Part shown: positions 1 through 64,000 of the stretch, piece after piece
How the letters are laid out: each line of letters opens with the position of its first letter
Numbering within the stretch: the stretch's first letter is position 1
From: a virus
Taxonomy: Duplodnaviria > Heunggongvirae > Uroviricota > Caudoviricetes
IMG/VR virus record: IMGVR_UViG_3300011155_000013
Location: 18,941-82,940 of that record
Strand: one strand, 5' to 3'
DNA length: 64,000 nt
Notes under the pieces: model-generated
Database searches by the model: none
Told to the model about the DNA's origin: nothing
What the model saw: only the letters and a program-made list of their open reading frames with translations
Position numbers and translations under genes: made by a program

Positions 1-380
1 CCGCCGTCGGTGGATGCTTCGTCGGCGGGTCGGGCCCCAATCGGCAGCGGCGGCACCCTCTTCGGTGGGATGAACGCCGGCACATCGTCCCAGTTCCACA
101 GGCACCTTCCGACGTACTGCGCCAACATCCTTTCGGTGAACGGCCCGCAGGCCATTGGCGCGAACGCCGGCTCGCTCAATGAGGCATAGGCATACGACAG
201 GCTTTCCGCCATCGCGCAGGCTACCTCTGGCGCCCTCGGCCCGTAGTTGGCTCGCACCGACTTGCTCGACGGGCAGAGGCGCTGCTTGGGGAAGCCTTTG
301 GGCGTGGTGGGCAGCGACTGCAACTTGACCCGCACCTTTCCGGTGGGGTTTTGGAGGGTGGATAGGGTGGCGTTGGCCAT
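1..380 (-). CDS. hypothetical protein, N-terminal part only; the ORF runs off the left edge of the window (ATG at 380)
   Basis: Open reading frame on the minus strand starting MANATLSTLQNPTGKV..., with no stop before the window edge. No family recognised. Confidence 0.25.
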   Translation of the reverse strand, partial: MANATLSTLQNPTGKVRVKLQSLPTTPKGFPKQRLCPSSKSVRANYGPRAPEVACAMAESLSYAYASLSEPAFAPMACGPFTERMLAQYVGRCLWNWDDVPAFIPPKRVPPLPIGARPADEASTDG

Positions 381-921
381 GTCGTCCTCGGTGGCGATTA
401 GCGTGAAAGCAAAAACCTCAGCGAATGGATAATTCCATAGCTGGATGGGTGAAAAATGAACTGATTGGTTAAAAAGTGTACAGCGCGCCTTCGTCCACAT
501 AGGCCGAATGGGGGCACGTTTTTAAGCGAATGGGGGGTGAAATGTCCGACCTTGTCCTGTGGATAACTCTCGGATTTTTTCAGGGGCAAAAATTCCGTGG
601 GGGATTAAGGGTGGCTCTGGGGGAGTTGTTATGCCAGTTTTCGTATGTTGTTATGTACCGAGGGAAAATTCTATATTTTTGATTGCGTGAACTGGGCGAT
701 TTCTGTCTGGGGTTGGCCGACGTTGTCGTCCTCAGTACCAGCAAAACAGTAGAAAAACGACCCTTTGTTATGTCTGTACCCAGGAAAGTGCAAAAAATTT
801 GCGATACCCCTAATTATAAGGACAACGGCGTTTCGAAAAAAATTTCGTCGATGTCCTAACCATAAGTGATACCCACTTTTGCTAGCACAAAACTATACCT
901 ACTAGCCCTACTGCTAGGCCC

Positions 922-975
922 TATATCTATATATATATATAAAATAAATAAAAATATTATATATATAGAAAGAGC
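922..975. repeat. TA-rich simple sequence (tatatctatatatatatataaaataaataaaaatattatatatatag)
   Basis: Direct reading of the sequence. Confidence 0.8.
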
Positions 976-985
976 CTATAAACCC

Positions 986-1015
986 TTATGCGTATATTGA
1001 TGTATACGCATAAGC
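986..1015 (-). terminator. 12-bp perfect inverted repeat hairpin (cttatgcgtata/ttgatg/tatacgcataag) directly downstream of the 1016 stop, followed by T/A-rich sequence on the minus strand. Terminator or operator candidate.
   Basis: Perfect palindrome seen in the sequence. Position immediately 3' of the minus-strand gene. Confidence 0.4.
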
Positions 1016-1657
1016 TCATCCATCCAGCCCTTCCCGGATCTGGACGAGGACCTCCTCCTCAATCCATTCACCCCTGCTCACCGCTTTGGAGAGGGCTGCG
1101 AGGGCGGCAACCCGGCCCGGCGTGAGCGCTGCCCGTGCCCCCCCGATCGACCTGACCGCCAAGGCGCCTAAGACGTCGATGGTGAAGCGTTCTCCACCTA
1201 GGCAGAACCCCGGTAGCCCTACGCTGCGAACGACGTCAGAAGCGACGCGCAGCGCGTTGTGGAACGTCACCCGGTTATCCGACCTCACACCCATCGCTGC
1301 GACGAGCTGCCCGAAGGTGATGTGCTCGACGCAGGAGGCATTAACGCCCAGGCGCTTCTGGCGCGCTGCCCAGCGTTGCCGGTCCGGCTCGTCGCCGAAC
1401 TCGTCGATGAGCCACTCACCGAAGTCCTCAGCGTCCTTGCGGCGCCGACTGAGGACGAGGTCGACCAACGCCCTGACCTTGACGCTGGGCTTGCCGTAGT
1501 GGCTGTCGATCTCGTCGTCGCCGACGCGGCGTCTGAGGGCGTCGGTGTCACGGTAGCCAAGGATGGGCAGCACCTGCTCGACCAGGAGGCAGTAGCGGCT
1601 GTCGGTCGAATCGGTGACGAGGTCGAGGTCCCGGCCCTTGAAGGAGAGCTTTCTCAC
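1016..1657 (-). CDS. hypothetical protein (213 aa), GTG start overlapping the stop of the upstream membrane-protein gene (GTGA)
   Basis: ORF-track frame 1016..1849. The Arg-rich N-terminal extension is judged spurious. AAGGAGG lies 6 nt upstream of a GTG at 1657, which overlaps the TGA of the 1654..1839 gene. Confidence 0.5.
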   Translation of the reverse strand: MRKLSFKGRDLDLVTDSTDSRYCLLVEQVLPILGYRDTDALRRRVGDDEIDSHYGKPSVKVRALVDLVLSRRRKDAEDFGEWLIDEFGDEPDRQRWAARQKRLGVNASCVEHITFGQLVAAMGVRSDNRVTFHNALRVASDVVRSVGLPGFCLGGERFTIDVLGALAVRSIGGARAALTPGRVAALAALSKAVSRGEWIEEEVLVQIREGLDG

Positions 1658-1839
1658 CGCCTGACCTCCTTGACGAACGTGATGGCGTCCTCGTCCTCTT
1701 CGAAGAGCGCGACGATGCGCGGGTGGTCGTCCTCGTCCTCTTCGAAGAGCGCGACGATACCGGCTGCGATCATCAGCGGGATGGCCACCAGCAGGATGAG
1801 GGCGATGAACCAGTGTGCAAGCTGCTGAGTGATGCTCAT
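1654..1839 (-). CDS. small membrane protein (60 aa) with a tandemly duplicated acidic tail (IVALFEEDED x2)
   Basis: ATG at 1839 has a GGAG 10 nt upstream. A hydrophobic segment (FIALILLVAIPLMIAAGIVAL) is followed by a duplicated acidic motif. Confidence 0.5.
   Translation of the reverse strand: MSITQQLAHWFIALILLVAIPLMIAAGIVALFEEDEDDHPRIVALFEEDEDAITFVKEVRR
1686..1758. repeat. 42-bp direct repeat x2 (cgtcctcgtcctcttcgaagagcgcgacgat) inside the small membrane-protein gene
   Basis: Identical 31-bp cores at 1686-1716 and 1728-1758. Confidence 0.85.
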
Positions 1840-1868
1840 ATCGACGCACTCCAATATTGATGTATTCA

Positions 1869-1881
1869 CTTATTTACAGGT
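1869..1881. promoter_or_regulatory. degenerate copy of the dispersed motif (cTTAtttacaggt), upstream of the membrane-protein gene
   Basis: Seen in sequence. Confidence 0.3.
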
Positions 1882-1931
1882 TCGACGGCCGCCTTTACGC
1901 ACGGCCTGCTCGGGGAAGTTCATACCCACCT

Positions 1932-2234
1932 TTACGCGGCGGCAACCTTGGTCGTGCCACACCACGACGGAATCGGGGCGATGCGAAGGCGAGGGGCAGC
2001 CGGAACCTCGTCCACGACCTTTGGCCTGGCCCGATCCCATACCATCCAGGCGCTGTAACGCTGCTCGGTGTGGTCGCTGCCAAACAGGGTGCCAGCGAAG
2101 CGGGTAAACGGACCCAGGGCGTCGTCGTGGCCCAGGGTGAAGGCAACGAAGGCGATGACGCGCCCGTCCTCGTCCAGGAGGTGGGCGCGGGTGGCGCCGG
2201 GCTGGTTACTGCTGAACGGCTGGAAGTTGAACAT
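1932..2234 (-). CDS. hypothetical protein (100 aa)
   Basis: ORF 1932..2261. The internal ATG at 2234 has a strong GAGGAG SD 5 nt upstream. Confidence 0.45.
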   Translation of the reverse strand: MFNFQPFSSNQPGATRAHLLDEDGRVIAFVAFTLGHDDALGPFTRFAGTLFGSDHTEQRYSAWMVWDRARPKVVDEVPAAPRLRIAPIPSWCGTTKVAAA

Positions 2235-2254
2235 GAGGATCTCCTCGGGGCTCG

Positions 2255-2301
2255 TGGCCACCTTTACGTGCGGTTTACGTTGGCCACCTTTACGTGCGGT
2301 T
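2255..2301. repeat. 26-bp tandem direct repeat (ggccacctttacgtgcggtttacgtt x ~1.8) in the promoter region of the 100-aa gene; related CCTTTACGC boxes at 1887-1904 and 1926-1943
   Basis: Direct reading of the sequence. Confidence 0.8.
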
Positions 2302-2569
2302 AGCTCCAGCGGAACGGGACGCCGAGGTCGATGAGCTGCTCAAGCGCCCAGAAGTTGCCGGAATTGCGGTTGCGGCAGTCGAAAACGAGGGCGTCGCCGA
2401 GGTAGCTGGCGATCCACAGCCCACCAGGAAAGGTGACGACGGCATGGCGGTGGACCTCGCGGGAGAGGTTCTCGTCCTCGCCGTCTTCGTGGACCACGAA
2501 GTCGATGCGAACGTCGCACCCAGCCAGCGCCAGGTCCTCGAGCTGTGCTTCTACCTGACGTCCCATCAC
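2300..2569 (-). CDS. hypothetical protein (89 aa)
   Basis: ORF with an ATGA start/stop overlap with the upstream 142-aa gene. Confidence 0.4.
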   Translation of the reverse strand: MMGRQVEAQLEDLALAGCDVRIDFVVHEDGEDENLSREVHRHAVVTFPGGLWIASYLGDALVFDCRNRNSGNFWALEQLIDLGVPFRWS

Positions 2570-2994
2570 GCGGCTCCCAGGCTGTCGACGGCACGCAGCT
2601 GTTCGCCCAGGGCCTTGGCCAGGGCGTCGAAGTCGATGGCCTCGCCACGCTGCTCCATCAGCGCTGCAATCTCCTGCGGACGTTTGGCCAAGGCAGCCAC
2701 CATGTCGCGCTCACCGAGTTCGGCAGCGACGGCGGCAGCGGCCGGCAGGGCACCGGGATTCTCCAGGTAGTCGGAGAGCTTCAGGCGGCGCATCTTGATG
2801 ACCGAGTTGCTGCGGTACGGCCGGAAGTTGTGGCGCTCGGCGCAGATGTTCTGGGCCTTCTTGAACGCCGAGCCGTTGAAGTCGGCCGGAATGTACATGT
2901 GGTGGGTTTGGCCGGTCAGGGCGTGGGAGACGCTGACGAAGTAGACGTTGGGCAGCGGCAGGTCTGTATCGTGCGGCAGAGTGTGAGCTTGCAT
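2566..2994 (-). CDS. hypothetical protein (142 aa)
   Basis: ATG at 2994 is preceded by AAGGAA. Translationally coupled to 2300..2569. Confidence 0.5.
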   Translation of the reverse strand: MQAHTLPHDTDLPLPNVYFVSVSHALTGQTHHMYIPADFNGSAFKKAQNICAERHNFRPYRSNSVIKMRRLKLSDYLENPGALPAAAAVAAELGERDMVAALAKRPQEIAALMEQRGEAIDFDALAKALGEQLRAVDSLGAA

Positions 2995-3167
2995 GGCGTG
3001 ATTCCTTCAGGTGTGAGCCGGTTCTGGCGGTGAGATTCCCGTCACCTATTGGGTGAAGCTGCCGGCGTTTTTGGTGAATTTCGGCACTATTGCCGGTATT
3101 TTCCGGTACTTTTCCCGGACTTTTCAGGATTTTTTCAGCAGCCGTTCGGCGGCTTTCTCCAGGGCGC

Positions 3168-3200
3168 GGCGGGGTGTGCGTGTGTGTGTGCGCACGCGCG
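3168..3200. repeat. alternating purine-pyrimidine (GT/GC)n tract (gggtgtgcgtgtgtgtgtgcgcacgcgcgcg), potentially Z-DNA forming
   Basis: Direct reading of the sequence. Confidence 0.7.
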
Positions 3201-3202
3201 CG

Positions 3203-3232
3203 AAATAAAAAAAAAGCCGCCCGAAGGCGGCT
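3203..3232 (-). terminator. rho-independent terminator (GCCGCC-ttcg-GGCGGC followed by T9 on the minus strand)
   Basis: GC stem plus U-tract immediately downstream of the 3276 stop on the minus strand. Confidence 0.75.
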
Positions 3233-3241
3233 CATAGCAGA

Positions 3242-3256
3242 CCGTATTTACAGGTC
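3242..3256. promoter_or_regulatory. dispersed motif copy (ccgtatttacaggtc)
   Basis: Seen in sequence. Confidence 0.4.
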
Positions 3257-3275
3257 GACGGACGGATTCGTTCCG

Positions 3276-3992
3276 TTAGACGGCTGCGACCTTGCCGCCG
3301 GCGCGCTTCGACTTGCCAGCCTGACCGGATTTCAGCAGCTCGGCGGCCTTGTCAGCGTCGATAGGCTCGACTTTGCTAGCCAGTTGACTCGCAACAAAGT
3401 CAACCGTGACGAACAAGTCGGACAGTTGCTTGGCCAGTTCGCGGGCCTCCTCTGCCGTGGCGGAAAACGCTTTCGAGTTGATCGCGTCGAGCGCTTTGGT
3501 CAGTTGATTGGCGACGGTCGAAGCCTTCAGCGTGACCGGCTTTGGCTCTTTTGCGGCCTTTTCCAGCGTGCGCCACTCGTCGAAAGTTAGAGCGAAGTCT
3601 GCCGCGTCGACAATGGCGGGCTTGCCGGCGTCGTCGAGGTTCGCCGGGTTGGCGAACTTTTGAAAGCGCGGATTATCGGCCTTCATCCGGGCGACGATAT
3701 AGCGGCCGGTTTTGGCGTCGAGCTGAATTTGCGGCGCGTGCGCTTTGATATACGCGACCACTTCGCCGCCGAGTTTCGACAGCTTGCCAGTAGTAAGGCG
3801 AAACGCGCCATTTTGCAGCATGGCGTTCAATGGCTCGATGTTGTGGTGGGCAACGGCATGGATGGCGCAGTAGTTCGCCCATACAGTGATCGCCTCTGAT
3901 TGAGCGGCAAGGCCCTTGCCGAAAGCTGCGATCTGTTGAGCGGTGATGATTTTGCCGCGGATGGTTATGGATACTTTGTTGGCTTTGGACAT
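3276..3992 (-). CDS. hypothetical protein (238 aa) with a Lys/Ala-rich basic C-terminus; possibly DNA-binding
   Basis: Clean ORF followed by a terminator. No family recognised. Confidence 0.5.
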   Translation of the reverse strand: MSKANKVSITIRGKIITAQQIAAFGKGLAAQSEAITVWANYCAIHAVAHHNIEPLNAMLQNGAFRLTTGKLSKLGGEVVAYIKAHAPQIQLDAKTGRYIVARMKADNPRFQKFANPANLDDAGKPAIVDAADFALTFDEWRTLEKAAKEPKPVTLKASTVANQLTKALDAINSKAFSATAEEARELAKQLSDLFVTVDFVASQLASKVEPIDADKAAELLKSGQAGKSKRAGGKVAAV

Positions 3993-4264
3993 GATGAATT
4001 CCCCTATTCTTTAATGCTTTCTGCAATGTGCTCGCCAATCGGGCACATTGTCGAAGGCACTACGCGAGCGGCCGGCATCCAGGCCGCTCGATTAGTTTCC
4101 TTGCTCCGGTCGATAAGGCCGGTGTGAAGCGCGGGCATCGTTCGGCTTTGGCGCCGGCTTTGGCGGGACTGGCAAAGCTAGCAGGCGAACGACACGCGGG
4201 GCGCAGTAGTGGCGCAGATCGATGGTCGGAGCGTTAGGTTTTTAATGATCCGGCGACCGTATAA

Positions 4265-4279
4265 CTGTAAATACAGGTC
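4265..4279. promoter_or_regulatory. dispersed motif copy (ctgtaaatacaggtc) in the 1-kb non-coding region
   Basis: Seen in sequence. Confidence 0.5.
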
Positions 4280-4911
4280 GCCCAATGCAGTGCAAGCCGT
4301 CGTCTCGATCGTCGGGCATGGCTCCGCCCTGCATGCCCGTAGGCTGCAAAGCGGGGGCGCCATGCTCGCCGTGGCTTTGATCGTCGGGCGTGTCGTCTCT
4401 TGCGCTTTGGTTCCACTATCGGCAATCGGCGCCAGTGTCGCCGAAGGTTCGCCCGAAAGTGGTAGCGCCAGCCCTTGTCAGACAATGGGCGAGACTATCC
4501 GCAACGGCACAAACTGCGCCGTCGTGACTCAATCAAAGCCGCTCGGTCGGAGCGGCAAGCTAGCAGGTTTAAAGAACGGTCAAGGCAAGCGCAAGGCCAG
4601 CCAAGCGGGGCGATGGAGCCAGCCCCGGTGGCCATCAGTAACTGCCTGACCACGGAACAAACTATATACAAGCAAAACGATAGAAACAAGCGTCAAGCAT
4701 GGAAAAGCTAAGAATATAAAAGCATAAGAACATAGCCCCGCCCCCTCTTTTTGGTTATAGAAACCCCATACAGCCCGCCTACCTCCGCGAGCAAAATTTT
4801 TGCAAATTTCCTTTATGGTTATGTTGTTATCACAGTAATTCGCCGATTTTCGCTAAAAGTTGCACAGTCAGGCTTTACAACACTCGCCTCGCTGACTACC
4901 CTCCGAATCTT

Positions 4912-4935
4912 CAAATACAGGTTTACAGGTTCACA
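4912..4935. promoter_or_regulatory. two tandem half-sites (aaatacaggt ttacaggtt), about 30 nt upstream of the HU-like gene
   Basis: Seen in sequence. Confidence 0.5.
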
Positions 4936-4965
4936 GCCTGAATTCACACCAGATCGGAGTCCTCA

Positions 4966-5247
4966 ATGAACTACGCCACCAAAGCCGACCTCGTCGCCGA
5001 CGTAGCCAGCGCCACCGGCCTCACCAAAGCCGCCGCCAAACAAGCAGTCGAAGCCACCCTGTCCGGCATCAGCAAGCTGGCCTTCGAAAAGGGCCACCTC
5101 ACCCTTCGCGGCTTCGGCAAGTTCCGCGCCCGCCGTTACGCAGCTCGCCTGGTCAAGGGAGGCGTCGTGGGCCGCGAAGTGCAAGTACCGGCCCGCACCG
5201 TCCTGACCTACAGCGCCAACCCCGACCAGACCCGCGTCGAGGCATAA
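4966..5247 (+). CDS. HU/IHF-family histone-like DNA-binding protein
   Basis: 93 aa with an HU-like fold signature (LRGFGKF...R...AR). Confidence 0.8.
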   Translation: MNYATKADLVADVASATGLTKAAAKQAVEATLSGISKLAFEKGHLTLRGFGKFRARRYAARLVKGGVVGREVQVPARTVLTYSANPDQTRVEA

Positions 5248-5396
5248 GTGGGCGTAGTGATCCTGCTGAGCTGTGTCGGCGCGACCGGCATAGCCGCATG
5301 GCTCCTGATGCGAAAGGCCCTCCAGGAGCTGGAGTCGGCCTTTCGCTGCGCCACCTACAGCGACGGCAGCACAGACGCTGCGAAGGACGCGGACCA

Positions 5397-5723
5397 ATGA
5401 CTCCCGAGAATTTCTGCTACTGGCTGCAGGGCTTCAGCGAGCTGAACGGACAGGCGCCGACCGAAGACCAGTGGAAGTCGATCGCCGAGCACCTGGAACT
5501 GGTGTTCAAGAAGGTGACGCCAGCAGGCCCCGGGCAGGTGTACCGGCAGCCGACGCCGAATGACGGCGGCCTGTTCAGGGACCGGGCGATGTGTTCGGCC
5601 CACACGCTGCCCAAGGCAGAGACCACCTGCTCAGTGAAACCAATCGAGGCGACAGGCGTACTCAACCGTAGCCAGGCTGAGGCCCTCAGTCGCGCTGTTA
5701 GCCAGATGTCACTGAAATGCTGA
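5397..5723 (+). CDS. hypothetical protein (108 aa)
   Basis: ORF 5298..5723. The internal ATG at 5397 is more plausible because the upstream part is low-complexity. Confidence 0.35.
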   Translation: MTPENFCYWLQGFSELNGQAPTEDQWKSIAEHLELVFKKVTPAGPGQVYRQPTPNDGGLFRDRAMCSAHTLPKAETTCSVKPIEATGVLNRSQAEALSRAVSQMSLKC

Positions 5724-6268
5724 ACCGCCCCGACACCACCGACGAATCCCGCAGCCGGCGCCAGGTCAACCCCCACACTGACCTCACGCCATACGGCCGC
5801 AGTGACGAGCTGGGCGACGACCCCAGCCTCCACCGGGCCGTGCAGGACGTCATCGGCGCACTGCGGCAGGACATGCTGTCCTCGGACATCCAACGATCGA
5901 TCATCGATGCGATGAGCCCGTCTGCGCGCCGCGACATGGTGGCCAAGATCGCCGGCCTCGAGGCTAGCGTCCTGATGACGTTCAAGCAGCAAATCCAACT
6001 GGTCGACACCGTACTGCGCCGGATTGTGAACCCAGATGGCACAGTCACGGCCACCGCCGAGGACTACGACATCCCGCTGAAGGACGCCATGAACCTGTCG
6101 CTGAAGGTGACTCAGGTGATGGTCCGCGACCTGCCAAAGATCTACACGATCGACCGAATCCAGAAACAGGAGGAGGCGCTGCGCAGGGTCATGGAGTCAC
6201 ACCTGACCAGGCCTCAGCAAGAGGCGCTGCTGGCGGAACTGGAGCGGATCGAGACCGGGGAAAGCTGA
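5717..6268 (+). CDS. candidate terminase small subunit or DNA-packaging protein (183 aa)
   Basis: Called on position alone: immediately upstream of the large terminase. No motif recognised. Confidence 0.3.
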   Translation: MLNRPDTTDESRSRRQVNPHTDLTPYGRSDELGDDPSLHRAVQDVIGALRQDMLSSDIQRSIIDAMSPSARRDMVAKIAGLEASVLMTFKQQIQLVDTVLRRIVNPDGTVTATAEDYDIPLKDAMNLSLKVTQVMVRDLPKIYTIDRIQKQEEALRRVMESHLTRPQQEALLAELERIETGES

Positions 6269-6723
6269 CCAATTGGTAGACCCGACGAAAGGATTAATTC
6301 TCGATTTGGACTGAAATAACGGCGTTTACAGCGGACTCAGATATTGACCTGCATGAAAAGTGGACATTTCGCAGTGTGACAAACCACGGGCTCCAGAGCA
6401 TCATCTGCTCCCGCCGATAACCATAATGTCAAAAAGACATCACAAGGCAGCCTTGCGGGCACAGATCTGACTTTCACAAATGGGAATGCAACACAATGGA
6501 AAAGTACCTGATGTTCGGTTTTCTGCCGATTCGCGTCTCCCCAGAAGGGACATGGACAGCGGACACAGGCAGCCGATTGGTTGACCAAATCGCAAATACA
6601 GGTGCCCGCATGGCCCTGCTGTTTATCGACTCCCTGGAACGAGCGTTCGACGTGCACCTGCCGGTGAGCGTGGCGCCGGCCCAGGAGCTGCCAGCAACAC
6701 AGCTGTAAGGAGGCGGGAACGAG

Positions 6724-8460
6724 ATGACGGCTTCTGCGGCTAGTAGACTCAGGATGCAGCTCAACCGAGAGGAGGGGATGCGGGAGCTGGACAAGGTCGT
6801 GCTCAAGTACGGCCGAGTCAACGGGAAGCCGTACTCTTTCAAGGACCACGAGTTCCAGCAAGAGATCATTCGAGACACCAGCGCTCGAATCGATGTCCAG
6901 AAGTGCTCCCAGGTAGGCCTCTCCGAGGTGATGGTTCAGAAGACCATCGCCATGGGTGCCACGATGAAGCACATCCGGATCATCTTCACGCTGCCGACCC
7001 GCGATATGGCGATGCCGTTCTCCAAGGACCGCTTCGACACGGCGATCGACAGCTCAGACTTCTACAGCGGGCTGGTCCATAAGGCCAGCAACAGCGCGAG
7101 CCAGAAGAAGATCGGCACCTGCACGCTGTATATCACCGGCTCGTTCGGGGCCAACAGCGCGATCTCGGTGCCTGCCGAAGTGGTGATCAGCGACGAAGTG
7201 GACTTCTCCAACGAGGTCGTGCTCGGCAAGCTGAACTCTCGCCTGCGACACGCCAGCATGGTGGACGAGATGGGCAACCGCGGCATGCGGATGCGCTTCT
7301 CGACTCCGACCGTTGACGACTACGGCGTGAACAAGGGCTTCCTCGCTGGCAACCAGATGCACTACATGGTCAAGTGCCTGGGCTGCAAGCAGTGGGTTCT
7401 CCCTGACTTCGACCATGACTTCATCGTCCCGGGGTTCGACGACAGCATCGTCAAATTCGGCCGCGAGGACGTCAGCGATCCGCGTTTCCGTATCCAGGAG
7501 TCGTACATCAAGTGCCCATGCTGCGGAAAAGACCTGCAGCAGGCACTGCTCAATCCAGGGCGACGCCAGTGGGTGGCCAAGCGGCCGGACGTGTGGGACC
7601 ACAGCTACCAGGTCTTCCCTTGGGACGTGCCCAAGTACAACACGCCGCCGGCGATCATCAAGCAGATGGGTGACTACCCGCTGCGCAGCGACTTCTACAA
7701 CTTCGTCATCGGGTTGCCTCACAGCGACGCCGAGAACAACTTCACGGTAACCGACGAGCACCGCAAGCGGGTCAGCGACGTCGATCTGTGGATATACAAG
7801 CAGTGGGCGGTGACCTGCCAGACCATCGGCGGTATGGACATCGGCAAGGTCTGCCACTTCGTCGTCAAGGCGAAGGTTGGCCGCCACTGGCATGTCGTCT
7901 GGGCCGAGAAGATTCACAACACCCGGGAGAATCCGGCGACCGGCCAGGTGATCGAGCGCTACGACTACTTCCGCATGGCCATGCTGTGCATCGACGCCGG
8001 GCCAGACATCACCCTGGTCAACAGCCTGGTCGGCTCCCGGCAGGGCATCCGCGCCGTGGTCTACGTCGGCAAGGTCAGCGGCATTTTGCCTATCGACGAG
8101 AAGGCCGATGGGATGGTGGTGAACGCGGATCGGACGAAGACTCTATCGCTGCTGCTGAACAAGCACAACGCAGGGGAGATTCACTACCCGATGCGCGAGG
8201 AGATCACGAAGGAGATCTTCGAACACCTCAAGACCACCAAGAAGATTCGCGCGAAAGGGCCGGACGGGGAGATGGTCGAGCGGTTCATCAAGACCAACGA
8301 TACCGACCACTGGGTGCACGCGCTGAACTACTCGAACATCGCTGCGTTACTGGTCGAGGACCTCGGCCTGTCGGCGATCATCTCGGCGCCGCCGAGCGTG
8401 GGTAAGGTCAAGGTCGGTAGCAACGCCGGTAACAAACCGTTGGATCGCACCGGCTGGTGA
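6724..8460 (+). CDS. terminase large subunit
   Basis: 578 aa. GGAGG SD. Walker-B-like VVISDEVD. Precedes the portal. Two-domain ATPase/nuclease size. Confidence 0.6.
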   Translation: MTASAASRLRMQLNREEGMRELDKVVLKYGRVNGKPYSFKDHEFQQEIIRDTSARIDVQKCSQVGLSEVMVQKTIAMGATMKHIRIIFTLPTRDMAMPFSKDRFDTAIDSSDFYSGLVHKASNSASQKKIGTCTLYITGSFGANSAISVPAEVVISDEVDFSNEVVLGKLNSRLRHASMVDEMGNRGMRMRFSTPTVDDYGVNKGFLAGNQMHYMVKCLGCKQWVLPDFDHDFIVPGFDDSIVKFGREDVSDPRFRIQESYIKCPCCGKDLQQALLNPGRRQWVAKRPDVWDHSYQVFPWDVPKYNTPPAIIKQMGDYPLRSDFYNFVIGLPHSDAENNFTVTDEHRKRVSDVDLWIYKQWAVTCQTIGGMDIGKVCHFVVKAKVGRHWHVVWAEKIHNTRENPATGQVIERYDYFRMAMLCIDAGPDITLVNSLVGSRQGIRAVVYVGKVSGILPIDEKADGMVVNADRTKTLSLLLNKHNAGEIHYPMREEITKEIFEHLKTTKKIRAKGPDGEMVERFIKTNDTDHWVHALNYSNIAALLVEDLGLSAIISAPPSVGKVKVGSNAGNKPLDRTGW

Positions 8461-8766
8461 TCAGGGGTTACAGAGCTTCTCGTTGAGCTCGTCCACCGGC
8501 GAATCGCTGTAGCGATCACGCAGCTCGAGCGCCTTCGTCTGGAGGATGAAAGGCGCCCACCCAGCCCATCGGCCGTCCGCCGTCTGGTACTTCACCTCTC
8601 CGCATACGACGCCTGGCGCACCGTCGGCGACGTTCCTGAACTGAACGCTGCTTGGGTTGCCGATGAAGTCCGTGTTCTTCGCGGCGTCCATCAGGCGGCT
8701 ATCTGTCCCGTCTTTGCACGCCACCAAAGCCAGCAGCATCGCGGCAGTGAAAATAATTTTGCGCAT
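8461..8766 (-). CDS. small lipoprotein (101 aa) on the opposite strand between terminase and portal; a moron
   Basis: MRKIIFTAAMLLALVAC signal peptide with a lipobox. AAGGTG SD before the ATG at 8766. Confidence 0.6.
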   Translation of the reverse strand: MRKIIFTAAMLLALVACKDGTDSRLMDAAKNTDFIGNPSSVQFRNVADGAPGVVCGEVKYQTADGRWAGWAPFILQTKALELRDRYSDSPVDELNEKLCNP

Positions 8767-8885
8767 GCTTCGCACCTTATCCCTGTGATTTCTGAGAGTA
8801 GCGGCAATCCGCCATTTCAGGCAAGCCACCCAGGGTAAATAGCCTATTGCGTCAAGGGGTTACATCCACAATAATCCGCCTAATT

Positions 8886-8907
8886 CCTGTAAACCTGTAA
8901 ATACAGT
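8886..8907. promoter_or_regulatory. half-site plus full motif (cctgtaaa cctgtaaatacagt), ending 2 nt before the portal ATG
   Basis: Seen in sequence. Confidence 0.5.
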
Positions 8908-8909
8908 TA

Positions 8910-10367
8910 ATGGCGAAACGCTCACCAGGTTCGGATTCATCTCGGTACCAGCAAGCTGGTTCGAATGTCGTGCTGCCTACGAGAAACCTCGCAGGTAAGG
9001 CCAGAGCAAAGCGCCCAGGATCTGACTTCGATCGGGGTCAGTCGATCCGGAACGAACTCAACCAGTACGTTTCGAAAGCGATCCGCGATATCCGCGAGCG
9101 GTCCGATGTCAACGACATCATCCGCACGCTGATGCGTGAGGACGGCCTCTTCAGCTCAGCCGCCAACAGCATGGTTGCCTTGGCTGCCAACAGTGGCTAC
9201 CGCCTGGCCTGCTACAACGCAGAAGGGGCGATGGACCTGGCAGTGATGGGCACCGCCTACTCGCTGCTGGACCGCCTGAGCACGCTGCACGACTACAGCC
9301 AGGGCTTCAACGATAAGCCGGGCATGCAGTCCCTGCTGACCACCCTGCAGATCGATGTGATCGGCACGGGCGGCTGCGGTGTCGAGCTGGTACTGGACAA
9401 GGCGTTTGGCCCGGAGCGGCTGGTCCCGGTTGGCTATTCCACAATCCAGTGGGAGGCCGACGGCAAGGGCGGTCGCTACCCGACGCAGGACAACGGCGAG
9501 ATCGACCTGAACCTGCCGACCGTCTTCATCGCCGAGCACAACCGCAACGCCGACGAGGCCTATGCGGTGAGCCTGCTCCGGCCCGGCCTGACGCACACGA
9601 TCAACTTCAACGAGTTCCTGGAAGACACCAACCGCGCCGTGAACCGCACCGGTCACAGCCGTCTGGTGGCCACGCTGATCAGCGAGAAGGTTCTCGCCGC
9701 AGCGCCTGACCAGGTCAAGAACGACCCGGCCAAGCGCAACGAGTTCTTCAACCAGGTCCGCACCCAGGTCGAGGAAGCGCTCGAAGGCCTGGAGCCGGAA
9801 GACGCCCTGGTGGCCTATGACAGCGTCACGTACGAGGTCAAGGACACCGGCGGCAGCAAGGCTGACTACAGCCCGATGCTGACCACGCTGGGCAACTTGC
9901 TTGGCGCGTCACTGAAGACTCCGGCGTCAGTCAGCGGCCTACGTGCTGAAGGCGGCCAGGGCCTTTCCAACGCCGAGACGCTGATCTACCTCAAGGTGGT
10001 CGAGGCAGCTCGTCCGCCGGTGGAAGAGGCAATGAGCCGAGCCCTGACCCTGGCAGTGCGCCTGCTCGGTGTAGAAGGCCACGTCTACTTCGAATTCCTG
10101 CCAGTGAACCTCCGTCCGGAGGAAGAGCTGGAAGCCTACAAAGGCACCAAGCAGAAGCGCGTTCTCGAGCTGCTCAGCCACGGCCTGATCAACGATGCAG
10201 AGGCCTGCTACCAGCTCGGCGTGCGCCCACAGGGGCTCATCTGGTTGCTGGCCGGTACCGGCTTCTACGGCAAATCCGCGCCGACCGGAGAAGGTGAGCG
10301 TGAGAGTTCGACCGGCCGCGCGCTGAACCCAGGCACTCCGAGCAAATCCGGGGGCGACGACCAATGA
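8910..10367 (+). CDS. portal protein
   Basis: 485 aa. Position between terminase and protease. Acidic, Gly-rich C-terminus. Confidence 0.6.
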   Translation: MAKRSPGSDSSRYQQAGSNVVLPTRNLAGKARAKRPGSDFDRGQSIRNELNQYVSKAIRDIRERSDVNDIIRTLMREDGLFSSAANSMVALAANSGYRLACYNAEGAMDLAVMGTAYSLLDRLSTLHDYSQGFNDKPGMQSLLTTLQIDVIGTGGCGVELVLDKAFGPERLVPVGYSTIQWEADGKGGRYPTQDNGEIDLNLPTVFIAEHNRNADEAYAVSLLRPGLTHTINFNEFLEDTNRAVNRTGHSRLVATLISEKVLAAAPDQVKNDPAKRNEFFNQVRTQVEEALEGLEPEDALVAYDSVTYEVKDTGGSKADYSPMLTTLGNLLGASLKTPASVSGLRAEGGQGLSNAETLIYLKVVEAARPPVEEAMSRALTLAVRLLGVEGHVYFEFLPVNLRPEEELEAYKGTKQKRVLELLSHGLINDAEACYQLGVRPQGLIWLLAGTGFYGKSAPTGEGERESSTGRALNPGTPSKSGGDDQ

Positions 10368-10431
10368 CCCGTGACGACTACCAAGGCTTCACCCCGGTGG
10401 GGTTTGGCGAAAGCATCCCCAAGGAGACGAT

Positions 10432-11817
10432 ATGAAGGGTTTCCGAACCTGGCTGGGTACCGAAGAGGCGCTGGCTGAGCTCGACCGCTTCGAGGCGATG
10501 TACGCCGGCCAACCGCCTGAGAAGCTGGCCTACGACGAAGACGAAGATGGTCGCCCGTCCCGGGACAAGGACTTCAACGTCTACAGCGACCGCAAGGGCC
10601 TCTACCTGCTCGAGCGTATCGGCAACATCGCCATCGTCAAGGTACATGGCTCGCTGACCAACACGCACCGTTGGTGGCACGAGTACCTGGCCGGCCAGGT
10701 CACCAGCTATGAAGCGCTGGCCGACGCGCTGCAGATCGCGGCCAACGAAGAAGGCATCACTGAGATCCTCATGGATTTCGCCACCGGCGGCGGCGTTGTT
10801 CGTGGTTTGGACGTGATGTCCGAGGCGATCCGCCGCGTGGATGCCCGCAAGCCGGTCTACGCCCACACCGATTCGCACTCGTTCTCCGCCGGCTACTGGC
10901 TGGCCTGCACGGCACGCCGGGTCACCGCCTCTCGTATGGCTGAGGTCGGCTCCATCGGCACGCTGATGGTCCTGTCGACCTACGTCAAGGCAGCTGAGAA
11001 GGAGGGCATCGAGTACCACGTCTTCCGGGCCGGCGAGTTCAAGGCCCTCGGCCTGCCGTACGAGACCCTGGACGACAAGGCCAAGGCGTACATCCAGGAA
11101 AACCTCGAGAAGACCAACAAGTTCTTCCTCGAGCACGTATCCCGCAACCGAAACCTGATGATGAGCGAACGCGATCGTTGGGCAGAGGGCAAGACCTTCT
11201 TCGCTGAAGAAGCGCTTGCGGTAGGACTGATCGACCGAGTTACCACTCTGGCCGATCTCATCGGAAGCGCCGCTTCCACAACCACCACCAGTGACCCCCG
11301 GAGATTCGAGATGAACATCTCTGCTGAAAAACTGGCTCAGATTGCGGCCGGCGCCGACCCGAAAACGGTCCTGACCGCGGAAGAGCTCAAGCAATACGAG
11401 GCGAGCCTCGAAACCCCTGAGCCCGAGGCCAACGAAGGCAACGGCGAAGGTGGCGACGAGCCGGAAGCCGAAGAGCCTGAAAAGCCGGCAGCTGACACCA
11501 TGGCGCTGATGAAAGAGATCGGCCGACTGGAAGCCAAGCTGGAAGCTGCCGAGGCCGACAACGCCACCCTGCAGCAGGCGCTGGCAGGCCGTGACGCTCA
11601 GATGGCTTCGCTGCTGACCGTCGCCCAGGTCGCCGTAGGCAACCTTCAGGCCGCGCTGCAGCGCCCGAAAGAGGCCAAGAGCACCGCTGCCGAGGTCGTC
11701 GCCCAGTTCAATGAGCTGCAGGGCGACATGGCCAAGCGATTCAAGATTGGTCAGCAGACCACTACCCCGACCGAGGACACCACCCGTGCTCAGGTCACCA
11801 CGTCGTTCCGTCACTAA
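10432..11817 (+). CDS. prohead protease (S49/ClpP-family) fused to a coiled-coil scaffold domain
   Basis: N-terminal ~250 aa resemble SppA/ClpP-type serine peptidases (GGGVV...HTDSHSFSAGYWLA). C-terminus is Ala/Glu/Lys-rich coiled coil. Confidence 0.65.
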   Translation: MKGFRTWLGTEEALAELDRFEAMYAGQPPEKLAYDEDEDGRPSRDKDFNVYSDRKGLYLLERIGNIAIVKVHGSLTNTHRWWHEYLAGQVTSYEALADALQIAANEEGITEILMDFATGGGVVRGLDVMSEAIRRVDARKPVYAHTDSHSFSAGYWLACTARRVTASRMAEVGSIGTLMVLSTYVKAAEKEGIEYHVFRAGEFKALGLPYETLDDKAKAYIQENLEKTNKFFLEHVSRNRNLMMSERDRWAEGKTFFAEEALAVGLIDRVTTLADLIGSAASTTTTSDPRRFEMNISAEKLAQIAAGADPKTVLTAEELKQYEASLETPEPEANEGNGEGGDEPEAEEPEKPAADTMALMKEIGRLEAKLEAAEADNATLQQALAGRDAQMASLLTVAQVAVGNLQAALQRPKEAKSTAAEVVAQFNELQGDMAKRFKIGQQTTTPTEDTTRAQVTTSFRH

Positions 11818-11832
11818 CTGAGGAGGCCAGCC

Positions 11833-12288
11833 ATGGCTGATTTCGAATTCAATGTGCTGACTCACAGTCCTGAGCGACTGAACGTCATCGCCACCAAGCT
11901 CGGCCCCGATGCCGCTACCAAGTACACCGACAAGGACAAGCGCAAGGCTGTCAAGTTGGGTGCGGTCGGCAACCACGTCCTGTGCGTGGCAGGCGACGAG
12001 ATCGAAGGGTTCATCGACAGCGTCGAGGCGGCTACCTCCGGTGGCTTCTCCTTCGGCGGTGTAGCGCGCGGGAACCGCGGCTTCCGGGTCGAGGCTCAAG
12101 TGGGTGCAGGCCAAGGCGCAACGCCGATGGCCGTAGGCGACCTGGTGGTTGCTGATGACCAGCTGGCGATCGGCACTGCCGGCAAGGCGCAGGTCAAGAC
12201 CGGCACCCCGGCCACCCACAAGTACCGGGTGATGAACGTCAAAGGTACCGGCCTGGCCGGCACCACTGTCGTCCTCGAACTGCTCTAA
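11833..12288 (+). CDS. hypothetical head protein (151 aa), decoration-like
   Basis: Position between scaffold and capsid. Gly-rich. Confidence 0.35.
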   Translation: MADFEFNVLTHSPERLNVIATKLGPDAATKYTDKDKRKAVKLGAVGNHVLCVAGDEIEGFIDSVEAATSGGFSFGGVARGNRGFRVEAQVGAGQGATPMAVGDLVVADDQLAIGTAGKAQVKTGTPATHKYRVMNVKGTGLAGTTVVLELL

Positions 12289-12297
12289 AACTTGGCA

Positions 12298-12321
12298 AGC
12301 AGACCTGTAAATACAGGTCTG
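12298..12321. promoter_or_regulatory. 24-bp perfect palindrome gcagacctgta-aa-tacaggtctgc containing the motif, about 30 nt upstream of the major capsid gene
   Basis: Seen in sequence. Confidence 0.6.
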
Positions 12322-12352
12322 CTAACCCCCAGATATACAGGAAAAAGTCAGT

Positions 12353-13534
12353 ATGAAACCATTCAAACTCGAATACTGGGCCAAGGACGAGAAGGGCGGC
12401 AAAGTCCTGAAGTCGGTCGACGTCACCGTCGAGGCCTACAAGCACGCAGCTGAGAAGGGCATGACCCTGCGTCAGTACGTCAAGCACCTGGCGTCCGACT
12501 GGGACCGCAGCATGGGCGACCCGCTGGACCAGATGTACGCCAACTCCGGCCTGCTCGACGGCCAGAAGTTCGGCATGCCGGCGATGACCCTGCAGGACAT
12601 CGCCAAGGCCCAGCTGGCCGACGGCTTCCGCCGCCCGGACGGCAGCGACAACAGCCTGGGCGCCCGCCTGCTGTACCCGCAGCTGATCCTGGAAACCATG
12701 CAGGCCAACGCCCTGCGTGACGACGGCAGCGACATTCTGGCGATCTGGGAAAGCCTGATCGGGGTCAGCCGCAACATCAACGGCACCAAGGCCGACCAGC
12801 CGATCATCGACACCACCGCACCGGAAGGCAGCCGCAGCGGTCGTATCGCCCAGCTGGCGGAGCCGGAGACCATGATCTCCATCACCACCGGCGACAAGTC
12901 GTACCGCATCCCGACCAACTCGATTGGTCTGATGATCTCCGACGAGGCCATGGCCGCCACCACTATCGACCTGGTTCGTACGGTGATGGAAGCGCAGTCC
13001 CGCGGCGATCGCATCCGCCGCGCCATGGAGCAGTTGAAGTCCATGGTCCAGGGCGACATCGACGCTGGCATCGCCGCTCTGCCGGTGACCAAGATCAGCG
13101 AGTTCGACAGCTCGATCACCACCAACGGTGTGATCACCAAGCGCGCCTTCATCAAGTGGCTGCACAGCAAGCAGAAGATCTGCAACCTGAGCCAGGTGCT
13201 GACCGACATCGACACCGCCATCGACATCGATGACGCCCTGCTGCCGAAGGTCACCGGTACCGACTCGTCCAAGATCGCTGCACCGTGGGGCGGCCTGAAC
13301 CTGGGCATCACCCAGCCGCGCATCGTACCGGTGGACGCTGACGTGTTCGGCGCCGCGCACCTGGTCGGCCTGGACCCGCGCTACGCGATCCAGCGTTTCG
13401 TCAACGTGTCGGCTTCCTACGACGCGATCGAAGAGTACGTGATGCGCAAGGCGACCGGCTTCCGCGTCGACTTCGGCGAGATGTCCACCCGCCTGTACGA
13501 CGAGGCGTGGTCGGTAGTCAGCCTCGAGGCGTAA
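12353..13534 (+). CDS. major capsid protein
   Basis: 393 aa following protease/scaffold and decoration genes. Strong expression context, including a downstream GC hairpin. Confidence 0.65.
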   Translation: MKPFKLEYWAKDEKGGKVLKSVDVTVEAYKHAAEKGMTLRQYVKHLASDWDRSMGDPLDQMYANSGLLDGQKFGMPAMTLQDIAKAQLADGFRRPDGSDNSLGARLLYPQLILETMQANALRDDGSDILAIWESLIGVSRNINGTKADQPIIDTTAPEGSRSGRIAQLAEPETMISITTGDKSYRIPTNSIGLMISDEAMAATTIDLVRTVMEAQSRGDRIRRAMEQLKSMVQGDIDAGIAALPVTKISEFDSSITTNGVITKRAFIKWLHSKQKICNLSQVLTDIDTAIDIDDALLPKVTGTDSSKIAAPWGGLNLGITQPRIVPVDADVFGAAHLVGLDPRYAIQRFVNVSASYDAIEEYVMRKATGFRVDFGEMSTRLYDEAWSVVSLEA

Positions 13535-13580
13535 CTGATCGGGGCCGGCTCCGGCCGGCCCCGCTCCAAGGAGAGCGAAC

Positions 13581-13841
13581 ATGGCACTGAAGAAAACCGA
13601 AGCGTCGGAGCTGGCTACAGCAGAGGCCGCGCTGGCAGCCGAAGCGGCAAAGGCCGAGGAAGAAGCCAAGGCAGCTGAGAAGGGCGAAGGCCTGGTTCTG
13701 GTCAAGGTGGTCAACCTGACTCACTCGACCCTGTACCAGCACTCGACCGGCCTGTCTATCGGCCCGAAGGCCGAGAAACCCCTGCTGAACGACGGGTGGC
13801 TGGCCAACCAGATTAAAGCCCGGCTGCTGAAGCGAGTGTGA
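13581..13841 (+). CDS. hypothetical structural protein (86 aa)
   Basis: ORF in the head-tail joining region. Confidence 0.35.
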   Translation: MALKKTEASELATAEAALAAEAAKAEEEAKAAEKGEGLVLVKVVNLTHSTLYQHSTGLSIGPKAEKPLLNDGWLANQIKARLLKRV

Positions 13842-13844
13842 CCC

Positions 13845-14333
13845 ATGAGCCTGTTCAGTTTGACCACGTTCGACCAGATCCGGGGTGTGCTCACCGTCTC
13901 TCAGGCAGACCTGCCTGACGAGGTGCTGGCTTCCTACGGCCTGGAGGACGACTTGGCTGTCGATCTCGACGACTGGGCAGGCGACTGGAAGGCGATGTCA
14001 GCGGCAGGCTCTGCAGACACCGCCAGCGAGGAGGACACCAAGCGTTATCGCTTGCTGAAGCTGTTCTCCAAGTATTTCTGTGCGGCCCAGGTGGCGGTCA
14101 CCGCGCCTGTGTTCGTGCTCACCAAGACCTCAGATGGCTCCAACGAGGGGCAGCGAGGGGACTCTGAAGGCTTCTTGTGGCTCCAGAGGGCGATGCTCAC
14201 CAAAGCCTCGCAGTACCGGGAGAAACTCCTGGATCTGTTGAACGCTGCACCTGTGGACAGCTCGCTGACCTTCATCTCCCGTGTGGCGCCTGGGCGTGAC
14301 CCAGTTACCGAGGCTCGCAGCGATGTTTCTTAA
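13845..14333 (+). CDS. hypothetical head-tail connector-like protein (162 aa)
   Basis: Called on position only. Confidence 0.35.
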   Translation: MSLFSLTTFDQIRGVLTVSQADLPDEVLASYGLEDDLAVDLDDWAGDWKAMSAAGSADTASEEDTKRYRLLKLFSKYFCAAQVAVTAPVFVLTKTSDGSNEGQRGDSEGFLWLQRAMLTKASQYREKLLDLLNAAPVDSSLTFISRVAPGRDPVTEARSDVS

Positions 14334-15225
14334 CAAGATCGCAGCGAAGAAGATCACCGAGCCGATGGAGGCATGGGACGAGACCACTGAGTCGTTCGTC
14401 CCAGGCTTCACTGGCCGTATCGACCTGACCGACCGGTTCCTGTCGAACTTCAACAAGCCCCTGCGCCGGCGGATGCTCTACACCGAGTTCGGCACCGCCT
14501 TTCCGGACAGCAGGACGTTCCGCCACCCAGGCACAGGGCAGGTCTACCTGCTCGGGCAGACGCGGTCTGATGCGCTTGACGGCCGGCCGTACGTTGATCT
14601 GACGGTGTGCCACCTGGCCACCGACGAGCCGAACGGAAGTGCGGGGCTGGCCACGATTTACCGGAAGTCCCCGGTAGGCCCGCCCAACGACCCAGGCTGG
14701 CTGGTTGAGCAGCCGGTGGCCAAGGCGTTCGTGGACCTGGAGTTCCGCACAAGCGCCAACGAAGCGGACACCTACGAGGTCAAGGTGGAGAATTTCTTCG
14801 CCTTCCTGCCGGCGCACATCAAGTGCGAGGAGTGGGATTTCCTTGAACTTCACGGCAAGCGCTACCGGGTTGTGGACACATTCCCGGACAGCGGCCTTGC
14901 CGGCCTGCGTGTGGATGAGGAGCCAGACCATCGGCTCGACTTTGTGCTGCATGTCGACGGCGAGAAGGTCTACAACCGGACCACCCATCAGTGGGACCTG
15001 GCCACTGCATCGTTCAACGTCACGGGCGTGCTCACCAAGTACCGCGATTTTGCGCTATGGGCGGAGGATTCTGAGAGCTACTTCGAAGTGGTGATCGATA
15101 AAGCCCACATCGGGATGCGCCCAGTTCCTTCGACCATGTCGCTGGAGATTGAGGGCAAGCGCCGGATTATCCGCCAGGTCTCCACGCAGCCAGGCGAGCG
15201 CCAGTACATCCTGAGGTGCCAGTGA
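14323..15225 (+). CDS. hypothetical structural protein (300 aa)
   Basis: ORF 14281..15225. ATG at 14323 overlaps the upstream stop. Confidence 0.4.
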   Translation: MFLNKIAAKKITEPMEAWDETTESFVPGFTGRIDLTDRFLSNFNKPLRRRMLYTEFGTAFPDSRTFRHPGTGQVYLLGQTRSDALDGRPYVDLTVCHLATDEPNGSAGLATIYRKSPVGPPNDPGWLVEQPVAKAFVDLEFRTSANEADTYEVKVENFFAFLPAHIKCEEWDFLELHGKRYRVVDTFPDSGLAGLRVDEEPDHRLDFVLHVDGEKVYNRTTHQWDLATASFNVTGVLTKYRDFALWAEDSESYFEVVIDKAHIGMRPVPSTMSLEIEGKRRIIRQVSTQPGERQYILRCQ

Positions 15226-15743
15226 TGGCCGGCGATAAGCGCTTCTCAGGACAGGCAAACCAGCTGGCAGATGCCGTAGGGCAGCTGTTCAACCGCGCCA
15301 TCCGATCCGCTCTGCTGGAAGGGTTGGAGATGGCGATACGGTCGACCAAGCACGACTCCTCCAACGCCGCTGCTCACTGGATGCTTGCAGGGGAGAGCAA
15401 AAGCCGCCCGTGGCAACGACGGCTCGGGAAGATCCGTGACTTGAGGGGAACTAAAGGCGGACGCGCACCGGTGGCCCCGGTCGGGTTCCGCCGGGACGGC
15501 GGAAAGAATCTGCCGGCGACGGTGAGGTTTGTCCGTGAACGCGAGCTGAAAGAGGTGCTGGACGACCTGGTCTCAGGCCGCCGCCCTGAGTTTCGCTTCT
15601 ACTTCTACAACGCGGTCGGAGCGGACGAGGGCTATTCCACGAACGCCAACATCGACGAAGCCGGTAAAGAGGCGGTGAATCGAACCCTCGCCGCCGCGGC
15701 CCGCCGGATCATCGCCGGCAACACGAGAAAGGTACCGCTCTGA
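15216..15743 (+). CDS. hypothetical head-tail joining protein (175 aa)
   Basis: Called on position only. Confidence 0.35.
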   Translation: MPVMAGDKRFSGQANQLADAVGQLFNRAIRSALLEGLEMAIRSTKHDSSNAAAHWMLAGESKSRPWQRRLGKIRDLRGTKGGRAPVAPVGFRRDGGKNLPATVRFVRERELKEVLDDLVSGRRPEFRFYFYNAVGADEGYSTNANIDEAGKEAVNRTLAAAARRIIAGNTRKVPL

Positions 15744-16177
15744 TGCTGCAGTCCATGACTGATTCGCTCGCCTTCATCCGCGAGATCGTGTTTGAGCAGG
15801 TCACGCCAGGGACCCGGTTCGCGTTCAGTTTCACCGACGACGCTGACGTTGGCGACCTACAGGCCGGGCCGCTGTTCGACCAGAACGAGGAGTTCTTTCT
15901 GTTCGAGGCAGAGCTTGCCGACACCAAGCGGGCCGGCGTCAGTGCAGTCTCTCCGACCCGTTGCTGGGGGGAGTTGGTGGTCAGCCTGCTGACCAAGGAC
16001 AGCAGGCGGGAGATACCAAACAAGCGACGGCTGGAGGAGGTCTCCAACTGGTTCGCAGAACAGACGATCCGGGGTATCCGGTTTCGTACCTTCACCCCGT
16101 TGAGCACGGCGAAGGTGATGGGCTTCACGTCGTACAGCGGCGTGCTCAACTTTGATTTTGACATCTCGAGAGGGTAA
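15743..16177 (+). CDS. hypothetical tail completion or terminator-like protein (144 aa)
   Basis: Position immediately before the major tail gene. Confidence 0.35.
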   Translation: MLQSMTDSLAFIREIVFEQVTPGTRFAFSFTDDADVGDLQAGPLFDQNEEFFLFEAELADTKRAGVSAVSPTRCWGELVVSLLTKDSRREIPNKRRLEEVSNWFAEQTIRGIRFRTFTPLSTAKVMGFTSYSGVLNFDFDISRG

Positions 16178-16181
16178 CCCT

Positions 16182-17216
16182 ATGCCAGTCAAGAGCTTTA
16201 CCGATACCTCCGCCGTTTCGCTGGCATACGCGATCGGTGACGGAACCACTGCCGCCGAGTTCGCCGGCCAGACGTTCAACTACATCCCCTTCACCACCGA
16301 AGGGTTCAACATGGCCAAGGAGGCGAAAACCTCCACTGCGATCACCAACGATCGCCGCCAGAGCAACTCCAAGAACACCAAAGGCAGCGCATCCGGTGCG
16401 GTCACCATGGAGTTCGGCGCCACGCCGTTTATCCAGGACATGCTGTCGCTGGGGCTGATGAACGAGTGGACTCCGGTCGATGAACTGGACACCACCAAAG
16501 GCGTGTTCATCACCGACGGCGACATCAAGAAGTTCATGGCGGTGGAGAAGACGGCCAAGAGCGGACCGGATGCCACCGACACGCTGTTCCATGAGCGCTA
16601 CTACGGCACCATGGTCAACGACTTCACCCTGGAGTTCGGGGACGGTGAGCTGATCACCATGGCACTGAACACCATTTCGATGTTCGCCGATTACGGCAAG
16701 GCGGCTGCAGGCGCCGACGGCCTCGGCGGCAGTATCGCAACTGCGAAAGCGGTACCGGCTGACTATGAGATCGCCGACAGCTCCAACAACCTGAAGAACC
16801 TGATCCTCAAGGATCCGGAGGGCAATGCCCTGGAGGTTGTGTTCTCGGACGCATCGCTGCAGATCCAGAACAACGTCCGCGAGCAGTCCGGCCTGGGCTT
16901 CGAGTTCGCCGCCGGCGTGGGTATGGGTAAGGTAGGCGTCGCGCTGTCCGGCGAGATCTACTTCTTCGACCAGACCATGCTGGACGCGCACATGAAGAAC
17001 AAGCGTCTGTCCGGTGAAATGACCGTCGATACGGCGGAGGGCACGTTCCATATCCTCCTGCCGAACCTGGTTGCGCAAAGCCCGTCGAACAGCGCTGACG
17101 GCGAGAACCAGGACTACAAGACCTCGCTCACCTTGACGGCTGAGAAAGGCACCGTAGAGATCGGTGGCGTGCAGCGTGTCTGCGCCGTGGCTATCACCTA
17201 CGTCGCCAAACCGTAA
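16182..17216 (+). CDS. major tail protein
   Basis: 344 aa. GAGAGG SD. Position before the chaperones and tape measure. Confidence 0.55.
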   Translation: MPVKSFTDTSAVSLAYAIGDGTTAAEFAGQTFNYIPFTTEGFNMAKEAKTSTAITNDRRQSNSKNTKGSASGAVTMEFGATPFIQDMLSLGLMNEWTPVDELDTTKGVFITDGDIKKFMAVEKTAKSGPDATDTLFHERYYGTMVNDFTLEFGDGELITMALNTISMFADYGKAAAGADGLGGSIATAKAVPADYEIADSSNNLKNLILKDPEGNALEVVFSDASLQIQNNVREQSGLGFEFAAGVGMGKVGVALSGEIYFFDQTMLDAHMKNKRLSGEMTVDTAEGTFHILLPNLVAQSPSNSADGENQDYKTSLTLTAEKGTVEIGGVQRVCAVAITYVAKP

Positions 17217-17238
17217 ATACGGAAAGCTGTAAATATGG
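17211..17238. promoter_or_regulatory. ccgtaaatacgg plus ctgtaaatatgg motif variants between the major tail and chaperone genes
   Basis: Seen in sequence. Confidence 0.5.
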
Positions 17239-17292
17239 CCGTCCATCCAGTAGGATGACGGCCATCTTCATAAGCACGACCAAGGAAATCAC

Positions 17293-17715
17293 ATGCTGGA
17301 TATCGACAGCCTCGCTGTAGACCCAACCGCCGCGGAAGAAGGCGTCTGGGCAACCTTCATGGGCGCCCGGCTCAAGATCGCGCGCCACAACACGAACAAG
17401 GCCAACGCCCTACGCGCCAAGCTGACCCTTGAGCAGTGGGATGAGCTGACTGCCGGCACAGACGACAGCGACCGCATTGCCAACGAGATCAACGCCAAGG
17501 TTCTGGCCGAGACCGTGCTGCTGGACTGGGAAAACGTAACCAAAGGCGGCAAGCCGCTGGAGTACTCCCCGAAGGTCGGCCACGAATACCTGCTCGATCC
17601 GCGATTCCGAGACCTGGCGCAGTTCGTTGAGAACTTCTCGCTGAACCGCGGCAACTTCCGCGAAAAGGCAGAGGCAGAGGCAGCTGAGTCGGTAAAGGAT
17701 TCTGCCGCTTCCTGA
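17293..17715 (+). CDS. tail assembly chaperone
   Basis: 140 aa, acidic, immediately upstream of the tape measure. Confidence 0.5.
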   Translation: MLDIDSLAVDPTAAEEGVWATFMGARLKIARHNTNKANALRAKLTLEQWDELTAGTDDSDRIANEINAKVLAETVLLDWENVTKGGKPLEYSPKVGHEYLLDPRFRDLAQFVENFSLNRGNFREKAEAEAAESVKDSAAS

Positions 17716-17744
17716 TCACGCATGGCGCGAAAGGGCTGAAGGCA

Positions 17745-18080
17745 ATGAAGGCCCTCGAGGAGAAGTTCGGGAGAAAACACCCGGCCCTCGAGGACTTCGT
17801 GGATCCACCGGCAGGTGTCATGTGGCTGGTAGATGCGTTCTTTCGCCTGCACAGGAGGCGGCAGCACGCCGAGCACGGGTACCAACCGCTGCAGTACCAG
17901 GAGATGGCCCAGTTCGCTGACCACGTCCTGAACTTGGAGCAAGACCTTAGACCGCTGTTTTTCCGGACGATGGAAGAGACCGACAACGGCGTTCTGTACG
18001 ACCACTACGCAAAAGCCAAAGAGCGCACGCCGGAGGCGCCCAGGCCGAAAAAGCTGCCCCGTCCTACCCCTCGCAGGTAA
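17745..18080 (+). CDS. second tail assembly chaperone-like protein
   Basis: 111 aa between the chaperone and the tape measure. Confidence 0.4.
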   Translation: MKALEEKFGRKHPALEDFVDPPAGVMWLVDAFFRLHRRRQHAEHGYQPLQYQEMAQFADHVLNLEQDLRPLFFRTMEETDNGVLYDHYAKAKERTPEAPRPKKLPRPTPRR

Positions 18081-18083
18081 CGT

Positions 18084-21000
18084 ATGTCCAACAAGTTCGA
18101 CGTAGATTTTTCTGAAGCCCTTCGGCAACTGGCGGAATTCCAGGCCAAGACCCGCGGGCTGGGCGAATCGTTGGACAAGGTTCAGCAGTCTGCCAAGGCC
18201 CCAATCGGCGCCGCCGGCAAGCTGATGAAGGAGATGCACAAGCATTTCAGCGACCTGGAGACGGCGCTGACGCGAGTTGGCGTGGATGCAGAGGCGGCAG
18301 GCGCAGCCGTCAAGCGCTCAAGGGAAACCGCGCAGGGTTTGTTCACCAAGCTGGCGGCGGACAACCTGACCCTGACCACGCGCGCCCGCGCGTACAACGG
18401 CGAGCTGAAAGAGCTGGAACGGCTGCTCAAGGACACCGGAGCGAAGAGCAGCTTCGTCAAGTGGGCAGAGCGTACCAACAACATCACGGCCGAACTCAGC
18501 AACCAGAACCGGTACCTGGTGAAAGCCATCCAGGCGGCTCTGACCGCCGAGGGGCAGTACAACCAGCGGCTGAAGGCCAAACTGGCCACCAACCAGCGCA
18601 TTCTCAACTCGCAAGAGGCGCTGAAGCTCAAGGCCATCGAGCTTGAGCACGCCATTCACCAGCTGGAGACCGCCGAGGGAAGGGCGGCGGCCAGCGCCGG
18701 CGTCAGACTGGCGGCAAACCGCCGTGCCATCACCGAGGATGAGCGCCGCCGCGAGAAGCTGAACGAACTGGAACGCCAGTACGCCAGCCTGCATGGTGGT
18801 ATGGAACAAGAGATCGTCCTGCTACAGCGTCAGATCGCTGAGCGGCGCAAGCAGATCCTCGGCGACGACAAGGCCCGCCAGTCGATATCAGCGCTGACCC
18901 AGGCCCAGGCAGAGCAGAACGCCCAGCTGGCCAGGCAGTCCTCCGCGCTGAAGGCACAGAACCAGGCCATTCAGGAAACCGCCAACGGCCTGCACCGGAT
19001 GACCCGCGCGGAAGCGGAGGCTGTCGCCAAGGCGGAGGCCCTGCGAGCAGCCAACAAGCGCACCACTGACTCCCTGCTGGATGAGGCTCGCGCAGCTCAT
19101 GGCATGAGTAAAGCCCAACTTGAGCTGAACCGGGCCAAGCAGTCGGAGATAGACAAGCTCGAGCGGCTGAAGGTACAGCGCGACCTACTCAGTGGGTCAT
19201 ATGGACGGGATCTCGCCCAGACCCGCCGTCAGATCGCAGAGCAGGAGCGCTATAACCGCCTCCTGGCCATGACCACTGCGGAGCTGCTGGGCCTGACAAA
19301 CGCCCAGCGGAGGCTTTCGGTTGCTCAAGCCACCGGTTCGCAGTCGGCGGCCATGATGCGGGCAGGCCTCGCCGGCCTGCATACCAGCATCGGCATGTAC
19401 ACCAGCGCCACGATCGTTGCGGCTTCCTCGACCTACGCAATCGCAGCCGGCCTGCGCAGTGCGGTGACAGTGGGTACCGAGTTCTCGGCAACCATGGCCC
19501 GCGCCGACGCGATCATGTCCACCTCACGTCCAGCGTGGATGGCCGACAACGGCAGCATGGCGGCGATGGAAGTGCAGGTCCGCGCGCTTGGCCAGAGCAC
19601 TGCCTATACCGCCTCGCAGGTGGCCGAAGGCCTCGGCGAACTGGGTATGGCTGGTCTATCCGCCGGTGACGCGGTGCTGGCTCTGCGCCCGTCCCTAGAC
19701 CTGGCGATGATCGGCAACATCGGCATGGGCCAGTCAGCGGACATCGCTACCAACGTCATGATGACGTTCGGCAAGACCGCCGGCGAACTGACTGAAGTCG
19801 TGGACGTGATGGCCACGGCAGTGACCAACTCGAACACAACCATCGAGCAACTGGCCAACTCCCTGACGTACGCAGGCCCGGCTGCGCAGACCGCTGGCAT
19901 CTCGATGCGCGACACCGTAGCGGCTATCGAGGCGATGGCCAACTCGGGCATCAAGTCGTCCCGCTCAGGTACGGCGTTGCGCCGGCTGTTCGTAAGCCTG
20001 GTGAACCCGACGAAGAAGGGCGCGGCGATGATGGAGCAGTACGGGATCTCCGTACTGGACGCCGAGGGCAAGACCCGAGGCCTTGTCGACATCGTTACCC
20101 AACTGAACAAGGCGCTGTCGAACGTCTCCGGCGCTGAGCGCCTCGGCGCGATCCAAGACCTGGTTGGTGTGTATGCGACCTCGCCAGTGGCAGCGCTGGT
20201 CGACCAGGCGGACAACCTGGTGCACCTTCGCAACCAGCTCGACAACGTGGCCGGCGCCGCTGAGCGCATGCGTGAGAAGATCGAGGACACCCTGTCCAAG
20301 GACTGGAACCAGGTCGTCTCGGCGTTCCAGGAAGTGCAGCTGACGGCCTTCGACGCCTACGAGATGCGGATGCGCGAGGGGTCGATGCGCCTCGCACAGT
20401 GGCTGGTCCAGCTTACTGAGCCGATCGAGACCCTGGCTGACGGATCCACGATTTCCCAGCTCGACATGATCCTTCAGCGAGCAGAGAGCCTTGCCCGGGT
20501 CATCGGTAACCTTGCACTGGGCTTTGTAGCGTTTAAAGCGGCCACGGTCGGCAGCAGCTTGGTCGGGGCCTTGGCCAGCGACATGGGCAAGCTGGGCACC
20601 GTGTACGACGTGCTCAAGGCCAAAGCGGGGTCGGCAGCAGTCGGCGTAAGGGCATTCGACGCCGCATCTCTGAAGGCCGCTGCCTCCGCTCGACTGCAGT
20701 ACGCTGCCAACCACCCGCTGGCAGCTAGCCTGAATGTCGTCGGCAGCACGGCTAGAGGCGCTACGGCAGCGCTGGGCGGCCTTTCCGTGGCCGTTGGCGC
20801 ACTTTCCAAGGCGCTGGGCTGGGTAGGACTGCTATGGGGCATCTACGAGGCTGGTAAGGCTGCCTTCGGCTCCGACGCGCGCCAGGACATCATCGACCAG
20901 CGTGCAGAGGTGGATAACCTCAAGTCCAGTTACGAGCAGCTCAAGGAGGAGATGAAGAAGGTCTCCCTTGAGAAAGAGAAGGACGCCCTGCGTGGGAACG

Positions 21001-23342
21001 TCAAAGCCGACAAGCTGAGTATCGACCAGCTCCGCGAGCGCAACGCGACCATCCAAGCGACCCTCAACTCCAAGGGCGCCGGACTCGACCAAGCCACGCG
21101 CGACTCGCTCCAAGCCATGGTCGAGGCGAACACCTACCAGATCACCCAGTTCGAAAAGCACATCGATGCTACGAACAAGAAGCTGTCCGAGATGGGAAGT
21201 TCGGCGCTGGACGCTGTCCGGGTTCAGGAAGACCAGATCACTGCTGCTCAGAAAGTGGTGGAGACCTACGAGCAGTACCTGGCTGCCAAAGCCGACCTCG
21301 ACGCCAAGGCCGCTTCAGGCACAGCCACCGCACAAGACATGGATGGATTGAAAGCCGCTGAGGCAGCCTGGAGAAGTGCTCTGACTGTGGCGGCGTCGAC
21401 CAATGCGAAGATCGCCGAGGTGAAGGAAAACCTCGTCTCCTTGGCTGAAATCTCTTCGGCGGACGCGGCCAAACAGGATCAAGAGGCTCTGGCCAAACAA
21501 CTGGAGAAGGACGCCAGCGCCACCCAAAAACTCGCCACCGCGCGCGGAGAACTGCTTCGGGTTGATCGGGAGATCAGTGAGCTGGCCGCGCAGGATAAGG
21601 CAGCCATTGAAGCGGGAACTGCGCGCCCAGGTCAGGACACCTACAACCGGCTGAGTGACAAACGGGCTGAGGTCTCAAAGCAGATCGCTGAGCTGGAGGC
21701 GGAGGCCAAAGGGGAGGCTGATGCACTATCTGAGGCCCGCCGCGCCCTGGAGGACTTCTACCGCACGGACCAGGAGAACCTGGCCGAGCTGCAGGAGGAC
21801 CTGGCCGATGTGATGCTGCTGCGTGTGATCAATAACCAGTTGATCGCCGAGGGCGGGCAGCTCGGGGCCGAGGCATCGGTCGCTGAGGCTGATCGCCTGA
21901 AGAAAGAACTGCAGATCCGTCAGGCGATTGCCTCTCTCAACGAGAAAATCAACAAGCCCGCCAAGAAGGGCAAGGAAGAGACGGAACACGAGCGGAACCT
22001 GAAGCAGGCTCAGTCGAGCTACGACGCACTGCGCAAGCAGGCCGACCCCCTTAGCGCCTCTCTGGATGAGGTCAACGAGAAAACCAAGCAGCTGGAACTG
22101 CTGCATAAGAACGGAAAAATCACTGCCGAGCAAAAAGCGAAGGCTATCTGGCAACTGCGCAAGGCCCACTACGAGCTGGCCATCGAGCAGAACGCCAACT
22201 ACCAGTCGCTTGAGAAACTCCGCGATTCCTACTTGGACTCGCCGTTCTCAGAAACGCTGGACGACATGAATGAACTGAACCGCTTGCTCAGGGAGAACAA
22301 CGTCTCCTTGGCCGAGTACAAGCGGATCAAGGAGTCGATCAGAGAGCGCGCTGTAGAGAGCGCAACCAACGGCCTACCAACGGCAAATTTGCAGATGGGT
22401 GAGGCTTCCTCAGGCCCATTCAGCGACTGGATGAGCACTGAGATTGAACGTGCCCAGGGGCTGGGTCAGTTCGGCAAACGGAAGGAAGACCTGTTTACTG
22501 GGTACGAGAATGACACCGACCGTATCCATCGTGAGTTCGAGGCTCGTCAAGCAGCCCTAGACGCGGAGTTTTTGCAAGAGTCTGAGCACGCCGAGCGGAT
22601 GAAAACCCTGGAGCGGGAAAAGAACTCAGCCCTCCTGGCAGCCCACGACCAGTTCAGCGAGGCAAGTAAAGCCGTCGACGCCGACCGTGTTCAGTACGCG
22701 GAGCAAATGAACACGATGGTCACCATGTCGATGCTGGCAACTGCACAGAACGTGCTCGGGATGTTCGCCAGTGCCGGAGAGGACGCCACGACGGCCCAGA
22801 AAGTTGCTTTCGTCGCGCAAAAGGCTTTGGCCGTTGCTCAAATCCTTATGTACACACATCTGGCCGCAGCCCGAGCGGAGGCCGAGCTAGGAGTTGTCGC
22901 CGGTACGCCGATGGCGGCAAAAATTCTGGCGCTTGGTTATGCGAACGCTGGAATCGTCGCCGGGCTCGCGGTGGCCGAAATGTCAGGAGCCGGGACAGGA
23001 GGCGGCTCCTACTCTGGTGCCTACGACGACGGCGGCTTCATCCCCTACAACTCCTACGGCATCGTCGGCGAGTACGGCCCTGAGATCGTGCACGGCCCGG
23101 CCAACGTCACCTCCCGAGAGAAATCGGCGAAGAAGCTGTCAGGTGGAAGCCAAGAGTACAACATCACCCTTGCGCCGCAGATCACCGTACAAGCCGCGGA
23201 AGGTACGCAAGACTCTGCGACCGCCAACGCACAGGCAAGGGAAATGGCAACGATCGTGAAGGGGGTTGTGATTTCAACGATGCGGGATCAAACCCGCGCT
23301 GGCGGCTTGCTGGACAACTGGATCAAATCGCAGAGGGGGTGA
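18084..23342 (+). CDS. tail tape measure protein (1752 aa)
   Basis: Very long coiled-coil-rich protein with a hydrophobic C-terminal region. Canonical siphovirus position. Confidence 0.85.
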   Translation: MSNKFDVDFSEALRQLAEFQAKTRGLGESLDKVQQSAKAPIGAAGKLMKEMHKHFSDLETALTRVGVDAEAAGAAVKRSRETAQGLFTKLAADNLTLTTRARAYNGELKELERLLKDTGAKSSFVKWAERTNNITAELSNQNRYLVKAIQAALTAEGQYNQRLKAKLATNQRILNSQEALKLKAIELEHAIHQLETAEGRAAASAGVRLAANRRAITEDERRREKLNELERQYASLHGGMEQEIVLLQRQIAERRKQILGDDKARQSISALTQAQAEQNAQLARQSSALKAQNQAIQETANGLHRMTRAEAEAVAKAEALRAANKRTTDSLLDEARAAHGMSKAQLELNRAKQSEIDKLERLKVQRDLLSGSYGRDLAQTRRQIAEQERYNRLLAMTTAELLGLTNAQRRLSVAQATGSQSAAMMRAGLAGLHTSIGMYTSATIVAASSTYAIAAGLRSAVTVGTEFSATMARADAIMSTSRPAWMADNGSMAAMEVQVRALGQSTAYTASQVAEGLGELGMAGLSAGDAVLALRPSLDLAMIGNIGMGQSADIATNVMMTFGKTAGELTEVVDVMATAVTNSNTTIEQLANSLTYAGPAAQTAGISMRDTVAAIEAMANSGIKSSRSGTALRRLFVSLVNPTKKGAAMMEQYGISVLDAEGKTRGLVDIVTQLNKALSNVSGAERLGAIQDLVGVYATSPVAALVDQADNLVHLRNQLDNVAGAAERMREKIEDTLSKDWNQVVSAFQEVQLTAFDAYEMRMREGSMRLAQWLVQLTEPIETLADGSTISQLDMILQRAESLARVIGNLALGFVAFKAATVGSSLVGALASDMGKLGTVYDVLKAKAGSAAVGVRAFDAASLKAAASARLQYAANHPLAASLNVVGSTARGATAALGGLSVAVGALSKALGWVGLLWGIYEAGKAAFGSDARQDIIDQRAEVDNLKSSYEQLKEEMKKVSLEKEKDALRGNVKADKLSIDQLRERNATIQATLNSKGAGLDQATRDSLQAMVEANTYQITQFEKHIDATNKKLSEMGSSALDAVRVQEDQITAAQKVVETYEQYLAAKADLDAKAASGTATAQDMDGLKAAEAAWRSALTVAASTNAKIAEVKENLVSLAEISSADAAKQDQEALAKQLEKDASATQKLATARGELLRVDREISELAAQDKAAIEAGTARPGQDTYNRLSDKRAEVSKQIAELEAEAKGEADALSEARRALEDFYRTDQENLAELQEDLADVMLLRVINNQLIAEGGQLGAEASVAEADRLKKELQIRQAIASLNEKINKPAKKGKEETEHERNLKQAQSSYDALRKQADPLSASLDEVNEKTKQLELLHKNGKITAEQKAKAIWQLRKAHYELAIEQNANYQSLEKLRDSYLDSPFSETLDDMNELNRLLRENNVSLAEYKRIKESIRERAVESATNGLPTANLQMGEASSGPFSDWMSTEIERAQGLGQFGKRKEDLFTGYENDTDRIHREFEARQAALDAEFLQESEHAERMKTLEREKNSALLAAHDQFSEASKAVDADRVQYAEQMNTMVTMSMLATAQNVLGMFASAGEDATTAQKVAFVAQKALAVAQILMYTHLAAARAEAELGVVAGTPMAAKILALGYANAGIVAGLAVAEMSGAGTGGGSYSGAYDDGGFIPYNSYGIVGEYGPEIVHGPANVTSREKSAKKLSGGSQEYNITLAPQITVQAAEGTQDSATANAQAREMATIVKGVVISTMRDQTRAGGLLDNWIKSQRG

Positions 23343-23692
23343 AAATGGACGAATTCCTTGCCGCAGGAGCCCCCGACTGGGGGATCTCCGATGAACCTAA
23401 GGCCGACGTAATCGAGGTCCGTCTCGGCGACGGATACACGCTGAGGCAGCCAACCGGCATAAACCATGTGAGAGACGGTTGGTCGCCGGTATGGTCAGGT
23501 CTTGAGAAAGAGGATGCCAGGGCCGCTTACGCATGGCTGCGTTCACGGTTAAAGCTGACTCCGTTCCTATGGGTTCACCCAGTTACTGGGCAACCGGTGA
23601 AGGTCATCTGCCAGTCGGTCAGGCTGGAATATAACCAGTTCAACGACGAGATTCTGTCCGCCACGTTCGAGCAGGATTTCAACCCCTCCTGA
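23339..23692 (+). CDS. minor tail protein, lambda gpM-like
   Basis: 117 aa directly after the tape measure. Confidence 0.5.
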   Translation: MKMDEFLAAGAPDWGISDEPKADVIEVRLGDGYTLRQPTGINHVRDGWSPVWSGLEKEDARAAYAWLRSRLKLTPFLWVHPVTGQPVKVICQSVRLEYNQFNDEILSATFEQDFNPS

Positions 23693-23715
23693 CCTGTATT
23701 TACATAAATACAGGT
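23692..23715. promoter_or_regulatory. acctgtattta-ca-taaatacaggt extended palindrome between the gpM-like and gpL-like genes
   Basis: Seen in sequence. Confidence 0.55.
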
Positions 23716-23756
23716 TTGCGGTACTGTGAAACTCCCTACGTCCAGTACCCGAACCG

Positions 23757-24464
23757 ATGAGTAACGTAATCGCCTCCGACGCCCAGAAACTATCGCAGGA
23801 CGCGATAGTGACTATGTTCGAGCTGGACGCAAGAAAGTTCGGCGACGGGATTCTCAGGTTCTCAAACACGTCCGTAGACGGCTTGCCGATCAGCTTCAAC
23901 GGCTACCAGTACACCCCGCTGCCGATTACGGCGGAGGGGTTTACCTGGAACGGCAGCGGGACGCTTCCCCGGCCCACTCTAACGCTAGCGGCCAAGGACT
24001 TGGTGTTCCTGAGCCTGGTCGTCAACTCAGACGACCTCATCGGCTGCCCAGTTAAGCGAATCCGCACTTACCGGAAGTATCTGGACGACGGAGCTACCCC
24101 GAACCCGGAGGCCATGTTCCAGCCTGACTACTACGTCATCGAGAAGAAGACCTCGCAGAAGCGCACCCAGCTGCAGTTCGAGCTATCCACGAAGATGGAC
24201 CAGCAAGGCCGGATGATACCCAACCGGCAGGTGTTGCGTGATTCGTGCACTCACCGGTTCCGCTACTGGGCCAACGGCACCTGGAACTACGACGGCGTGA
24301 CCTGTCCGTACGCAGGCGCAGCCATGTACAAGGTCAACGGCGAGGCGACCTCTGACCCAGCAGAGGCCAAATGCGGCAAGCGCATCACAGACTGCAAGAT
24401 CCACTTCGGCGAGACCGCGGTACTGCCTTTCTACGGCTACCCGGGCGTGGCGAGGTACCAGTGA
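23757..24464 (+). CDS. minor tail protein, lambda gpL-like
   Basis: 235 aa with a C-terminal 4-Cys cluster (C..C..C..C), as in gpL. Confidence 0.55.
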   Translation: MSNVIASDAQKLSQDAIVTMFELDARKFGDGILRFSNTSVDGLPISFNGYQYTPLPITAEGFTWNGSGTLPRPTLTLAAKDLVFLSLVVNSDDLIGCPVKRIRTYRKYLDDGATPNPEAMFQPDYYVIEKKTSQKRTQLQFELSTKMDQQGRMIPNRQVLRDSCTHRFRYWANGTWNYDGVTCPYAGAAMYKVNGEATSDPAEAKCGKRITDCKIHFGETAVLPFYGYPGVARYQ

Positions 24465-25189
24465 TGTTCCCTCAGTTTGAGCTGCAGATCCGACAGGAGG
24501 CCATTGAAGCCTTTCCCTGTGAGGCGGTCTGGTTAATCACCTCAGCCGGGTGCCGCCAGGTGCCCAACACTCATGAAAACCCTGAAGAGTTTTTCTCGAT
24601 CAGCGAGCAAGACACCTGCAGGGCGATGGCTGAAGGGCTACTTGCAGTGGTTCACAGCCACCCCAGCAATATCGCAGCGCCCTCCGCGTCAGACATGCAG
24701 TCGCAGATAAACACCGGCGTCCCGTGGGGCGTGCTGGGCACCGATGGTATCAACGCGACAGAGGTTGCGTGGTGGGGGGACGGAGTGCCTGTCCAACCCC
24801 TCCTAGGCCGCGGGTTTCGCCACGGAGTTACCGACTGCTACTCGCTGATTCGTGACTATTACCGAATCGAGAAGGGCGCGACCCTCCCGGAGTTCCCGAG
24901 GAACTGGAGGTGGTGGGAGGGCGAGTCAAACTTCTTCGCCGAGGACTACCCGTCAGCAGGGTTCAAGCGCATCGATGAGAGCGAGGCGAGGCCGGGCGAC
25001 GTCTGGCTGGCTCAGATCAGAAGCGAGGTGCCCAACCACGGCGGCATCCTGCTCGAGAACGGCCTGGCCCTTCACCAAATCGGCGGCACGGTGCCTGTAG
25101 ATGACTCACGACTCTCTGCCAGGGAGCCGATTTTCCGCTACCACCGCCACATCACCCATTGGCTTCGCTACGTAGGGGATGAGGCGTGA
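24464..25189 (+). CDS. tail assembly protein, lambda gpK-like (JAB/MPN plus NlpC/P60)
   Basis: JAMM-like motif VHSHPSNIAAPSASD. Position after the gpL-like gene. Confidence 0.6.
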   Translation: MFPQFELQIRQEAIEAFPCEAVWLITSAGCRQVPNTHENPEEFFSISEQDTCRAMAEGLLAVVHSHPSNIAAPSASDMQSQINTGVPWGVLGTDGINATEVAWWGDGVPVQPLLGRGFRHGVTDCYSLIRDYYRIEKGATLPEFPRNWRWWEGESNFFAEDYPSAGFKRIDESEARPGDVWLAQIRSEVPNHGGILLENGLALHQIGGTVPVDDSRLSAREPIFRYHRHITHWLRYVGDEA

Positions 25190-25764
25190 AGACGATTCAC
25201 CTGCATGGGTTCCTCGCCGAAAAGTTCGGCGGCCCTTACACCTTGGATGTGAGCACCCCGAAGGAAGCTGTGCAGGCGCTATCTGTGCAGCTTCCTGGAT
25301 TCCGCGAGACGATTCGCAAAGGCAACTGGCATCTCGTAAGGGGCGCCTTGGACGGCCGTGACGAGGTCGACGAAGCCGGCGTGGATCTTTCGCTGGGAAA
25401 ACAGAGCGAGTTGCACATCATACCCGCCATCGAGGGGGCCAACAGCGGCTGGACCAACATCATCATCGGCATCATTCTGATTGTTGTTGGCTACTTCACT
25501 TTCGGTTCGACCACAGGCCCCGGCATGGCCATGATCGCCGCCGGCGCAGGACTGGCGGTGGGCGGAATCGTCCAGCTGACTACCAAGATGCCAGGGGTAG
25601 ACGACTCGACCAAAGGGAGTACTGAAGAGCGGGCATCCTACCTGTTTAACGGCCCAACCAACCAGTCTACACAGGGCGTAGCAGTGCCGCGGGGGTACGG
25701 CCGACTGAAAGTTGGCAGCATCGTCGTGAGCGCCGGCCTATTCGCTGAGCAGATGTCCGCATGA
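25186..25764 (+). CDS. tail assembly protein, lambda gpI-like
   Basis: 192 aa with a C-terminal hydrophobic segment. Position before the J-like gene. Confidence 0.5.
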   Translation: MKTIHLHGFLAEKFGGPYTLDVSTPKEAVQALSVQLPGFRETIRKGNWHLVRGALDGRDEVDEAGVDLSLGKQSELHIIPAIEGANSGWTNIIIGIILIVVGYFTFGSTTGPGMAMIAAGAGLAVGGIVQLTTKMPGVDDSTKGSTEERASYLFNGPTNQSTQGVAVPRGYGRLKVGSIVVSAGLFAEQMSA

Positions 25765-28700
25765 CGACCTATGAAGTGATCGAAGGCGCCGGGGGCGGCA
25801 GCTCCAAGCCAAAGCAGCGAACCCCGGTGGAGTCGCCTAACACGTTGCGCAGTGTGGCGAAGGGACGAATACTCGACCTCATCGCGCACGGGCCTATAGC
25901 TGGCTTGGTAGACGGCCTCAAGTCAGTCTACCTGGACGATACACCACTGCAGAACGCGGACGGCTCATTCAATTTCTCGGGTGTCACGCTCCATACCCGT
26001 GACGGCTACCCTGACCAGGACTATATCCCTGGGTTCCCTGCAGTAGAAAACGCGGTAGAGATCGCCACCCAGGTAACGAACGCCAACCCAGTGGTTAGGT
26101 CAGTATCGAACAACGACGCCGACGCGGTTCTGGTGACTGTCCAACTGCAGGGGTTGAGCTACCAAGACTCATCCACAGGCGATCTGAAGGGCAACTCGGT
26201 AGCCCTGGCCGTCGACGTCAAGGCTGGGTCTGGAAACTGGTACACGGCGGTGCAGGACACCATCTCCGGCAAGACCGTGTCCGCCTACCAGCGAACCTAC
26301 CGAGTTCCGTTGGGTGGCAACGGCCCATTCGAAGTGCGCGTCCGGCGACTGACCGAGGACCGAAGCGGCATCGGCCATACGGACAAGCTGGCGTGGGCCA
26401 TCATGACCGAGGTGGTAGACGCAAGACTGAGCTACCCAGACAGCGCGCTCGTCGGCATAGAGCTGGACTCTTCACTGTTCGGTTCGCAAATGCCGTCTCG
26501 GATGTACGACGTCAATCTCAGCATCATCAAGGTACCCAGCAACTACAGCCCAACTACCCGGGAATACACCGGCATATGGGACGGCACCTTCAAGGAAGCC
26601 TGGACTGACAACCCTGCCTGGGCATTTTACGACCTCGCCACCCACCCGGTAATCGGCGCCAACATCCAGAACGTCGACAAGTGGGCGCTCTACCAGATCG
26701 GAAGATACTGCGATGAGATGGTGCCGGATGGCTACGGGGGTATGGAACCCAGATTCACGATCAACACCTTGTTCGGTAGCCGTGAGGAAGCGATTACCGT
26801 CCTGAGCAACCTCGCTTCGGTATTCCGCGGGATGGCGTACTGGGGCTCTGACACGGTTGTTCCGGTGGCAGATATGCCAGCGGACCCGGTGAAGTTGGTA
26901 ACCGCTGCGAACGTTGTTGACGGGGATTTTGAGTACAGCGGTACGTCCCTGAGGGAGCGTCACTCGGTGGCGATCGTCATGTGGAACGACCCCGCCGATA
27001 ACTACAAGGCCAAACCAGAGTTTGTCGAAGACCCGGAGAGCATCGACCTGTTCGGCTGGAGGGAGACGCAGGTCACGGCGCTTGGCTGCACCTCGCGTGG
27101 GCAGGCAAGGCGGCTTGGTAAGTGGATACTTTACTCAGAGCGAATGGAGACGCAGACCGTCTCCTACTCAGCGACGGCTGACCACGCAGACCTAAGGCCA
27201 GGTGAATTCATCACCTTGTCGGACCCTGACCGGGCCGGGGCCAGGATGGGCGGTAGGGTGCTCGTCCCTGGTACCAGGACTTTGACGCTCGACAAAGTCC
27301 CCGACCAAGTCAGTATGGACACCTGGTTCATCAGCGTAGTGATGCCGACGGGCTCGATTGAGCGCAGGCAGATTCACAGCTTTTCCGGGGACGTGGCCAA
27401 CCTCGTGGACCCCTTGTCAGTGGAGCCGGTTATCGGCGCAGTTTGGGTGCTTTCTAGTCTATCTGTTGAGCCACCACTGTACCGGGTCGTATCTGTAGAA
27501 GAGGAGGCCGACAAACCGACCTACCGGGTGTCAGCAACCGAGCACAGCCGCAATAAGTATGACCGGGTCGAGCTGGACCTGATCCTCCCTGAGGTGCCTG
27601 ATAGCTTCTTGCCAACAGGACCCGTGGCGCCTCCGATGGACATCACCGCTGAGGTCTACAAGTACCTCGCAGGCGGCACCGATCATCAGGGTTTGACGAT
27701 CAGCTGGACGCCCTCGAGAGACGTCAGGGTCGTGGGCTACATCCTTGAGGCGCAAGGACCAGAAGACCTTACCTTCCGGACTCTCTACACAGGAGCTGGC
27801 TCTTCGGTCGATGAAAAGGACGCAGCAGCTGGCCAGTGGATCTTCAGGCTAAAGGCCGTTACCTCTCTGGGAACGGGCTCGCAGTGGGTCTCGCGGACAA
27901 TTCAGGTGGCCGGGCTGCTGCTTCCAGTCCCACCTGACAGCGTCGACGTCAGCGTGGCTACCTTCAGCATCTCCCTGTTCCCTCGCGGAGCATACCCAGG
28001 CGCGGTCTATGAGTTCTGGCGATCTTCCACTGCCCTTACCGACGCGCAGATCGAAAGCAACGCGGTACGCCTCAGCGTCTCCACGGATCTAGTGGACACA
28101 GGGCTGCGCTCTGACACCCAGTACTACTACTACATCCGCGGCTCAAACGCCTACGGTCTGTCTGCTTGGTATCCGGTGCAGGCGAAGACGATCGCTGACT
28201 TCGACGACATTCTGAGTGCCCTAGACGAAGATATTCGCCGGCCGGGCGGCCTGTTCGAGGAGATGGTGGGGGAGGCGAAGACCTCTGTCGCAGAAGGGGT
28301 GGTAGACGAGGTAACCGCCCTCGTTCAGGCCGACCTGGATGTGATTCGCACTGATTTGGCCGGAGCAAAGGCCGAAGTGACGCTGCTCGATGGGGCCGTC
28401 GACAACCTCGCAGTGGGCGTCACCAACCTCGAGATGATGAACGAGATGGAGACCGTGAGGTACCTGGCCACTGTGGCTCTGCACGAAGGCAGCTCAGCCC
28501 GCGCGACCACGGAAGAGGCGACCAGGGCTGACGAAGACAGTGCCTTGGCCACCCGTATCACCACCTTGCAGTCGGAGTTCGACACCAACAAAGCAACGGT
28601 GACCCAAGAGCTGACTGCGCTGACCAGCGCTGACCAAGCCATTGCTGCGCGGATAGACAGCCTGGAAGTGCAGGTCGGCGAGGACATACAGGCGCAGATC

Positions 28701-29372
28701 ACCTCGGAGGCCGCTGCCCGAGCTGATGCAGATAGTGCGCTGGCGACTCAGATCACCCAGCTCAAGGCAACGGTCGACAACGATGTAGCGGCAGCCATCT
28801 CGTCTGAAGCGGCTGCCCGAGCTGATGCCGATGGCGCTCTGTCCACACGCATCGACACCCTGACGTCATCCACCAACGACCAGTTCGCTTCGGTTTCCCA
28901 GCAGTTCACTGCGCAGACCTCCTACACAGACGGGGCAGTGGCGCGATCGGTGACCACCGCCACGGTGAATGGCAAGAAAGCTGTGTTCGGGATTTCGGTA
29001 GATGGCACGGTGGCAGAAATCGGCGCAATCGCAGACCGCTTCTACGTCTACAACCCGGCGGGCGGCACCTACACGCTTGCGTTCGCTGTGGCCAACGGCA
29101 AGACGGTGATCCAGGACGCGATGATTAGGGACGCGTCGATCGGGACGGCGAAGATCGCTGATGCGGCTATCACAATGGCGAAGATCAGTGGGGCGATCCA
29201 GTCGGATAACTACAGCGCAGTTAATAAGACAGGCTGGAGACTAAACCGTGATGGAACATTTGAGATTAATGGGAGCGTAGCCGGGCAGGGGAGGGTGAAG
29301 ATCACCAACCAGCTGGTTGAGGTCTTCGACTCGAACGACTTGCTTCGTGTGCGGCTTGGGATATGGGGGTGA
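25761..29372 (+). CDS. host specificity protein J-like central tail fibre (1203 aa)
   Basis: Size and position. The C-terminal region has about three ~27-aa Ala/Asp-rich repeats. Confidence 0.7.
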   Translation: MTTYEVIEGAGGGSSKPKQRTPVESPNTLRSVAKGRILDLIAHGPIAGLVDGLKSVYLDDTPLQNADGSFNFSGVTLHTRDGYPDQDYIPGFPAVENAVEIATQVTNANPVVRSVSNNDADAVLVTVQLQGLSYQDSSTGDLKGNSVALAVDVKAGSGNWYTAVQDTISGKTVSAYQRTYRVPLGGNGPFEVRVRRLTEDRSGIGHTDKLAWAIMTEVVDARLSYPDSALVGIELDSSLFGSQMPSRMYDVNLSIIKVPSNYSPTTREYTGIWDGTFKEAWTDNPAWAFYDLATHPVIGANIQNVDKWALYQIGRYCDEMVPDGYGGMEPRFTINTLFGSREEAITVLSNLASVFRGMAYWGSDTVVPVADMPADPVKLVTAANVVDGDFEYSGTSLRERHSVAIVMWNDPADNYKAKPEFVEDPESIDLFGWRETQVTALGCTSRGQARRLGKWILYSERMETQTVSYSATADHADLRPGEFITLSDPDRAGARMGGRVLVPGTRTLTLDKVPDQVSMDTWFISVVMPTGSIERRQIHSFSGDVANLVDPLSVEPVIGAVWVLSSLSVEPPLYRVVSVEEEADKPTYRVSATEHSRNKYDRVELDLILPEVPDSFLPTGPVAPPMDITAEVYKYLAGGTDHQGLTISWTPSRDVRVVGYILEAQGPEDLTFRTLYTGAGSSVDEKDAAAGQWIFRLKAVTSLGTGSQWVSRTIQVAGLLLPVPPDSVDVSVATFSISLFPRGAYPGAVYEFWRSSTALTDAQIESNAVRLSVSTDLVDTGLRSDTQYYYYIRGSNAYGLSAWYPVQAKTIADFDDILSALDEDIRRPGGLFEEMVGEAKTSVAEGVVDEVTALVQADLDVIRTDLAGAKAEVTLLDGAVDNLAVGVTNLEMMNEMETVRYLATVALHEGSSARATTEEATRADEDSALATRITTLQSEFDTNKATVTQELTALTSADQAIAARIDSLEVQVGEDIQAQITSEAAARADADSALATQITQLKATVDNDVAAAISSEAAARADADGALSTRIDTLTSSTNDQFASVSQQFTAQTSYTDGAVARSVTTATVNGKKAVFGISVDGTVAEIGAIADRFYVYNPAGGTYTLAFAVANGKTVIQDAMIRDASIGTAKIADAAITMAKISGAIQSDNYSAVNKTGWRLNRDGTFEINGSVAGQGRVKITNQLVEVFDSNDLLRVRLGIWG

Positions 29373-29375
29373 AGT

Positions 29376-29702
29376 ATGTCTGCGGGATTACAGGTATGGG
29401 ATTCTGATGGCCGAATGGTTCTAGATACTACTGTGCTAGTGGGTAGGATATTTGGCCACACTATAATGTTGGAAAACCAAGCTAATGGAGTTGTTACCCA
29501 TCCCGGATTATCTTCAGGCACCCCTTTTGCCTTCCCTTTGATGCCTTTCATCCCTGAGAGGGGCTTCGGTGTAACAGCCGCCGCAACCTTGCCCAGATTC
29601 AGCTTCTCTGGAAATACCATGACATGGACGCGCGGCGCCGTGGACTCAGGCGGAGGCGTTGAAAATCTGCCTCGTGGAATAATTTACTTTGGAGCGTACT
29701 GA
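29376..29702 (+). CDS. hypothetical tail-associated protein (108 aa)
   Basis: ORF between the J-like and fibre genes. Confidence 0.35.
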   Translation: MSAGLQVWDSDGRMVLDTTVLVGRIFGHTIMLENQANGVVTHPGLSSGTPFAFPLMPFIPERGFGVTAAATLPRFSFSGNTMTWTRGAVDSGGGVENLPRGIIYFGAY

Positions 29703-30379
29703 TGCCTGCCGGGTTTACAGTTATAAATGACTCCGGGTCATATCAGGTGGACGGCGACTATCCTTGCATGGCTTTGATCCGCAAGGGCTCGCTTATTACT
29801 CAAACAGCACCTACAGATACAGTCGCATCGGAGGTGAAAGTCCCTCTTGCAGACGGTGAAATTATTGCTTTTTCGTGCGCAATACCAACGGCAATCGTTG
29901 GCTTCTCCGATGGAGAGGTTTATCTTCGAACAGACGCCCCCGCGGGGGTTCTACTAAACTACTGGATATTTTCGACGACACAGCAGGAATCAAGCTTCGG
30001 ACTCCAAGCGTATGATGAGGTCGGCGGGCTGATATTCGACTCTTCATGGAAGCTTCTTAATATCGTAGGTACTCAAGTGGGAAGCGGTAACTATTCATAC
30101 GCTCCAGGCAGAGAATACGCGGTCATACCACAATCTGTATTGGTATCGATTCGTAGGCTACTGTATTACCAAGGGATTCATCCGCACGTTTACAACATAT
30201 TCGAACGCTGGTTGACCTTCGATGCTGCAAGCGTATCTTCCGGAAGTATTGTTGTTGGCCCTGCCACCCTCGAAATTCAAACATGGATTACAGAAGGGCC
30301 GGTTGGGGAAGGGTGGGATTTTTTTGGAAACAATGGCAACACCACACAGTACATTGTGGTAGACGTAACAGGCTTTTAG
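29702..30379 (+). CDS. hypothetical tail-associated protein (225 aa)
   Basis: ORF with an ATGA overlap to the upstream gene. Confidence 0.4.
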   Translation: MPAGFTVINDSGSYQVDGDYPCMALIRKGSLITQTAPTDTVASEVKVPLADGEIIAFSCAIPTAIVGFSDGEVYLRTDAPAGVLLNYWIFSTTQQESSFGLQAYDEVGGLIFDSSWKLLNIVGTQVGSGNYSYAPGREYAVIPQSVLVSIRRLLYYQGIHPHVYNIFERWLTFDAASVSSGSIVVGPATLEIQTWITEGPVGEGWDFFGNNGNTTQYIVVDVTGF

Positions 30380-30511
30380 CTCGCGACTCGTGCCGGCACG
30401 CCGCGGATGGAGAAGCTCGAGGCGTTCAAATGCCAGGGTAGCTACGTCTGGAGATTGGTCGACGGACGGGCTAGTAGCAGCTAGCCCTCCCTGCTATCCT
30501 CACACCCATAA

Positions 30512-30527
30512 ACCTGTAAATACGGTT
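30512..30527. promoter_or_regulatory. acctgtaaatacggtt, ending 5 nt before the tail fibre ATG
   Basis: Seen in sequence. Confidence 0.5.
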
Positions 30528-30532
30528 ACCCC

Positions 30533-32659
30533 ATGTCAGCCACCAATTTCCCCGAGTTCAACGCCGCCGTCACCGAACTGACCACGAAAGTCAGCACCCT
30601 CCTGGGCGACGTCGCCACGATGCAGTCGGTGGCGAACGTCCAAGTGGCTGTTGACAAGGCGGCTGAAGCATCAACCTCCGCAACAGAAGCAGCGGCGAGC
30701 GAGGCCGCGGCGGCGTCCAGCGCGGTTCAGGCAGCGGCGAGCGAGACAGCTTCAGAAACCGCCAGGACTGTGGCGGAGTCAGCTCAATCAGCAGCAGCTG
30801 CGAGCGAGACCGCAGCCGCCGGCTCTGCCTCTACCGCGAGTACGAAGGCGAGCGAGGCATCTACATCGGCGGCCAACGCCGCCGCGAGCGAGACCGCAGC
30901 CGCCGGCTCTGCCTCTACCGCGAGTACGAAGGCGAGCGAGGCATCTACATCGGCGGCCAACGCCGCCGCGAGCGAGACCGCTGCACACGCTGCCAAGATT
31001 GGCGCGGAAGCAGCTCGTGATAGGGCGGAGACCGCCGCTGCCACCGTAACTGGTAACCTGATCGAGATGGGTGGCGTAAGTCTGGCCTCGGGGGTGTACC
31101 CGGCAAAGCCGGCGAACAACGGGGCCTTTTGGAAGGTGACAACTGGCGGAACGGTTGACGGCGTCGAGTATGGGGTTGGCGACACCCTTATCTACTCGAA
31201 AAACCTTGACCAGTTCTACAAGATCGACAACACCGAAAGCGTAACCTCGGTAGCAGGCAAAACCGGCGTCGTGACTTTGACAAAGGCCGATGTGGGCCTC
31301 GACAACGTCGATAACACCAGCGATGCGAGTAAGCCGATTTCCACGGCCACCCAAACCGCGCTGGACGCCAAGGCACCTTTGGCCTCTCCGGCGTTGACCG
31401 GTACGCCTACGGCACCTACGCCAGCGGCAGGTACGAACACGACCCAGATTGCCAATACCGCGTTCGTGCAGGCAGCGCTGGCCGCTCTGGTGGATAGCTC
31501 GCCTACCGCGCTGGACACGCTAAATGAGCTGGCAGCTGCCCTGGGCGATGACCCCAACTTTGCCACGACGATGACCAATGCACTGGCGCTGAAAGCCCCT
31601 CTTGCCTCGCCTGCACTGACGGGTAACCCCACTGCACCCACGCCTGCTGCTGATGACAGCGGCACGTCGATTTCGACGACTGCCCATGTGAAGGCGGCGA
31701 TGGCGTTGTTTGGTGTGGGAGGGGCTAAGTCGCTAGAGTTCGTTAACCTAGACTCCGTACATGTAAGCGGCTTCTACTCCGTTGATCAGTGTCCAGGTGG
31801 CCCCAACGGAGGACAGGGTAACGGGATGCTACTCGTTACTGGGTCAGGCTATGTAAGCCAGCAGACCTATCACCCATATGGCACCAGTACGACCTATGCC
31901 CGAAGTAGAGTAGGTACTACATGGTCCGCTTGGTCAGAACTCTGGCACACCGGCAACCTCGTCAAGCAGTCCTCGCCAACCGACACCACTGCCGGGGCGC
32001 TGATGGCGGTGGGGGCTGGCGGGTGGATGGGGAGAGCGTCAAATAACGATAGCTATATTGCGGGTTATCCACAGGACATTGGGGAAAATATTTCTCAGAT
32101 ATATAGGCGGAGCGTTGGGGATATGGGGGTGCCTGGATATTCCGCTTCTTTACACTTTGCTGCAGTCGACACATGGGGGAGGGTGCGGATAAGTCACTAC
32201 ACCCCCAGGGCATGGATTCAAGGGGGGACTGCTTCTACTGGAACTGGATGGACCGCAGAGCTATACCACACCGGCAACATCCTCGGCACCGTCTCCCAAT
32301 CCGCAGGCGTACCTACCGGCGCAATCATCGAGCGCGGCAGCAATGCCAATGGGGAGTACGTGCGGTTTGCAGATGGGACGCAGATTTGCCTAAAGAAGAT
32401 ACCCGCCAATGTGGCCATTAGCACCGCTGGATCGAGCTTATATTGGACTGGGGAGCCCATACCGGGCGGGCAGTTCGCCGCGTCGTTTACCGAGGAGCCC
32501 AGCGTAACCATGTTCGTAACAGGTAATTTTCCCTCAATGTTACAGGGTGGGGAGGGGCTGACAGCGACAGCATTTGGCATTTTTTATCAATACTCAGACG
32601 CTATGCGGCCATTATCAAGCTACATCTATCATCTGCGTGCCGAAGGGCGCTGGTACTAA
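30533..32659 (+). CDS. tail fibre protein with an Ala/Ser-rich repeat region and phage tail-fibre repeat motifs (KAPLASPALTG.PTAPTPAA x2)
   Basis: 708 aa with repeats characteristic of phage tail fibre repeat families. Confidence 0.7.
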   Translation: MSATNFPEFNAAVTELTTKVSTLLGDVATMQSVANVQVAVDKAAEASTSATEAAASEAAAASSAVQAAASETASETARTVAESAQSAAAASETAAAGSASTASTKASEASTSAANAAASETAAAGSASTASTKASEASTSAANAAASETAAHAAKIGAEAARDRAETAAATVTGNLIEMGGVSLASGVYPAKPANNGAFWKVTTGGTVDGVEYGVGDTLIYSKNLDQFYKIDNTESVTSVAGKTGVVTLTKADVGLDNVDNTSDASKPISTATQTALDAKAPLASPALTGTPTAPTPAAGTNTTQIANTAFVQAALAALVDSSPTALDTLNELAAALGDDPNFATTMTNALALKAPLASPALTGNPTAPTPAADDSGTSISTTAHVKAAMALFGVGGAKSLEFVNLDSVHVSGFYSVDQCPGGPNGGQGNGMLLVTGSGYVSQQTYHPYGTSTTYARSRVGTTWSAWSELWHTGNLVKQSSPTDTTAGALMAVGAGGWMGRASNNDSYIAGYPQDIGENISQIYRRSVGDMGVPGYSASLHFAAVDTWGRVRISHYTPRAWIQGGTASTGTGWTAELYHTGNILGTVSQSAGVPTGAIIERGSNANGEYVRFADGTQICLKKIPANVAISTAGSSLYWTGEPIPGGQFAASFTEEPSVTMFVTGNFPSMLQGGEGLTATAFGIFYQYSDAMRPLSSYIYHLRAEGRWY
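30800..30985. repeat. 84-bp (28-aa, in-frame) perfect tandem repeat x2.2 inside the tail fibre gene
   Basis: Identical units begin at 30800, 30884 and 30968. Confidence 0.85.
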
Positions 32660-33019
32660 GGAGCACCCATGCGCATCACCCTATCCCCCGTCCGCCTGGA
32701 CGAAACCCTGACCGCCTCCCGCGCCGGCGACGCGCTGACCCTCAACGGCGAGGCCTTCGATTTCTCACCGCTACCCGACGGCGCCACGCTGCCGGCCGAG
32801 GCGATTGATTCGGAGTGGATCGTCGGCCCCGTGTCGCGCATTGACGGCGACCTGCACCTGACCCTGCGCCTGCCGCACGGGCCGAATCCATCACGAGCCG
32901 TGGCATTCCCTGAGCCGATCCATGTGACCGAGGACGGCCCTATCGTGCTGCCGTTTGATCCTGAACCGGAGCCTGAACTGTTTGAAGAACCTGCCGAAGA
33001 AGGGGCGCCCGAAGCATGA
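32656..33019 (+). CDS. hypothetical protein (116 aa), acidic
   Basis: ORF after the fibre gene. Confidence 0.35.
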
Positions 33020-33348
33020 CCATCGACTGGAGCCAACTGAAAACCGCTGAACAGAAAGCTGATGAGGCTGCACAAGCGGCGCGCGAGGCGTGGAAGGCAC
33101 GCCGCGCCGAGGCGGTGCGCAACATCAAGGTGACCACCACCAGCGGCCGGGTTTTCGACGGCGACGAAGCCAGTCAAGGCCGCATGGCCCGCGCCATCCT
33201 CGGCCTGCAGGAAGCCGGCGAGGGTGCCACCGTGACCTGGGTGCTGGCGGACAACGCGCCGGTGGCCGTGACTGCCGCCGAGCTGTCCGAGGCGCTGCAC
33301 CTGGCCGGCGCCGAGCAGGCGCGGCTATGGGTGGCCAGCCATGAATAA
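33016..33348 (+). CDS. hypothetical protein (110 aa), possible tail fibre assembly factor
   Basis: Called on position only. Confidence 0.3.
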   Translation: MTIDWSQLKTAEQKADEAAQAAREAWKARRAEAVRNIKVTTTSGRVFDGDEASQGRMARAILGLQEAGEGATVTWVLADNAPVAVTAAELSEALHLAGAEQARLWVASHE

Positions 33349-33640
33349 GCTGGACCTGACCGCCTACGTGGCCCGCTACGGCCGCCGGCCCTACTGGCTG
33401 TCGCTGCTGATCGCCCTGGATCAGTTCGTCAACGCGCTGCTGTGGGGCTACGTCGACGAAACGCTGTCGAGCCGGGCCTATCGGAGCGCCCAGCTGCGCA
33501 CGCCGGCGAAACGCCGCTGGCGGCTGGCTGAACAGCTGATCAATGCGCTGTTCTGGCGGGACCGCGTGGGCGAGCTGCGGCACTGCCAGCTGGCGTACCT
33601 GGGCGAACTGGCGCGCGAGCATTTACCCAAAGACCTGTAA
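33341..33640 (+). CDS. hypothetical protein (99 aa)
   Basis: ORF. Its stop lies inside a copy of the dispersed motif. Confidence 0.35.
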   Translation: MNKLDLTAYVARYGRRPYWLSLLIALDQFVNALLWGYVDETLSSRAYRSAQLRTPAKRRWRLAEQLINALFWRDRVGELRHCQLAYLGELAREHLPKDL

Positions 33641-33664
33641 ATAAGGGTTCCCATAAATACGGCC
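33632..33664. promoter_or_regulatory. split site cctgtaaata-(9 nt)-ataaatacgg, overlapping the stop of 33341..33640 and upstream of the spanin genes
   Basis: Seen in sequence. Confidence 0.45.
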
Positions 33665-33702
33665 TGCGGTTAGGATTCACCCAACTCAGGCCGGTACCCA
33701 TC

Positions 33703-34044
33703 ATGTCTTTCGACTGGAAACCTTACGCACTCGCAGTGATCTGCGCGCTTCTGTGCTGGAACTTCTGGATGCAGAAGGGCGATGCCGAGCGGGAGCGGGA
33801 TCAGGCCTTAGCCGCAAACACCAAACTTGTGACGGCAAACAGCAAATTGCGCAACAGCATCAGCCGCCAGAACGAAGCGGTCAGCCTGTTGCGCATCAGC
33901 GCTGAGACCGCTGCAGCTGATGCCGGCGCAAGGGCCGATACGGTCCAGCAGGCAATTCCGCGCAAGATCCAACAGGACCGTGCCACAGGCACAGCGCCGG
34001 AGGAGATGAACCAGTGGTTCGAATCGCTCTTCTCCTCGCACTGA
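33703..34044 (+). CDS. i-spanin (Rz-like)
   Basis: N-terminal TM segment, then a coiled-coil periplasmic domain. The o-spanin gene overlaps it. Confidence 0.6.
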   Translation: MSFDWKPYALAVICALLCWNFWMQKGDAERERDQALAANTKLVTANSKLRNSISRQNEAVSLLRISAETAAADAGARADTVQQAIPRKIQQDRATGTAPEEMNQWFESLFSSH

Positions 34045-34328
34045 CCCTCACCGGGTGCACCACTACCGAGTACATCGACCGCCCGGTTGAAGTCCTCGTC
34101 CCGGTACCGGTCGAGCGCCGTACCCCTGAATGGCTCGCCGCGCCTTATCAGCCTGATTCACTTCCTCGTTTCATCCACCCATCAGACCCCGCCGCGAAGG
34201 CCGCTTTGTCCGAACAAGGCCTGGCCGACCTGAAGGTCATCCTGCGCATGCTCGTTGAGCGTGACAACGGATGGCGCGTGTGGGCGATAACCCCTGCCGA
34301 AGAGGCCACCCATGTTCAACCTGAGTAG
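34014..34328 (+). CDS. o-spanin (Rz1-like outer-membrane lipoprotein)
   Basis: LTLTGC lipobox. Pro-rich. Overlaps the i-spanin 3' end. Confidence 0.55.
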   Translation: MVRIALLLALTLTGCTTTEYIDRPVEVLVPVPVERRTPEWLAAPYQPDSLPRFIHPSDPAAKAALSEQGLADLKVILRMLVERDNGWRVWAITPAEEATHVQPE

Positions 34329-34773
34329 CCGCAGCGAACAGCGGCTGTCCGAGGTCCACCCAGACCTTCAGAAAGTGGTCCGCCTTGCCATCCGCAGGTC
34401 GAAGACCGATTTCACTGTCCTGGAGGGGCTGCGGAGCGCGACCCGGCAGAAGCAGCTGGTAGCCCAGGGAAAGTCGAAAACGCTGGACGGCCGGCACATC
34501 ACTGGTCACGCCGTAGACCTTGGCGCCTATGTCGACGGCCAGGTGTCATGGGACTGGGAGCACTACTACCGACTGGCCGAAGCGATGCGGGACGCAGCTG
34601 TAGAGCTCGGCGTGCCAATCGTATGGGGCGGGGTGTGGGACAAGCGACTCAACCTGCTGCACAACACGAAGCAGGCCGTCGCGGACTATGTGCAGTCTCG
34701 CAAGGCAGTGGGGCGGGATGCGTTCATTGACGGCCCGCACTTTGAGCTTGATCGGAAGGAATACCCAGCATGA
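34312..34773 (+). CDS. endolysin, peptidase M15 (L-alanyl-D-glutamate peptidase or VanY-like)
   Basis: Motifs RHITGHAVDL and a downstream His, typical of the M15 Zn peptidase fold. Confidence 0.65.
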   Translation: MFNLSSRSEQRLSEVHPDLQKVVRLAIRRSKTDFTVLEGLRSATRQKQLVAQGKSKTLDGRHITGHAVDLGAYVDGQVSWDWEHYYRLAEAMRDAAVELGVPIVWGGVWDKRLNLLHNTKQAVADYVQSRKAVGRDAFIDGPHFELDRKEYPA

Positions 34774-35084
34774 GCGCTGAACAGTGGTCCAACCTGTTCG
34801 TCAACGCGGCGCCGTTCCTCTTGTATGGCGCGCTACTGTTCAAGCTCTACTCGGCTTGGCGTCGAGTCAGGTCCATGGAAGATCGATGCAAGGAGGCCAG
34901 ACTGGCGGCCGTCCTGCTGCTGCTCACGGTGTGCACGCTGACCTTCATGGCGGCCAATGCGTACGCACTGGAGGTGTACGGCAAAACCTTCCTGTCGCTC
35001 AGGGTCTTCCAGATGTTCGTGCTCAGCAACTGTGCGGCTTACTGGCTCGTCCTGGATCTGATCACCAAAGACGCCTGTGAGTAA
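34770..35084 (+). CDS. holin or antiholin-like membrane protein
   Basis: 104 aa with three predicted TM segments. Confidence 0.45.
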   Translation: MSAEQWSNLFVNAAPFLLYGALLFKLYSAWRRVRSMEDRCKEARLAAVLLLLTVCTLTFMAANAYALEVYGKTFLSLRVFQMFVLSNCAAYWLVLDLITKDACE

Positions 35085-35095
35085 GGAACCATCCA

Positions 35096-35443
35096 TTGAA
35101 GATCCCGCCGGAGTGGTTCGATAAGGCTCAGGATTACCTCTACTTCGGCTCTCTAGGGGCGTTCGCTGCTCTGGTCGGCTGTTTGTGGCAGGTGGCGAGG
35201 AAGGGTGGGCAGCCGGTCGCGCTGCTGACGCTGTTCTCCACCACCGTGGTGGGGTTCTACCTGGGGATGCTATTTGGGGGGATTGTCTCGCCAGAGTGGG
35301 CGAATAGAGACGCGGTGGTCCTGCTGATCGGTGCCACCGGTTTGAAGGGATTCGAGGTGGTGCTCTCCGTGGCGAAGAACACCATCCCCGTTTTGTTGCG
35401 GGCTACTCAACAGCCTCCGCCGACGACGAAGGACGAGGATTGA
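35096..35443 (+). CDS. holin-like membrane protein
   Basis: 115 aa with 2-3 TM segments and a charged C-terminus. Confidence 0.45.
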   Translation: MKIPPEWFDKAQDYLYFGSLGAFAALVGCLWQVARKGGQPVALLTLFSTTVVGFYLGMLFGGIVSPEWANRDAVVLLIGATGLKGFEVVLSVAKNTIPVLLRATQQPPPTTKDED

Positions 35444-35618
35444 GGTTCAGCGCGTTCGCGATAAGGCGGGCGCCATCTTCCTCGAAGCATTCACACACCT
35501 GGGCAAACTCGCCAGGTGGGAAGCTAAGCGGCTGTTCGGTGTCTACCACCGTCCACTCGAAGCAACAGTGGGCCGACTGGGAACCTTTGACGACTTGGTA
35601 CCTCATGGATACGTCCAT
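35403..35618 (-). CDS. hypothetical small Cys-containing protein (71 aa)
   Basis: ORF at the distal end of the minus-strand operon. Confidence 0.2.
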   Translation of the reverse strand: MDVSMRYQVVKGSQSAHCCFEWTVVDTEQPLSFPPGEFAQVCECFEEDGARLIANALNLNPRPSSSAEAVE

Positions 35619-35785
35619 CTGTACCTCCCGACAATCCTCTCGCCGGACTGTAGCTGATACTCCATCTGCCGGTCACGCTGTTCGACGAACCCAGTGCGTT
35701 CCGCACGGATGAGTTCGCCGTTGACGTCGATCAGAAGAGGACAATTCACAGGCGGCAGGTGCTCAGCTGCGTTGAGATGGTCCAT
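35603..35785 (-). CDS. hypothetical small protein (60 aa)
   Basis: ORF only. Confidence 0.2.
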   Translation of the reverse strand: MDHLNAAEHLPPVNCPLLIDVNGELIRAERTGFVEQRDRQMEYQLQSGERIVGRYRWTYP

Positions 35786-35788
35786 GGG

Positions 35789-37015
35789 CTACCCCTTCAC
35801 ACAAAGAACTTGCCGAAGGGTATGAACCACTTCGATCAGATCCGATTGGGCGGCCATTACCGCGTCGATATCCTTGTAAGCACCAGGTGTTTCATCGAGG
35901 ACACCCTCGTCTTTCCGGCACTCAACACCTTCTGTGGCCTTTATGTGATCCTCAAGCGTGAACCTGCGTTTTGCCTCTGCACGACTCATAGCCCGGCCGG
36001 CGCCATGTGAACAGCTGCAGAACGACTGTGCGTCCCCCTTTCCTCTGACGATGAAAGAGCGAGCACCCATGCTGCCAGGGATGATGCCTAAATCACCAGC
36101 ACGGGCCCGTACAGCCCCCTTTCTGGTAACCATCACGTTATCGCCAAAGTGGTTCTCCCAGGCGACGTAGTTGTGGTGGCAGTTGACCGCTGCACAATCA
36201 CAGGAGAATGGCTTCGGCACTGCTGCTGACAGCGCGTCTATCGCCTCCGACATCATCAGTTCGCGGTTCACGCGGGCAAACGTCTGCGCCCATTCAACAG
36301 CCTCGCAGTAGTCAGCAAACAGCTCAGAGCCCTGCGGCAGATAAGCCAGGTCCTGGTCGGGCAGGTTGATGTGCCACCGGCGCATTTCTTCTTTGGCCCG
36401 CTCGATAAAATATGAGCCGATCGCATTGCCGATTCCGCGTGAACCGGAGTGCAGCATTATCCAAACCCGCTGCTCCTCATCCAGGCAGACCTCGACAAAG
36501 TGGTTGCCGGTACCGAGGGTACCGGCGTGCTTGATGGCACGATTACCGGCACGCTCAAGCTTGGGATGTTTGGCCGTAATTTTCGACAACTGAGCTATCA
36601 GCCCACCCAACTCTGGGTGAGTTGACGCCTTGGGCGCCTGGTCTCCCCACGCACCCCGATCTCCAGGGCCTCCGTTGTTGGTGCGGCCGTGCGGGATCCG
36701 GCGCTCGATCTCGCTGCGGAGTGCTTGGAGGTTATCCGGCAGGTCAGAAGCCGTAAGGGTGGTCCGCTGCGCCGCCATTCCACAGCCAATATCCACTCCG
36801 ACCGCAGCGGGAATCACCGCACCTTTCGTAGCTATCACGCTGCCGACGGTCGCCCCCATTCCCCAGTGCACATCCGGCATAGCTGCGATGTGCGAGTGGA
36901 TGAAGGGGAGTCCTGCCAGGTTGCGCAGCTGCTTCTTGGCAGCTTCTTCAACCTGCACGCCACGGACCCATGCCTTGATTGGGCGACCTTCGCTTTCGAT
37001 CAGTTGAAACGTCAT
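35789..37015 (-). CDS. rtcB: RtcB-family RNA 3'-phosphate ligase
   Basis: 408 aa with multiple His/Cys metal-site motifs conserved in RtcB (e.g. GTGNHF, NCHHNY, SCSHGAGR). Confidence 0.85.
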   Translation of the reverse strand: MTFQLIESEGRPIKAWVRGVQVEEAAKKQLRNLAGLPFIHSHIAAMPDVHWGMGATVGSVIATKGAVIPAAVGVDIGCGMAAQRTTLTASDLPDNLQALRSEIERRIPHGRTNNGGPGDRGAWGDQAPKASTHPELGGLIAQLSKITAKHPKLERAGNRAIKHAGTLGTGNHFVEVCLDEEQRVWIMLHSGSRGIGNAIGSYFIERAKEEMRRWHINLPDQDLAYLPQGSELFADYCEAVEWAQTFARVNRELMMSEAIDALSAAVPKPFSCDCAAVNCHHNYVAWENHFGDNVMVTRKGAVRARAGDLGIIPGSMGARSFIVRGKGDAQSFCSCSHGAGRAMSRAEAKRRFTLEDHIKATEGVECRKDEGVLDETPGAYKDIDAVMAAQSDLIEVVHTLRQVLCVKG

Positions 37016-37464
37016 TTGCCAGTGCTCCCGAAGCCACCCTCGCCGCGTGCCGTAGAGCTCAACTCCTCGACCTCGAGGAACTCGACCATCGGCACCTGCG
37101 ACAATTTCGCTTGGGCAATGCGGTCGCCGTGCAGAATCGGCATAGGCTCAGTTCCTTCGTTGATCAGCTTGACCATCACCTCGCCGCGGTAGTCCGCGTC
37201 GATGATCCCGACGCAGTTGGCCAGCCGGACACCGTTCTTGAATCCGTGGCCGCTGCGGGAGTAAACCTCCATCGTCCAGCAGACAGGGATTTCGAAGGAA
37301 AGGCCGGTGCGGATCAACGCGGTATGGCCTGGCTGAAGCAGCTGTCCGCCCTCCGACAGCAGGGCATGCAGGTCAAAGCAGGCGGCATGCTCTGTGCCGT
37401 ATCGTGGCAGCATGGCCTGCGGGTCCAGCTTCTTGACCTTCACGGGGATGTTGTCCATGTTCAA
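37012..37464 (-). CDS. dut: dUTP diphosphatase
   Basis: 150 aa with the trimeric dUTPase motif GIIDADYRGEV. ATGA-coupled to rtcB. Confidence 0.85.
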   Translation of the reverse strand: MNMDNIPVKVKKLDPQAMLPRYGTEHAACFDLHALLSEGGQLLQPGHTALIRTGLSFEIPVCWTMEVYSRSGHGFKNGVRLANCVGIIDADYRGEVMVKLINEGTEPMPILHGDRIAQAKLSQVPMVEFLEVEELSSTARGEGGFGSTGK

Positions 37465-39665
37465 ACTCCAACTTCAATGATGTTCGCGGCCAGGGCTTGA
37501 TCCTGCTCGCGGTGGGTGATGAGCAACAGCTGCTTGGCGCTTCCCGCCAGCGACGCGGCCAGTCCCGTCGCGTTGTGCTCGCTCATGGATTCAGTAGGCT
37601 CGTCGAAGATCAGCAGGCTGTCCGAGCCATACAACGCCCGGGCCAGGCCGATACGAACAGCTGAGCCGATGAACGCCTTCTGCGCGCCGGAAGCACACGC
37701 GACCGGTGCAACCACGCCGTCCTCCTCGTAGCAGAAGTCGCCGTCTTCGTTGGTGATACGGGTGATCTCGCCGCGGGTTGCTGCCTTGACCTGGCGCGAG
37801 GCCACGGCCATTACCGTTTCCCATACGTCGCGCAGGTACTGGATACGGCGATCAGCTAGGAAGCGGGCCAGCCGGCCGGCGCGGTCGGCGGCGATCTCGT
37901 GGCCCTTGACCTTCTGCAGAGTGCTTTCCATCGCCTCGACGCGACGCTGGGCCTCCCTCAGTGCCTTGGCTGCGACTGCATCATCCCGCACGGCCATCTC
38001 CACAGCATGCTGCGCCGCCTGGTAGCTGCGATCCCACTCGGCCTTGGCCTGGGCATAGGCGCCCTCAGCGGCGCGCGCCGCGGCGATCTGCTCATCGGTC
38101 GGGGCGTCGGCCACCAGTGCCTGGCGCGCTTCAGCCACGGCGTCTTCAGCGCTGGCGACGTTCTTGTGGGCCTGATTCAGCCGGCGTTCCGCCGCAGCGC
38201 GCCGCTCGTTTGCCTCTGCGCCGGCGTCAGCCTTGGCTTTGAGGGCGGCGACCTCGCCCTGCAGTTCTTCGATCACGCTATCGAGGCTGCTCGCCTCGCC
38301 GCGCAGGTCGTTGACCACACTGGCGTCGACCAGCTTGGCGGCCCACTTCTCAACCTCGGCCTGCTTGGCAGCGCGCTGATCGATGCGCTTTCGCATGGTG
38401 GCCAGCTGCTTGGTCCCTTCGGCCTCACCGGCGGTGGCCAGCGAAAGGCCCACACCCAGGTCGGAGATCTGCTTCTCGAGCGTGGCGATTTCCTCGGCCA
38501 GCTGCTCAGGGTCATGCTCGGCCAGCGCCGTGCCGCAGGTCGGGCAGGTGGCGTCCTTCTCGAGCTTGCGCAGCGCGGCCAGCTTGGATTTGTCGACGGC
38601 GATCAGCTCGCGGGTGCGGGTGGCCTCGTCGGCATAGTGGGCGTGGGTTTTCTCAGCTTCTTCAAGCCGCGCCACGGTGACCGGCTCAATCGCCGCCAGC
38701 TCCGTCTGAGCCTGCTCGTGCTCAGCCTCGGCGCGGATTGCACTGGCCAGCTGTTCCTTCACGTCAGCCAGACGGGCACGCTTCTGGCGAAGCACGGCGC
38801 CTTTCTCAGCGGAGGCTGCGGTGACGCTGTCGATGTCCACCAGCTCACCGCACTCTGCCAGCGCCTGCTCAGCCGTGACGACGGCCTCACGCTTGTGCTC
38901 CATAGCGGCCTCAGCTTCGCGCAGGGCGCTTTCCGCACGCTGGGCAATACGTTGGGTCGTCTGAAGGGCAGAAGAGCTCACCACGGGCGGCATAGCGGCC
39001 AGCGGCGGGAAGTTGTCGAGGTCGGTCTCGGCCTTCTGCCGGTCGACAACTGCTTCCTCGGAGCAGGTGGTGGCAGCGTCAAGAGCTGCGCGAGCAACGG
39101 CCAGCTCCTCTGCTGACACACTGCAAGCGTCCGCCGCAGCTTTCTCAGCGGTCGCCATGGCTCGGGCGCGGGTCATGATGCTGTCGATCAGCGCGATGCC
39201 GGCGAACTCTTCGACCTTCTGGTTCAGCGCGGTCGTACCGAAGGACAGCAGGCCGGAGGTCTGATGCTGCTTCGAGTTCAGAAACAGCGCGAAGTCCTTG
39301 GCGGTGAGGCCGAGCAGCTCTTCGACGTAGGCGGTCACCGGGGTGTTGCCGTTGGCAACGAGGGCGTCCCCGCCGCTGGCACGCTCGACCAACTTGGCCG
39401 TCGACTTGCTGCGGGTCAGGATGTAACGGGCGTTGTCGACCTCGAAGTGAAGCTCCAACCCGAACGTCGTCCGCCCCCAGGTCGGGATGTGCTCTTTCTT
39501 GCCAGGCACGACGGTCACGCCGAACAGTGCGGCCTCGATAGCCTGGATCAGGGTCGACTTGCCGCGGGCGTTCTCGCCGCAGATCACGTTCAGGCCGTCG
39601 GTGAAGTCGGCGGTGAAGGTGCCAAGGCGCTTGAAGTTGGTGGTAATGAGCTTGATCAGTTTCAT
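37461..39665 (-). CDS. SbcC/Rad50-like SMC ATPase with a CxxC zinc hook
   Basis: Walker A GENARGKST. Long coiled coils with a central ATCPTCG hook. C-terminal signature and D-loop LLIFDEPT. Confidence 0.8.
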   Translation of the reverse strand: MKLIKLITTNFKRLGTFTADFTDGLNVICGENARGKSTLIQAIEAALFGVTVVPGKKEHIPTWGRTTFGLELHFEVDNARYILTRSKSTAKLVERASGGDALVANGNTPVTAYVEELLGLTAKDFALFLNSKQHQTSGLLSFGTTALNQKVEEFAGIALIDSIMTRARAMATAEKAAADACSVSAEELAVARAALDAATTCSEEAVVDRQKAETDLDNFPPLAAMPPVVSSSALQTTQRIAQRAESALREAEAAMEHKREAVVTAEQALAECGELVDIDSVTAASAEKGAVLRQKRARLADVKEQLASAIRAEAEHEQAQTELAAIEPVTVARLEEAEKTHAHYADEATRTRELIAVDKSKLAALRKLEKDATCPTCGTALAEHDPEQLAEEIATLEKQISDLGVGLSLATAGEAEGTKQLATMRKRIDQRAAKQAEVEKWAAKLVDASVVNDLRGEASSLDSVIEELQGEVAALKAKADAGAEANERRAAAERRLNQAHKNVASAEDAVAEARQALVADAPTDEQIAAARAAEGAYAQAKAEWDRSYQAAQHAVEMAVRDDAVAAKALREAQRRVEAMESTLQKVKGHEIAADRAGRLARFLADRRIQYLRDVWETVMAVASRQVKAATRGEITRITNEDGDFCYEEDGVVAPVACASGAQKAFIGSAVRIGLARALYGSDSLLIFDEPTESMSEHNATGLAASLAGSAKQLLLITHREQDQALAANIIEVGV

Positions 39666-39822
39666 CGTGAATTCCTTGGAAATATGCCAAGTAACGCTGC
39701 GACGCTGGACATGGCGAAGAGCATCAGGCAGGCCACTGAGGTCCAATCGCCGTTGTTCTTGGTCAGTTCAGCGGCGATGAACCAGATAGGTGATGCGACC
39801 AGGTGGGAGTTGTGTGAGAAGT

Positions 39823-40194
39823 TCATTTGGCCGCCCCTGTGAGGTCTTCCAGCGTTTCCAGGTACTGGCGGCGCTGCTTTGCGTCTCGCTCAGCCTCTAG
39901 CCGAAGTACAAGTGCTCGGAGCCTGGCCATTGTCCTGATGCGGGGCCGTCGCGCCTCGGCCCCCTTCCATCGGTCTCCCTTGTAGACCATGGAGAGGTGC
40001 CCGAACGAGTAGGGGTAGTTGCTTACACACACGTCCGCATTCCCCATCTGTACGGTGTGATGGGATAACTTGGCGGTTTCGCTATGTGTGTCTAAGAGAG
40101 AGTTCAGAGTTTTGTCCCATTCCGGGCAGAACTCCTCCATGAAAAGCACCCCAAACCACGACCTCAGAACGATCTCGACGTAACCAAGAGTCAT
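39823..40194 (-). CDS. hypothetical protein (123 aa)
   Basis: Real-looking C-terminal part of ORF 39823..40581. ATG at 40194 overlaps the stop of the upstream gene (ATGA). Confidence 0.45.
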   Translation of the reverse strand: MTLGYVEIVLRSWFGVLFMEEFCPEWDKTLNSLLDTHSETAKLSHHTVQMGNADVCVSNYPYSFGHLSMVYKGDRWKGAEARRPRIRTMARLRALVLRLEAERDAKQRRQYLETLEDLTGAAK

Positions 40195-40466
40195 CAGGCT
40201 GCCTCCACCGCATAGATCGTCACGCCTTCGGCAGGCGCTGCCCTGCAGATTCTCTCGAGCATTTTCAGCTCTTCTCTTGAGCAGTCGTCGATGACGATGG
40301 TGGTCATCCCGTCGGCTGCCAGCCGGCGCAATGCTCTTTCGACGCTGAGCGAGTCGTAACCCCACAGGATCCGCTGGATACCTTTGTCCCCCGCGTTCCG
40401 CAGGATCTCTTGCAGCTTGGTTGTCTTCCCGGACATCGCCGGGCCGCGGATGATTTCTAGCTTCAT
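40194..40466 (-). CDS. mini P-loop protein (90 aa) with a thymidine-kinase-like Walker A (RGPAMSGKTT) and Walker-B-like IVIDD
   Basis: Motifs seen in the sequence. Far shorter than full-length TK. Confidence 0.5.
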   Translation of the reverse strand: MKLEIIRGPAMSGKTTKLQEILRNAGDKGIQRILWGYDSLSVERALRRLAADGMTTIVIDDCSREELKMLERICRAAPAEGVTIYAVEAA

Positions 40467-40602
40467 ACAGTGAGTTCCTTGATCGCTTGACGAATGGAGA
40501 GCCGGAGACGCAGGGTCTTGAAGCAGAGGCGCGGGGCGTACTCAGCCTCGATTCGGAGCAGCTGCTCGAGGCGCGGGCCAAGGCCGCTGGAAGGGCGTGG
40601 GG
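40463..40602 (-). CDS. small ORF (46 aa) translationally coupled on both sides
   Basis: ATGA overlaps at both ends. Not in the ORF track because it is short. Confidence 0.3.
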
Positions 40603-40608
40603 CTGGCT

Positions 40609-40941
40609 TCATGGCTGACCTCCGTCTGCGTCGTAGATGCACGCAGGGCGGCGGAACTCAATGACCTCGCCGTTCTCCTCCTTCCAGTCCATCGCTGAGC
40701 CGAGGTGGCACTTGTCGGTGCGAACCGCGTAGTGGACCTGGCAGCCGGCAATAACCAGATCACCGACCTGCACGTACCAATTGGTCGATCGTGCGTTGGT
40801 TCGAATGCCCAGTGTCTTCTCATCGCTGTGGACGCCGTGGACTGTGCCGTAGGCAGCTCGGTATTGCCTTCCGTCAGGCGCGAAGAAGAAACAGTCGGTG
40901 GTGATCAGGACCTTGGTTCCTATCTCAAACTGATGACTCAC
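40609..40941 (-). CDS. hypothetical protein (110 aa)
   Basis: ORF with 4-nt overlaps with both neighbours. Confidence 0.45.
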   Translation of the reverse strand: MSHQFEIGTKVLITTDCFFFAPDGRQYRAAYGTVHGVHSDEKTLGIRTNARSTNWYVQVGDLVIAGCQVHYAVRTDKCHLGSAMDWKEENGEVIEFRRPACIYDADGGQP

Positions 40942-41972
40942 ACCGCCACCTCCTTCGCCAACTCGCTGAACAGGTCAGCCAAATCGCTACCTTCCAACTC
41001 GCGGCTGATGCGGGTGCGCAGATCCTCGACTACCGGCTTCTCCGCCTCGTCGTCGACTACGTTCACGCCGGCCACCGAGACGCTGTTGCGAACTGCCAAT
41101 GCGTCCGGGGCGTTCTCCCACACCATCTGCATGAAGTCGGCGACAGCCACGGCCTCGTCCGCAGCGCCAATCACGTCGATGAACTGCACGCCACTCAGGT
41201 CCGGCAGCTCCTGACCGAACATGACTGACGCGAAGCGCTCGTCCTTGGACCAGATGCGGGTTTTGGTGAGATCAATGCTGTCGTCGGTGATCTCCAGCTG
41301 GTAGGAGAACTTGTCGCTGATATCGGCAAACGACGTCGGGTGCGTGTTGCCCAGGATCACCACTCGGCCGTCGAAGTGGGTGGACGGCTTGTGCTCGTGG
41401 CCGAGGAAGATGTAGTCGAACGACTCCAACAGCTTCTGCGCGATTGCCGGCGACAGGTTGAGGGTGTCGTCCTCGGTGGCGAAGGGCTGGTCGTAGTTGC
41501 AATGCAGCATCAAGACGCTGGCCCGGCCGGCGCGCTCACAGGCCGCATGCTCAGCGGCGTCCAGCATTGCCTGCTCGAACAGCTCCTGACTGGCGTGGTG
41601 CGGGACGAAGTAGAGCGGTTCGAAGTTGTCGAAGTAGGGCTCCGACAAGCTGGGCGAGGAGATGATCGCGCAGCCCATTTCCTGGAGCGCGCGGAGGCTT
41701 GTGATGGTCCCTTCGCGGTTGGTCTCGTCGTGGTTGCCGGCCAGCGTCCACATGCAGTTGCTGGCGATCTCGTAACCCTGGACCAAGATCGATTCGTCGT
41801 TGAAGGCGCGGTCGAACAGGTCGCCCAGGCAGATCGGCTTCTCCGCGTCCTCAATGACGTCCCACGCCTGCTTGAACAAGGCGAGGGTCAGGTGCTTGGA
41901 GGACTCGCGGGTGGTATGCGCTGCCCGGCGGGTGCCGAGGTGTGGATCGGTGAAGAGCGTATACGTCGTCAT
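40938..41972 (-). CDS. SbcD/Mre11-like metallophosphoesterase nuclease
   Basis: N-terminal DPHLG motif. The later GNHD and GHEH motifs are typical of the calcineurin-like nuclease family. Confidence 0.8.
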   Translation of the reverse strand: MTTYTLFTDPHLGTRRAAHTTRESSKHLTLALFKQAWDVIEDAEKPICLGDLFDRAFNDESILVQGYEIASNCMWTLAGNHDETNREGTITSLRALQEMGCAIISSPSLSEPYFDNFEPLYFVPHHASQELFEQAMLDAAEHAACERAGRASVLMLHCNYDQPFATEDDTLNLSPAIAQKLLESFDYIFLGHEHKPSTHFDGRVVILGNTHPTSFADISDKFSYQLEITDDSIDLTKTRIWSKDERFASVMFGQELPDLSGVQFIDVIGAADEAVAVADFMQMVWENAPDALAVRNSVSVAGVNVVDDEAEKPVVEDLRTRISRELEGSDLADLFSELAKEVAV

Positions 41973-42063
41973 AACAGGCTTCCTGTAATTACGGCACTAA
42001 GAGCCCACCCCGCCGCTTGCGCGGCGAGGAGGGTGACGGCGAAGTGGCGGAGGGCGCGGCGGG

Positions 42064-42222
42064 TCACAGCAACGCCTGCACAAATGGAAGGGCGAAGAAG
42101 AAACCGAGGGTCGCCCCGAAGCCAAAGAAGCCGCCGACGCAGATCAGCAGGATGAGCTTGCAGACGCTGCCGATGGTTTCGTCTACCAGGCCTCGCAGCG
42201 CCCGCTTGGTCTCGTACCTCAT
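42064..42222 (-). CDS. small membrane protein (52 aa)
   Basis: ATG at 42222 overlaps the ligase stop. Single hydrophobic helix with a GxxxG-like packing motif. Confidence 0.35.
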   Translation of the reverse strand: MRYETKRALRGLVDETIGSVCKLILLICVGGFFGFGATLGFFFALPFVQALL

Positions 42223-43382
42223 ACGTCTTCCCTCCAGCGCAAGGCCACCGGCAGCAGCGGGATGCCGTCCTTGCTGTGGCCGAAGTGTTGGTAGGTCAGC
42301 GTCTTGCCGATGTGGACATGCTGCATTTCCCACTGGGCGTGCTTCTGCTGGGCATTGCCGTGGGCAGTGGCCTTGAACGTCCGACCGCAGGGCATCTGCA
42401 AGGTCCAGACCGGCACCTCGAACTCGCCGTTGGGCGTGCCGCGCTCCACCGCGATGACGATGGCCTCGGCGTCGGAGAAGTCCTTGACCTTCAGTAGCGA
42501 CTGGCTGCGTTTGTCGGTCTCGTAAGGAGCCATGCCGTGGCGGAGGATGGAGCCCTCGAAGCCGGCCTCTTTCCAGTTCTCATGGAGCATGGTCAGCTGG
42601 CTGCGATCCTGCACCTGGATGGTTGGCACCGCCTGTAGAGGAGCATCGGCTGAGCAGTACCGGGAAAGCAGGATGTCGGTCGGCAGGCTGCCGCGCAGAT
42701 AGCTGATGCGCTTGCTGTAGCGGCAGTCCATCACCACGTCGTAGACGTGATACTGCAGTTTCAGCGATTCCTCGCGCGGCTTCTTCACCAGGCTGCCAAT
42801 GTCCTGCAGCAGCATGCCGTGGATGTACAGCTCGCCGTCCAGGTGCAGGTTCTGAAGGCCAGCAGCGTGGATCGCCTCTACGATGTGCGGCAGGTTGATG
42901 ACCTTGCCATTGCGGCTGTAGAGCACGCCGCCCTTGAACAGGCAGCGGTGGCCGTCCAGCTTGGGTTGCGCGAAAGCGTTGTCCCAGTCGATGGCTTCCG
43001 GTTTCACCTTGTCGATCGGGTGGGCCAGCATCGGCTTTTCCAGGCCCAGGGCGTTGGTGGCCGGTGCGCTCGCTTCCTCGAGTGTGCGGACGTAGCCCTT
43101 GTCGAGCTGCTTGTTGACGCGGCTGTCCAGTTCCATCACAGCCTGCTGAGCAGGGGTGGTCTGGTTGGCGCGGCCGATGTTCTTGGCCTCGACCGGCACT
43201 TCCTTGGTCACGGCTGCTCCGCCGACGACCTTGGTGTGCGAGATGACGAGCTTGGCCACTTCATACCCTGCGCAGGCTGGCTCGCCAGCAGGGAATTCCA
43301 TGTCCTCGACCGCCTGAATCTTCCAGTCCCCGGTCTTTCCGCCGTGGTTCTTGAAGAGCGTGACTTCCTTCAATACTTTCAT
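42219..43382 (-). CDS. ATP-dependent DNA ligase
   Basis: KxDG adenylation motif (KLDGHR) and later ligase motifs. 387 aa. Confidence 0.8.
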   Translation of the reverse strand: MKVLKEVTLFKNHGGKTGDWKIQAVEDMEFPAGEPACAGYEVAKLVISHTKVVGGAAVTKEVPVEAKNIGRANQTTPAQQAVMELDSRVNKQLDKGYVRTLEEASAPATNALGLEKPMLAHPIDKVKPEAIDWDNAFAQPKLDGHRCLFKGGVLYSRNGKVINLPHIVEAIHAAGLQNLHLDGELYIHGMLLQDIGSLVKKPREESLKLQYHVYDVVMDCRYSKRISYLRGSLPTDILLSRYCSADAPLQAVPTIQVQDRSQLTMLHENWKEAGFEGSILRHGMAPYETDKRSQSLLKVKDFSDAEAIVIAVERGTPNGEFEVPVWTLQMPCGRTFKATAHGNAQQKHAQWEMQHVHIGKTLTYQHFGHSKDGIPLLPVALRWREDV

Positions 43383-43406
43383 GTTGTGCTTCCGTTGTTA
43401 CGGGTT

Positions 43407-43429
43407 GCTGTATTTACAGCAATACAGGT
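43407..43429. promoter_or_regulatory. ctgtatttacag plus caatacaggtt, upstream of the DNA ligase gene (minus strand)
   Basis: Seen in sequence. Confidence 0.55.
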
Positions 43430-43947
43430 TGGCTTGCAAGAGTAGCGGCCATCGTGGGCAGTGCGAAGTAGTCCACCAGCCCTCGACTGACGACGTCCGC
43501 GTTCAGCTTTACGCCGTGGCCGGCATTCTCGATGGAGGCCAGCAGGTAGTCCTTACTGATCCGCTCCTCCTGCACCACTGCAGCGCCGTCCCAGATCTGA
43601 ATCACGCCGCGCTCCGCGTCGTAGAACAGGACCAGGTAGGGGAGCTTGAGCAGCTCTCGGTAGAACGAGATGGCGCCGCGCTGGGCCGGCTGCATCGCCT
43701 GCTTGGTCAGCGTCGAGTTCTTCTCGCTGGCCTTCACTTCGCAGAAGAACAGCCGCTGGCCGGCCAGCGGTGAGCGAGCACCTGCCGGCAGGGCCAGCAG
43801 GTAGTCACTTGGCTGTGCAGCCACGATGGAGCCGCCGGCGGCACCGGTGTCGGCCAGGCGGTGCCAGCCCAGAAGGTGGCTCTCGCGCAGGGCGCGGAAC
43901 ACCTTCTGGATCTCCTTCTCGAAGATCTTGCCTATGTCCGTAGACAA
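43414..43947 (-). CDS. hypothetical protein, possible PD-(D/E)xK-type nuclease (about 177 aa; the TTG start is uncertain)
   Basis: The 3' part of ORF 43414..44286 looks real. GAGGTGAT SD lies before a TTG at 43947. A D...EVK-like motif is present. Confidence 0.35.
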   Translation of the reverse strand: MSTDIGKIFEKEIQKVFRALRESHLLGWHRLADTGAAGGSIVAAQPSDYLLALPAGARSPLAGQRLFFCEVKASEKNSTLTKQAMQPAQRGAISFYRELLKLPYLVLFYDAERGVIQIWDGAAVVQEERISKDYLLASIENAGHGVKLNADVVSRGLVDYFALPTMAATLASQPVLL

Positions 43948-44471
43948 TTCATCACCTCGTCGAGCGCTGCGTAGAGGTCGTCGATCGTGCCGTCGTTGTG
44001 GATGACGTGGTCGGCCTGGACCGTGCAGCCTGCTTCGCTGACGTGAGCCGAGACCTGTGTGGCGGCCGACCGCCGGATCTCGATCAGGACACCACCTTGT
44101 TCCTTGATCCACCGCGCCTCGTTGTCGTACCTGACGTCGCTGACGACCATGCCCTTTGCGAGGTTGCGTTGGCAGGCCAGCCACTCCTGGTGGGCTAGTA
44201 GCACCCACAGGTCCGGGTGAACACACTGCCGGCCCCATTCTGTGCCGAGCGTCTGCATCAGCTGCCGTGGGCTCTTTCCGAGCCACTCGATCGGCGCTTC
44301 GCGGTCGCCGTCGTAGAACAGGTCCCCGAAGACACTGGTCAGCATGCCCTTCAGTGGGTTGGCAAACGCGAACTGCTGAAGGAGGTGGCGATCCTCCAGA
44401 AACGCAGCTGCAGTGTCCTTGCCGACCCTGGCCCGGCCGTAAAGCCCGACCAGCTTCTTGGACTGGTTCAC
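43932..44471 (-). CDS. deoxynucleoside monophosphate kinase-like P-loop kinase (GTG start)
   Basis: Walker A GRARVGKDT. Phage dNMP-kinase-like size. GTGA overlap with the upstream exonuclease stop. Confidence 0.55.
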   Translation of the reverse strand: MNQSKKLVGLYGRARVGKDTAAAFLEDRHLLQQFAFANPLKGMLTSVFGDLFYDGDREAPIEWLGKSPRQLMQTLGTEWGRQCVHPDLWVLLAHQEWLACQRNLAKGMVVSDVRYDNEARWIKEQGGVLIEIRRSAATQVSAHVSEAGCTVQADHVIHNDGTIDDLYAALDEVMNCLRT

Positions 44472-45175
44472 CGCACCATCTCCAGGCCCAGCTGCAGGTC
44501 CGGACTCAGGCTGTCCATGTTCTCCAGTGCCCAGCGGACGTAGGACTTTGGTAGGTTGCACAGCTTCACGCCCTTGTGTTTGCCGTAGGGCATTTCCATC
44601 GACGTCGTCGCCCAGGGCTCCCGCATCCAGGCGATGAGCTCGCTGAGAGAGGTGCAGTTGGCCTTCTCGATCGACGGCTGAATAAGGTCCAGCGTCATCA
44701 CGATGTCGGCGAAGGCGTCATGGGCATTCTCAGCCTTCCGGCCGGTGAGCACCTCGTAGGCAGTGCCAAGATTGGCCTTCGGTAACAGACCCGCGTTCTT
44801 GAAGCGGCGGGTGGCGACCATCAGGTCGATCGACGGGAACTCGGCCAGGCCGCAGCGGCGGGCCAGCTTGTCGTCGAAAGCGGCGCTGTTGTAGCCGAGC
44901 ACAGCCTGGATGGCGGTGTCGTTGACCAGCTCGAACTGTTCAGCCAGGTAGCTTTCCCAGTGCGGCCTATCTTCGACGTGGTGGTCGTAGATGCCGTGCA
45001 CCCCACTGGCGCCGGCTGGGATAGGCTCGCCCGGGTGGAGCAGCTGCACATCCTTTTCCAGGATGCTGTAGCGACCGTCCTCGTGAAGCGTTGCGAAGCA
45101 CAGGGCCGCTTGCACGACCCCGCACTTGGCTGTGTTCACCCCGGTGGTTTCATAGTCGTGGGCGAAGACCAGCAT
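44468..45175 (-). CDS. DnaQ-like 3'-5' exonuclease with a C-terminal KHKG...YVRW (DUF3820-like) domain
   Basis: DEDDh motifs (FAHDYETTG; ...HDAFAD). Confidence 0.75.
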   Translation of the reverse strand: MLVFAHDYETTGVNTAKCGVVQAALCFATLHEDGRYSILEKDVQLLHPGEPIPAGASGVHGIYDHHVEDRPHWESYLAEQFELVNDTAIQAVLGYNSAAFDDKLARRCGLAEFPSIDLMVATRRFKNAGLLPKANLGTAYEVLTGRKAENAHDAFADIVMTLDLIQPSIEKANCTSLSELIAWMREPWATTSMEMPYGKHKGVKLCNLPKSYVRWALENMDSLSPDLQLGLEMVR

Positions 45176-45456
45176 CAGCGATCACCTCCGGCGGTGGCCT
45201 TCGTCGACTTCTTGTGCTCCTGCATGGCGCGCATCGCATCACCCTCGCGGGTGAAATAGCGCTTCCACAGGTCTGGCCAGTCTTTCTTCAGTGCCTCGGA
45301 GCGGCGGTGCAGCGCACCCTGCGCTGCGGACGCCAGCTTGAGGCTGGAGCGGGCCTGGGCCAGCTCCTGCTCCAGACTGTTCACCTTCCGCTGCAGGTCT
45401 GCCACTGCCTTGGGGTCAGCTCGTTGAATCAACGATTTGAGGGTTGCGCCGATCAT
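45175..45456 (-). CDS. hypothetical coiled-coil protein (93 aa)
   Basis: Only the C-terminal 93 codons of ORF 45175..45969 look real. ATGA overlap with the polymerase stop. Confidence 0.4.
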   Translation of the reverse strand: MIGATLKSLIQRADPKAVADLQRKVNSLEQELAQARSSLKLASAAQGALHRRSEALKKDWPDLWKRYFTREGDAMRAMQEHKKSTKATAGGDR

Positions 45457-48400
45457 GCAGCCTCCTTCTCTTCCAACTCTGCGCCGCGGATCTCGGCCCA
45501 GATTTCTTTGGCTTCTTCGAGGCTGCGCTCCACGGCCTCCATGATTTTCTCGTCGCCTGGGTAGCGACCCAGCTCGTGCACCCTTCCCCAGTCGGGACCG
45601 ATGGAGAATTCCGGACACTGCGGAACGGCGTGGCCTGGCGGTGTCGCACTGCGCATGATCTCGTTCATCTCGCGGCAGTATTCGGCGACGTCGTCCTTGT
45701 GGACGAAGGCGACCGTCTCGTCGTAGATCGGAGCGAAGAAGACCATGTCCAGGCGGTCCAGCAGACCGCGCTCGACGATCTTGGTCAGCACGATGCGCAG
45801 CATCTCTGCTGCCGTGCCCTGGATCGTCGCGTTGGTGCCTTGGCGGTGCTGGCGACTGACCTTGCCGTGGTCCTTGGCGAAGATGTCCTCGGTGGCGTGG
45901 CGCTTGGTGCCGAAGGCAGTCAGCGTGAAGCCGTTCTTCTCCATGAACCGCGCGGTTTCCTCTTGCCACTGCGGGATTCGGGCGTACAGCGTCATCGCGC
46001 CATCCAGCAGTTCCTTCGCCTCGTCGATCGGGACGATCAGGTTGCGGGAGAGGGTGGCCGGGCCAGCGCCGTAGGCCAGACCGAAGTTGACGCCCTTGGC
46101 CGACTTGCGGATGCCAGAGGCCAGCTTGTTCAGCGGGTGATCATCGAGGCTGTGGGCCTCGTTGAAGGTGCTGAACGCACTGAGGGTGGCTAGGTCGTCC
46201 TTGTCGTCACCGGGCTTGGTGGACTTCAGCTTGGCGATACCGGAGCCGGTTACGCTGTGCAGGTCCTTCTCGTCGGCCGGATCGTAGGCATCGATCATCA
46301 CCGGGTCGCCAGACTCGCAAGCCAGCAGGCGCAGCTCCTGGCCGTTGTAGTCGATGGCCACTACGACGTGGTCAGGCGACGGCGGCACGAACATGCTGCG
46401 CATCGACTTGTCCTTCTTCGACACCTGCAGCACGTTCGGCGCGGAGCCGGTCGGGCGACGGGTGTCGGTGCCGGCGTCGGTGAACGACGGGTGCAGCTTG
46501 CCGTCCCGGTGTTTCCACAGCGGGTACTTGTCGTGGTACAGGCTGATGCGGGTGCTCGCCGACTTGACCTTCAGCAGGGCGCGCAGGGCGTTGTGCTGCC
46601 AGCTGCCCGCCTCGATGTCGTTGGCGATCGCCGTCTCGATGGCAGTCTCGTCCGTGGACGGGCCAGCCTCGGTGATGCCGACCATGAGGCGGCCTTTGCC
46701 GGCGGTCTTACCGCGCAGGCGAACCGGGACGCCGATCTTGCAGTAGAGCAGCTGCTGCATCTGCACTGGAGATCCGGTGTTCAGCTCGTCGCCGACCTTG
46801 ATCACCTTGGCTTCTACGCCGGCCAGCCGCTGCACGACCTCACCCAACTGGTCGAATGCCTTGCGGGCCTGCTCGGCAGACTTGGCGGCTTTCTCGTCGC
46901 CGTCCTCTGCCTTGGTTTCCAGCAGCTTGACCTTCAGCGCGCCGCGCTCCATTGCCTTGACCAGCGCCGACAGGAATTCAGCCTGACGCGGATCGGAAGG
47001 CATGTCAGCCCCTGCGCCGTCCAGGCCACACTGCTCCAGGTACTCGGAGAGGCCGGAAGCTGTGACCTTGGTGACCTCTGGTAAGCCGATCGCCAGTGCC
47101 GCGGAGGAGAGCTGTTTGGCAGTCAGCGCGAACGCCGGCATCACCCGCTCCTCGCGGTACGGGACGTACTGGCACGCCTGCTCCTGCTTCAGCTGCCATT
47201 CGTACAGCTTCTGCTTGGCTGTTTCAGTGTCGCCTTCGGCCTTCTTCTTGGCCGAGCGGTAGATGAAGTCCTTCTCGGCTTCGATGAACGACTTGCAGCC
47301 CTCGGTGACGCTGCCGGTGACGTTCTCCTGCAGGATGGTGCGCAGCTCTACCATACCTTCGTCGACCTGCTTCAGGTCCCGCTCATGCAGGCGCTTCTGC
47401 AGCGGCCAGTTGATGTCCACACCCTTGATGTAGGCATGCTGCAGGACGACGGTCGGGTTGACCGCCCAACGCTGGTAGAACTCCCATTGCTCGTCGAGCT
47501 GCAGCAGGAGCTTCAGTAGGTCGTACAGCGAACCGGTGACCTGTGCGTCGTCGGCGCCGTAGCTGAACACTTCGTCCAGGGTCAGCTCGCTCATGTTGGC
47601 TGCGCCCTCACCGCCGTTACCGGCAGCCAGGGTTTCCTCGTAGCTCGCCTGCTCGTAGTTCAGGTAGTTGAGCGACAGCGACTTGAGGCCGGCTTCCATG
47701 TTCTCGTTGACATACCGCTGCATCAGCCGGGTGTCGTGGACGTTCTTGAGCTGCAGGTTCAGGTTGGTCTGGCTGACGACGCCTTCGAAGTTGGCGTTGT
47801 GGGCGACCAGTCGGGTACGGCTAGCAGCGTGCTCCAAGATCTCAGCGATGACCGCTTTCGGCAGGTTCGGGCTGTTCTTGTGATCGACGGGGATGTAGAT
47901 CACGTTCTCCAGGTGGCGACCGAACTGGAACGAAGCGCCGCTCAACTCCTGACTGAGCACGTCGACGAACTTGTCGCCCTGCGTAGATGCCTGGGCGAAC
48001 TCCGGGATCGGGTTCTTGTTGGCCGACTCGTAGTCGAACGTGGTGACGTCGCCGGCCTCGATCTCAGCCAGAATGGCGTCGCGCATCTCAGCCCAGTTCT
48101 CGCTGGTGATGGCGATCTGGTTGGGCAGCAGCGCTGCGAACAGCGTGTCCCACAGGTCCTCGGCGCCGGCGGCTTGCAGCAGGCTGTAGGCATGCTGAGC
48201 GTTCGGGATGCGCTTGTGGATCAAAGGGGTGACCAGCTTCTTGGCCCGCGGCTTCCAGCACAGCTCGGGGTGCAGGTTTGCCAGGCGCCACATGGTCCGC
48301 CACTCGCCGAACTGCTCGCGCAGCTTGATGAGGGTCTTGTCGCCGGTGGCCTCGATGGCCTGGTCCAGTAGCTCGGTGCGACCGGTGTCGACGATGTCGC

Positions 48401-49067
48401 GCAGTTCCTCGACACCATCCACCCCGTAGTTCTTCAGCAACGCTGCGAACTTGGCCTCCCCGAGACCCTTGACGCCGCCGTAGTCGTCGCTGGTGTCACC
48501 CAGGATCGACTTGGCGATGCTGGTCAGCTTGTACGGGATGCCCTTGTGCTCGCCGTCGCCGAAGTGTGGCTCGTTCTTCAGATAGACGATGGTGGAGTCG
48601 TTGCACAGCTGCAGCAGGTCGGCGTCGACCGTGTACACCGCCTTCGGGTAGGTGATGCGCTGGCACAGCCAGGCGATGACGTCATCCGCCTCTACGCCTT
48701 TGACGCCGATCTGAGTGGCGCCGATTGCCGAGAAGAACTTCTTGGCCCAGTCGAACAGCAGGTTGCACTGCTCGACCTCGATCGGGCTTTTGACGACGTT
48801 GGCGCGCTGCGCCTTGTATTCCGGGTAGATCGCGGAGCGGTAGTCCTTGCCCATGTCCTGGGCGACGATCAGCGTACGGGGGCTGCCACCCTGCTGAATG
48901 ATCGGCTCGATGTAGCGGCTGATCAGCCCTTGGGCAGCGCACTGCCAGGTCGGGAATCGGCGGCCGGTTTCTTCGCAGAAGATTGCCTCGGGGTCGGAAG
49001 CGCCGTAGTAGGCGTGCTTTACAACCGCACGGAAATCGAGAATCGCATAGGAAGTGGTGTCTTCCAT
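45453..49067 (-). CDS. family A DNA polymerase (Pol I-like) with N-terminal 5'-3' exonuclease and 3'-5' exonuclease domains
   Basis: Pol A motifs (…DYNGQELRLLA…, KxxxNFGLAYGAG, …HDE…). ATG at 49067 with AAGGAG SD. Confidence 0.85.
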   Translation of the reverse strand: MEDTTSYAILDFRAVVKHAYYGASDPEAIFCEETGRRFPTWQCAAQGLISRYIEPIIQQGGSPRTLIVAQDMGKDYRSAIYPEYKAQRANVVKSPIEVEQCNLLFDWAKKFFSAIGATQIGVKGVEADDVIAWLCQRITYPKAVYTVDADLLQLCNDSTIVYLKNEPHFGDGEHKGIPYKLTSIAKSILGDTSDDYGGVKGLGEAKFAALLKNYGVDGVEELRDIVDTGRTELLDQAIEATGDKTLIKLREQFGEWRTMWRLANLHPELCWKPRAKKLVTPLIHKRIPNAQHAYSLLQAAGAEDLWDTLFAALLPNQIAITSENWAEMRDAILAEIEAGDVTTFDYESANKNPIPEFAQASTQGDKFVDVLSQELSGASFQFGRHLENVIYIPVDHKNSPNLPKAVIAEILEHAASRTRLVAHNANFEGVVSQTNLNLQLKNVHDTRLMQRYVNENMEAGLKSLSLNYLNYEQASYEETLAAGNGGEGAANMSELTLDEVFSYGADDAQVTGSLYDLLKLLLQLDEQWEFYQRWAVNPTVVLQHAYIKGVDINWPLQKRLHERDLKQVDEGMVELRTILQENVTGSVTEGCKSFIEAEKDFIYRSAKKKAEGDTETAKQKLYEWQLKQEQACQYVPYREERVMPAFALTAKQLSSAALAIGLPEVTKVTASGLSEYLEQCGLDGAGADMPSDPRQAEFLSALVKAMERGALKVKLLETKAEDGDEKAAKSAEQARKAFDQLGEVVQRLAGVEAKVIKVGDELNTGSPVQMQQLLYCKIGVPVRLRGKTAGKGRLMVGITEAGPSTDETAIETAIANDIEAGSWQHNALRALLKVKSASTRISLYHDKYPLWKHRDGKLHPSFTDAGTDTRRPTGSAPNVLQVSKKDKSMRSMFVPPSPDHVVVAIDYNGQELRLLACESGDPVMIDAYDPADEKDLHSVTGSGIAKLKSTKPGDDKDDLATLSAFSTFNEAHSLDDHPLNKLASGIRKSAKGVNFGLAYGAGPATLSRNLIVPIDEAKELLDGAMTLYARIPQWQEETARFMEKNGFTLTAFGTKRHATEDIFAKDHGKVSRQHRQGTNATIQGTAAEMLRIVLTKIVERGLLDRLDMVFFAPIYDETVAFVHKDDVAEYCREMNEIMRSATPPGHAVPQCPEFSIGPDWGRVHELGRYPGDEKIMEAVERSLEEAKEIWAEIRGAELEEKEAA

Positions 49068-49077
49068 GGTGAACTCC

Positions 49078-49113
49078 TTAAATACGGGATCTATTGCCCC
49101 ATAAATACAGGTT
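49078..49113. promoter_or_regulatory. two half-sites (ttaaatacggg ... ataaatacaggtt) upstream of the Pol A gene; the proximal one overlaps its SD
   Basis: Seen in sequence. Confidence 0.5.
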
Positions 49114-49329
49114 GGCGCGAGACTTCCATCGCGCCGGCGGGTTACCGCTTGGTGAGACACCTGCGGCAGTGGCACACGTCTCCGTGCTCTTGTTCCTTGG
49201 CCTGGACCCCGAAACACCAGCACGTCGACTTGCCTGCCTCGATGTCACACCTGACGGGTGCCGAGCAGGCCGGGCATGGGTGGGTACCCTGCCCGGCCTC
49301 CAAGGACTTCAGGATTTGCATCCTGTCCT

Positions 49330-51345
49330 TCATTTCACTTCACAGCCGCCTGCGCCGCAGGCGATTTCACCTGTCAGGTCGGTGTTGTCATCGCGCTCAA
49401 CCACTCGGGTGAGATCGATGGCCGTTACCGTGCCGATCAGGTCGCGGTATTGCTCAGCCGTGATGTCCTCAAACGGGGCCTGCTGGTAGGTGCCGCCGTC
49501 ATATGGCAGGACGCTGATGCCGTTGTAGAGGTCGCGGTTTTCCCACATCCACCGGCTGACCAGAGGCCACTCGTCGTCCTTCACACTGATCGTGCAAGAC
49601 ACGTTGTGAGTGTTGTCGCCGCTGACGTGGCCAGCGCGGACCCATTCCAGGTTGAACCGCTTGACTCGTTCCAGCAGAGACTCAGGCGACTCCGTACGCA
49701 GGATCGCGCCTTCAGGTGCTTTTTGCGGCACGCTGATGACGGCTTGCTCTTGCGGGCGGAAGTATTCGTCTTCGACCAGCTCAGGGTGGTGCTCAGCCAG
49801 GTACTGGTAGATCGCCTCGTTTTTGCCGACGCGGACTCGGCGGATGTAGTAGGGGGCGTGCCAGGCGTGAATGCCGGAGGCGCTGCCCAGGACCAGCGAG
49901 GTGGTGCCGGCGGGCTTGACGGTGCTGGTACGAGCCGCGACGTTGATGCCGATGATGGCTGCAACCCGGGCGTTCTCCTGCTTCACCACCTCAGCCGCCT
50001 CGGTCAGGTCCAGCGGCAGCACCGCACCGGAGCCTATGCCTGTCATGCCGACACCGATCAGTGCGTCTTCTTCGGTGGTCTGCTTCCAAACCGGGCGCAG
50101 GTAGTGGAAGTCAGTGAAGCCAGCCTGCAGCGTTCCGATAAACGCGGCGGCGCGGGCTCGAGCATTCAGTTCCTCCTGGGTGAAGGCGTCGTCAGCGTTG
50201 ATCTCAGTCAGGTTGCAGAACTGGTTAGGTTTGAGCCCGATCTCGCAGCAGGGGTTGGTACCCCAATCGAGATTGTTGGTCCAGTACACCCCCGGCTCGC
50301 CGGCGCCGCTGGCTTCTACCGTGGCCATGAGGTCCATGAACTCGGCTTCGGTCAGGCTGCCGCGGAGCAGGTTGGCGCTGTTGTTTGCCCGGCCGCGTTG
50401 CGGCTCGAAGAGGTACCAAGGGAGGGTGCCGGCGTCCTTCCATGCGTCCAGTTGGGACTGGTGGAGAATGACGTTGTGGTAGTCACGGCCAGCTGCAGTG
50501 ATGTCGCACTCGAACAGTTCGTTGCTGCCTGCCAGTGGCTCCGTGCGATGGAATGTGCAGCGCAGGTTGGACTTGCAGGTGAGCATGTCCTGGTCGTCGA
50601 GGTCGAACAGCACGATCATAGCAGCTCGTCGAATGCCGCCGGCCAGCACCGCGTCCGCGATGTGGCAAAGCATGTCATGCACTTCGATCGGTTTCAGACT
50701 GGTACCGGCACCGCGCTCTGCGATCGCCTGGTCCATCACCTGCTGAAGTTTCTGCAGGCAGGTGGCCAGCGGCTGCGGGCCTGGCGCTTTGCCGCCGGAA
50801 GTGATCAGACGGGCGCCTTTGGGTCGTACATCGCTGAAGTCGAAGCGTGGCAGGTCTCGGCCAAGGAAGTAGGCCTTGACCAGCATCTTGACTGCATCGG
50901 CCCAGCCTTCGATTGAGTCGCCGACTACGAAACGGCGGGAGTCCTTCGAGGGGCCAACCAAGGCAGGCAGCCGGCCTACGTGGCGACGCTGCACGGAGTA
51001 GCCGAGGCCGGTACCGCCCAGCAGCAGGAACATGGCTTCACTGAACACGGCAGGGTGGTCAGCAGGGGCAAAAGCACAGTTGAAGATGCGACTCTGGGTC
51101 AGCTCGATCGGCGCTCCGCCGAACTGCAGACTGCGCATCGACGGCAGCACTTTCTTGGTGAGCACGAACTCCTTGTACACCCGCTGGATCTCGGCACGGA
51201 GTTGAGGGTAGCGGCGGACGTGCATGGCCATGTTGCGCTCGCACAACTCTTCCCAGGTCTCGCGGCGGGCGATCTCCGGGACGTGGCGGGCATATTTCAT
51301 ATGCGTCGTCAAGGAACTTAATACTTCTACTGATACATCTTTCAT
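49330..51345 (-). CDS. ribonucleotide reductase, class II-like (single-chain)
   Basis: Active-site motifs NPCCEI and CNLTEIN. 671 aa. Start coupled to the endoVII stop. Confidence 0.7.
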   Translation of the reverse strand: MKDVSVEVLSSLTTHMKYARHVPEIARRETWEELCERNMAMHVRRYPQLRAEIQRVYKEFVLTKKVLPSMRSLQFGGAPIELTQSRIFNCAFAPADHPAVFSEAMFLLLGGTGLGYSVQRRHVGRLPALVGPSKDSRRFVVGDSIEGWADAVKMLVKAYFLGRDLPRFDFSDVRPKGARLITSGGKAPGPQPLATCLQKLQQVMDQAIAERGAGTSLKPIEVHDMLCHIADAVLAGGIRRAAMIVLFDLDDQDMLTCKSNLRCTFHRTEPLAGSNELFECDITAAGRDYHNVILHQSQLDAWKDAGTLPWYLFEPQRGRANNSANLLRGSLTEAEFMDLMATVEASGAGEPGVYWTNNLDWGTNPCCEIGLKPNQFCNLTEINADDAFTQEELNARARAAAFIGTLQAGFTDFHYLRPVWKQTTEEDALIGVGMTGIGSGAVLPLDLTEAAEVVKQENARVAAIIGINVAARTSTVKPAGTTSLVLGSASGIHAWHAPYYIRRVRVGKNEAIYQYLAEHHPELVEDEYFRPQEQAVISVPQKAPEGAILRTESPESLLERVKRFNLEWVRAGHVSGDNTHNVSCTISVKDDEWPLVSRWMWENRDLYNGISVLPYDGGTYQQAPFEDITAEQYRDLIGTVTAIDLTRVVERDDNTDLTGEIACGAGGCEVK

Positions 51346-51830
51346 TCTATTCGTTCCAGATAGGAAGCTGCAGCTCGCAGCGACTCAACGTTGTCTTTAA
51401 AGGCGCCTAGACCTTTGTTGCAGAGATGGCACAGCAGTCCTCTAACCTTCCCCGTGGTGTGGCAGTGGTCGATGTTTACTGAGCCGTGCTTTACCTGCCC
51501 TCCGCAGATCTCGCACTTTCCAGTGAACCGCTGGTTGAACCACTCACGGGTGACCCCGTACCGCTCAAATCGCATTACCTCCCGGTAGTACACTTTTCGG
51601 CGCGCGACACTGCACTCTTGGCAGACGCTGTTGTGCTTCTGCGGGCGGAGCCTGCAGTCGTTACACAACTTTTTTCCGTCGGGGGTGTAAGCCATTCCCT
51701 TGCCGCCGGCCTTTAAGGAGTTGGCGCAGGAGGTGCAGGGCCTGCCCCTACCTCTTTCGAGGTTCTGCTTATTCGCGTAATGCCGTGCTTTTTTACAGAC
51801 GGGGCACGGGTAGCCGAGGATCTTTTCCAC
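51342..51830 (-). CDS. endonuclease VII-family Holliday junction resolvase
   Basis: IDHCHTTGKVRGLLCHLCNKGLG signature plus N-terminal Cys clusters. Confidence 0.75.
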   Translation of the reverse strand: MEKILGYPCPVCKKARHYANKQNLERGRGRPCTSCANSLKAGGKGMAYTPDGKKLCNDCRLRPQKHNSVCQECSVARRKVYYREVMRFERYGVTREWFNQRFTGKCEICGGQVKHGSVNIDHCHTTGKVRGLLCHLCNKGLGAFKDNVESLRAAASYLERIE

Positions 51831-51843
51831 TTAGGCTCTCCGG

Positions 51844-52572
51844 CTAGCTCACAAGCGCAGCCCACGAAACTGGATACAACGGGGCGATGATCTCGTTGAC
51901 CTGCTCGGCCAGATGCTGGATCTCGACCTGGGCGTGGCTGTCGCTGCGCTGGTTGTAGAAGTTGGAAAAGGCGTACAGCGAGCCGGTCCACACCCAGTTC
52001 ACTTCAGTGCCCTGCGGCAGGATGAGGCGAGCCTGCTCGGGGCAGACCCCGTCCTGGATCATGGCTTCGTACTGGTCGATCAGCGCCTTGCAAGTTCCGG
52101 TGTAGCTCGCCAGCCATGCGGCACTGCGCGGGTGAACCCCGCCCGACCCCTGCTTCACATTCTCGGCCGCGGCCCGGAAGTGCTCGGGGACGAAGAACTC
52201 CGGACGACTGCTGATGTAGCGGCGGCTCTCCTCGGACTCGACGAAGCCGATCTTGTGCTTGAACGCCTGGCGGGCGATTGGCACAGGTGCTTGCATGCGC
52301 AACGAGATGTGCGGGTGACCGAACGGAACCCAATGCTCGGGGATTTTGCGCAGGTAGTTGGCCAGCTTTGTGGCCTGCTCCTTGGTGACCGCCAGGATCA
52401 TCGAGTCGATCAGCGCTTCCCAGTCGCCGGTCTTCATGCCGCGCGCCAGGAAACGGATCAGGCTGTGGTTCTGCTCAGTCGGGAACTGCTCAGCCAGCTT
52501 GCCGAACGACTGCCGGGCGAAGTTCGCCACGTCGGTGTCGGTCAGGTAGTGGTTTTCGTAGACTGCTTTCAT
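51844..52572 (-). CDS. thyX: flavin-dependent thymidylate synthase ThyX-like
   Basis: HPHISLRMQAPVPIARQAFKHK...ESRRY resembles the ThyX HxS..EH...SR..Q..RHR...S.RY core. ATG at 52572 with AGGAAG SD. Confidence 0.55.
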   Translation of the reverse strand: MKAVYENHYLTDTDVANFARQSFGKLAEQFPTEQNHSLIRFLARGMKTGDWEALIDSMILAVTKEQATKLANYLRKIPEHWVPFGHPHISLRMQAPVPIARQAFKHKIGFVESEESRRYISSRPEFFVPEHFRAAAENVKQGSGGVHPRSAAWLASYTGTCKALIDQYEAMIQDGVCPEQARLILPQGTEVNWVWTGSLYAFSNFYNQRSDSHAQVEIQHLAEQVNEIIAPLYPVSWAALVS

Positions 52573-52579
52573 TCTGCTT

Positions 52580-52595
52580 CCTGTAAATACAGGTT
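52580..52595. promoter_or_regulatory. cctgtaaatacaggtt, immediately upstream of and overlapping the SD of the ThyX-like gene
   Basis: Seen in sequence. Confidence 0.55.
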
Positions 52596-52600
52596 TGTGA

Positions 52601-53080
52601 TCAAACCTTGTGGCTACCTTCAACCCCTCGAGCCATCCGCTCACGGGTGCGATTCAGCAGGATCTCCTGAGCGGCCTTCAGGTGGCCCAGACAGTCCTGG
52701 TTGGCTTGGCAGGCGAACGGGCCGGACTGGAAGCCGGTGATGCGGTCGATCAACACCTCCAGGAGCACTTCATGGGTAATGCCGTTGACCCCGGATTCCG
52801 GTATCGGGCCGTTCTGGAACAACAGCAGCAGGTCATCCGTCTTGTTGACCGTGTGACGGAAGTGGAGCGCAATCTCTGGAGCAGGGTTCGGGTTCTCATC
52901 CAGATACTGCTTGGCGTTGAGGTACCGGCCGTGCTTGGGGTGGCTGGGGTTGGCCAGCTGTTTGGCGCCGCTGATCAGGTATGCGTGGTTGGCTCCGCCG
53001 CTGCCAGGTTCGTCAGTGACGGTGATGTTGATGGTGTCGTTGGCGGGATTGACTTTGTGGCCGTTCAATTCACGTGACAT
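52601..53080 (-). CDS. hypothetical protein (159 aa)
   Basis: Clean ORF. No family recognised. Confidence 0.45.
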   Translation of the reverse strand: MSRELNGHKVNPANDTINITVTDEPGSGGANHAYLISGAKQLANPSHPKHGRYLNAKQYLDENPNPAPEIALHFRHTVNKTDDLLLLFQNGPIPESGVNGITHEVLLEVLIDRITGFQSGPFACQANQDCLGHLKAAQEILLNRTRERMARGVEGSHKV

Positions 53081-53107
53081 ATCTGTCTCCGATGGGGTGG
53101 TAAAAAG

Positions 53108-53137
53108 CCGCCGGCAATCCCTCGGCGGTTTTGTTCA
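53108..53137 (-). terminator. rho-independent terminator after the SPFH gene
   Basis: CCGCCG...CGGCGG stem followed by a T-run on the minus strand. Confidence 0.6.
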
Positions 53138-53138
53138 G

Positions 53139-53996
53139 CTACTTGAGCTGGATGAACGGCATCGCGCCGTCAGCACCCATGAAGGTCGGCATGACGCCGT
53201 TCCATTTTTCGATGGCGTTGAGGGTCGCCACATCGCTGTTGGCGCGCAGTGCTTCGGCCTTGAGCTTGATGGCGTCGGCGTCGGCGCGGGCGACAATCAG
53301 GCGGGCGTCTGCTTCGCCCTGGGCGGTTTCGCGTGCCTTTTGGGCTTCGGCCTTGGCCTGCTCGATTTCGTTACGACGCTGCTCGGCCATTTGCGTGGCT
53401 TGCAGCTTGGCGTTCAGTGCCTGGGTCATCGCCGGGGGCAGACGTACCGCGCCGATCCAGTAGATGCGCTCGATGTTGATGCCGAACGGCTCGACCTGCT
53501 GGCGGACGCGCTCCTGGGCACGGGCGATGATGTCGGCCTTGCCCTCGCCATAGACGGCTTCTACGGGGCGGGAACCTGCCTCGCTGACCAAGGCGTCGCG
53601 CACCATATTTCGCAGGTAGACGTCGGTGATCTCGTTGATGCCCTTGCGATACTTCTGGAAGATGTCGGTGACCTTGCTGGGGTCGATGGCGTAGGTGATA
53701 CCGATGTCTGCGTTGACTTCCATACCCTCCTTCGTCTGGAAGCTGATCGACTCATCCCCGGTACCGCCATCGGTACCGGCAGTCCATACGAAGTTCTGGC
53801 TGAACGTCGGGAACAGGTACAGCTCTTCATTGATGCCGATCCAGTAGCGGCCGACTCCGAGCTCCACGGAATCGACACCCTTCTCGCCGCCGAGCAGATA
53901 GACCTTTACGCCCACATGGCCGGAGGGGACTTTGCTGCAACCTACCGCGAGTACCGCGAGAAGGCCGATAGCGAGGAATTTAAGCGATTTATTCAC
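53139..53996 (-). CDS. SPFH/band-7 (prohibitin/HflC-like) lipoprotein
   Basis: GTG at 53996 with AAAGGGA SD. LAVGC lipobox. SPFH core followed by an Ala/Glu/Gln-rich coiled coil. Confidence 0.7.
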   Translation of the reverse strand: MNKSLKFLAIGLLAVLAVGCSKVPSGHVGVKVYLLGGEKGVDSVELGVGRYWIGINEELYLFPTFSQNFVWTAGTDGGTGDESISFQTKEGMEVNADIGITYAIDPSKVTDIFQKYRKGINEITDVYLRNMVRDALVSEAGSRPVEAVYGEGKADIIARAQERVRQQVEPFGINIERIYWIGAVRLPPAMTQALNAKLQATQMAEQRRNEIEQAKAEAQKARETAQGEADARLIVARADADAIKLKAEALRANSDVATLNAIEKWNGVMPTFMGADGAMPFIQLK

Positions 53997-54192
53997 GGAA
54001 ATTTCCCTTTGGAAACAGGAGCTTGTAGGTGATAACGCACCACACCGGCAAGAAGAGGACGGCGGTGAGGGCGCCAAGGGCAGCGTGCAGCGAGTCCCGG
54101 CTGCTGACCAACGACGGTAGAATCAGGCCGTAAACGACCAGAAGCAGAATTGCAGCGACGGTGACGACCATCAGTCGAGTGAGCGATTTCAT
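53989..54192 (-). CDS. small two-TM membrane protein (67 aa), partner of the SPFH gene
   Basis: Two hydrophobic helices. Overlaps the SPFH start by 8 nt. Confidence 0.45.
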   Translation of the reverse strand: MKSLTRLMVVTVAAILLLVVYGLILPSLVSSRDSLHAALGALTAVLFLPVWCVITYKLLFPKGNFRE

Positions 54193-54217
54193 TCAGCGAT
54201 CCTGGTGAGGGGTAAAA

Positions 54218-54243
54218 AGCCGCCCCGAAAGGCGGCTTTTTGC
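54218..54243. terminator. bidirectional rho-independent terminator (A5-GCCGCC-ccgaaa-GGCGGC-T5)
   Basis: Symmetric GC hairpin flanked by an A-run and a T-run. Confidence 0.7.
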
Positions 54244-54255
54244 ACAGCGATCCGA

Positions 54256-55080
54256 TCAGCCTTCGTAGCGGCCGACGGTCTTGAACACCCACGGGCGGAA
54301 CGCCTTGGTGCCTTCGCCGACCTTCTTGCCGACCTGGCACTGGGTCACCACCTGGTCGAGGCGGGCGCCGCGCAGCTTGGTGTAAGCCTGGGCAGCGGCC
54401 CCGGCGAGGCGGGCCTTGGAGGCCGGCGGGATGCTCAGCATGACCATCTGCTGCTCGTACTCGTCGTCGCGGTTGACCAGCGTGGCCATGGCCTCGAGGT
54501 ATTCCTTGATGTCGAGCGGGGACTCTTCACCACCGTAGCCTTCGTCGGCCCAGTCGTGCAGCTTCTCGGCCGCGCAGCTGCCGTCGGTGAACGTCGCGCC
54601 GGTGGCGTCGTAGGAGTAGTAGGACTCGGCGTCCTGGTCGGTGCTCTGGCGAACAACGTACAGGCGGCGGGTGCTGTGGATCACGCAGTCGAACTCGGTG
54701 CCCAGCTCAGCCTCTTCGCTGCCCAGCAGGAACTTGCCTTCGTGCATCTTGATGCGGTCGAAGGACATACCGGTCAGGTCCAGGCCTTCGAAGCCGGCGG
54801 CTGCCTGGTCTGCGGAGAACTGTGCCATTGCGTTGGTGCGCTGCTCGGTGACCGAAACGGCCTTCTGTTCCGCGAGTTCAGCGACGACTACACCCTGGAC
54901 GGCTTCAACACCTTGCTCGGTCATCGGCTCGCTGGAAGCGACAGCCTCGGAAGCTGCCGCGGAGACGACCTCCGGCTCAGCGACAGCGGCGGTTGCGGTG
55001 GCTTCCACACCGGCAGTGTTCAGGGTTTCAGCTTCGTCTTGGGTCTTGGTTACTTGGGGGCGTGCGAGTGCCATGGTCAT
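54256..55080 (-). CDS. hypothetical acidic protein (274 aa); speculative ssDNA-binding or recombination mediator
   Basis: Low-complexity Ala/Glu/Val N-terminus. No family recognised. Sits in the replication module, which lacks an obvious SSB. Confidence 0.4.
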   Translation of the reverse strand: MTMALARPQVTKTQDEAETLNTAGVEATATAAVAEPEVVSAAASEAVASSEPMTEQGVEAVQGVVVAELAEQKAVSVTEQRTNAMAQFSADQAAAGFEGLDLTGMSFDRIKMHEGKFLLGSEEAELGTEFDCVIHSTRRLYVVRQSTDQDAESYYSYDATGATFTDGSCAAEKLHDWADEGYGGEESPLDIKEYLEAMATLVNRDDEYEQQMVMLSIPPASKARLAGAAAQAYTKLRGARLDQVVTQCQVGKKVGEGTKAFRPWVFKTVGRYEG

Positions 55081-55111
55081 TTTCCTTTTAGATCGTCAGT
55101 TGTCCGCATCG

Positions 55112-55156
55112 CTGTATCTACAGAAATACAGGAATACGGTCGTGGCTTTATACAGG
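55112..55156. promoter_or_regulatory. cluster of four sites or half-sites (ctgtatctacag, aaatacagg, aatacgg, ttatacagg) upstream of the 274-aa gene
   Basis: Seen in sequence. Confidence 0.55.
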
Positions 55157-55191
55157 CCGATTCCCAGGCCGTCAACAATGAGGCGGAGGCC

Positions 55192-56826
55192 TCAGTGGAG
55201 CAGCTCGTGCAGCAGATCTTTCCGATCCCGCACGATCTGGTTGTTTTCCTCCTCGTTTTTGAGGAGGTTCTTGAAGTTCCTGTCGAGTAAGGTTCCCATC
55301 ACTCGGAGGAAATAGACGTTCACGATGTTCTCCTGCCCCTTTCGGTCGGTGCGGGCAATGGCCTGCTTGGCGTCCTTGGGGGAGGTCGGACATTCGTAGA
55401 AGATGCTGTGGGAGGCACACTGCAGGTTCAGGCCGGCGCCGCCGGCGATCCAGTTGATGACGAATATCCTGCAGCTGGGGTCCGTCTTGAATTTCTCGAC
55501 CTGGCCGCGATCCGAACCGCCGTACAGGACGGCTGGGTTCCAGCGTGAGTAGCGCTTGGCCAGGAAGTCGATCGCCCGCTTGTAGTAGGCGAAGATGATG
55601 ACCTTGTGCTGGTCCGGGTTGATCGAGTCGAGCAGCGTGTCGCATGCCTTGGCGAGGTCGTTGTCCATGCTGACGCTTTGATCGAACTCATCAGGGCAGC
55701 TGATCAACTGCAGGGCCAGGTGGCGCAGCGCGCTCTGGTTGTCCGGCATCAGGACCTTGTCACCGAGGATGGCGAATCGGTTGTTGATGATCTTCTTGTA
55801 GAGCTTCTTGTGAGCCCCTGTCAGGTGCACTTTGATCTGCGTGATCAGCGGGTCAGGCATCTGGATCACATCCCGCTTCTGGACCCGCCGTGCGTTCTTG
55901 TAGAGCGCCTGGTAGACCTTCTCGGTGTTGTGATACGCGACGATTTTCTTGACCTTGACGTCCTTCTTGCCGTTGTTCACGGAGAAGGTCTGGATCTCAC
56001 AGTGCTGCCGCTCGAAGGCGGCTTTGTTGCCATACGCACCAGGGTTGATCAGCCGGATGATGCCGTAGACGTCCTCAAGGTGGGTCGGCACTGGCGTGCC
56101 GGTCATCAGGTAGACCGCGACCTCATCGCCCAGCTGCGCGCTCATCTCGTACACCGAGGTCGAGAGAATCGAATCGACGCCGCAAAGCGCATGCGCCTCG
56201 TCGAAGAAGAGCACGTTGTAGCCTGACCGCTTGAGCTTGAACTGAAACGGGTTACGCGCCCGGCCACGCTTGTTGATCTCCCTGCCGTCTTTGGTGAACG
56301 GCTTGGCGGTTCGGTCGTACGGTTCGCCTTCCCCCTTGAAATAAGGGCTGCCATCACGCTGGTACCAGAGGTTGTGGCCGATCGCCTTGGTAGGGGAGCG
56401 GTCATTCAGCACCCGGTAGATGTCGTAGGACATGATCAGGATGTCCGGCCAACCGGTGGCATCCCACTGATCGATCAGCTTCTTCTTCTGCGTGGCCGGC
56501 ACGTCCAGATGGGCGACTTTCAGGTGGTTGTCGATCCCGACGAAGAAGTCCTTCAGCTCCTCGTAGAACTGGACGATCAGCTTCGGTGGCATCGAGAAGA
56601 CGACCTTGTTTCCCAAGGACGCCATCAACACTGCGTGAATTTGCGCGGGGAAGGTCTTCCCGACGCCGGGGTCCCCTGCATCAAGGAAGCGCATGTTCCG
56701 GGCGTAGAGCTTCACCTGCTCCATTTGGTGTGGCATCGGCCAGAAGGGCAGCTGCACCTTATCGAACCAGACGGGGTAGTTGGTCACCCCGCTGGCGAGC
56801 ATCAGATCGCTAAGGCTTGATGCCAT
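55192..56826 (-). CDS. SNF2-family DEAH-box helicase
   Basis: Walker A DPGVGKT, DEAH box (FFDEAHAL), motif VI (QAIARTDRKGQ). Confidence 0.8.
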   Translation of the reverse strand: MASSLSDLMLASGVTNYPVWFDKVQLPFWPMPHQMEQVKLYARNMRFLDAGDPGVGKTFPAQIHAVLMASLGNKVVFSMPPKLIVQFYEELKDFFVGIDNHLKVAHLDVPATQKKKLIDQWDATGWPDILIMSYDIYRVLNDRSPTKAIGHNLWYQRDGSPYFKGEGEPYDRTAKPFTKDGREINKRGRARNPFQFKLKRSGYNVLFFDEAHALCGVDSILSTSVYEMSAQLGDEVAVYLMTGTPVPTHLEDVYGIIRLINPGAYGNKAAFERQHCEIQTFSVNNGKKDVKVKKIVAYHNTEKVYQALYKNARRVQKRDVIQMPDPLITQIKVHLTGAHKKLYKKIINNRFAILGDKVLMPDNQSALRHLALQLISCPDEFDQSVSMDNDLAKACDTLLDSINPDQHKVIIFAYYKRAIDFLAKRYSRWNPAVLYGGSDRGQVEKFKTDPSCRIFVINWIAGGAGLNLQCASHSIFYECPTSPKDAKQAIARTDRKGQENIVNVYFLRVMGTLLDRNFKNLLKNEEENNQIVRDRKDLLHELLH

Positions 56827-57037
56827 TGACCTTTCTCCGGGTCATGAGGTGGTCGTAGTCACCGCAGCAGAACTCATCGCAGAACCTGAGTCCGGCGCCG
56901 AGCGGCTCTTCGCAGTAGTAGCAAGAGCCTTTCGCCTGCAGGCGTGGCTCTGCCTCGGCCCGCGCAGCGGCGATAAAGCGCTCGAGGTTCTCAGCTGCTA
57001 CGTCGGCTGCTTCATCCACTGGGTCGGCATTACGCAT
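56810..57037 (-). CDS. small Cys-rich protein (75 aa, zinc-ribbon-like)
   Basis: CYYC...C...CC cluster. Confidence 0.35.
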   Translation of the reverse strand: MRNADPVDEAADVAAENLERFIAAARAEAEPRLQAKGSCYYCEEPLGAGLRFCDEFCCGDYDHLMTRRKVNGIKP

Positions 57038-57081
57038 TTTTCTTGTCTCCTTCGGGGCCGAAGCCCCTACTTCTGCCGCGC

Positions 57082-59943
57082 TCAGACTTCCGCTGGCTCG
57101 GTTTCATCTTGGAAGTTGGTTAGCGGCGTGCCTTTGCTGCGCACGGCCGACAGGTTGATGACGTGGACGTCGACGCCCTCCTTGTGGGGGTGTTGTTCAC
57201 GCCGGTCGAAGTACACTTCGCCCTCCAGCAGGCTGGTCATCTGCCGCGCTTCCTTGATCACCGGGATGTCCCCGAGCGTCTTGGCGTAGCGGCAGTAGCG
57301 GGGCAGGCAGGACGAGATCACCAGGAACAAGCTGTTTCCTTGACGCCAGTAGTGGTCACCAGCTCGCAGGCCTGTCTGGCGGTCCTCTGGATCCTCCGCC
57401 ATCTGGTTCAGCGTGCTGAGGACTCGGTCGACCTCGGAGATGGACTTCTCCTTCTCCATCTCGCCGGCATTGCTGGACAGGAAGCCTGAGAGGGCGTTGA
57501 ACAGTTCGTCGACGTGCTCACGACCCTTGACCTCGTAGTCGTCCATCGTCTTGGCGAGAAGGGCGAGCCCGGTAAGCGCTGTCTGGTAGCCCCATTTGGG
57601 GCGCGGGCCGATGCTGTCCGGCACCAAATGAGCAGTGCTGTCGAACACCTCCAGGACCTGCTCCGGGGCCATATTTACAGCTTTGGTGACCAGCGCCTTG
57701 GCCATTCTCATCAGCGCGTGGCGGCGCTTTGCCGCTTCCGCGTAATGGAACCTGTACTGGTCGTTCATCAGCGCCTTCGACGTGAGCTTCACCTCTACGG
57801 TCCGGCTGCGCAGGGATGGCACGGTGGCCGTCTGCTCGCTGGTGTAGACGATCGGTGAACTGACGCGGTCGGCGGAGATCCCGACCCCCTTCTCGCTGAG
57901 CTTTCCGCGCGGGACCGGAGCCCGGTTCCATGCAGCTTTCAGGATGCCGAGGATCTTGCCGTACATGCCGACGCCGATGTTCGCCGGGTTGACCTCCTCA
58001 ACCAGGCGGGGCACGGTGCTGCTGCTGGATACAAACCGGACCAGCGGATAGATCGTCGAAACCTCGACGTTCATGAAGTCCGCCTTGCCGTAGTCCATGC
58101 CGTTCAGAAAGCTCGCCAGGATTGCCAGCGAGGTCTTGCCAGCGCTGGCGTTCCCGCTGATGTTCAGTAGCGGGAACTGCACTTCGTTGAACTGGATGTG
58201 CTCGCGGAAGTGGCAGGCGACGTGCCAGCCGATCACCGCGCCAATACTGTGAGCCTCGTTCACCTTGGTCAGGTGGAAGATCGCCTCTTCGAGATCGGTG
58301 TCATCCTCGTAGGGGTAGTCTTCAGACAGCAGCTTCGGCGATTGCTTGGGGTCGCCGTTGTAGTAGTACCGGCTGACTTTACCTGCAGAGGTGCAGGAGC
58401 CAGCGTCCTCGACATAGTGGGCGACCACCTTGTCTTTGCGCCGGTCAAGCAGCACCCCGCACAGTTGGGTGCGAACCATCTTCTCGATTTCCTTGCCTTG
58501 CTGTTCAGCTTTGCGCCGGCCCAGTTCCTGGACGGCACGCAGCAGGTTCTGGATGTCTGCGTCGGAGGCGGTGACTGTCGCGCTGTTGCGCCCACTGATC
58601 GCGCTGATCAACGATCGCTTTGATGACCACGCTTCCTCCGGCATCTCGTGATCCTCGACCGTCTGGCCAAGGTCATCGATCAGCCTTCCGATGTAGGCCC
58701 TGCGCGGCGACTCCTTGAACAACACCTGATCGGCGGAGACGTCCTCGAGGTCATACACCTCGGTATGCGGCCAGAAGGTGAAGGTGGTCAGCTTGCGCCC
58801 GCTGCCCTCGTTCTCCAGGAAGTAGCCGATGGTGGCTGCCCTGATGCTCGTCCGAGGGTCAAAGTCGTCCTCATCGTCGCTGCCCCTCTGCTCTGGGTTC
58901 TCAACGTCGCCGCGGCAGATGATGCAGTGTCCGCAGGGCTTGCCGATCGTTGCGATCAGTGGTCCTGGGAGGAACTTCAGCCGGCCAGTGAAGGCCCGGT
59001 TGAGCATCCCTTCCACATGCTTGCGGCGCTCCTTTGCCGAGGGCCGGGCGCTGCTCTCCACGTTGGTCACGAACGGCTCTACGATGTCGGCGGTGTACTC
59101 GTCGGCGTCGTCTCGCTCGTAGCGCGCTGCCACATACGCGGCGACCTGCATCGCAGCCTGGTTCCAGTTCGACTCTGGTGAGTCGCCCTCGGTAATCAGC
59201 TTCTGGATACAGCCTGGAACCTCTGTCAGGGCCTGCAGCTTTTCCTTCGGCACTACCACGGACGACTTCATCGCCTTAACTCGCTTGGCCGCCCGGATGC
59301 GCGCCGCTTTGAACAGCGCCTCGGCCTTGGGGAAGATCACCGAATCAGACGGCTCGTTCAGCGCCATCGACGGGCGCGGCTGGGCTACCAGCGTGGCGTA
59401 CTGCTCGCTGTCCATGTCGACCAGCTCGTCGTAGGTCACTCCGACCTTGAACGTGCCGGTGGGGCGCTGGATGTTCTCGCACCGCCACATCCGGCCGCGG
59501 CCCGCCGAGTAGACGACCATGTCGAGGTGCTCGACTTTCATCGTCTCCGCGACTTCGCGGTAGATCAGCGGGAGAGCCTTCACCGGCGCCTTCAGTCCGA
59601 AGACCCGGGCCGGCACCGTAACGTGCACGCCTTTCTTCCCGGACAGCCAGCAATGAACGAAGGACTTGTCGATGTCCAACTTCTTCGTCAGGTGGGTCAG
59701 GACAGTGCGGACCGACTCGAGGACGGCATCCAGGTCAGGACCGTCGAAGTCGAAATACATAGGTCCCATGTACTTGACGTGGTCGAGCGGGTCTTCGCCG
59801 TTCTCAGCGAAGTTTTCCGGATCCTGGTCGACCTTCAGGACAGTCATGAAGGCTGGCGGCTGCTCTAGTCCGGAGAGCTGCCGCTCGTCGTACAGGCGCC
59901 AGGCTTCCTTCGCGTTCGGCTTGAACTGCAGGAAATGGTACAT
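57082..59943 (-). CDS. bifunctional primase-polymerase (AEP) plus SF3/D5-like helicase
   Basis: AEP motifs (FDFDGPD; SGKKGVHV). C-terminal Walker A GNASAGKTSLA. 953 aa. Confidence 0.75.
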   Translation of the reverse strand: MYHFLQFKPNAKEAWRLYDERQLSGLEQPPAFMTVLKVDQDPENFAENGEDPLDHVKYMGPMYFDFDGPDLDAVLESVRTVLTHLTKKLDIDKSFVHCWLSGKKGVHVTVPARVFGLKAPVKALPLIYREVAETMKVEHLDMVVYSAGRGRMWRCENIQRPTGTFKVGVTYDELVDMDSEQYATLVAQPRPSMALNEPSDSVIFPKAEALFKAARIRAAKRVKAMKSSVVVPKEKLQALTEVPGCIQKLITEGDSPESNWNQAAMQVAAYVAARYERDDADEYTADIVEPFVTNVESSARPSAKERRKHVEGMLNRAFTGRLKFLPGPLIATIGKPCGHCIICRGDVENPEQRGSDDEDDFDPRTSIRAATIGYFLENEGSGRKLTTFTFWPHTEVYDLEDVSADQVLFKESPRRAYIGRLIDDLGQTVEDHEMPEEAWSSKRSLISAISGRNSATVTASDADIQNLLRAVQELGRRKAEQQGKEIEKMVRTQLCGVLLDRRKDKVVAHYVEDAGSCTSAGKVSRYYYNGDPKQSPKLLSEDYPYEDDTDLEEAIFHLTKVNEAHSIGAVIGWHVACHFREHIQFNEVQFPLLNISGNASAGKTSLAILASFLNGMDYGKADFMNVEVSTIYPLVRFVSSSSTVPRLVEEVNPANIGVGMYGKILGILKAAWNRAPVPRGKLSEKGVGISADRVSSPIVYTSEQTATVPSLRSRTVEVKLTSKALMNDQYRFHYAEAAKRRHALMRMAKALVTKAVNMAPEQVLEVFDSTAHLVPDSIGPRPKWGYQTALTGLALLAKTMDDYEVKGREHVDELFNALSGFLSSNAGEMEKEKSISEVDRVLSTLNQMAEDPEDRQTGLRAGDHYWRQGNSLFLVISSCLPRYCRYAKTLGDIPVIKEARQMTSLLEGEVYFDRREQHPHKEGVDVHVINLSAVRSKGTPLTNFQDETEPAEV

Positions 59944-59950
59944 GGCACCC

Positions 59951-60229
59951 TCACGCCATCAGCGTTTCAGACTTTCTGGTGATGTAGCAGGAGCCCTTGC
60001 GCTGATAGACCTCGGCGTCGGAGTCAGCCAGGCCACGGCGTTGCAGGCTCTGGCGGAAGAGGGTGGTGTTGTAGACCCGGCCGAGCTTCAGCGACTTGCC
60101 CACTTCCAGGGCGTTGTAGTGCTGAGCGAGCTCGACGTAGTCGATCCTTTTTACCGGGGCGGGGGCGTCTGTTTCTGATACTTGTTGAATCTGCATGGGC
60201 CTCTCCCGAGTTTCTGATTTCTGGGTCAC
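59951..60229 (-). CDS. hypothetical protein (92 aa)
   Basis: ORF only. Confidence 0.35.
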   Translation of the reverse strand: MTQKSETRERPMQIQQVSETDAPAPVKRIDYVELAQHYNALEVGKSLKLGRVYNTTLFRQSLQRRGLADSDAEVYQRKGSCYITRKSETLMA

Positions 60230-61533
60230 GCGACGTACTTGCCCTTGTTGAGCAGCAGTTCGTGACTCGGGCGGCTGAACGCCACATACACGAGTCGCTG
60301 CCGCTCAGCGCGGATGTTGTTCTTGAGGATGTTGTTCAGGTCGACGAAAGCTCGCCGGAAGGTGCTGCCTTGTGAGCGGTGCACCGTGATGCAGTAGCAG
60401 TAGCGGATGGACGCAAACAGGTCCTTGAAGTCGTGGTACTTCGCCCAGAACATGCGTGCTTCCTGGGGGTGCTTCTTGGCCATGGACGCGAGGTGGTTCA
60501 GTCGGTCCCAGTAACGATCCGTTTCCCGGTCGTCGAGGACGTGGGCGAACACCTGGCCGATGTCGGCGTGAATCGGGTTCAGGACCAGCATCAGCGTCCG
60601 GTAGCTGTCTCCGGTCTCCTCGTCCTCGATCGACGACTCGGTGATCCGGTGGACGATGCACTCCTCGTCGGTGCTGAGTAGCACCGTCTCGCCGTCTGTG
60701 ATTGGTGCACCGGTGACGACTCGTTCGCCTTCCACGAACCGCGGCGCGCCTCTGCCGAACAGCTTCTGGCGGATAGCAGAGTTGATCTCGTCGACCCGGG
60801 CATTGGACCAGGCCAGAACACGCTGCTCATCGAGATCGGTGTCCTTGTCGAACGCCTTCACCACTTCCTTGAGGAAGTCAGCTGACTTGATCACCTCGAC
60901 GCCGTTGCCCTGGATCGCCGGCGAGAAAAAGGGCTTGTTGTTGGCCATCGCCGTGCGCAGCAGGCCGCTGAGCGTGAGGATGTTGCTGTCGGCGGCCTGT
61001 CGTTCCACCTGGGTCAGGCGGACCGTGTCGAAGACCTTGAACGCCAGCGACTCCTTTTCCTTCACCGGCGGCAGCTGCATGTCGTCGCCCATGAGCAGCA
61101 GCTTGCAGTTGTGCTCTTTGGCGTCCGGCAGCAGGTAGTCGAAGAGGACGCGCTTGCCGAGCATCGAGGCCTCGTCCACCACCACAACGTCGAAGATCGG
61201 GAACACGCCGCGGCCCAGCCGGTGGGCGTACTTGTTCTCTTCGGACGGGAGCAGGGCCAGCCCCAACGCGCTGTGCAGGGTCTGGAAGGCGACGTTATTC
61301 AGCGTCAGGCCGTACCGTTTCGCCGACTTCTCAAGCTGTTTGACGGCTTTGTTGGTCGGGGCGGTGAACAGGACCTTGAGGCCTGCTTTGATCAGCTGGG
61401 CGGCTATGTCCATGACGCAGGTGGTTTTTCCTGTGCCACCTTCTCCGATGATGGTCAGGCCTGGCAGGTCTTTTTCTAGGAAGCCATCTACCGCTCGGCG
61501 AATGGCAGCCTTCTGGTCGTTGTTGAATTCCAT
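60226..61533 (-). CDS. Dda/RecD-like SF1B DNA helicase
   Basis: Walker A GEGGTGKTT. Walker B VVVDEASM. C-terminal SF1 motifs (ITVHRSQGST). Confidence 0.8.
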   Translation of the reverse strand: MEFNNDQKAAIRRAVDGFLEKDLPGLTIIGEGGTGKTTCVMDIAAQLIKAGLKVLFTAPTNKAVKQLEKSAKRYGLTLNNVAFQTLHSALGLALLPSEENKYAHRLGRGVFPIFDVVVVDEASMLGKRVLFDYLLPDAKEHNCKLLLMGDDMQLPPVKEKESLAFKVFDTVRLTQVERQAADSNILTLSGLLRTAMANNKPFFSPAIQGNGVEVIKSADFLKEVVKAFDKDTDLDEQRVLAWSNARVDEINSAIRQKLFGRGAPRFVEGERVVTGAPITDGETVLLSTDEECIVHRITESSIEDEETGDSYRTLMLVLNPIHADIGQVFAHVLDDRETDRYWDRLNHLASMAKKHPQEARMFWAKYHDFKDLFASIRYCYCITVHRSQGSTFRRAFVDLNNILKNNIRAERQRLVYVAFSRPSHELLLNKGKYVA

Positions 61534-61552
61534 GTGAGTTCCTTATGTAATG

Positions 61553-61575
61553 CTGTATACCTGTAAATACAGGTT
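61553..61575. promoter_or_regulatory. ctgtatac plus cctgtaaatacaggtt, upstream of the Dda-like helicase gene
   Basis: Seen in sequence. Confidence 0.55.
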
Positions 61576-61655
61576 ATTGGGCAGTACGTTTTCTTTTTAT
61601 GAAGTTCTAGCGCAAGCGGCGATGCTACCGGCTGCGTTCGAGGGCAGTCAACGGG

Positions 61656-61994
61656 TCATTTGACGACGCGGAGGGAAGGTCTTTGCTTGACGCGGGTTAC
61701 GCTGTTTTTGCGGGTTTCGGCCGCGACACACAGAGGGGCCACCGGCTGTGATCCGGCCCTGACCGCCTCCATCATCACCTCGGCGAGGGACAGGTTGTAG
61801 CGGGCAGCGGTGTTGATCATCACGGACAGATGAACATGGCCGATCCGTTCAAGGGTGGCTTCGGTCACGACGGACCTGGCAACCTCGAGATGGCGGTAGA
61901 TGTTGTCACGCAGGGCGTGTTCATCCACGTCCAGCTTGCATTTGCGGCTGAACTGCAGGGTGTACTGAACGACCTTCTCGTCGATGTCAGCCAT
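61656..61994 (-). CDS. hypothetical protein (112 aa)
   Basis: ORF 61656..62063. The internal ATG at 61994 is preferred because the upstream part is low-complexity. Confidence 0.35.
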   Translation of the reverse strand: MADIDEKVVQYTLQFSRKCKLDVDEHALRDNIYRHLEVARSVVTEATLERIGHVHLSVMINTAARYNLSLAEVMMEAVRAGSQPVAPLCVAAETRKNSVTRVKQRPSLRVVK

Positions 61995-62295
61995 AGAGTT
62001 GGACGACGTTCGCTTTCTCTTGGGCTCTGGGGAGCTCGGTTTTAGGGAAGACTGTGATGGCACTGATCAGTCGGCTGCGGCGCTGCGCGTCGGTCTCACC
62101 GTTGATAACTGCAGTTGCCCAGTCTGAGTACAGTGCATAGAGCACTTGGTCGGAGGTTGCGTCAACGACTTCCTCGCAGACTACGCTGTCCAGCTCCGAA
62201 AGGAACATTGTGATTGCGAAGTCCCTGCTGTCCGCAGTGCCTCTGCTGGAATGCTCAATCGATAGCCTGCGAAGCCTCGCCAGGCGATTGCTCAT
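61987..62295 (-). CDS. hypothetical protein (102 aa)
   Basis: ORF only. Confidence 0.35.
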   Translation of the reverse strand: MSNRLARLRRLSIEHSSRGTADSRDFAITMFLSELDSVVCEEVVDATSDQVLYALYSDWATAVINGETDAQRRSRLISAITVFPKTELPRAQEKANVVQLYG

Positions 62296-62304
62296 CAGAA
62301 CTCC

Positions 62305-62511
62305 TTACTCGACAGGTTTCGAGTATTTGGGGATGGTGTATTCGGTCAGTGCCTCGATCATCAGGTCCTTGGCGGATTTGCGGCTGAACGCTGCGATCTG
62401 CTTGAGCTTAGCGTGCAGCTCCTCCGGCATGTCCATGGTGAACTTCTTTTCTTGTCGGGCGAGGAGGTAGGAAGCCTGGAGGGACGATCCTACTGGATGG
62501 GCTTTAGGCAT
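62305..62511 (-). CDS. ribbon-helix-helix (Arc/CopG-like) DNA-binding protein
   Basis: 68 aa with an RHH pattern (KKFTMDMPEELHAKLKQIAAFSRKSAKDLMIEAL). Confidence 0.5.
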   Translation of the reverse strand: MPKAHPVGSSLQASYLLARQEKKFTMDMPEELHAKLKQIAAFSRKSAKDLMIEALTEYTIPKYSKPVE

Positions 62512-62559
62512 GGGGCAAAATCCTTTATGTCAATTAACGAGTAATTGAATCCTATTTTG

Positions 62560-62581
62560 GACCTGTATTGCTGTCAATACA
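62560..62581. promoter_or_regulatory. acctgtattg-ctgtc-aatacag inverted pair, upstream of the RHH gene
   Basis: Seen in sequence. Nearly identical to the reverse complement of the ligase-upstream copy. Confidence 0.55.
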
Positions 62582-62622
62582 GATTCAAGTATATAAGAAT
62601 TAAATTACGGTTAATCGGGGCT

Positions 62623-63261
62623 TCATGCCCAGGTTCTTGCGACTTCCCTCACGAACTCCCCCTTGGCGTTGCGTGCCAAGGTCACCTTCGCTTCTGCAGG
62701 TATGGCCACGATCTTGGCTGCGCCGGCTTCCGCTGCCTCCTCGTTTGCGTCCGACACTGCTCTGACAAGCTCAGGCGCTGAACGCCCTTCAATAGTCGCC
62801 AGCTCCTCTGTGGTGAACGGAGTGCCGCGGAGGTCGCCGGCCTTGTCGAGGACCTCTTGCTTCAGCCGCAGGCGATCAGCGCCTTTGGCAATAACCGCCA
62901 ATCGAAGGCCGTGCGGATCGTCAGGGCCTCCGGCAACGCCGAGGATCTCGACATCGGAGGGTGAAGGGCTGAGCAGGTATGATCGGTCGACGCTGCCTGG
63001 TGGGCAGGTCAGGTAAAGGGGGATGATTCGGTTTGTGGCCTGCAAGGGCGTGAGGTTGCTGTCGTACACCGCCTCGAGCAGCGGTCTAGGCAGGCCGAGG
63101 CCGGCTGGGCCGCTGGAATACAGCTTCTCTATCCTTGCCAGGAAGTCCAGGTAGTTGTCACGGTCTGCTCCGGCCCAGTGAAGGCGGGCGGGGCTTTTGT
63201 GAGTGTGCAGTGCTATGTAGGTGCCGCGTCTCGGAAGCGAGAGGGCAGTGAGGTACAGCAT
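62623..63261 (-). CDS. hypothetical protein (212 aa)
   Basis: ORF only. Confidence 0.4.
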   Translation of the reverse strand: MLYLTALSLPRRGTYIALHTHKSPARLHWAGADRDNYLDFLARIEKLYSSGPAGLGLPRPLLEAVYDSNLTPLQATNRIIPLYLTCPPGSVDRSYLLSPSPSDVEILGVAGGPDDPHGLRLAVIAKGADRLRLKQEVLDKAGDLRGTPFTTEELATIEGRSAPELVRAVSDANEEAAEAGAAKIVAIPAEAKVTLARNAKGEFVREVARTWA

Positions 63262-63395
63262 GACGACTCCTTGCGCGCAGGTTTGCTTGCCACTAGAATC
63301 GAAGGCGTGAATTCCTTCTTGCGCCGGCCCTTAAAGCCGGCGTTTCTTTTTCTGGTGGGCAAGCCTGCTAGCAAGGTGTCGCTCCGTCAAGCAGG

Positions 63396-63659
63396 TCAGT
63401 GTTTAGCCGCTTCCTCGGCGGTGTTGATCAGCTCGACAACCAGCGGCTTCGCTTTGTAGATCTTCTTGTTGTGTTGGCGCTCAAAGACAACTGCCCCCCC
63501 TTGGTTCAGGAGGCAGAGGTGTCGGGATGCGTTTGCCTGCGAGATTTCGAGACGGGCTGCCACGTCATTTACGCAAAGACCATTTTCCGTGTGCAGCAAC
63601 TGAACGATGTGCAGGCGGGTAGGGTGGGACAAACTGTTGAGCAATTCGGCAGACGACAT
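63396..63659 (-). CDS. ArsR/SmtB-family winged-HTH transcriptional regulator
   Basis: 87 aa with LSHPTRLHIVQLL...VNDVAARLEISQANASRHLCLL. Confidence 0.65.
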   Translation of the reverse strand: MSSAELLNSLSHPTRLHIVQLLHTENGLCVNDVAARLEISQANASRHLCLLNQGGAVVFERQHNKKIYKAKPLVVELINTAEEAAKH

Positions 63660-63691
63660 TCTTTTTCCTATAAGGTTCTGTGTTGGCTGGT

Positions 63692-63733
63692 GAATACAGT
63701 AATACAGGTCCGTAAATATGTAAATACAGGTCT
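63692..63733. promoter_or_regulatory. cluster of four sites (gaatacag, aatacaggtc, ccgtaaatatg, tgtaaatacaggtct) upstream of the ArsR-family gene and about 130 bp upstream of lepA
   Basis: Seen in sequence. Confidence 0.55.
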
Positions 63734-63867
63734 CCCCCAGTATTTGCTTTCACGCGAGTAGCTTTCCGCCGATTCCTGTATATTGCTCCGCTGCCCGCCG
63801 GATCGCTCCAAACGGGGCACTTTCAGAAATGCGTACATAACGGCGTACATAGTTCAGGTTTTAGCGG

Positions 63868-64000
63868 ATGTCCGAAGCAAAAAAGCTCAGTGATCTCAGT
63901 CACATACGGAACTTCTCCATCATCGCGCACATCGATCATGGCAAGTCGACGCTGGCCGATCGGTTCATTCAGATGTGCGGTGGCCTGACGGAACGTGAGA
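63868..64000 (+). CDS. lepA: elongation factor 4 (LepA), N-terminal fragment (host chromosomal gene)
   Basis: [35 protein letters not shown] matches the LepA N-terminal G-domain. Confidence 0.85.

What the first reader, a model, noticed from the sequence alone, without database searches (positions are those of the whole stretch)
39823..40941. Four translationally coupled small ORFs, including a TK-like mini P-loop protein, inserted between the Mre11-like and Rad50-like genes
In phages the Mre11/SbcD and Rad50/SbcC homologues (T4 gp47/gp46) are usually adjacent. Here they are separated by a chain of four small genes of 110, 46, 90 and 123 aa. The genes are joined by ATGA-type 4-nt overlaps (40941/40938, 40602/40609, 40466/40463, 40194/40196). 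The 90-aa protein has a Walker A RGPAMSGKTT, strongly reminiscent of thymidine kinase (GPMFSGKST), and a Walker-B-like IVIDD, but it is half the size of a TK. None of the four proteins is recognisable otherwise. Tight coupling to the DSB-repair nuclease implies stoichiometric co-expression. This may be a novel accessory or regulatory module of the phage Mre11-Rad50 complex, or an anti-defence cassette.
Basis: partly seen in the sequence, partly recalled or inferred. Interest (0 to 1): 0.6.

Follow-up and report, generated by a model that had tools for sequence, protein, structure and literature searches.

The report
Variable small-gene slot between SbcD and SbcC
The stretch between this phage's two DNA-break-repair nuclease genes holds five real small genes that related phages gain, lose and swap independently, so it is a variable accessory-gene slot, not a fixed add-on to the nuclease; one gene, a 90-residue mini ATP-binding protein, recurs there and is uncharacterised.

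Summary
The small ORFs are real, but there are five, not four. All lie on the minus strand: A 110 aa, B 49 aa (not 46), C 90 aa, D 123 aa and a missed E of 54 aa. All overlap their neighbours by 4 nt or 1 nt. All show coding GC3 and dN/dS of 0.07-0.75.

Among relatives whose SbcD/SbcC are 89-95% identical, the content varies by whole genes: B-C, A-B-C, B-C-D-E, A-B-C-D-E, B-C plus two unrelated genes, and C-A-B. Lana-like phages carry MazG there instead. In an SbcD-seeded survey only 2 of 21 loci had the two nuclease genes abutting. T4 itself has 46.2 and 46.1 between genes 47 and 46.

- A (phrog_22562, small beta-barrel) occurs in at least 87 phage records, in contexts with no SbcCD nearby.
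- D-E is a rare two-gene cassette; E has one membrane-like segment.
- C is not a thymidine kinase. It belongs to an orphan family of ~90-aa minimal P-loop proteins. That family recurs in this slot down to 35% SbcD identity, but it also sits beside the primase/helicase of phiCTX-like phages, adjacent or fused to DUF7673.

Verdict: an accessory-gene hotspot. The overlaps are operon-wide and do not indicate a complex. Only C merits follow-up.

The parts
40938..41972 (-). SbcD/Mre11-like nuclease gene (344 aa); conserved upstream anchor of the slot
   Evidence: Pfam Metallophos/Metallophos_2 and phrog_100. It is 89-94% identical in close relatives and 50-55% in Lana, PMBT3 and UAntarctica.
40609..40941 (-). 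ORF A, 110 aa, GTG start overlapping the SbcD stop (GTGA). Member of phrog_22562, a widespread phage small beta-barrel protein. Optional cassette.
40463..40612 (-). ORF B, 49 aa, ATGA overlaps on both sides. Clade-specific small protein with no family match.
   Evidence: No hits in Pfam, PHROGs, NCBIfam or PADLOC, and no tblastn match in phages. Present in every close relative examined; in L010 it lies after A (C-A-B). dN/dS 0.13-0.75.
40194..40466 (-). ORF C, 90 aa, minimal stand-alone P-loop NTPase. Walker A G8-x4-G13-K14-T15-T16; Walker B I57-V-I-D60-D61, followed by invariant C62.
   Evidence: phrog_19520, E 6e-13. 34 family representatives among 1.8 billion proteins, nearly all 87-98 aa. 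Motifs conserved. AF2 pLDDT 85.5: b1, P-loop, a1, b2, a2, b3, a3, b4. Only weak, generic ASCE/AAA+/TK1 fold matches. Recurs between SbcD and SbcC in divergent lineages and beside the primase and DUF7673 in phiCTX-like phages.
39823..40194 (-). ORF D, 123 aa, start shares 1 nt with the C stop (TGATG). First gene of the optional D-E cassette.
   Evidence: Only 4 homologous clusters. Weak hit to phrog_16975. Always paired with E and always between C and SbcC (window, L014, L047, L048, L049). dN/dS 0.22-0.32.
39662..39826 (-). ATGA overlaps with D and with SbcC. One strongly hydrophobic segment (residues ~28-50). Its 3' end carries the SbcC ribosome-binding site.
   Evidence: Kyte-Doolittle maximum 2.3. 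Conserved with D in 4 other contigs and called by public annotators. dN/dS 0.20-0.41. Junction sequence.
37461..39665 (-). SbcC/Rad50-like gene (734 aa from ATG 39665); conserved downstream anchor of the slot
   Evidence: phrog_28217 E 1.7e-130; Pfam AAA_23 and SMC_N. Relatives align from residue 1.

Best explanation
The gap between the SbcD-like and SbcC-like genes in this lineage of PolA-encoding Pseudomonas/Stutzerimonas siphophages is a long-lived hypervariable accessory-gene slot inside one polycistronic replication/repair operon.

Shown:
- In this window the slot holds five genuine genes that form at least three independently assorting units: A; B and C; and the D-E pair.
- Units are gained, lost and swapped exactly at the stop/start junctions, each carrying its own Shine-Dalgarno motif.
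- Every arrangement therefore keeps 4-nt or 1-nt overlaps down to SbcC.

Inferred:
- The overlaps are the way promoter-less cargo is expressed without cutting off SbcC translation. They are not a sign of a stoichiometric complex.
- A is a promiscuous phage small beta-barrel protein, possibly binding nucleic acid or forming oligomers.
- D-E is a rare cassette with a membrane component, most likely a host-interaction or exclusion type of accessory function.
- C is a minimal P-loop protein whose selected function is NTP binding or hydrolysis. It probably acts as a small nucleotide-dependent cofactor or switch in phage DNA metabolism, because it is embedded in two different DNA-metabolism modules: SbcD-SbcC here, and primase/helicase plus DUF7673 in phiCTX-like phages. 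It is not an obligate SbcCD subunit.
For: Slot content differs among phages with 89-95% identical SbcD/SbcC. Observed arrangements are B-C, A-B-C, B-C-D-E, A-B-C-D-E, B-C+202aa+87aa and C-A-B.

Lana, PMBT3 and UAntarctica carry A and/or MazG plus other small genes there.

In the SbcD-seeded survey the slot length ranged from -14 to 2117 nt, and only 2 of 21 loci abutted. Cargo was diverse: an XRE-type HTH protein, membrane-like proteins and a 246-aa family.

The A indel is exact at ATGA. The ribosome-binding site before SbcC is the same with or without D-E.

Synonymous divergence jumps gene by gene between the window and L014: SbcD 0.28, A 0.055, B 0.61, C 0.65, D 0.33, E 0.08, SbcC 0.20. This shows recombination at gene boundaries.

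Cargo GC3 is 0.67-0.76, against 0.80-0.88 for the core genes.

There are no promoter-like or terminator-like sites inside the slot.

Overlaps are common elsewhere in the operon.

A occurs in unrelated contexts.

T4 has the analogous arrangement 47, 46.2, 46.1, 46.

The C family has conserved Walker A, Walker B and Cys62, a conserved length of ~90 aa, and two recurrent contexts.
Against: C stays in the slot in lineages with only 34-35% SbcD identity. In L036 it is the only gene there. That is unusually stable for hotspot cargo and could reflect a real functional tie to SbcCD.

B and C were present in every member of the close clade, so they behave as clade core genes, not as variable cargo.

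No cargo gene matches a known defence or anti-defence family, so the functional half of the explanation is inference only.

The C-seeded loci are biased towards containing C. The unbiased SbcD-seeded survey has only about 14 distinct lineages.
Confidence: 0.7

Rival explanations
1. The whole chain is a dedicated accessory or regulatory module of the phage Mre11-Rad50 (SbcCD) complex, co-expressed stoichiometrically through translational coupling.
For: All junctions from SbcD to SbcC are overlapped. T4 also keeps small ORFs between genes 47 and 46. C recurs in this position in divergent lineages.
Against: A and D-E are each present or absent in phages with near-identical SbcCD. A is widespread in phages where no SbcCD lies nearby. 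Sister clades have different genes in the slot, or none. Overlaps are operon-wide. T4 46.1 and 46.2 are not homologous to A-E.
Confidence: 0.06
2. Only C (possibly with B) is a true nucleotide-dependent cofactor of SbcCD, for example modulating Rad50-like ATPase cycling or nuclease access. The other genes are unrelated cargo.
For: C lies between SbcD and SbcC in the window clade, L034, L037/L031 and the L036-like clade. SbcD identity across these falls from 94% to 34%. C is the sole slot gene in L036. The Walker motifs are under selection.
Against: The family also sits after the primase/helicase in phiCTX-like phages, adjacent or fused to DUF7673, with no SbcCD nearby. Lana-type phages with homologous SbcCD lack it. 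Two C alleles only ~62% identical occur with ~90-94% identical SbcCD, which argues against a tightly co-adapted interface.
Confidence: 0.2
3. The cargo genes, especially D-E and perhaps A, B and C, are counter-defence or superinfection-exclusion genes, as is typical of phage hypervariable regions.
For: Hypervariable slot flanked by core genes, fast turnover and lower GC3. E has a membrane-like segment. Phage and prophage diversity hotspots are known reservoirs of such genes (PMC9122126; bioRxiv 10.1101/2024.10.15.618418 and 10.1101/2023.04.06.535777, listed).
Against: No significant PADLOC, Pfam or NCBIfam match. No experimental data. A is very strongly conserved (dN/dS about 0.1 and at least 44% identity across the 73 clusters found), unlike fast-evolving arms-race genes.
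Confidence: 0.3
4. C is a truncated or degenerate thymidine kinase.
For: The Walker A motif resembles that of TK. The best Foldseek PDB hit is human TK1 (E 0.014, TMq 0.54).
Against: The window protein has no Pfam TK hit, and only 1 of 34 members matches (E 3.5e-4). There is no lasso or zinc domain. The family length is fixed at 87-98 aa across 34 representatives. AAA+, RFC and STAND cores match equally well.
Confidence: 0.02

Closest known systems
Phage T4 genes 47, 46.2, 46.1, 46
   Same: Same gene order: SbcD-like gene, then small ORFs of unknown function, then SbcC-like gene. Same strand, with 4-nt stop/start overlaps.
   Different: 46.2 and 46.1 show no sequence similarity to A-E. T4 has two ORFs where this window has five, and none of the T4 ORFs has a P-loop.
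Hypervariable accessory-gene hotspots of phages (for example the P2 gpA-gpQ and P4 hotspots; Rousset et al. 2022, PMC9122126)
   Same: Conserved flanking core genes. Cargo varies among close relatives and is exchanged as cassettes. Much of the cargo has unknown function.
   Different: This slot lies inside an essential-looking two-gene nuclease operon, and its cargo is promoter-less and translationally chained. No recognisable defence system is present. One occupant, C, is unusually persistent.
Lana / PMBT3 / UAntarctica SbcD-SbcC interval (Lanavirus, Maxrubnervirus)
   Same: Homologous SbcD (50-55% identical) and SbcC (~39-46%), with 2-3 small genes between them. A homologues are present in Lana and UAntarctica.
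   Different: Their cargo is a MazG-like NTP pyrophosphohydrolase plus other small proteins. They have no B, C, D or E.
Minimal ASCE P-loop cores (N-terminal alpha/beta core of AAA+/RFC/STAND NTPases, TK1, SF1/SF2 helicase domain 1)
   Same: Walker A and Walker B motifs on a beta-alpha-beta core. Weak sequence and fold matches.
   Different: Only 4 predicted strands and ~90 aa. No lid, arginine finger, sensor or substrate domain. No family reaches a curated threshold. Invariant Cys directly after Walker B.
Mini-P-loop plus DUF7673 genes of phiCTX-like (Citexvirus) phages, e.g. Pseudomonas phage vB_PaeM-D14A
   Same: Homologous ~90-aa P-loop protein (profile E around 1e-9; 38% identity to C) embedded in a DNA-metabolism module.
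   Different: It lies after a ~900-aa primase/helicase, adjacent to or fused with DUF7673. No SbcCD is nearby, and no DUF7673 was detected among the five slot ORFs of this window.

Membership tests
Thymidine kinase (Pfam PF00265, TK1-type) | Sequence match to the TK family model above its threshold | tested here: not met
   No TK hit for the window protein at E <= 1. Only 1 of 34 family members matches, at E 3.5e-4.
Thymidine kinase (Pfam PF00265, TK1-type) | Full alpha/beta domain plus C-terminal zinc/lasso domain (~190 aa) | tested here: not met
   The protein is 90 aa with 4 predicted strands and ends after b4. Family length is fixed at 87-98 aa. TK1 is only a weak partial fold match (E 0.014). 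The size and domain layout of TK1 are from general knowledge.
P-loop NTPase (ASCE-type core) | Walker A GxxxxGK[ST] after strand 1 | tested here: met
   G8...G13-K14-T15. G13 is invariant, and K14 and T15 are conserved in at least 90% of 34 diverse members.
P-loop NTPase (ASCE-type core) | Walker B hhhhD[DE] at the end of a strand | tested here: met
   IVIDD at residues 57-61, on predicted strand E56-62. D60 is at least 90% conserved, followed by D or E and an invariant C62.
P-loop NTPase (ASCE-type core) | NTP binding and hydrolysis | not testable with these tools
   Needs purified protein, wild type against K14A.
Phage hypervariable accessory-gene hotspot | Conserved syntenic core genes on both flanks | tested here: met
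   SbcD and SbcC flank the slot in all 30 or so loci examined.
Phage hypervariable accessory-gene hotspot | Gene content differs among close relatives by whole-gene cassettes | tested here: met
   Six arrangements among phages with at least 89% identical SbcD, plus L010 at 70%. Exact junctions are shown.
Phage hypervariable accessory-gene hotspot | Cargo families also occur in other genomic contexts | tested here: met
   A. C family. D-like. B and E were found only here.
Phage hypervariable accessory-gene hotspot | Cargo acts in defence, counter-defence or host takeover | tested here: inconclusive
   No significant PADLOC hit. No functional data.
SbcCD/Mre11-Rad50 accessory subunit | Co-occurs with SbcCD whenever SbcCD is present in the lineage | tested here: not met
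   A and D-E are polymorphic among near-identical phages. C is absent from the Lana-type clade and from many 34-40% identity lineages.
SbcCD/Mre11-Rad50 accessory subunit | Physical interaction with SbcC or SbcD | not testable with these tools
   No multimer prediction or biochemistry was available.
Sm/Hfq/SH3-like small beta-barrel (for ORF A) | Five-stranded bent beta-barrel matching solved Sm/SH3 folds | tested here: inconclusive

The most novel reading that the evidence does not exclude
The ~90-aa C family is a previously undescribed class of stand-alone minimal P-loop NTPases. In this reading it serves as a portable nucleotide-dependent cofactor or switch for phage DNA-end-processing and replication machines. 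It would pair with SbcCD in PolA-type siphophages and with a primase/helicase plus DUF7673 (sometimes as a fusion) in phiCTX-like phages.
Probability: 0.2. Interest if true: 0.6.

Novelty: new member of a known kind. Interest (0 to 1): 0.35.

Why it matters
Tight stop/start overlaps next to a well-known enzyme are not evidence of a complex. In this operon they are simply how promoter-less cargo is carried.

The analysis identifies the SbcD-SbcC interval as a recurrent insertion slot across a broad phage group, T4 included by analogy. That makes it a defined place to look for new accessory genes.

It also isolates one candidate worth an experiment. This is an orphan family of ~90-aa P-loop proteins close to the minimal size for the fold. 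The family is embedded in two different phage DNA-metabolism modules and is fused to DUF7673 in some genomes.

Tried and rejected
- **TK hypothesis for C.** Rejected: no Pfam hit, no lasso domain, fixed 90-aa family.
- **C as a paralogue of another window gene** (for example the SbcC N-terminus or a helicase). The family profile hit only C among the window's ORFs of at least 60 aa in all six frames.
- **Homology of T4 46.1/46.2 to A-E.** None found.
- **Known defence or anti-defence families.** PADLOC gave only sub-threshold noise: mad8 at 0.013 for the P-loop and PycTM at 0.006 for the hydrophobic E. NCBIfam gave nothing.
- **RNA elements, promoters or terminators in the slot.** None. The internal repeats found are short, imperfect two-copy matches consistent with chance.
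- **tblastn against cultured phages.** No match for B, C or the L036-type C. For D, only a partial hit in an Erythrobacter phage.
- **Profile scans for the C family.** Scans of viral and genome collections with the whole-family or subgroup alignments failed because no stretch was conserved enough. One subgroup alignment worked.
- **Fold searches for C.** PDB and BFVD gave no match below E 1e-3.
- **Literature.** A search for DUF7673 found nothing.
- **Multimer modelling** of C with SbcC/SbcD could not be run.
Full report
**1. What is there**

All relevant genes are on the minus strand.

| Gene | Coordinates | Size | Start junction |
|---|---|---|---|
| SbcD/Mre11-like | 40938-41972 | 344 aa | - |
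| A | 40609-40941 | 110 aa | GTG start, GTGA overlap with SbcD stop |
| B | 40463-40612 | 49 aa | ATGA |
| C | 40194-40466 | 90 aa | ATGA |
| D | 39823-40194 | 123 aa | TGATG, 1-nt overlap |
| E | 39662-39826 | 54 aa | ATGA |
| SbcC/Rad50-like | 37461-39665 | 734 aa | ATG at 39665, ATGA overlap with E stop |

SbcD matches Metallophos and phrog_100; SbcC matches phrog_28217 at E 1.7e-130. All relatives align to SbcC from that ATG.

**2. Are the ORFs real genes?**

Yes, on four lines of evidence.
- Each has the coding GC pattern. GC3 is 0.67-0.76, somewhat below the 0.80-0.88 of SbcD, SbcC, ligase and dUTPase.
- Each has a Shine-Dalgarno-like motif upstream.
- Against relatives, dN/dS is 0.07-0.19 for A, 0.13-0.75 for B, 0.18-0.56 for C, 0.22-0.32 for D and 0.20-0.41 for E. 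SbcD gives 0.11-0.15 and SbcC 0.16-0.29.
- Independent public gene calls list the same five genes.

There is no promoter-like or terminator-like site and no Rfam match in the slot.

**3. Synteny in relatives**

The nearest cultured relatives are Pseudomonas phages Lana, PMBT3 and UAntarctica, with SbcD 50-55% identical. They also have 2-3 small genes between SbcD and SbcC, but different ones. Lana and UAntarctica have an A homologue. All three have a MazG-like NTP pyrophosphohydrolase and another small protein. None has B, C, D or E.

Much closer relatives have SbcD 89-94% and SbcC 91-95% identical. They come from IMG/VR and from Stutzerimonas stutzeri-type assemblies, and they show these slot contents:

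| Slot content | Loci |
|---|---|
| B-C | L012, L013, L015, L026 |
| A-B-C | L011, L016, L029 |
| A-B-C-D-E | window, L014, L047 |
| B-C-D-E | L048 |
| B-C plus unrelated 202-aa and 87-aa genes | L009 |
| C-A-B (SbcD 70% identical) | L010 |

A and D-E therefore assort independently of each other and of B-C.

The indels are exact.
- Genomes without A read ...AAGGAGGTGGCGGT|ATGAAGCCAGCC (start of B).
- Genomes with A insert the A gene between two ATGA junctions, each preceded by GGAGGT.
- With or without D-E, the same CAAGGAATTCACG precedes the SbcC ATG.

Synonymous divergence between the window and L014 jumps gene by gene: SbcD 0.28, A 0.055, B 0.61, C 0.65, D 0.33, E 0.08, SbcC 0.20. This is a recombination mosaic with breakpoints at gene boundaries.

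**4. Unbiased survey**

An SbcD profile scan of viral contigs gave 21 loci that carry both genes.
- The interval ranged from -14 to 2117 nt. Only two loci (L063, L074) had SbcD and SbcC abutting.
- C occupied the slot in 7 loci, belonging to two clades.
- A occupied it in 5 loci, and MazG in 3.
- Other cargo included a 246-aa family, an XRE-type HTH protein, membrane-like proteins and further unknowns.

T4 itself has 46.2 and 46.1 between genes 47 and 46, with 4-nt overlaps. They are not homologous to A-E. The premise that the two nuclease genes are normally adjacent therefore fails even for the prototype.

**5. Is the coupling special?**

No. RtcB/dUTPase and dUTPase/SbcC in this window also overlap by 4 nt. 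So do many junctions in the PolA-ligase part of the operon in relatives, and in Lana. In L047, all 6 slot junctions overlap, against 5 of 10 neighbouring same-strand junctions. The overlaps are best read as the way promoter-less cassettes are carried in a polycistronic operon while keeping SbcC translated. That reading is an inference.

**6. The individual genes**

**A** belongs to phrog_22562 (E 2.6e-28).
- Homologues occur in 87 phage records: Aeromonas T5-like, Erwinia Vequintavirinae, Flavobacterium, Cellulophaga and Pseudomonas KLEP17-4.
- The neighbouring genes there are tRNAs, early genes or head genes, with no SbcCD nearby.
- It also forms 73 protein clusters with at least 44% identity.

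**B** has no detectable relatives outside the clade.

**D** has only four homologous clusters, plus a weak PHROG match and a weak Erythrobacter-phage match.

**E** has one strongly hydrophobic segment. D and E always occur together, between C and SbcC.

**7. The P-loop protein C**

The family is small: 13 clusters at 90% identity, and 34 representatives among 1.8 billion proteins. Nearly all members are 87-98 aa. Across 34 diverse members, G13, L18 and C62 are invariant, and G8, K14, T15 and D60 are conserved in at least 90%. The conserved residues are thus essentially the Walker A and Walker B motifs plus a cysteine directly after Walker B.

The AF2 model has pLDDT 85.5 and the order b1, P-loop, a1, b2, a2, b3 (Walker B), a3, b4. 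Fold and profile searches give only weak, generic ASCE matches. These include TK1 at E 0.014, NSF, RFC, STAND, DEAH-helicase domain 1, and designed minimal P-loops. It is not a thymidine kinase.

Context is informative. Distant homologues, 34-45% identical to C, again lie between SbcD and SbcC:

| Locus | SbcD identity to window |
|---|---|
| L034 | 65% |
| L037 | 58% |
| L031 | 51% (partial SbcD) |
| L036, L033, L069, L071, L073 | 34-36% |

In L036, C is the only gene in the slot. Clades at 62%, 50-55% and other 34-40% identity lack it, so its distribution is patchy.

A second conserved context exists in phiCTX-like Peduoviridae, for example Pseudomonas phage vB_PaeM-D14A. Nine loci show it: L038, L040-L046 and the D14A locus. 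There the C-like gene lies immediately after a ~900-aa primase/helicase. In six of these loci a DUF7673-like gene is adjacent (L038, L042, L044, L046) or fused to it (L043, L045). No SbcCD lies nearby. P0045, a separate ~200-aa family member, is a similar fusion. No DUF7673 was detected among the five slot ORFs of this window.

Within the close clade, two C alleles are only ~62% identical because their central segment has been swapped. They occur alongside SbcCD that is ~90-94% identical. That argues against a tightly co-adapted interface.

**8. Interpretation**

The best-supported reading (confidence about 0.7) is a long-lived accessory-gene hotspot inside the SbcD-SbcC operon, holding independently exchangeable cassettes. 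The functions of the cargo are inferred, not shown.
- A may be a nucleic-acid-binding or oligomeric small barrel.
- D-E may be a membrane-associated host-interaction or exclusion cassette.
- C is likely a minimal NTP-binding cofactor or switch linked to phage DNA metabolism.

The reading that the whole chain is an SbcCD accessory module is essentially refuted by the presence/absence polymorphism. The narrower idea that C alone is an SbcCD cofactor remains possible (about 0.2). A counter-defence role for some cargo is plausible but untested; PADLOC was negative.

**9. Novelty and score**

The arrangement is a new example of a known kind: a phage hypervariable slot, analogous to T4 47-46.2-46.1-46. 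The only element with real novelty potential is the orphan mini-P-loop family, with its two module contexts and its DUF7673 fusions. Interest is 0.35.

Noticed in passing
window 35789-37015 (-): An RtcB-type RNA ligase gene (408 aa) is the last gene of the operon and overlaps dUTPase by 4 nt. None of the close relatives has it at this position; they carry small ORFs or nothing after dUTPase. Its GC3 (0.65) is below that of the core genes. It looks like a second accessory insertion site.
   Followed up: partly
L026 (GCA_032114355.1, 690-kb contig) and L029 (Stutzerimonas stutzeri GCA_029839225.1, 194-kb contig): Near-identical copies of this ~80-kb phage genome region sit inside large bacterial contigs. 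The phage may therefore be integrated or otherwise carried in Stutzerimonas genomes, despite its lytic-looking PolA/ligase/SbcCD replication module.
   Followed up: no
L043 6001-6615, L045, and proteins P0040 and P0045: In phiCTX-like Pseudomonas phages the C-like mini P-loop is fused in one ORF (~200 aa) to a DUF7673-like domain; P0026 (210 aa) also carries a C-terminal extension that was not identified. In other members the two are adjacent genes, in either order. This gene-fusion link involves a domain of unknown function with no literature.
   Followed up: partly
window 40194-40466 compared with L011-L016: C exists as two alleles. They share the N-terminal 29 residues and the C-terminal GVTIYAVEAA, but the central b2-a2 segment differs, giving ~62% identity overall. 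The flanking SbcD and SbcC are ~90-94% identical, which suggests intragenic recombination or diversifying pressure on that segment.
   Followed up: partly
window ~42064-42222 (-), between ligase and SbcD: A small hydrophobic ORF follows the ligase gene; relatives have a 49-52-aa gene called there with a 4-nt overlap. The two 'terminator-like' hairpins at 42150-42131 and 42119-42104 fall inside it and are probably by-products of Phe-rich coding sequence.
   Followed up: no
window 41281-41375 (+): ARAGORN calls a 95-nt tRNA-Ile(GAT) antisense to, and inside, the SbcD coding sequence. Rfam finds no tRNA there. It is most likely a false positive.
   Followed up: partly
L009 6273-6881 and L037 2339-2929: A ~200-aa protein family (34% identical between the two loci) recurs immediately downstream of C in two divergent phages. 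It has no Pfam or PHROG match and is another recurrent slot occupant.
   Followed up: partly

Follow-up and report, generated by a model that had tools for sequence, protein, structure and literature searches.

A repeated intergenic motif in a lepA-integrated Stutzerimonas prophage as the probable site of a phage silencing repressor

At the right end of the viral DNA analysed here (IMGVR_UViG_3300011155_000013:18941-82940, 64,000 nucleotides, hereafter the window), two genes for small regulator-like proteins, one of the ribbon-helix-helix (RHH) type and one of the ArsR type, lie downstream of copies of a short motif that recurs across the whole window. Which protein reads the motif, and to what effect? 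A sequence-only reading had suggested that one of the two is an autoregulated, lysogeny-linked master regulator. Much of that proposal appears sound, given the co-occurrence of gene cassette and motif, the sites on both promoters and the regulators that changed together with the motif; it treated the two candidates alike, however, and these are separable, with the RHH protein favoured. The motif is most likely the site of a phage silencing repressor, and its reader is probably the RHH protein rather than its ArsR-type neighbour.

The element is a Stutzerimonas prophage integrated in the 5' end of host lepA. It is related to the virulent Pseudomonas phages PMBT3 and Lana but is itself temperate; PMBT3 is reportedly virulent and without lysogeny genes (PMC8421299). 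The absence of an integrase, remarked on earlier, holds within the window but is a window-edge artefact, as a tyrosine integrase is encoded at the element's other end. At the right end, the host lepA operon receives a new start and upstream sequence from the prophage; the 11-bp att core TTCTCCATCAT lies at 63913-63923. Inward from this end is a cassette of five genes (ArsR-like, p212, RHH, p102 and p112), laid out as follows.

61656-61994, minus strand: p112, the best conserved of the cassette proteins (59-92% identity between lineages), predicted to be all-helical
61987-62295, minus strand: p102, poorly conserved and acidic, directly after the RHH gene
62305-62511, minus strand: 68-aa RHH protein with the beta-strand KKFTMDM at residues 22-28, the proposed motif reader
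62623-63261, minus strand: p212, a cassette protein with no family match
63321-63353, plus strand: GC-rich hairpin with a T-run between the ArsR-like gene and p212, terminator-like in the window
63396-63659, minus strand: 87-aa ArsR/SmtB-family winged-helix protein, the first gene beside the attachment site
63868-63923, plus strand: phage-supplied lepA 5' end with its start codon at 63868, the right end of the prophage

The hairpin between the ArsR-like gene and p212 is kept in all lineages and is bidirectional in lin68.

The enrichment of the motif and its clustering at the coordinates given below were confirmed to be far above chance. In the 64-kb window, AATACAGG was observed 14 times compared with 0.58 expected, a count reached by none of 100 shuffles, and TACAGGT 23 times compared with 3.0 expected. 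There are five exact copies of CTGTAT-N8-ATACAG (23694, 43408, 55112, 61553 and 62563), and in a scan of spacings 1-15 between CTGTAT and ATACAG, enrichment besides that at N8 was seen at N0 alone. The full unit is a 20-24 bp composite in which CTGTA/TACAG pentamers follow one another at 7-8 bp steps, each site being a run of two to three such units of 7-8 bp; the pooled consensus of the sites is cCTGTAtAcCTGTAAATACAGGT. Pentamers occur in both direct and inverted orientation, with the right-right-left form in 37 of 54 sites and the mirror form in 11 of 54, and the left half-site is weakly conserved, with matches in 22 of the 54. The near-invariant unit AAATACAGGT lies on the plus strand in 12 of its 14 exact copies, whatever the direction of the neighbouring genes. 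This bias is seen in both the late (plus) and the early (minus) gene arms and is not accounted for by a simple symmetric-repressor model. In the orientation of the early genes, the motif includes TTTACA, which resembles a -35 hexamer. The window holds about 18 sites, intergenic or at gene boundaries, with non-coding DNA making up 10.4% of its length; one site falls inside a weakly scored 70-aa ORF call (6496-6708). The motif is absent from the host flanks. Sites and candidate promoters are listed here.

61553-61572: composite site CTGTATACCTGTAAATACAG (CTGTA-tac-CTGTA-aa-TACAG) in the leader of the Dda-type helicase gene, predicted to be transcribed
61622-61651, minus strand: P_Dda, sigma-70-like candidate promoter (TTGACT-18-TAGCAT), kept in five of five temperate lineages
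62549-62577, minus strand: P_RHH, sigma-70-like candidate promoter (TTGACA-17-TAGGAT, 10/12 matches)
62563-62582: composite site CTGTATTGCTGTCAATACAG, centred at about -30, with the P_RHH -35 hexamer within the site centre
63688-63707 and 63710-63729: a pair of neighbouring composite sites ahead of the ArsR-like gene
63776-63781: half-site CCTGTAT on its own, between the ArsR-like gene and lepA, also kept in lin88
43408-43427: composite site (CTGTA-tt-TACAG-caa-TACAG) ahead of the ligase gene, 25 nt from its ATG
1860, 4257, 4901, 6582, 8887, 12297 and 23694: other motif sites in the window
30506, 33627, 49091, 52573 and 55112: further motif sites in the window

The site at 62563-62582 lies 51 nt upstream of the RHH ATG and is proposed to be the autoregulatory operator of the RHH gene. 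P_RHH is conserved in lin88 and lin75, and the RHH promoter of lin68 has a degenerate site only. The reverse complement of this site differs from the ligase site at 1 of 20 positions, in agreement with the near identity noted from the sequence alone. Multi-copy arrays had also been ascribed to both regulator genes; this description fits the double site of the ArsR-like gene, with its four pentamers, but not the RHH gene, which has one composite site. The "four sites" counted before the ArsR-like gene are indeed there, as three exact TACAG pentamers and one CCGTA variant within 63688-63729. They cover the -10 (TACTGT, 63701..63696) and -35 (TTTACA, 63724..63719) hexamers of a candidate promoter, P_ArsR, with the two composite sites at about -30 and -8. 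The Dda-leader site, kept in related prophages, is 19 nt before the helicase ATG (61533) and is centred at about +52 from the predicted P_Dda start. Overall, three sites are centred near -30 of promoter-like elements, one is at +52 in a leader and the rest occupy intergenic gaps, so that most sites are found in leaders or gaps between genes and not at promoters. Six end 0-25 nt ahead of a start codon, and many lie directly upstream of ribosome-binding sites. The predicted positions relative to P_RHH, candidate P_ArsR and P_Dda fit repression. A search of 61500-63930 for other palindromes, as would be expected of a separate ArsR operator, gave nothing convincing.

Every lineage in which the motif was found also has the ArsR-p212-RHH-p102-p112 cassette. 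In lineages with 88%, 75% and 68% primase identity, there are 16, 14 and 12 sites per ~60 kb sampled, respectively, the lineages other than the window's own having been sampled as partial loci. The virulent relatives have neither cassette nor motif: PMBT3, Lana and six other virulent-type contigs contain no sites, and their replication modules are syntenic. For the window's own lineage, cassette and integrase occur together both in the integrated and in the excised form. Cassette and sites are also retained in remnant islands (decayed prophages) in several genomes, which fits a retained immunity function. In one natural variant, L046, the RHH gene is missing and the ArsR-like gene and sites are kept. 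Three further loci (L090, L093 and L094) combine a [KR]KFTMDM strand with CTGTA sites, and CTGTA sites are likewise present in L092, a short contig from which the ArsR-like gene alone is known. A scan of viral contigs based on the RHH protein returned the same lineages only. There were no matches among phages to positions 55000-64000 by megablast or to p112 and the RHH protein by tblastn, and two genome-contig scans returned nothing.

Both small regulators had been described as DNA-binding proteins, and the evidence for this differs between them. The 87-aa protein can be assigned from its sequence to the ArsR/SmtB family of winged helix-turn-helix proteins: it scores above the Pfam cut-offs for HTH_20 (39.7 bits; cut-off 27) and HTH_5 (PF01022, 35.4 bits; cut-off 22), and a PDB search matched PagR, HlyU, CadC and SmtB. 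Its closest solved relatives are PagR, HlyU, Rv0081 and BigR, and it aligns with PagR over the whole winged-helix domain (E=1.5e-6); it differs from these proteins in being phage-borne and located beside attP. No conserved metal-binding motif (alpha-3 CXC or alpha-5 site) is present in its sequence, and the single cysteine, in GLCVNDV, is replaced by serine in L019. A metal site is thus not conserved, and the protein, if a sensor at all, groups with PagR, HlyU and other non-metal members. No other cassette protein has diverged as far between lineages. The ArsR-like gene adjoins attP in divergent orientation to the integrase, and its product may be a second-tier or decision regulator.

The 68-aa protein, in contrast, is below the Pfam gathering thresholds on its own, and its membership of the RHH superfamily (Arc/MetJ/CopG/omega/ParD) is supported by structure-profile and PHROGs searches. 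When a profile of 10 homologs was compared with solved structures, nine of the 11 hits were RHH proteins, among them ParD (the best, E=9e-4), omega (E 0.07), CopG and AmrZ, with alignments spanning the strand, helix A and helix B; sequence similarity to the known RHH repressors is marginal (E 9e-4 to 0.4). The protein matches PHROG 582, 'Arc-like repressor' (E=4.3e-6), and one homolog matches Pfam Antitox_RHH (2.4e-6). Only about eight residues follow helix B. Among RHH proteins, omega binds 7-bp heptads in mixed orientation and MetJ binds tandem 8-bp boxes. The pentamers at 7- and 8-bp steps, direct and inverted, therefore suit a multi-dimer RHH protein and are a poor fit for a single winged-helix dimer. 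Site architecture, together with the co-variation of strand and motif described next, is consistent with a multi-dimer RHH binding mode.

A single change of specificity separates the two candidates. In one lineage (lin56, the 56% lineage), the pentamers are (C/G)CGTA/TACG(G/C) and are arranged as in the others, for example in CCGTAttgCCGTAaaTACGG. The RHH beta-strand is KKFT[M/L]DM in the CTGTA lineages and KKLTVLL in the CCGTA lineage. Compared with the window, the strand is identical at 7/7, 6/7, 7/7 and 7/7 positions in CTGTA lineages with 53-87% overall identity, and at 3/7 in the CCGTA lineage. The ArsR recognition helix varies even where the motif does not (SQANASRH, MQSNISHH, LQSNISRH and SQATASRQ in same-motif lineages), and it matches the window at 5/9 positions in L018, which has the same motif, and likewise at 5/9 in the lineage with the changed one. 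The motif is tracked by the DNA-reading strand of the RHH protein and not by the recognition helix of the ArsR-like protein, which makes the ArsR-like gene look more like a heavily guarded target than a reader. Two points bear on the weight of this comparison. Because conservation in RHH proteins is usually highest in the strand, the invariance seen here counts for less than one might think at first; and the ArsR-like protein has also diverged in the CCGTA lineage (26% identity), so that, with a single specificity switch at hand, the comparison makes it less probable as the reader and goes no further.

The converse assignment would make the ArsR-like protein both motif reader and immunity repressor, bound as a dimer to CTGTAT-N8-ATACAG and autoregulated through its double site, with the RHH protein acting only locally. 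This is the more confidently predicted DNA-binding protein, the densest motif cluster lies upstream of its gene, and the setting of this gene, beside attP with the integrase in divergent orientation and a conserved hairpin after it, resembles that of an independently expressed immunity gene; strong divergence between lineages, extending to the CCGTA lineage, is typical of immunity determinants, and L046 keeps the ArsR-like gene and sites where the RHH gene has gone. We nevertheless regard this assignment as rather unlikely. Beyond the recognition helix, which is no more different where the motif has changed than where it has not, the weakly conserved left half-site argues against an ArsR dimer on the outer repeat. 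The outer half-site centres are 15 bp apart with a middle pentamer of either orientation, an arrangement unsuited to one winged-helix dimer, judging from the known operators of the ArsR family. It is improbable, too, that the reader is neither protein and should be sought in p212, p112 or p102, outside the window or in the host. In favour of such a reader, p112 is the best conserved cassette member, p112 and p212 have no assignable function, and there is precedent in SPbeta, where the SPBRE element proved to be read by MrpR, a protein with an unexpected recombinase-like fold (PMC10516654). Yet no DNA-binding fold or signature was detected in p212, p102 or p112. The last belongs to no known family and its structure model (pLDDT 65) had no significant fold match; the model of p212 (pLDDT 55) gave meaningless fold matches; and p102 matched no toxin family and no other family in Pfam and PHROGs. 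Left of the window, the element's Pfam annotations over about 20 kb contain no DNA-binding domain except that of the integrase. A host factor is unlikely because the sister phage switched motif at the same integration site, and the motif is missing from the host flanks.

Very improbable, in our view, is that the motif is no operator at all, acting instead as an RNA hairpin in processing, stability or translation or as a phage-specific promoter or activator element of the lytic genes. Hairpins can form at many sites, with strong folds at some (12289-12324, -19.2 kcal/mol, z=-5.6), and the frequent position just upstream of ribosome-binding sites and the -35-like TTTACA would suit such roles. 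The hairpin register, however, varies from site to site, sites 8887 and 52573 fold no better than shuffled sequence, conservation lies in the motif sequence and not in pairing, and the motif sites had no Rfam matches at gathering thresholds. The six sites ending 0-25 nt before a start codon are too close to it for an activator site to be followed by a promoter, and the same genes are expressed in virulent relatives, which lack the motif.

Several familiar systems were considered and rejected. Despite similar half-sites, the LexA/SOS box (CTGT-N8-ACAG) does not occur in the window, the motif spacings being CTGT-N4-ACAG and CTGT-N12-ACAG. The late activators of the P2 Ogr/Delta type use TGT-N12-ACA; the outer repeat fits this pattern, but most sites are too near start codons for a -55 position, and no Ogr-type protein was found. 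The DksA-like zinc-finger protein and the HU/IHF-like protein (4966-5247) of the window are also encoded by motif-less relatives, the former by PMBT3 and Lana and the latter by Lana. A partition centromere with an RHH centromere-binding protein would call for a ParA or ParM partner, which is missing, and the element is integrated. Deletion or recombination junctions do not coincide with sites, as the junction of the mini-island L003 is inside the Dda gene. A type II toxin-antitoxin pair is contradicted by p102, which has no toxin match, and by the short RHH tail, and about 18 dispersed sites are not accounted for by a local toxin-antitoxin operator. The sequence-only reading had also likened the operator arrays to repressor/Cro-type autoregulation. 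The layout, however, is not that of a lambda-type CI/Cro switch, in which divergent repressor and cro genes flank shared multi-part operators and the repressor has an S24 self-cleavage domain: the ArsR-like and RHH genes are co-directional with p212 between them, and the majority of sites lie away from promoters. Among the window proteins scanned, none had an S24 or CI-type domain.

Setting the observed site statistics, positions, cassette co-occurrence and strand co-variation side by side, we favour, with modest confidence, the reading in which a silencing repressor encoded by the phage, the autoregulated RHH protein, uses the motif as its operator and would keep the lepA-integrated prophage quiet. 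We infer the following scheme, from binding and stoichiometry to roadblocking and the link with lysogeny. The RHH protein would bind the sites as adjacent cooperative dimers, one per unit, as do omega, MetJ and Arc. It would repress its own promoter through the site containing the P_RHH -35 hexamer, shut the ArsR-like promoter through the two sites over its -35 and -10, and likewise block one late promoter. Elsewhere, at the sites in transcribed leaders and in gaps 0-60 nt before start codons, it would act as a roadblock to elongation or re-initiation. The expected outcome is lysogenic silencing and superinfection immunity, and the sister lineage with CCGTA/TACGG would be heteroimmune.

In this form, the system is most likely a variant of the known design of a master repressor with dispersed operators, a design well documented in few phage groups only. 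In cluster A mycobacteriophages, the site of the L5 gp71-type repressor has more than 20 copies across the genome, at promoters as well as in narrow gaps between genes, and the repressor is thought to block both initiation and elongation, resulting in prophage silencing and immunity (PMC9283540, PMC6550527). That site, 13 bp long and asymmetric, is recognised by a monomeric protein that has a helix-turn-helix and a second domain, and its orientation follows transcription. The window site is stoperator-like in its occurrence at promoters and in many short intergenic spaces genome-wide. Unlike the cluster A site, it spans 20-24 bp and combines inverted with direct pentamers, its strongest unit keeps one genomic strand in both arms instead of following transcription, and its likely reader is an RHH protein. 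No gp71-type protein was found among the cassette proteins, the other small window proteins scanned or the Pfam annotations of the flanking loci. The repeat also resembles SPBRE of SPbeta, an intergenic prophage repeat that was first noticed in silico and at which ChAP-seq later placed the master lysogeny repressor, MrpR or YopR (PMC10516654). MrpR has a tyrosine-recombinase-like fold and about 10 sites, all in promoter regions, in an arbitrium-linked system of a Gram-positive host (PMC10516654).

The dispersed arrangement also sets the window apart from the systems in which RHH repressors are best known. These repressors, such as omega of pSM19035, MetJ, Arc and Mnt of P22 and ParD, are small strand-helix-helix proteins in which autoregulation is common, and their operators consist of short units at 7-11 bp steps, direct and inverted, on which adjacent dimers bind cooperatively. 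Mnt and Arc take part in the lysogeny control of P22. All of them control one or few promoters, whereas here there are about 18 or more sites over a phage genome of 70-80 kb. Streptomyces phage phiC31 is a further phage with a dispersed-operator master repressor.

The most specific version of our proposal, which includes the claims for the cassette, is that the 68-residue RHH protein is a stoperator-type genome-wide silencer acting on two to three adjacent 8-bp units at each of some 20-25 sites. We put it forward tentatively, as a possibility that may well prove wrong in part. If it is true, the gain (or loss) of cassette, integrase and dispersed sites separates a temperate lineage from virulent phages of the PMBT3/Lana type, the cassette persists in prophage remnants as a stand-alone immunity island beside lepA, and the one-strand bias of the sites reflects direction-dependent roadblocking.

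If the RHH protein is the reader, the prophage would represent a version of the dispersed-operator design for a Gram-negative host, with a different DNA-binding fold and a multi-unit operator. The rewritten lepA start could couple phage regulation to the host operon that begins with lepA. Close virulent phages without cassette or sites, together with a sister lineage in which a one-base operator change is accompanied by a matching strand change, form a comparative system that gives a handle on whether virulent derivatives for Pseudomonas and Stutzerimonas could be engineered, and on how immunity specificity evolves and how a phage backbone shifts between temperate and virulent life.

The interval 61553-63733 is the final 2.2 kb of a phage-like element, and every gene there lies on the minus strand. 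The five genes from p112 to the ArsR-like gene are called the cassette, and the motif is a composite element of CTGTA/TACAG pentamers:

60226-61533, minus strand, Dda/RecD-type helicase
61553-61572, motif site upstream of the helicase
61656-61994, minus strand, p112
61987-62295, minus strand, p102
62305-62511, minus strand, 68-aa protein (predicted ribbon-helix-helix, RHH)
62563-62582, motif site upstream of the RHH gene
62577..62549, near-consensus sigma-70-type RHH promoter TTGACA-17-TAGGAT, its -35 hexamer forming the centre of the 62563-62582 site
62623-63261, minus strand, p212
63396-63659, minus strand, 87-aa protein (ArsR-like)
63688-63707 and 63710-63729, motif sites upstream of the ArsR-like gene

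Both small proteins had been proposed to bind DNA, and homology searches are consistent with this. The 87-aa protein is assigned to the ArsR/SmtB-type winged-helix proteins: it matches Pfam HTH_20 and HTH_5, each over the cut-off, and its nearest solved structures are PagR, HlyU, Rv0081, BigR, CadC and SmtB. The 68-aa protein alone scores under Pfam thresholds. However, a 10-homolog profile compared with solved structures matches nearly all RHH proteins (ParD, omega, CopG-family proteins, AmrZ, antitoxins) in alignments covering the strand, helix A and helix B, and PHROGs labels the protein an Arc-like repressor (E=4e-6), which supports an RHH fold. Among annotated phages in the collection searched, none carries a homolog of either the RHH protein or p112. 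Between the ArsR-like gene and p212 lies a strong intrinsic-terminator-like hairpin (63321-63353, plus strand, antisense to the cassette) that is kept in every lineage; A- and T-runs on its flanks make it bidirectional in the 68% lineage. Possible roles are insulation of the ArsR-like gene or termination of a transcript running antisense through p212.

The window has 14 copies of AATACAGG, where 0.58 would be expected, and 23 of TACAGGT (3.0 expected), and CTGTAT-N8-ATACAG has five exact copies; other spacings are not enriched, the abutting one excepted. The inverted pair described in the sequence-only reading is present, but it belongs to a bigger unit. Each site is a run of pentamers with an outer inverted pair CTGTA-N10-TACAG and a middle pentamer that gives CTGTA-n3-CTGTA-n2-TACAG when rightward and the mirror form CTGTA-n2-TACAG-n3-TACAG when leftward. 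Pooling 54 unique sites from four lineages gave the consensus cCTGTAtAcCTGTAAATACAGGT, in which the right unit is near-invariant, the middle unit matches at 48 sites, of which 37 have one orientation and 11 the opposite one, and the left unit at 22. A weight-matrix scan of the window returned about 18 sites, all at gene boundaries or intergenic except one at 6582, which falls within a 70-aa ORF call of weak score; non-coding DNA makes up only 10.4% of the window. Enrichment and positions together confirm the motif and its sites upstream of the RHH and ArsR-like genes, and the noted near-identity to the ligase-upstream site holds, the reverse complement of 62563-62582 differing at 1 of 20 positions. 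Whatever the direction of the neighbouring genes, the near-invariant unit is on the plus strand in 12 of the 14 exact copies. This holds in both gene arms, and the unit is gene-proximal at late genes and gene-distal at early genes. This plus-strand bias is not accounted for by a symmetric repressor.

The arrangement of RHH promoter and site is kept in the 88% and 75% lineages (labelled by primase identity to the window), and in the 68% lineage the site there is degenerate. At the ArsR-like gene, motif units form both hexamers of a weaker candidate promoter, TTTACA-17-TACTGT, with site centres near -30 and -8; TTTACA-17-TACTGT recurs in this arrangement at a late gene (23757). All lineages keep the helicase promoter, TTGACT-18-TAGCAT, and the 61553 site falls at about +52, within the leader. 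Six more sites stop 0-25 nt ahead of a start codon and lack a promoter-like element close by. This placement points to operators at a few promoters together with sites inside transcription units.

Related contigs show 99%, 88%, 75%, 68%, 56% and ~50% primase identity. The cassette occurs in the 99-56% lineages and is missing from the ~50% PMBT3/Lana-type contigs. With ~60 kb sampled in each, the 88%, 75% and 68% lineages have 16, 14 and 12 sites, and virulent-type contigs, PMBT3 and Lana have none. Synteny with PMBT3, Lana and UAntarctica, Pseudomonas siphoviruses of 81-88 kb, extends over the primase, helicases, polymerase, ligase and other replication genes, at ~50% protein identity; PMBT3 is described as virulent, without integrase, repressor or antirepressor (PMC8421299). 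Because virulent relatives express without the motif the same genes that have upstream sites here (helicase, ligase and polymerase among them), the comparison points to an extra layer of repression and away from a lytic promoter element.

The 56% lineage (L021, L055, L074), also inserted at lepA, has about eight sites of the same architecture built from (C/G)CGTA/TACG(G/C) units (for example CCGTAttgCCGTAaaTACGG and CCGTAaaTACGGcaa); the window-type matrix finds a single match there, itself a CCGTA variant. RHH proteins such as Arc, MetJ, CopG and omega read DNA with the beta-strand, which is KKFTMDM in the window protein.

Table. Motif type and regulator conservation by lineage (locus); overall identities, strand matches and helix matches are all counted against the window protein.
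88% (L013): CTGTA; RHH 87%, strand 7/7; ArsR 89%, recognition helix 9/9
75% (L029): CTGTA; RHH 59%, strand 6/7; ArsR 45%, recognition helix 7/9
68% (L018): CTGTA; RHH 53%, strand 7/7; ArsR 47%, recognition helix 5/9
68% (L019): CTGTA; RHH 57%, strand 7/7; ArsR 45%, recognition helix 6/9
56% (L021): CCGTA; RHH 41%, strand 3/7 (KKLTVLL); ArsR 26%, recognition helix 5/9

Three further loci (L090, L093, L094) combine the strand [KR]KFTMDM with CTGTA-type sites, which are also present at L092, where only the ArsR-like gene is known. The ArsR recognition helix, at 5/9 in changed-motif L021 as in same-motif L018, shows no greater change where the motif has changed. This asymmetry favours the RHH protein over the ArsR-like protein as reader, on a single switch and in a strand that is anyway the most conserved part of such proteins. 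Thus, of the two candidates proposed as master regulator, the strand that tracks the motif favours the former, and the helix that does not track it speaks against the latter. The known targets are 7-bp heptads of mixed orientation for omega and tandem 8-bp boxes for MetJ; by analogy, the 7- and 8-bp steps and the direct and inverted units match binding by a multi-dimer RHH repressor.

Reading of the motif by the ArsR-like protein is unlikely. It would fit locus L046 (438-678, JACCDZ011080644.1), where a natural in-frame deletion joins the p212 N-terminus to the last 14 RHH residues, removing the DNA-binding part, and where ArsR, p102, p112, the motif sites and the helicase promoter with its leader site are kept; this locus may represent a prophage in decay or a mutant that has become virulent. 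However, besides the helix that does not follow the switch, an ArsR-type dimer would need the outer half-sites, with centres 15 bp apart, leaving the middle pentamer unaccounted for although its conservation exceeds that of the left one. Another protein as reader is less likely still. Family searches assigned p212, p102 and p112 to no family; the p112 structure model is a generic helical bundle without a significant structural match, and that of p212 is of too low quality for interpretation. About 20 kb of the element lies to the left of the window, and there the integrase is the only recorded DNA-binding domain. The HU-like protein (4966-5247) and a DksA-like zinc-finger protein were rejected, being found in motif-less relatives as well, and a host factor is unlikely because the switch is lineage-specific and host flanks are motif-free. 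The window contains no LexA box. A role other than operator is highly improbable, and one at the RNA level is unlikely: potential RNA hairpins change register between sites, shuffled sequence folds at least as well as two of the sites, and there is no Rfam family match.

The motif is probably an operator for a phage regulator linked to the cassette, and we lean towards a full mechanism with the RHH protein as reader. The RHH protein would occupy the composite sites as adjacent dimers, repress its own promoter, shut the promoters of the ArsR-like gene and one late gene, and block transcription at the other sites, so that the prophage would be silenced and immunity given. The CCGTA lineage would be heteroimmune. 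The ArsR-like protein would be a strongly guarded target; it could serve as an early or decision regulator, or work on the region next to int/attP/lepA. Sample 3300035491 holds an 88%-lineage phage (L014/L058/L066, CTGTA) together with a 56%-lineage phage (L021/L055/L074, CCGTA), a candidate heteroimmune pair; a 56%-lineage contig terminates in a lepA fragment. A 213-aa protein (1016-1657), whose small operon has a degenerate site upstream (1860-1879), gives weak Bro-N and anti-repressor family matches (Pfam E=1e-3, PHROG E=1.7e-3); it may be an antirepressor and, if so, would be relevant to induction.

Judging from sequence, the element is temperate. In contigs with an identical ArsR-like protein the cassette adjoins host lepA, and a 410-aa tyrosine integrase lies at the far end, adjoining mucD. 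The earlier statement that an integrase is absent is therefore right for the window but not for the element, and reflects only the window edge. In the excised form (L009), integrase and ArsR-like gene diverge across attP; comparison with the window shows that attP includes a duplicate of the 5' end of lepA. Window positions 63650-63923 are phage DNA (1 SNP relative to L009), including the lepA start codon (63868), its upstream region and the 11-bp att core TTCTCCATCAT (63913-63923); source names give the host as Stutzerimonas (Pseudomonas) stutzeri. In the lysogen the phage supplies the first ~18 lepA codons, replacing the host's shorter N-terminus, with the motif cluster in the phage-derived upstream region, so phage regulators could influence the host lepA operon. 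Remnant islands, of ~7 kb with integrase (L003/L004) or ~4 kb without (L093/L094), lie between lepA and mucD in several Stutzerimonas/Pseudomonas genomes. They retain ArsR-p212-RHH-(p102)-p112 and sites with the phage body gone, which suggests retention of the cassette, perhaps for immunity.

Elsewhere in the window, a non-coding 970-bp gap between divergent gene blocks (3993-4965) contains two motif sites (4257, 4901), with an AT-rich stretch bearing (TA)n runs farther to the left (880-1000), and is a candidate for a control region or an origin. The site upstream of a 393-aa gene (12353-13534) sits in a longer perfect palindrome (12289-12324), GCAGACCTGTAAATACAGGTCTGC, with a predicted 11-bp RNA stem (-19.2 kcal/mol), and may double as an RNA hairpin. 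The 95-nt tRNA-Ile called by ARAGORN (41281-41375, plus strand) lies inside a well-scoring minus-strand ORF (40938-41972) and is probably a false positive.

By analogy, the closest protein-level precedents are multi-dimer RHH repressors, and the closest at system level are SPbeta MrpR/SPBRE (PMC10516654) and the stoperator immunity of mycobacteriophage cluster A. The cluster A layout of operators and 'stoperators' (PMC9283540) is paralleled here by a few promoter operators and sites within transcription units. However, site type, protein and orientation rule all differ, which places the element outside the gp71 system; unlike stoperators, its near-invariant unit keeps the plus strand in both arms. 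Nor does it qualify as a CI/Cro switch. Its main value is as a compact, directly testable system for which virulent relatives and a putatively heteroimmune sister lineage are already known.
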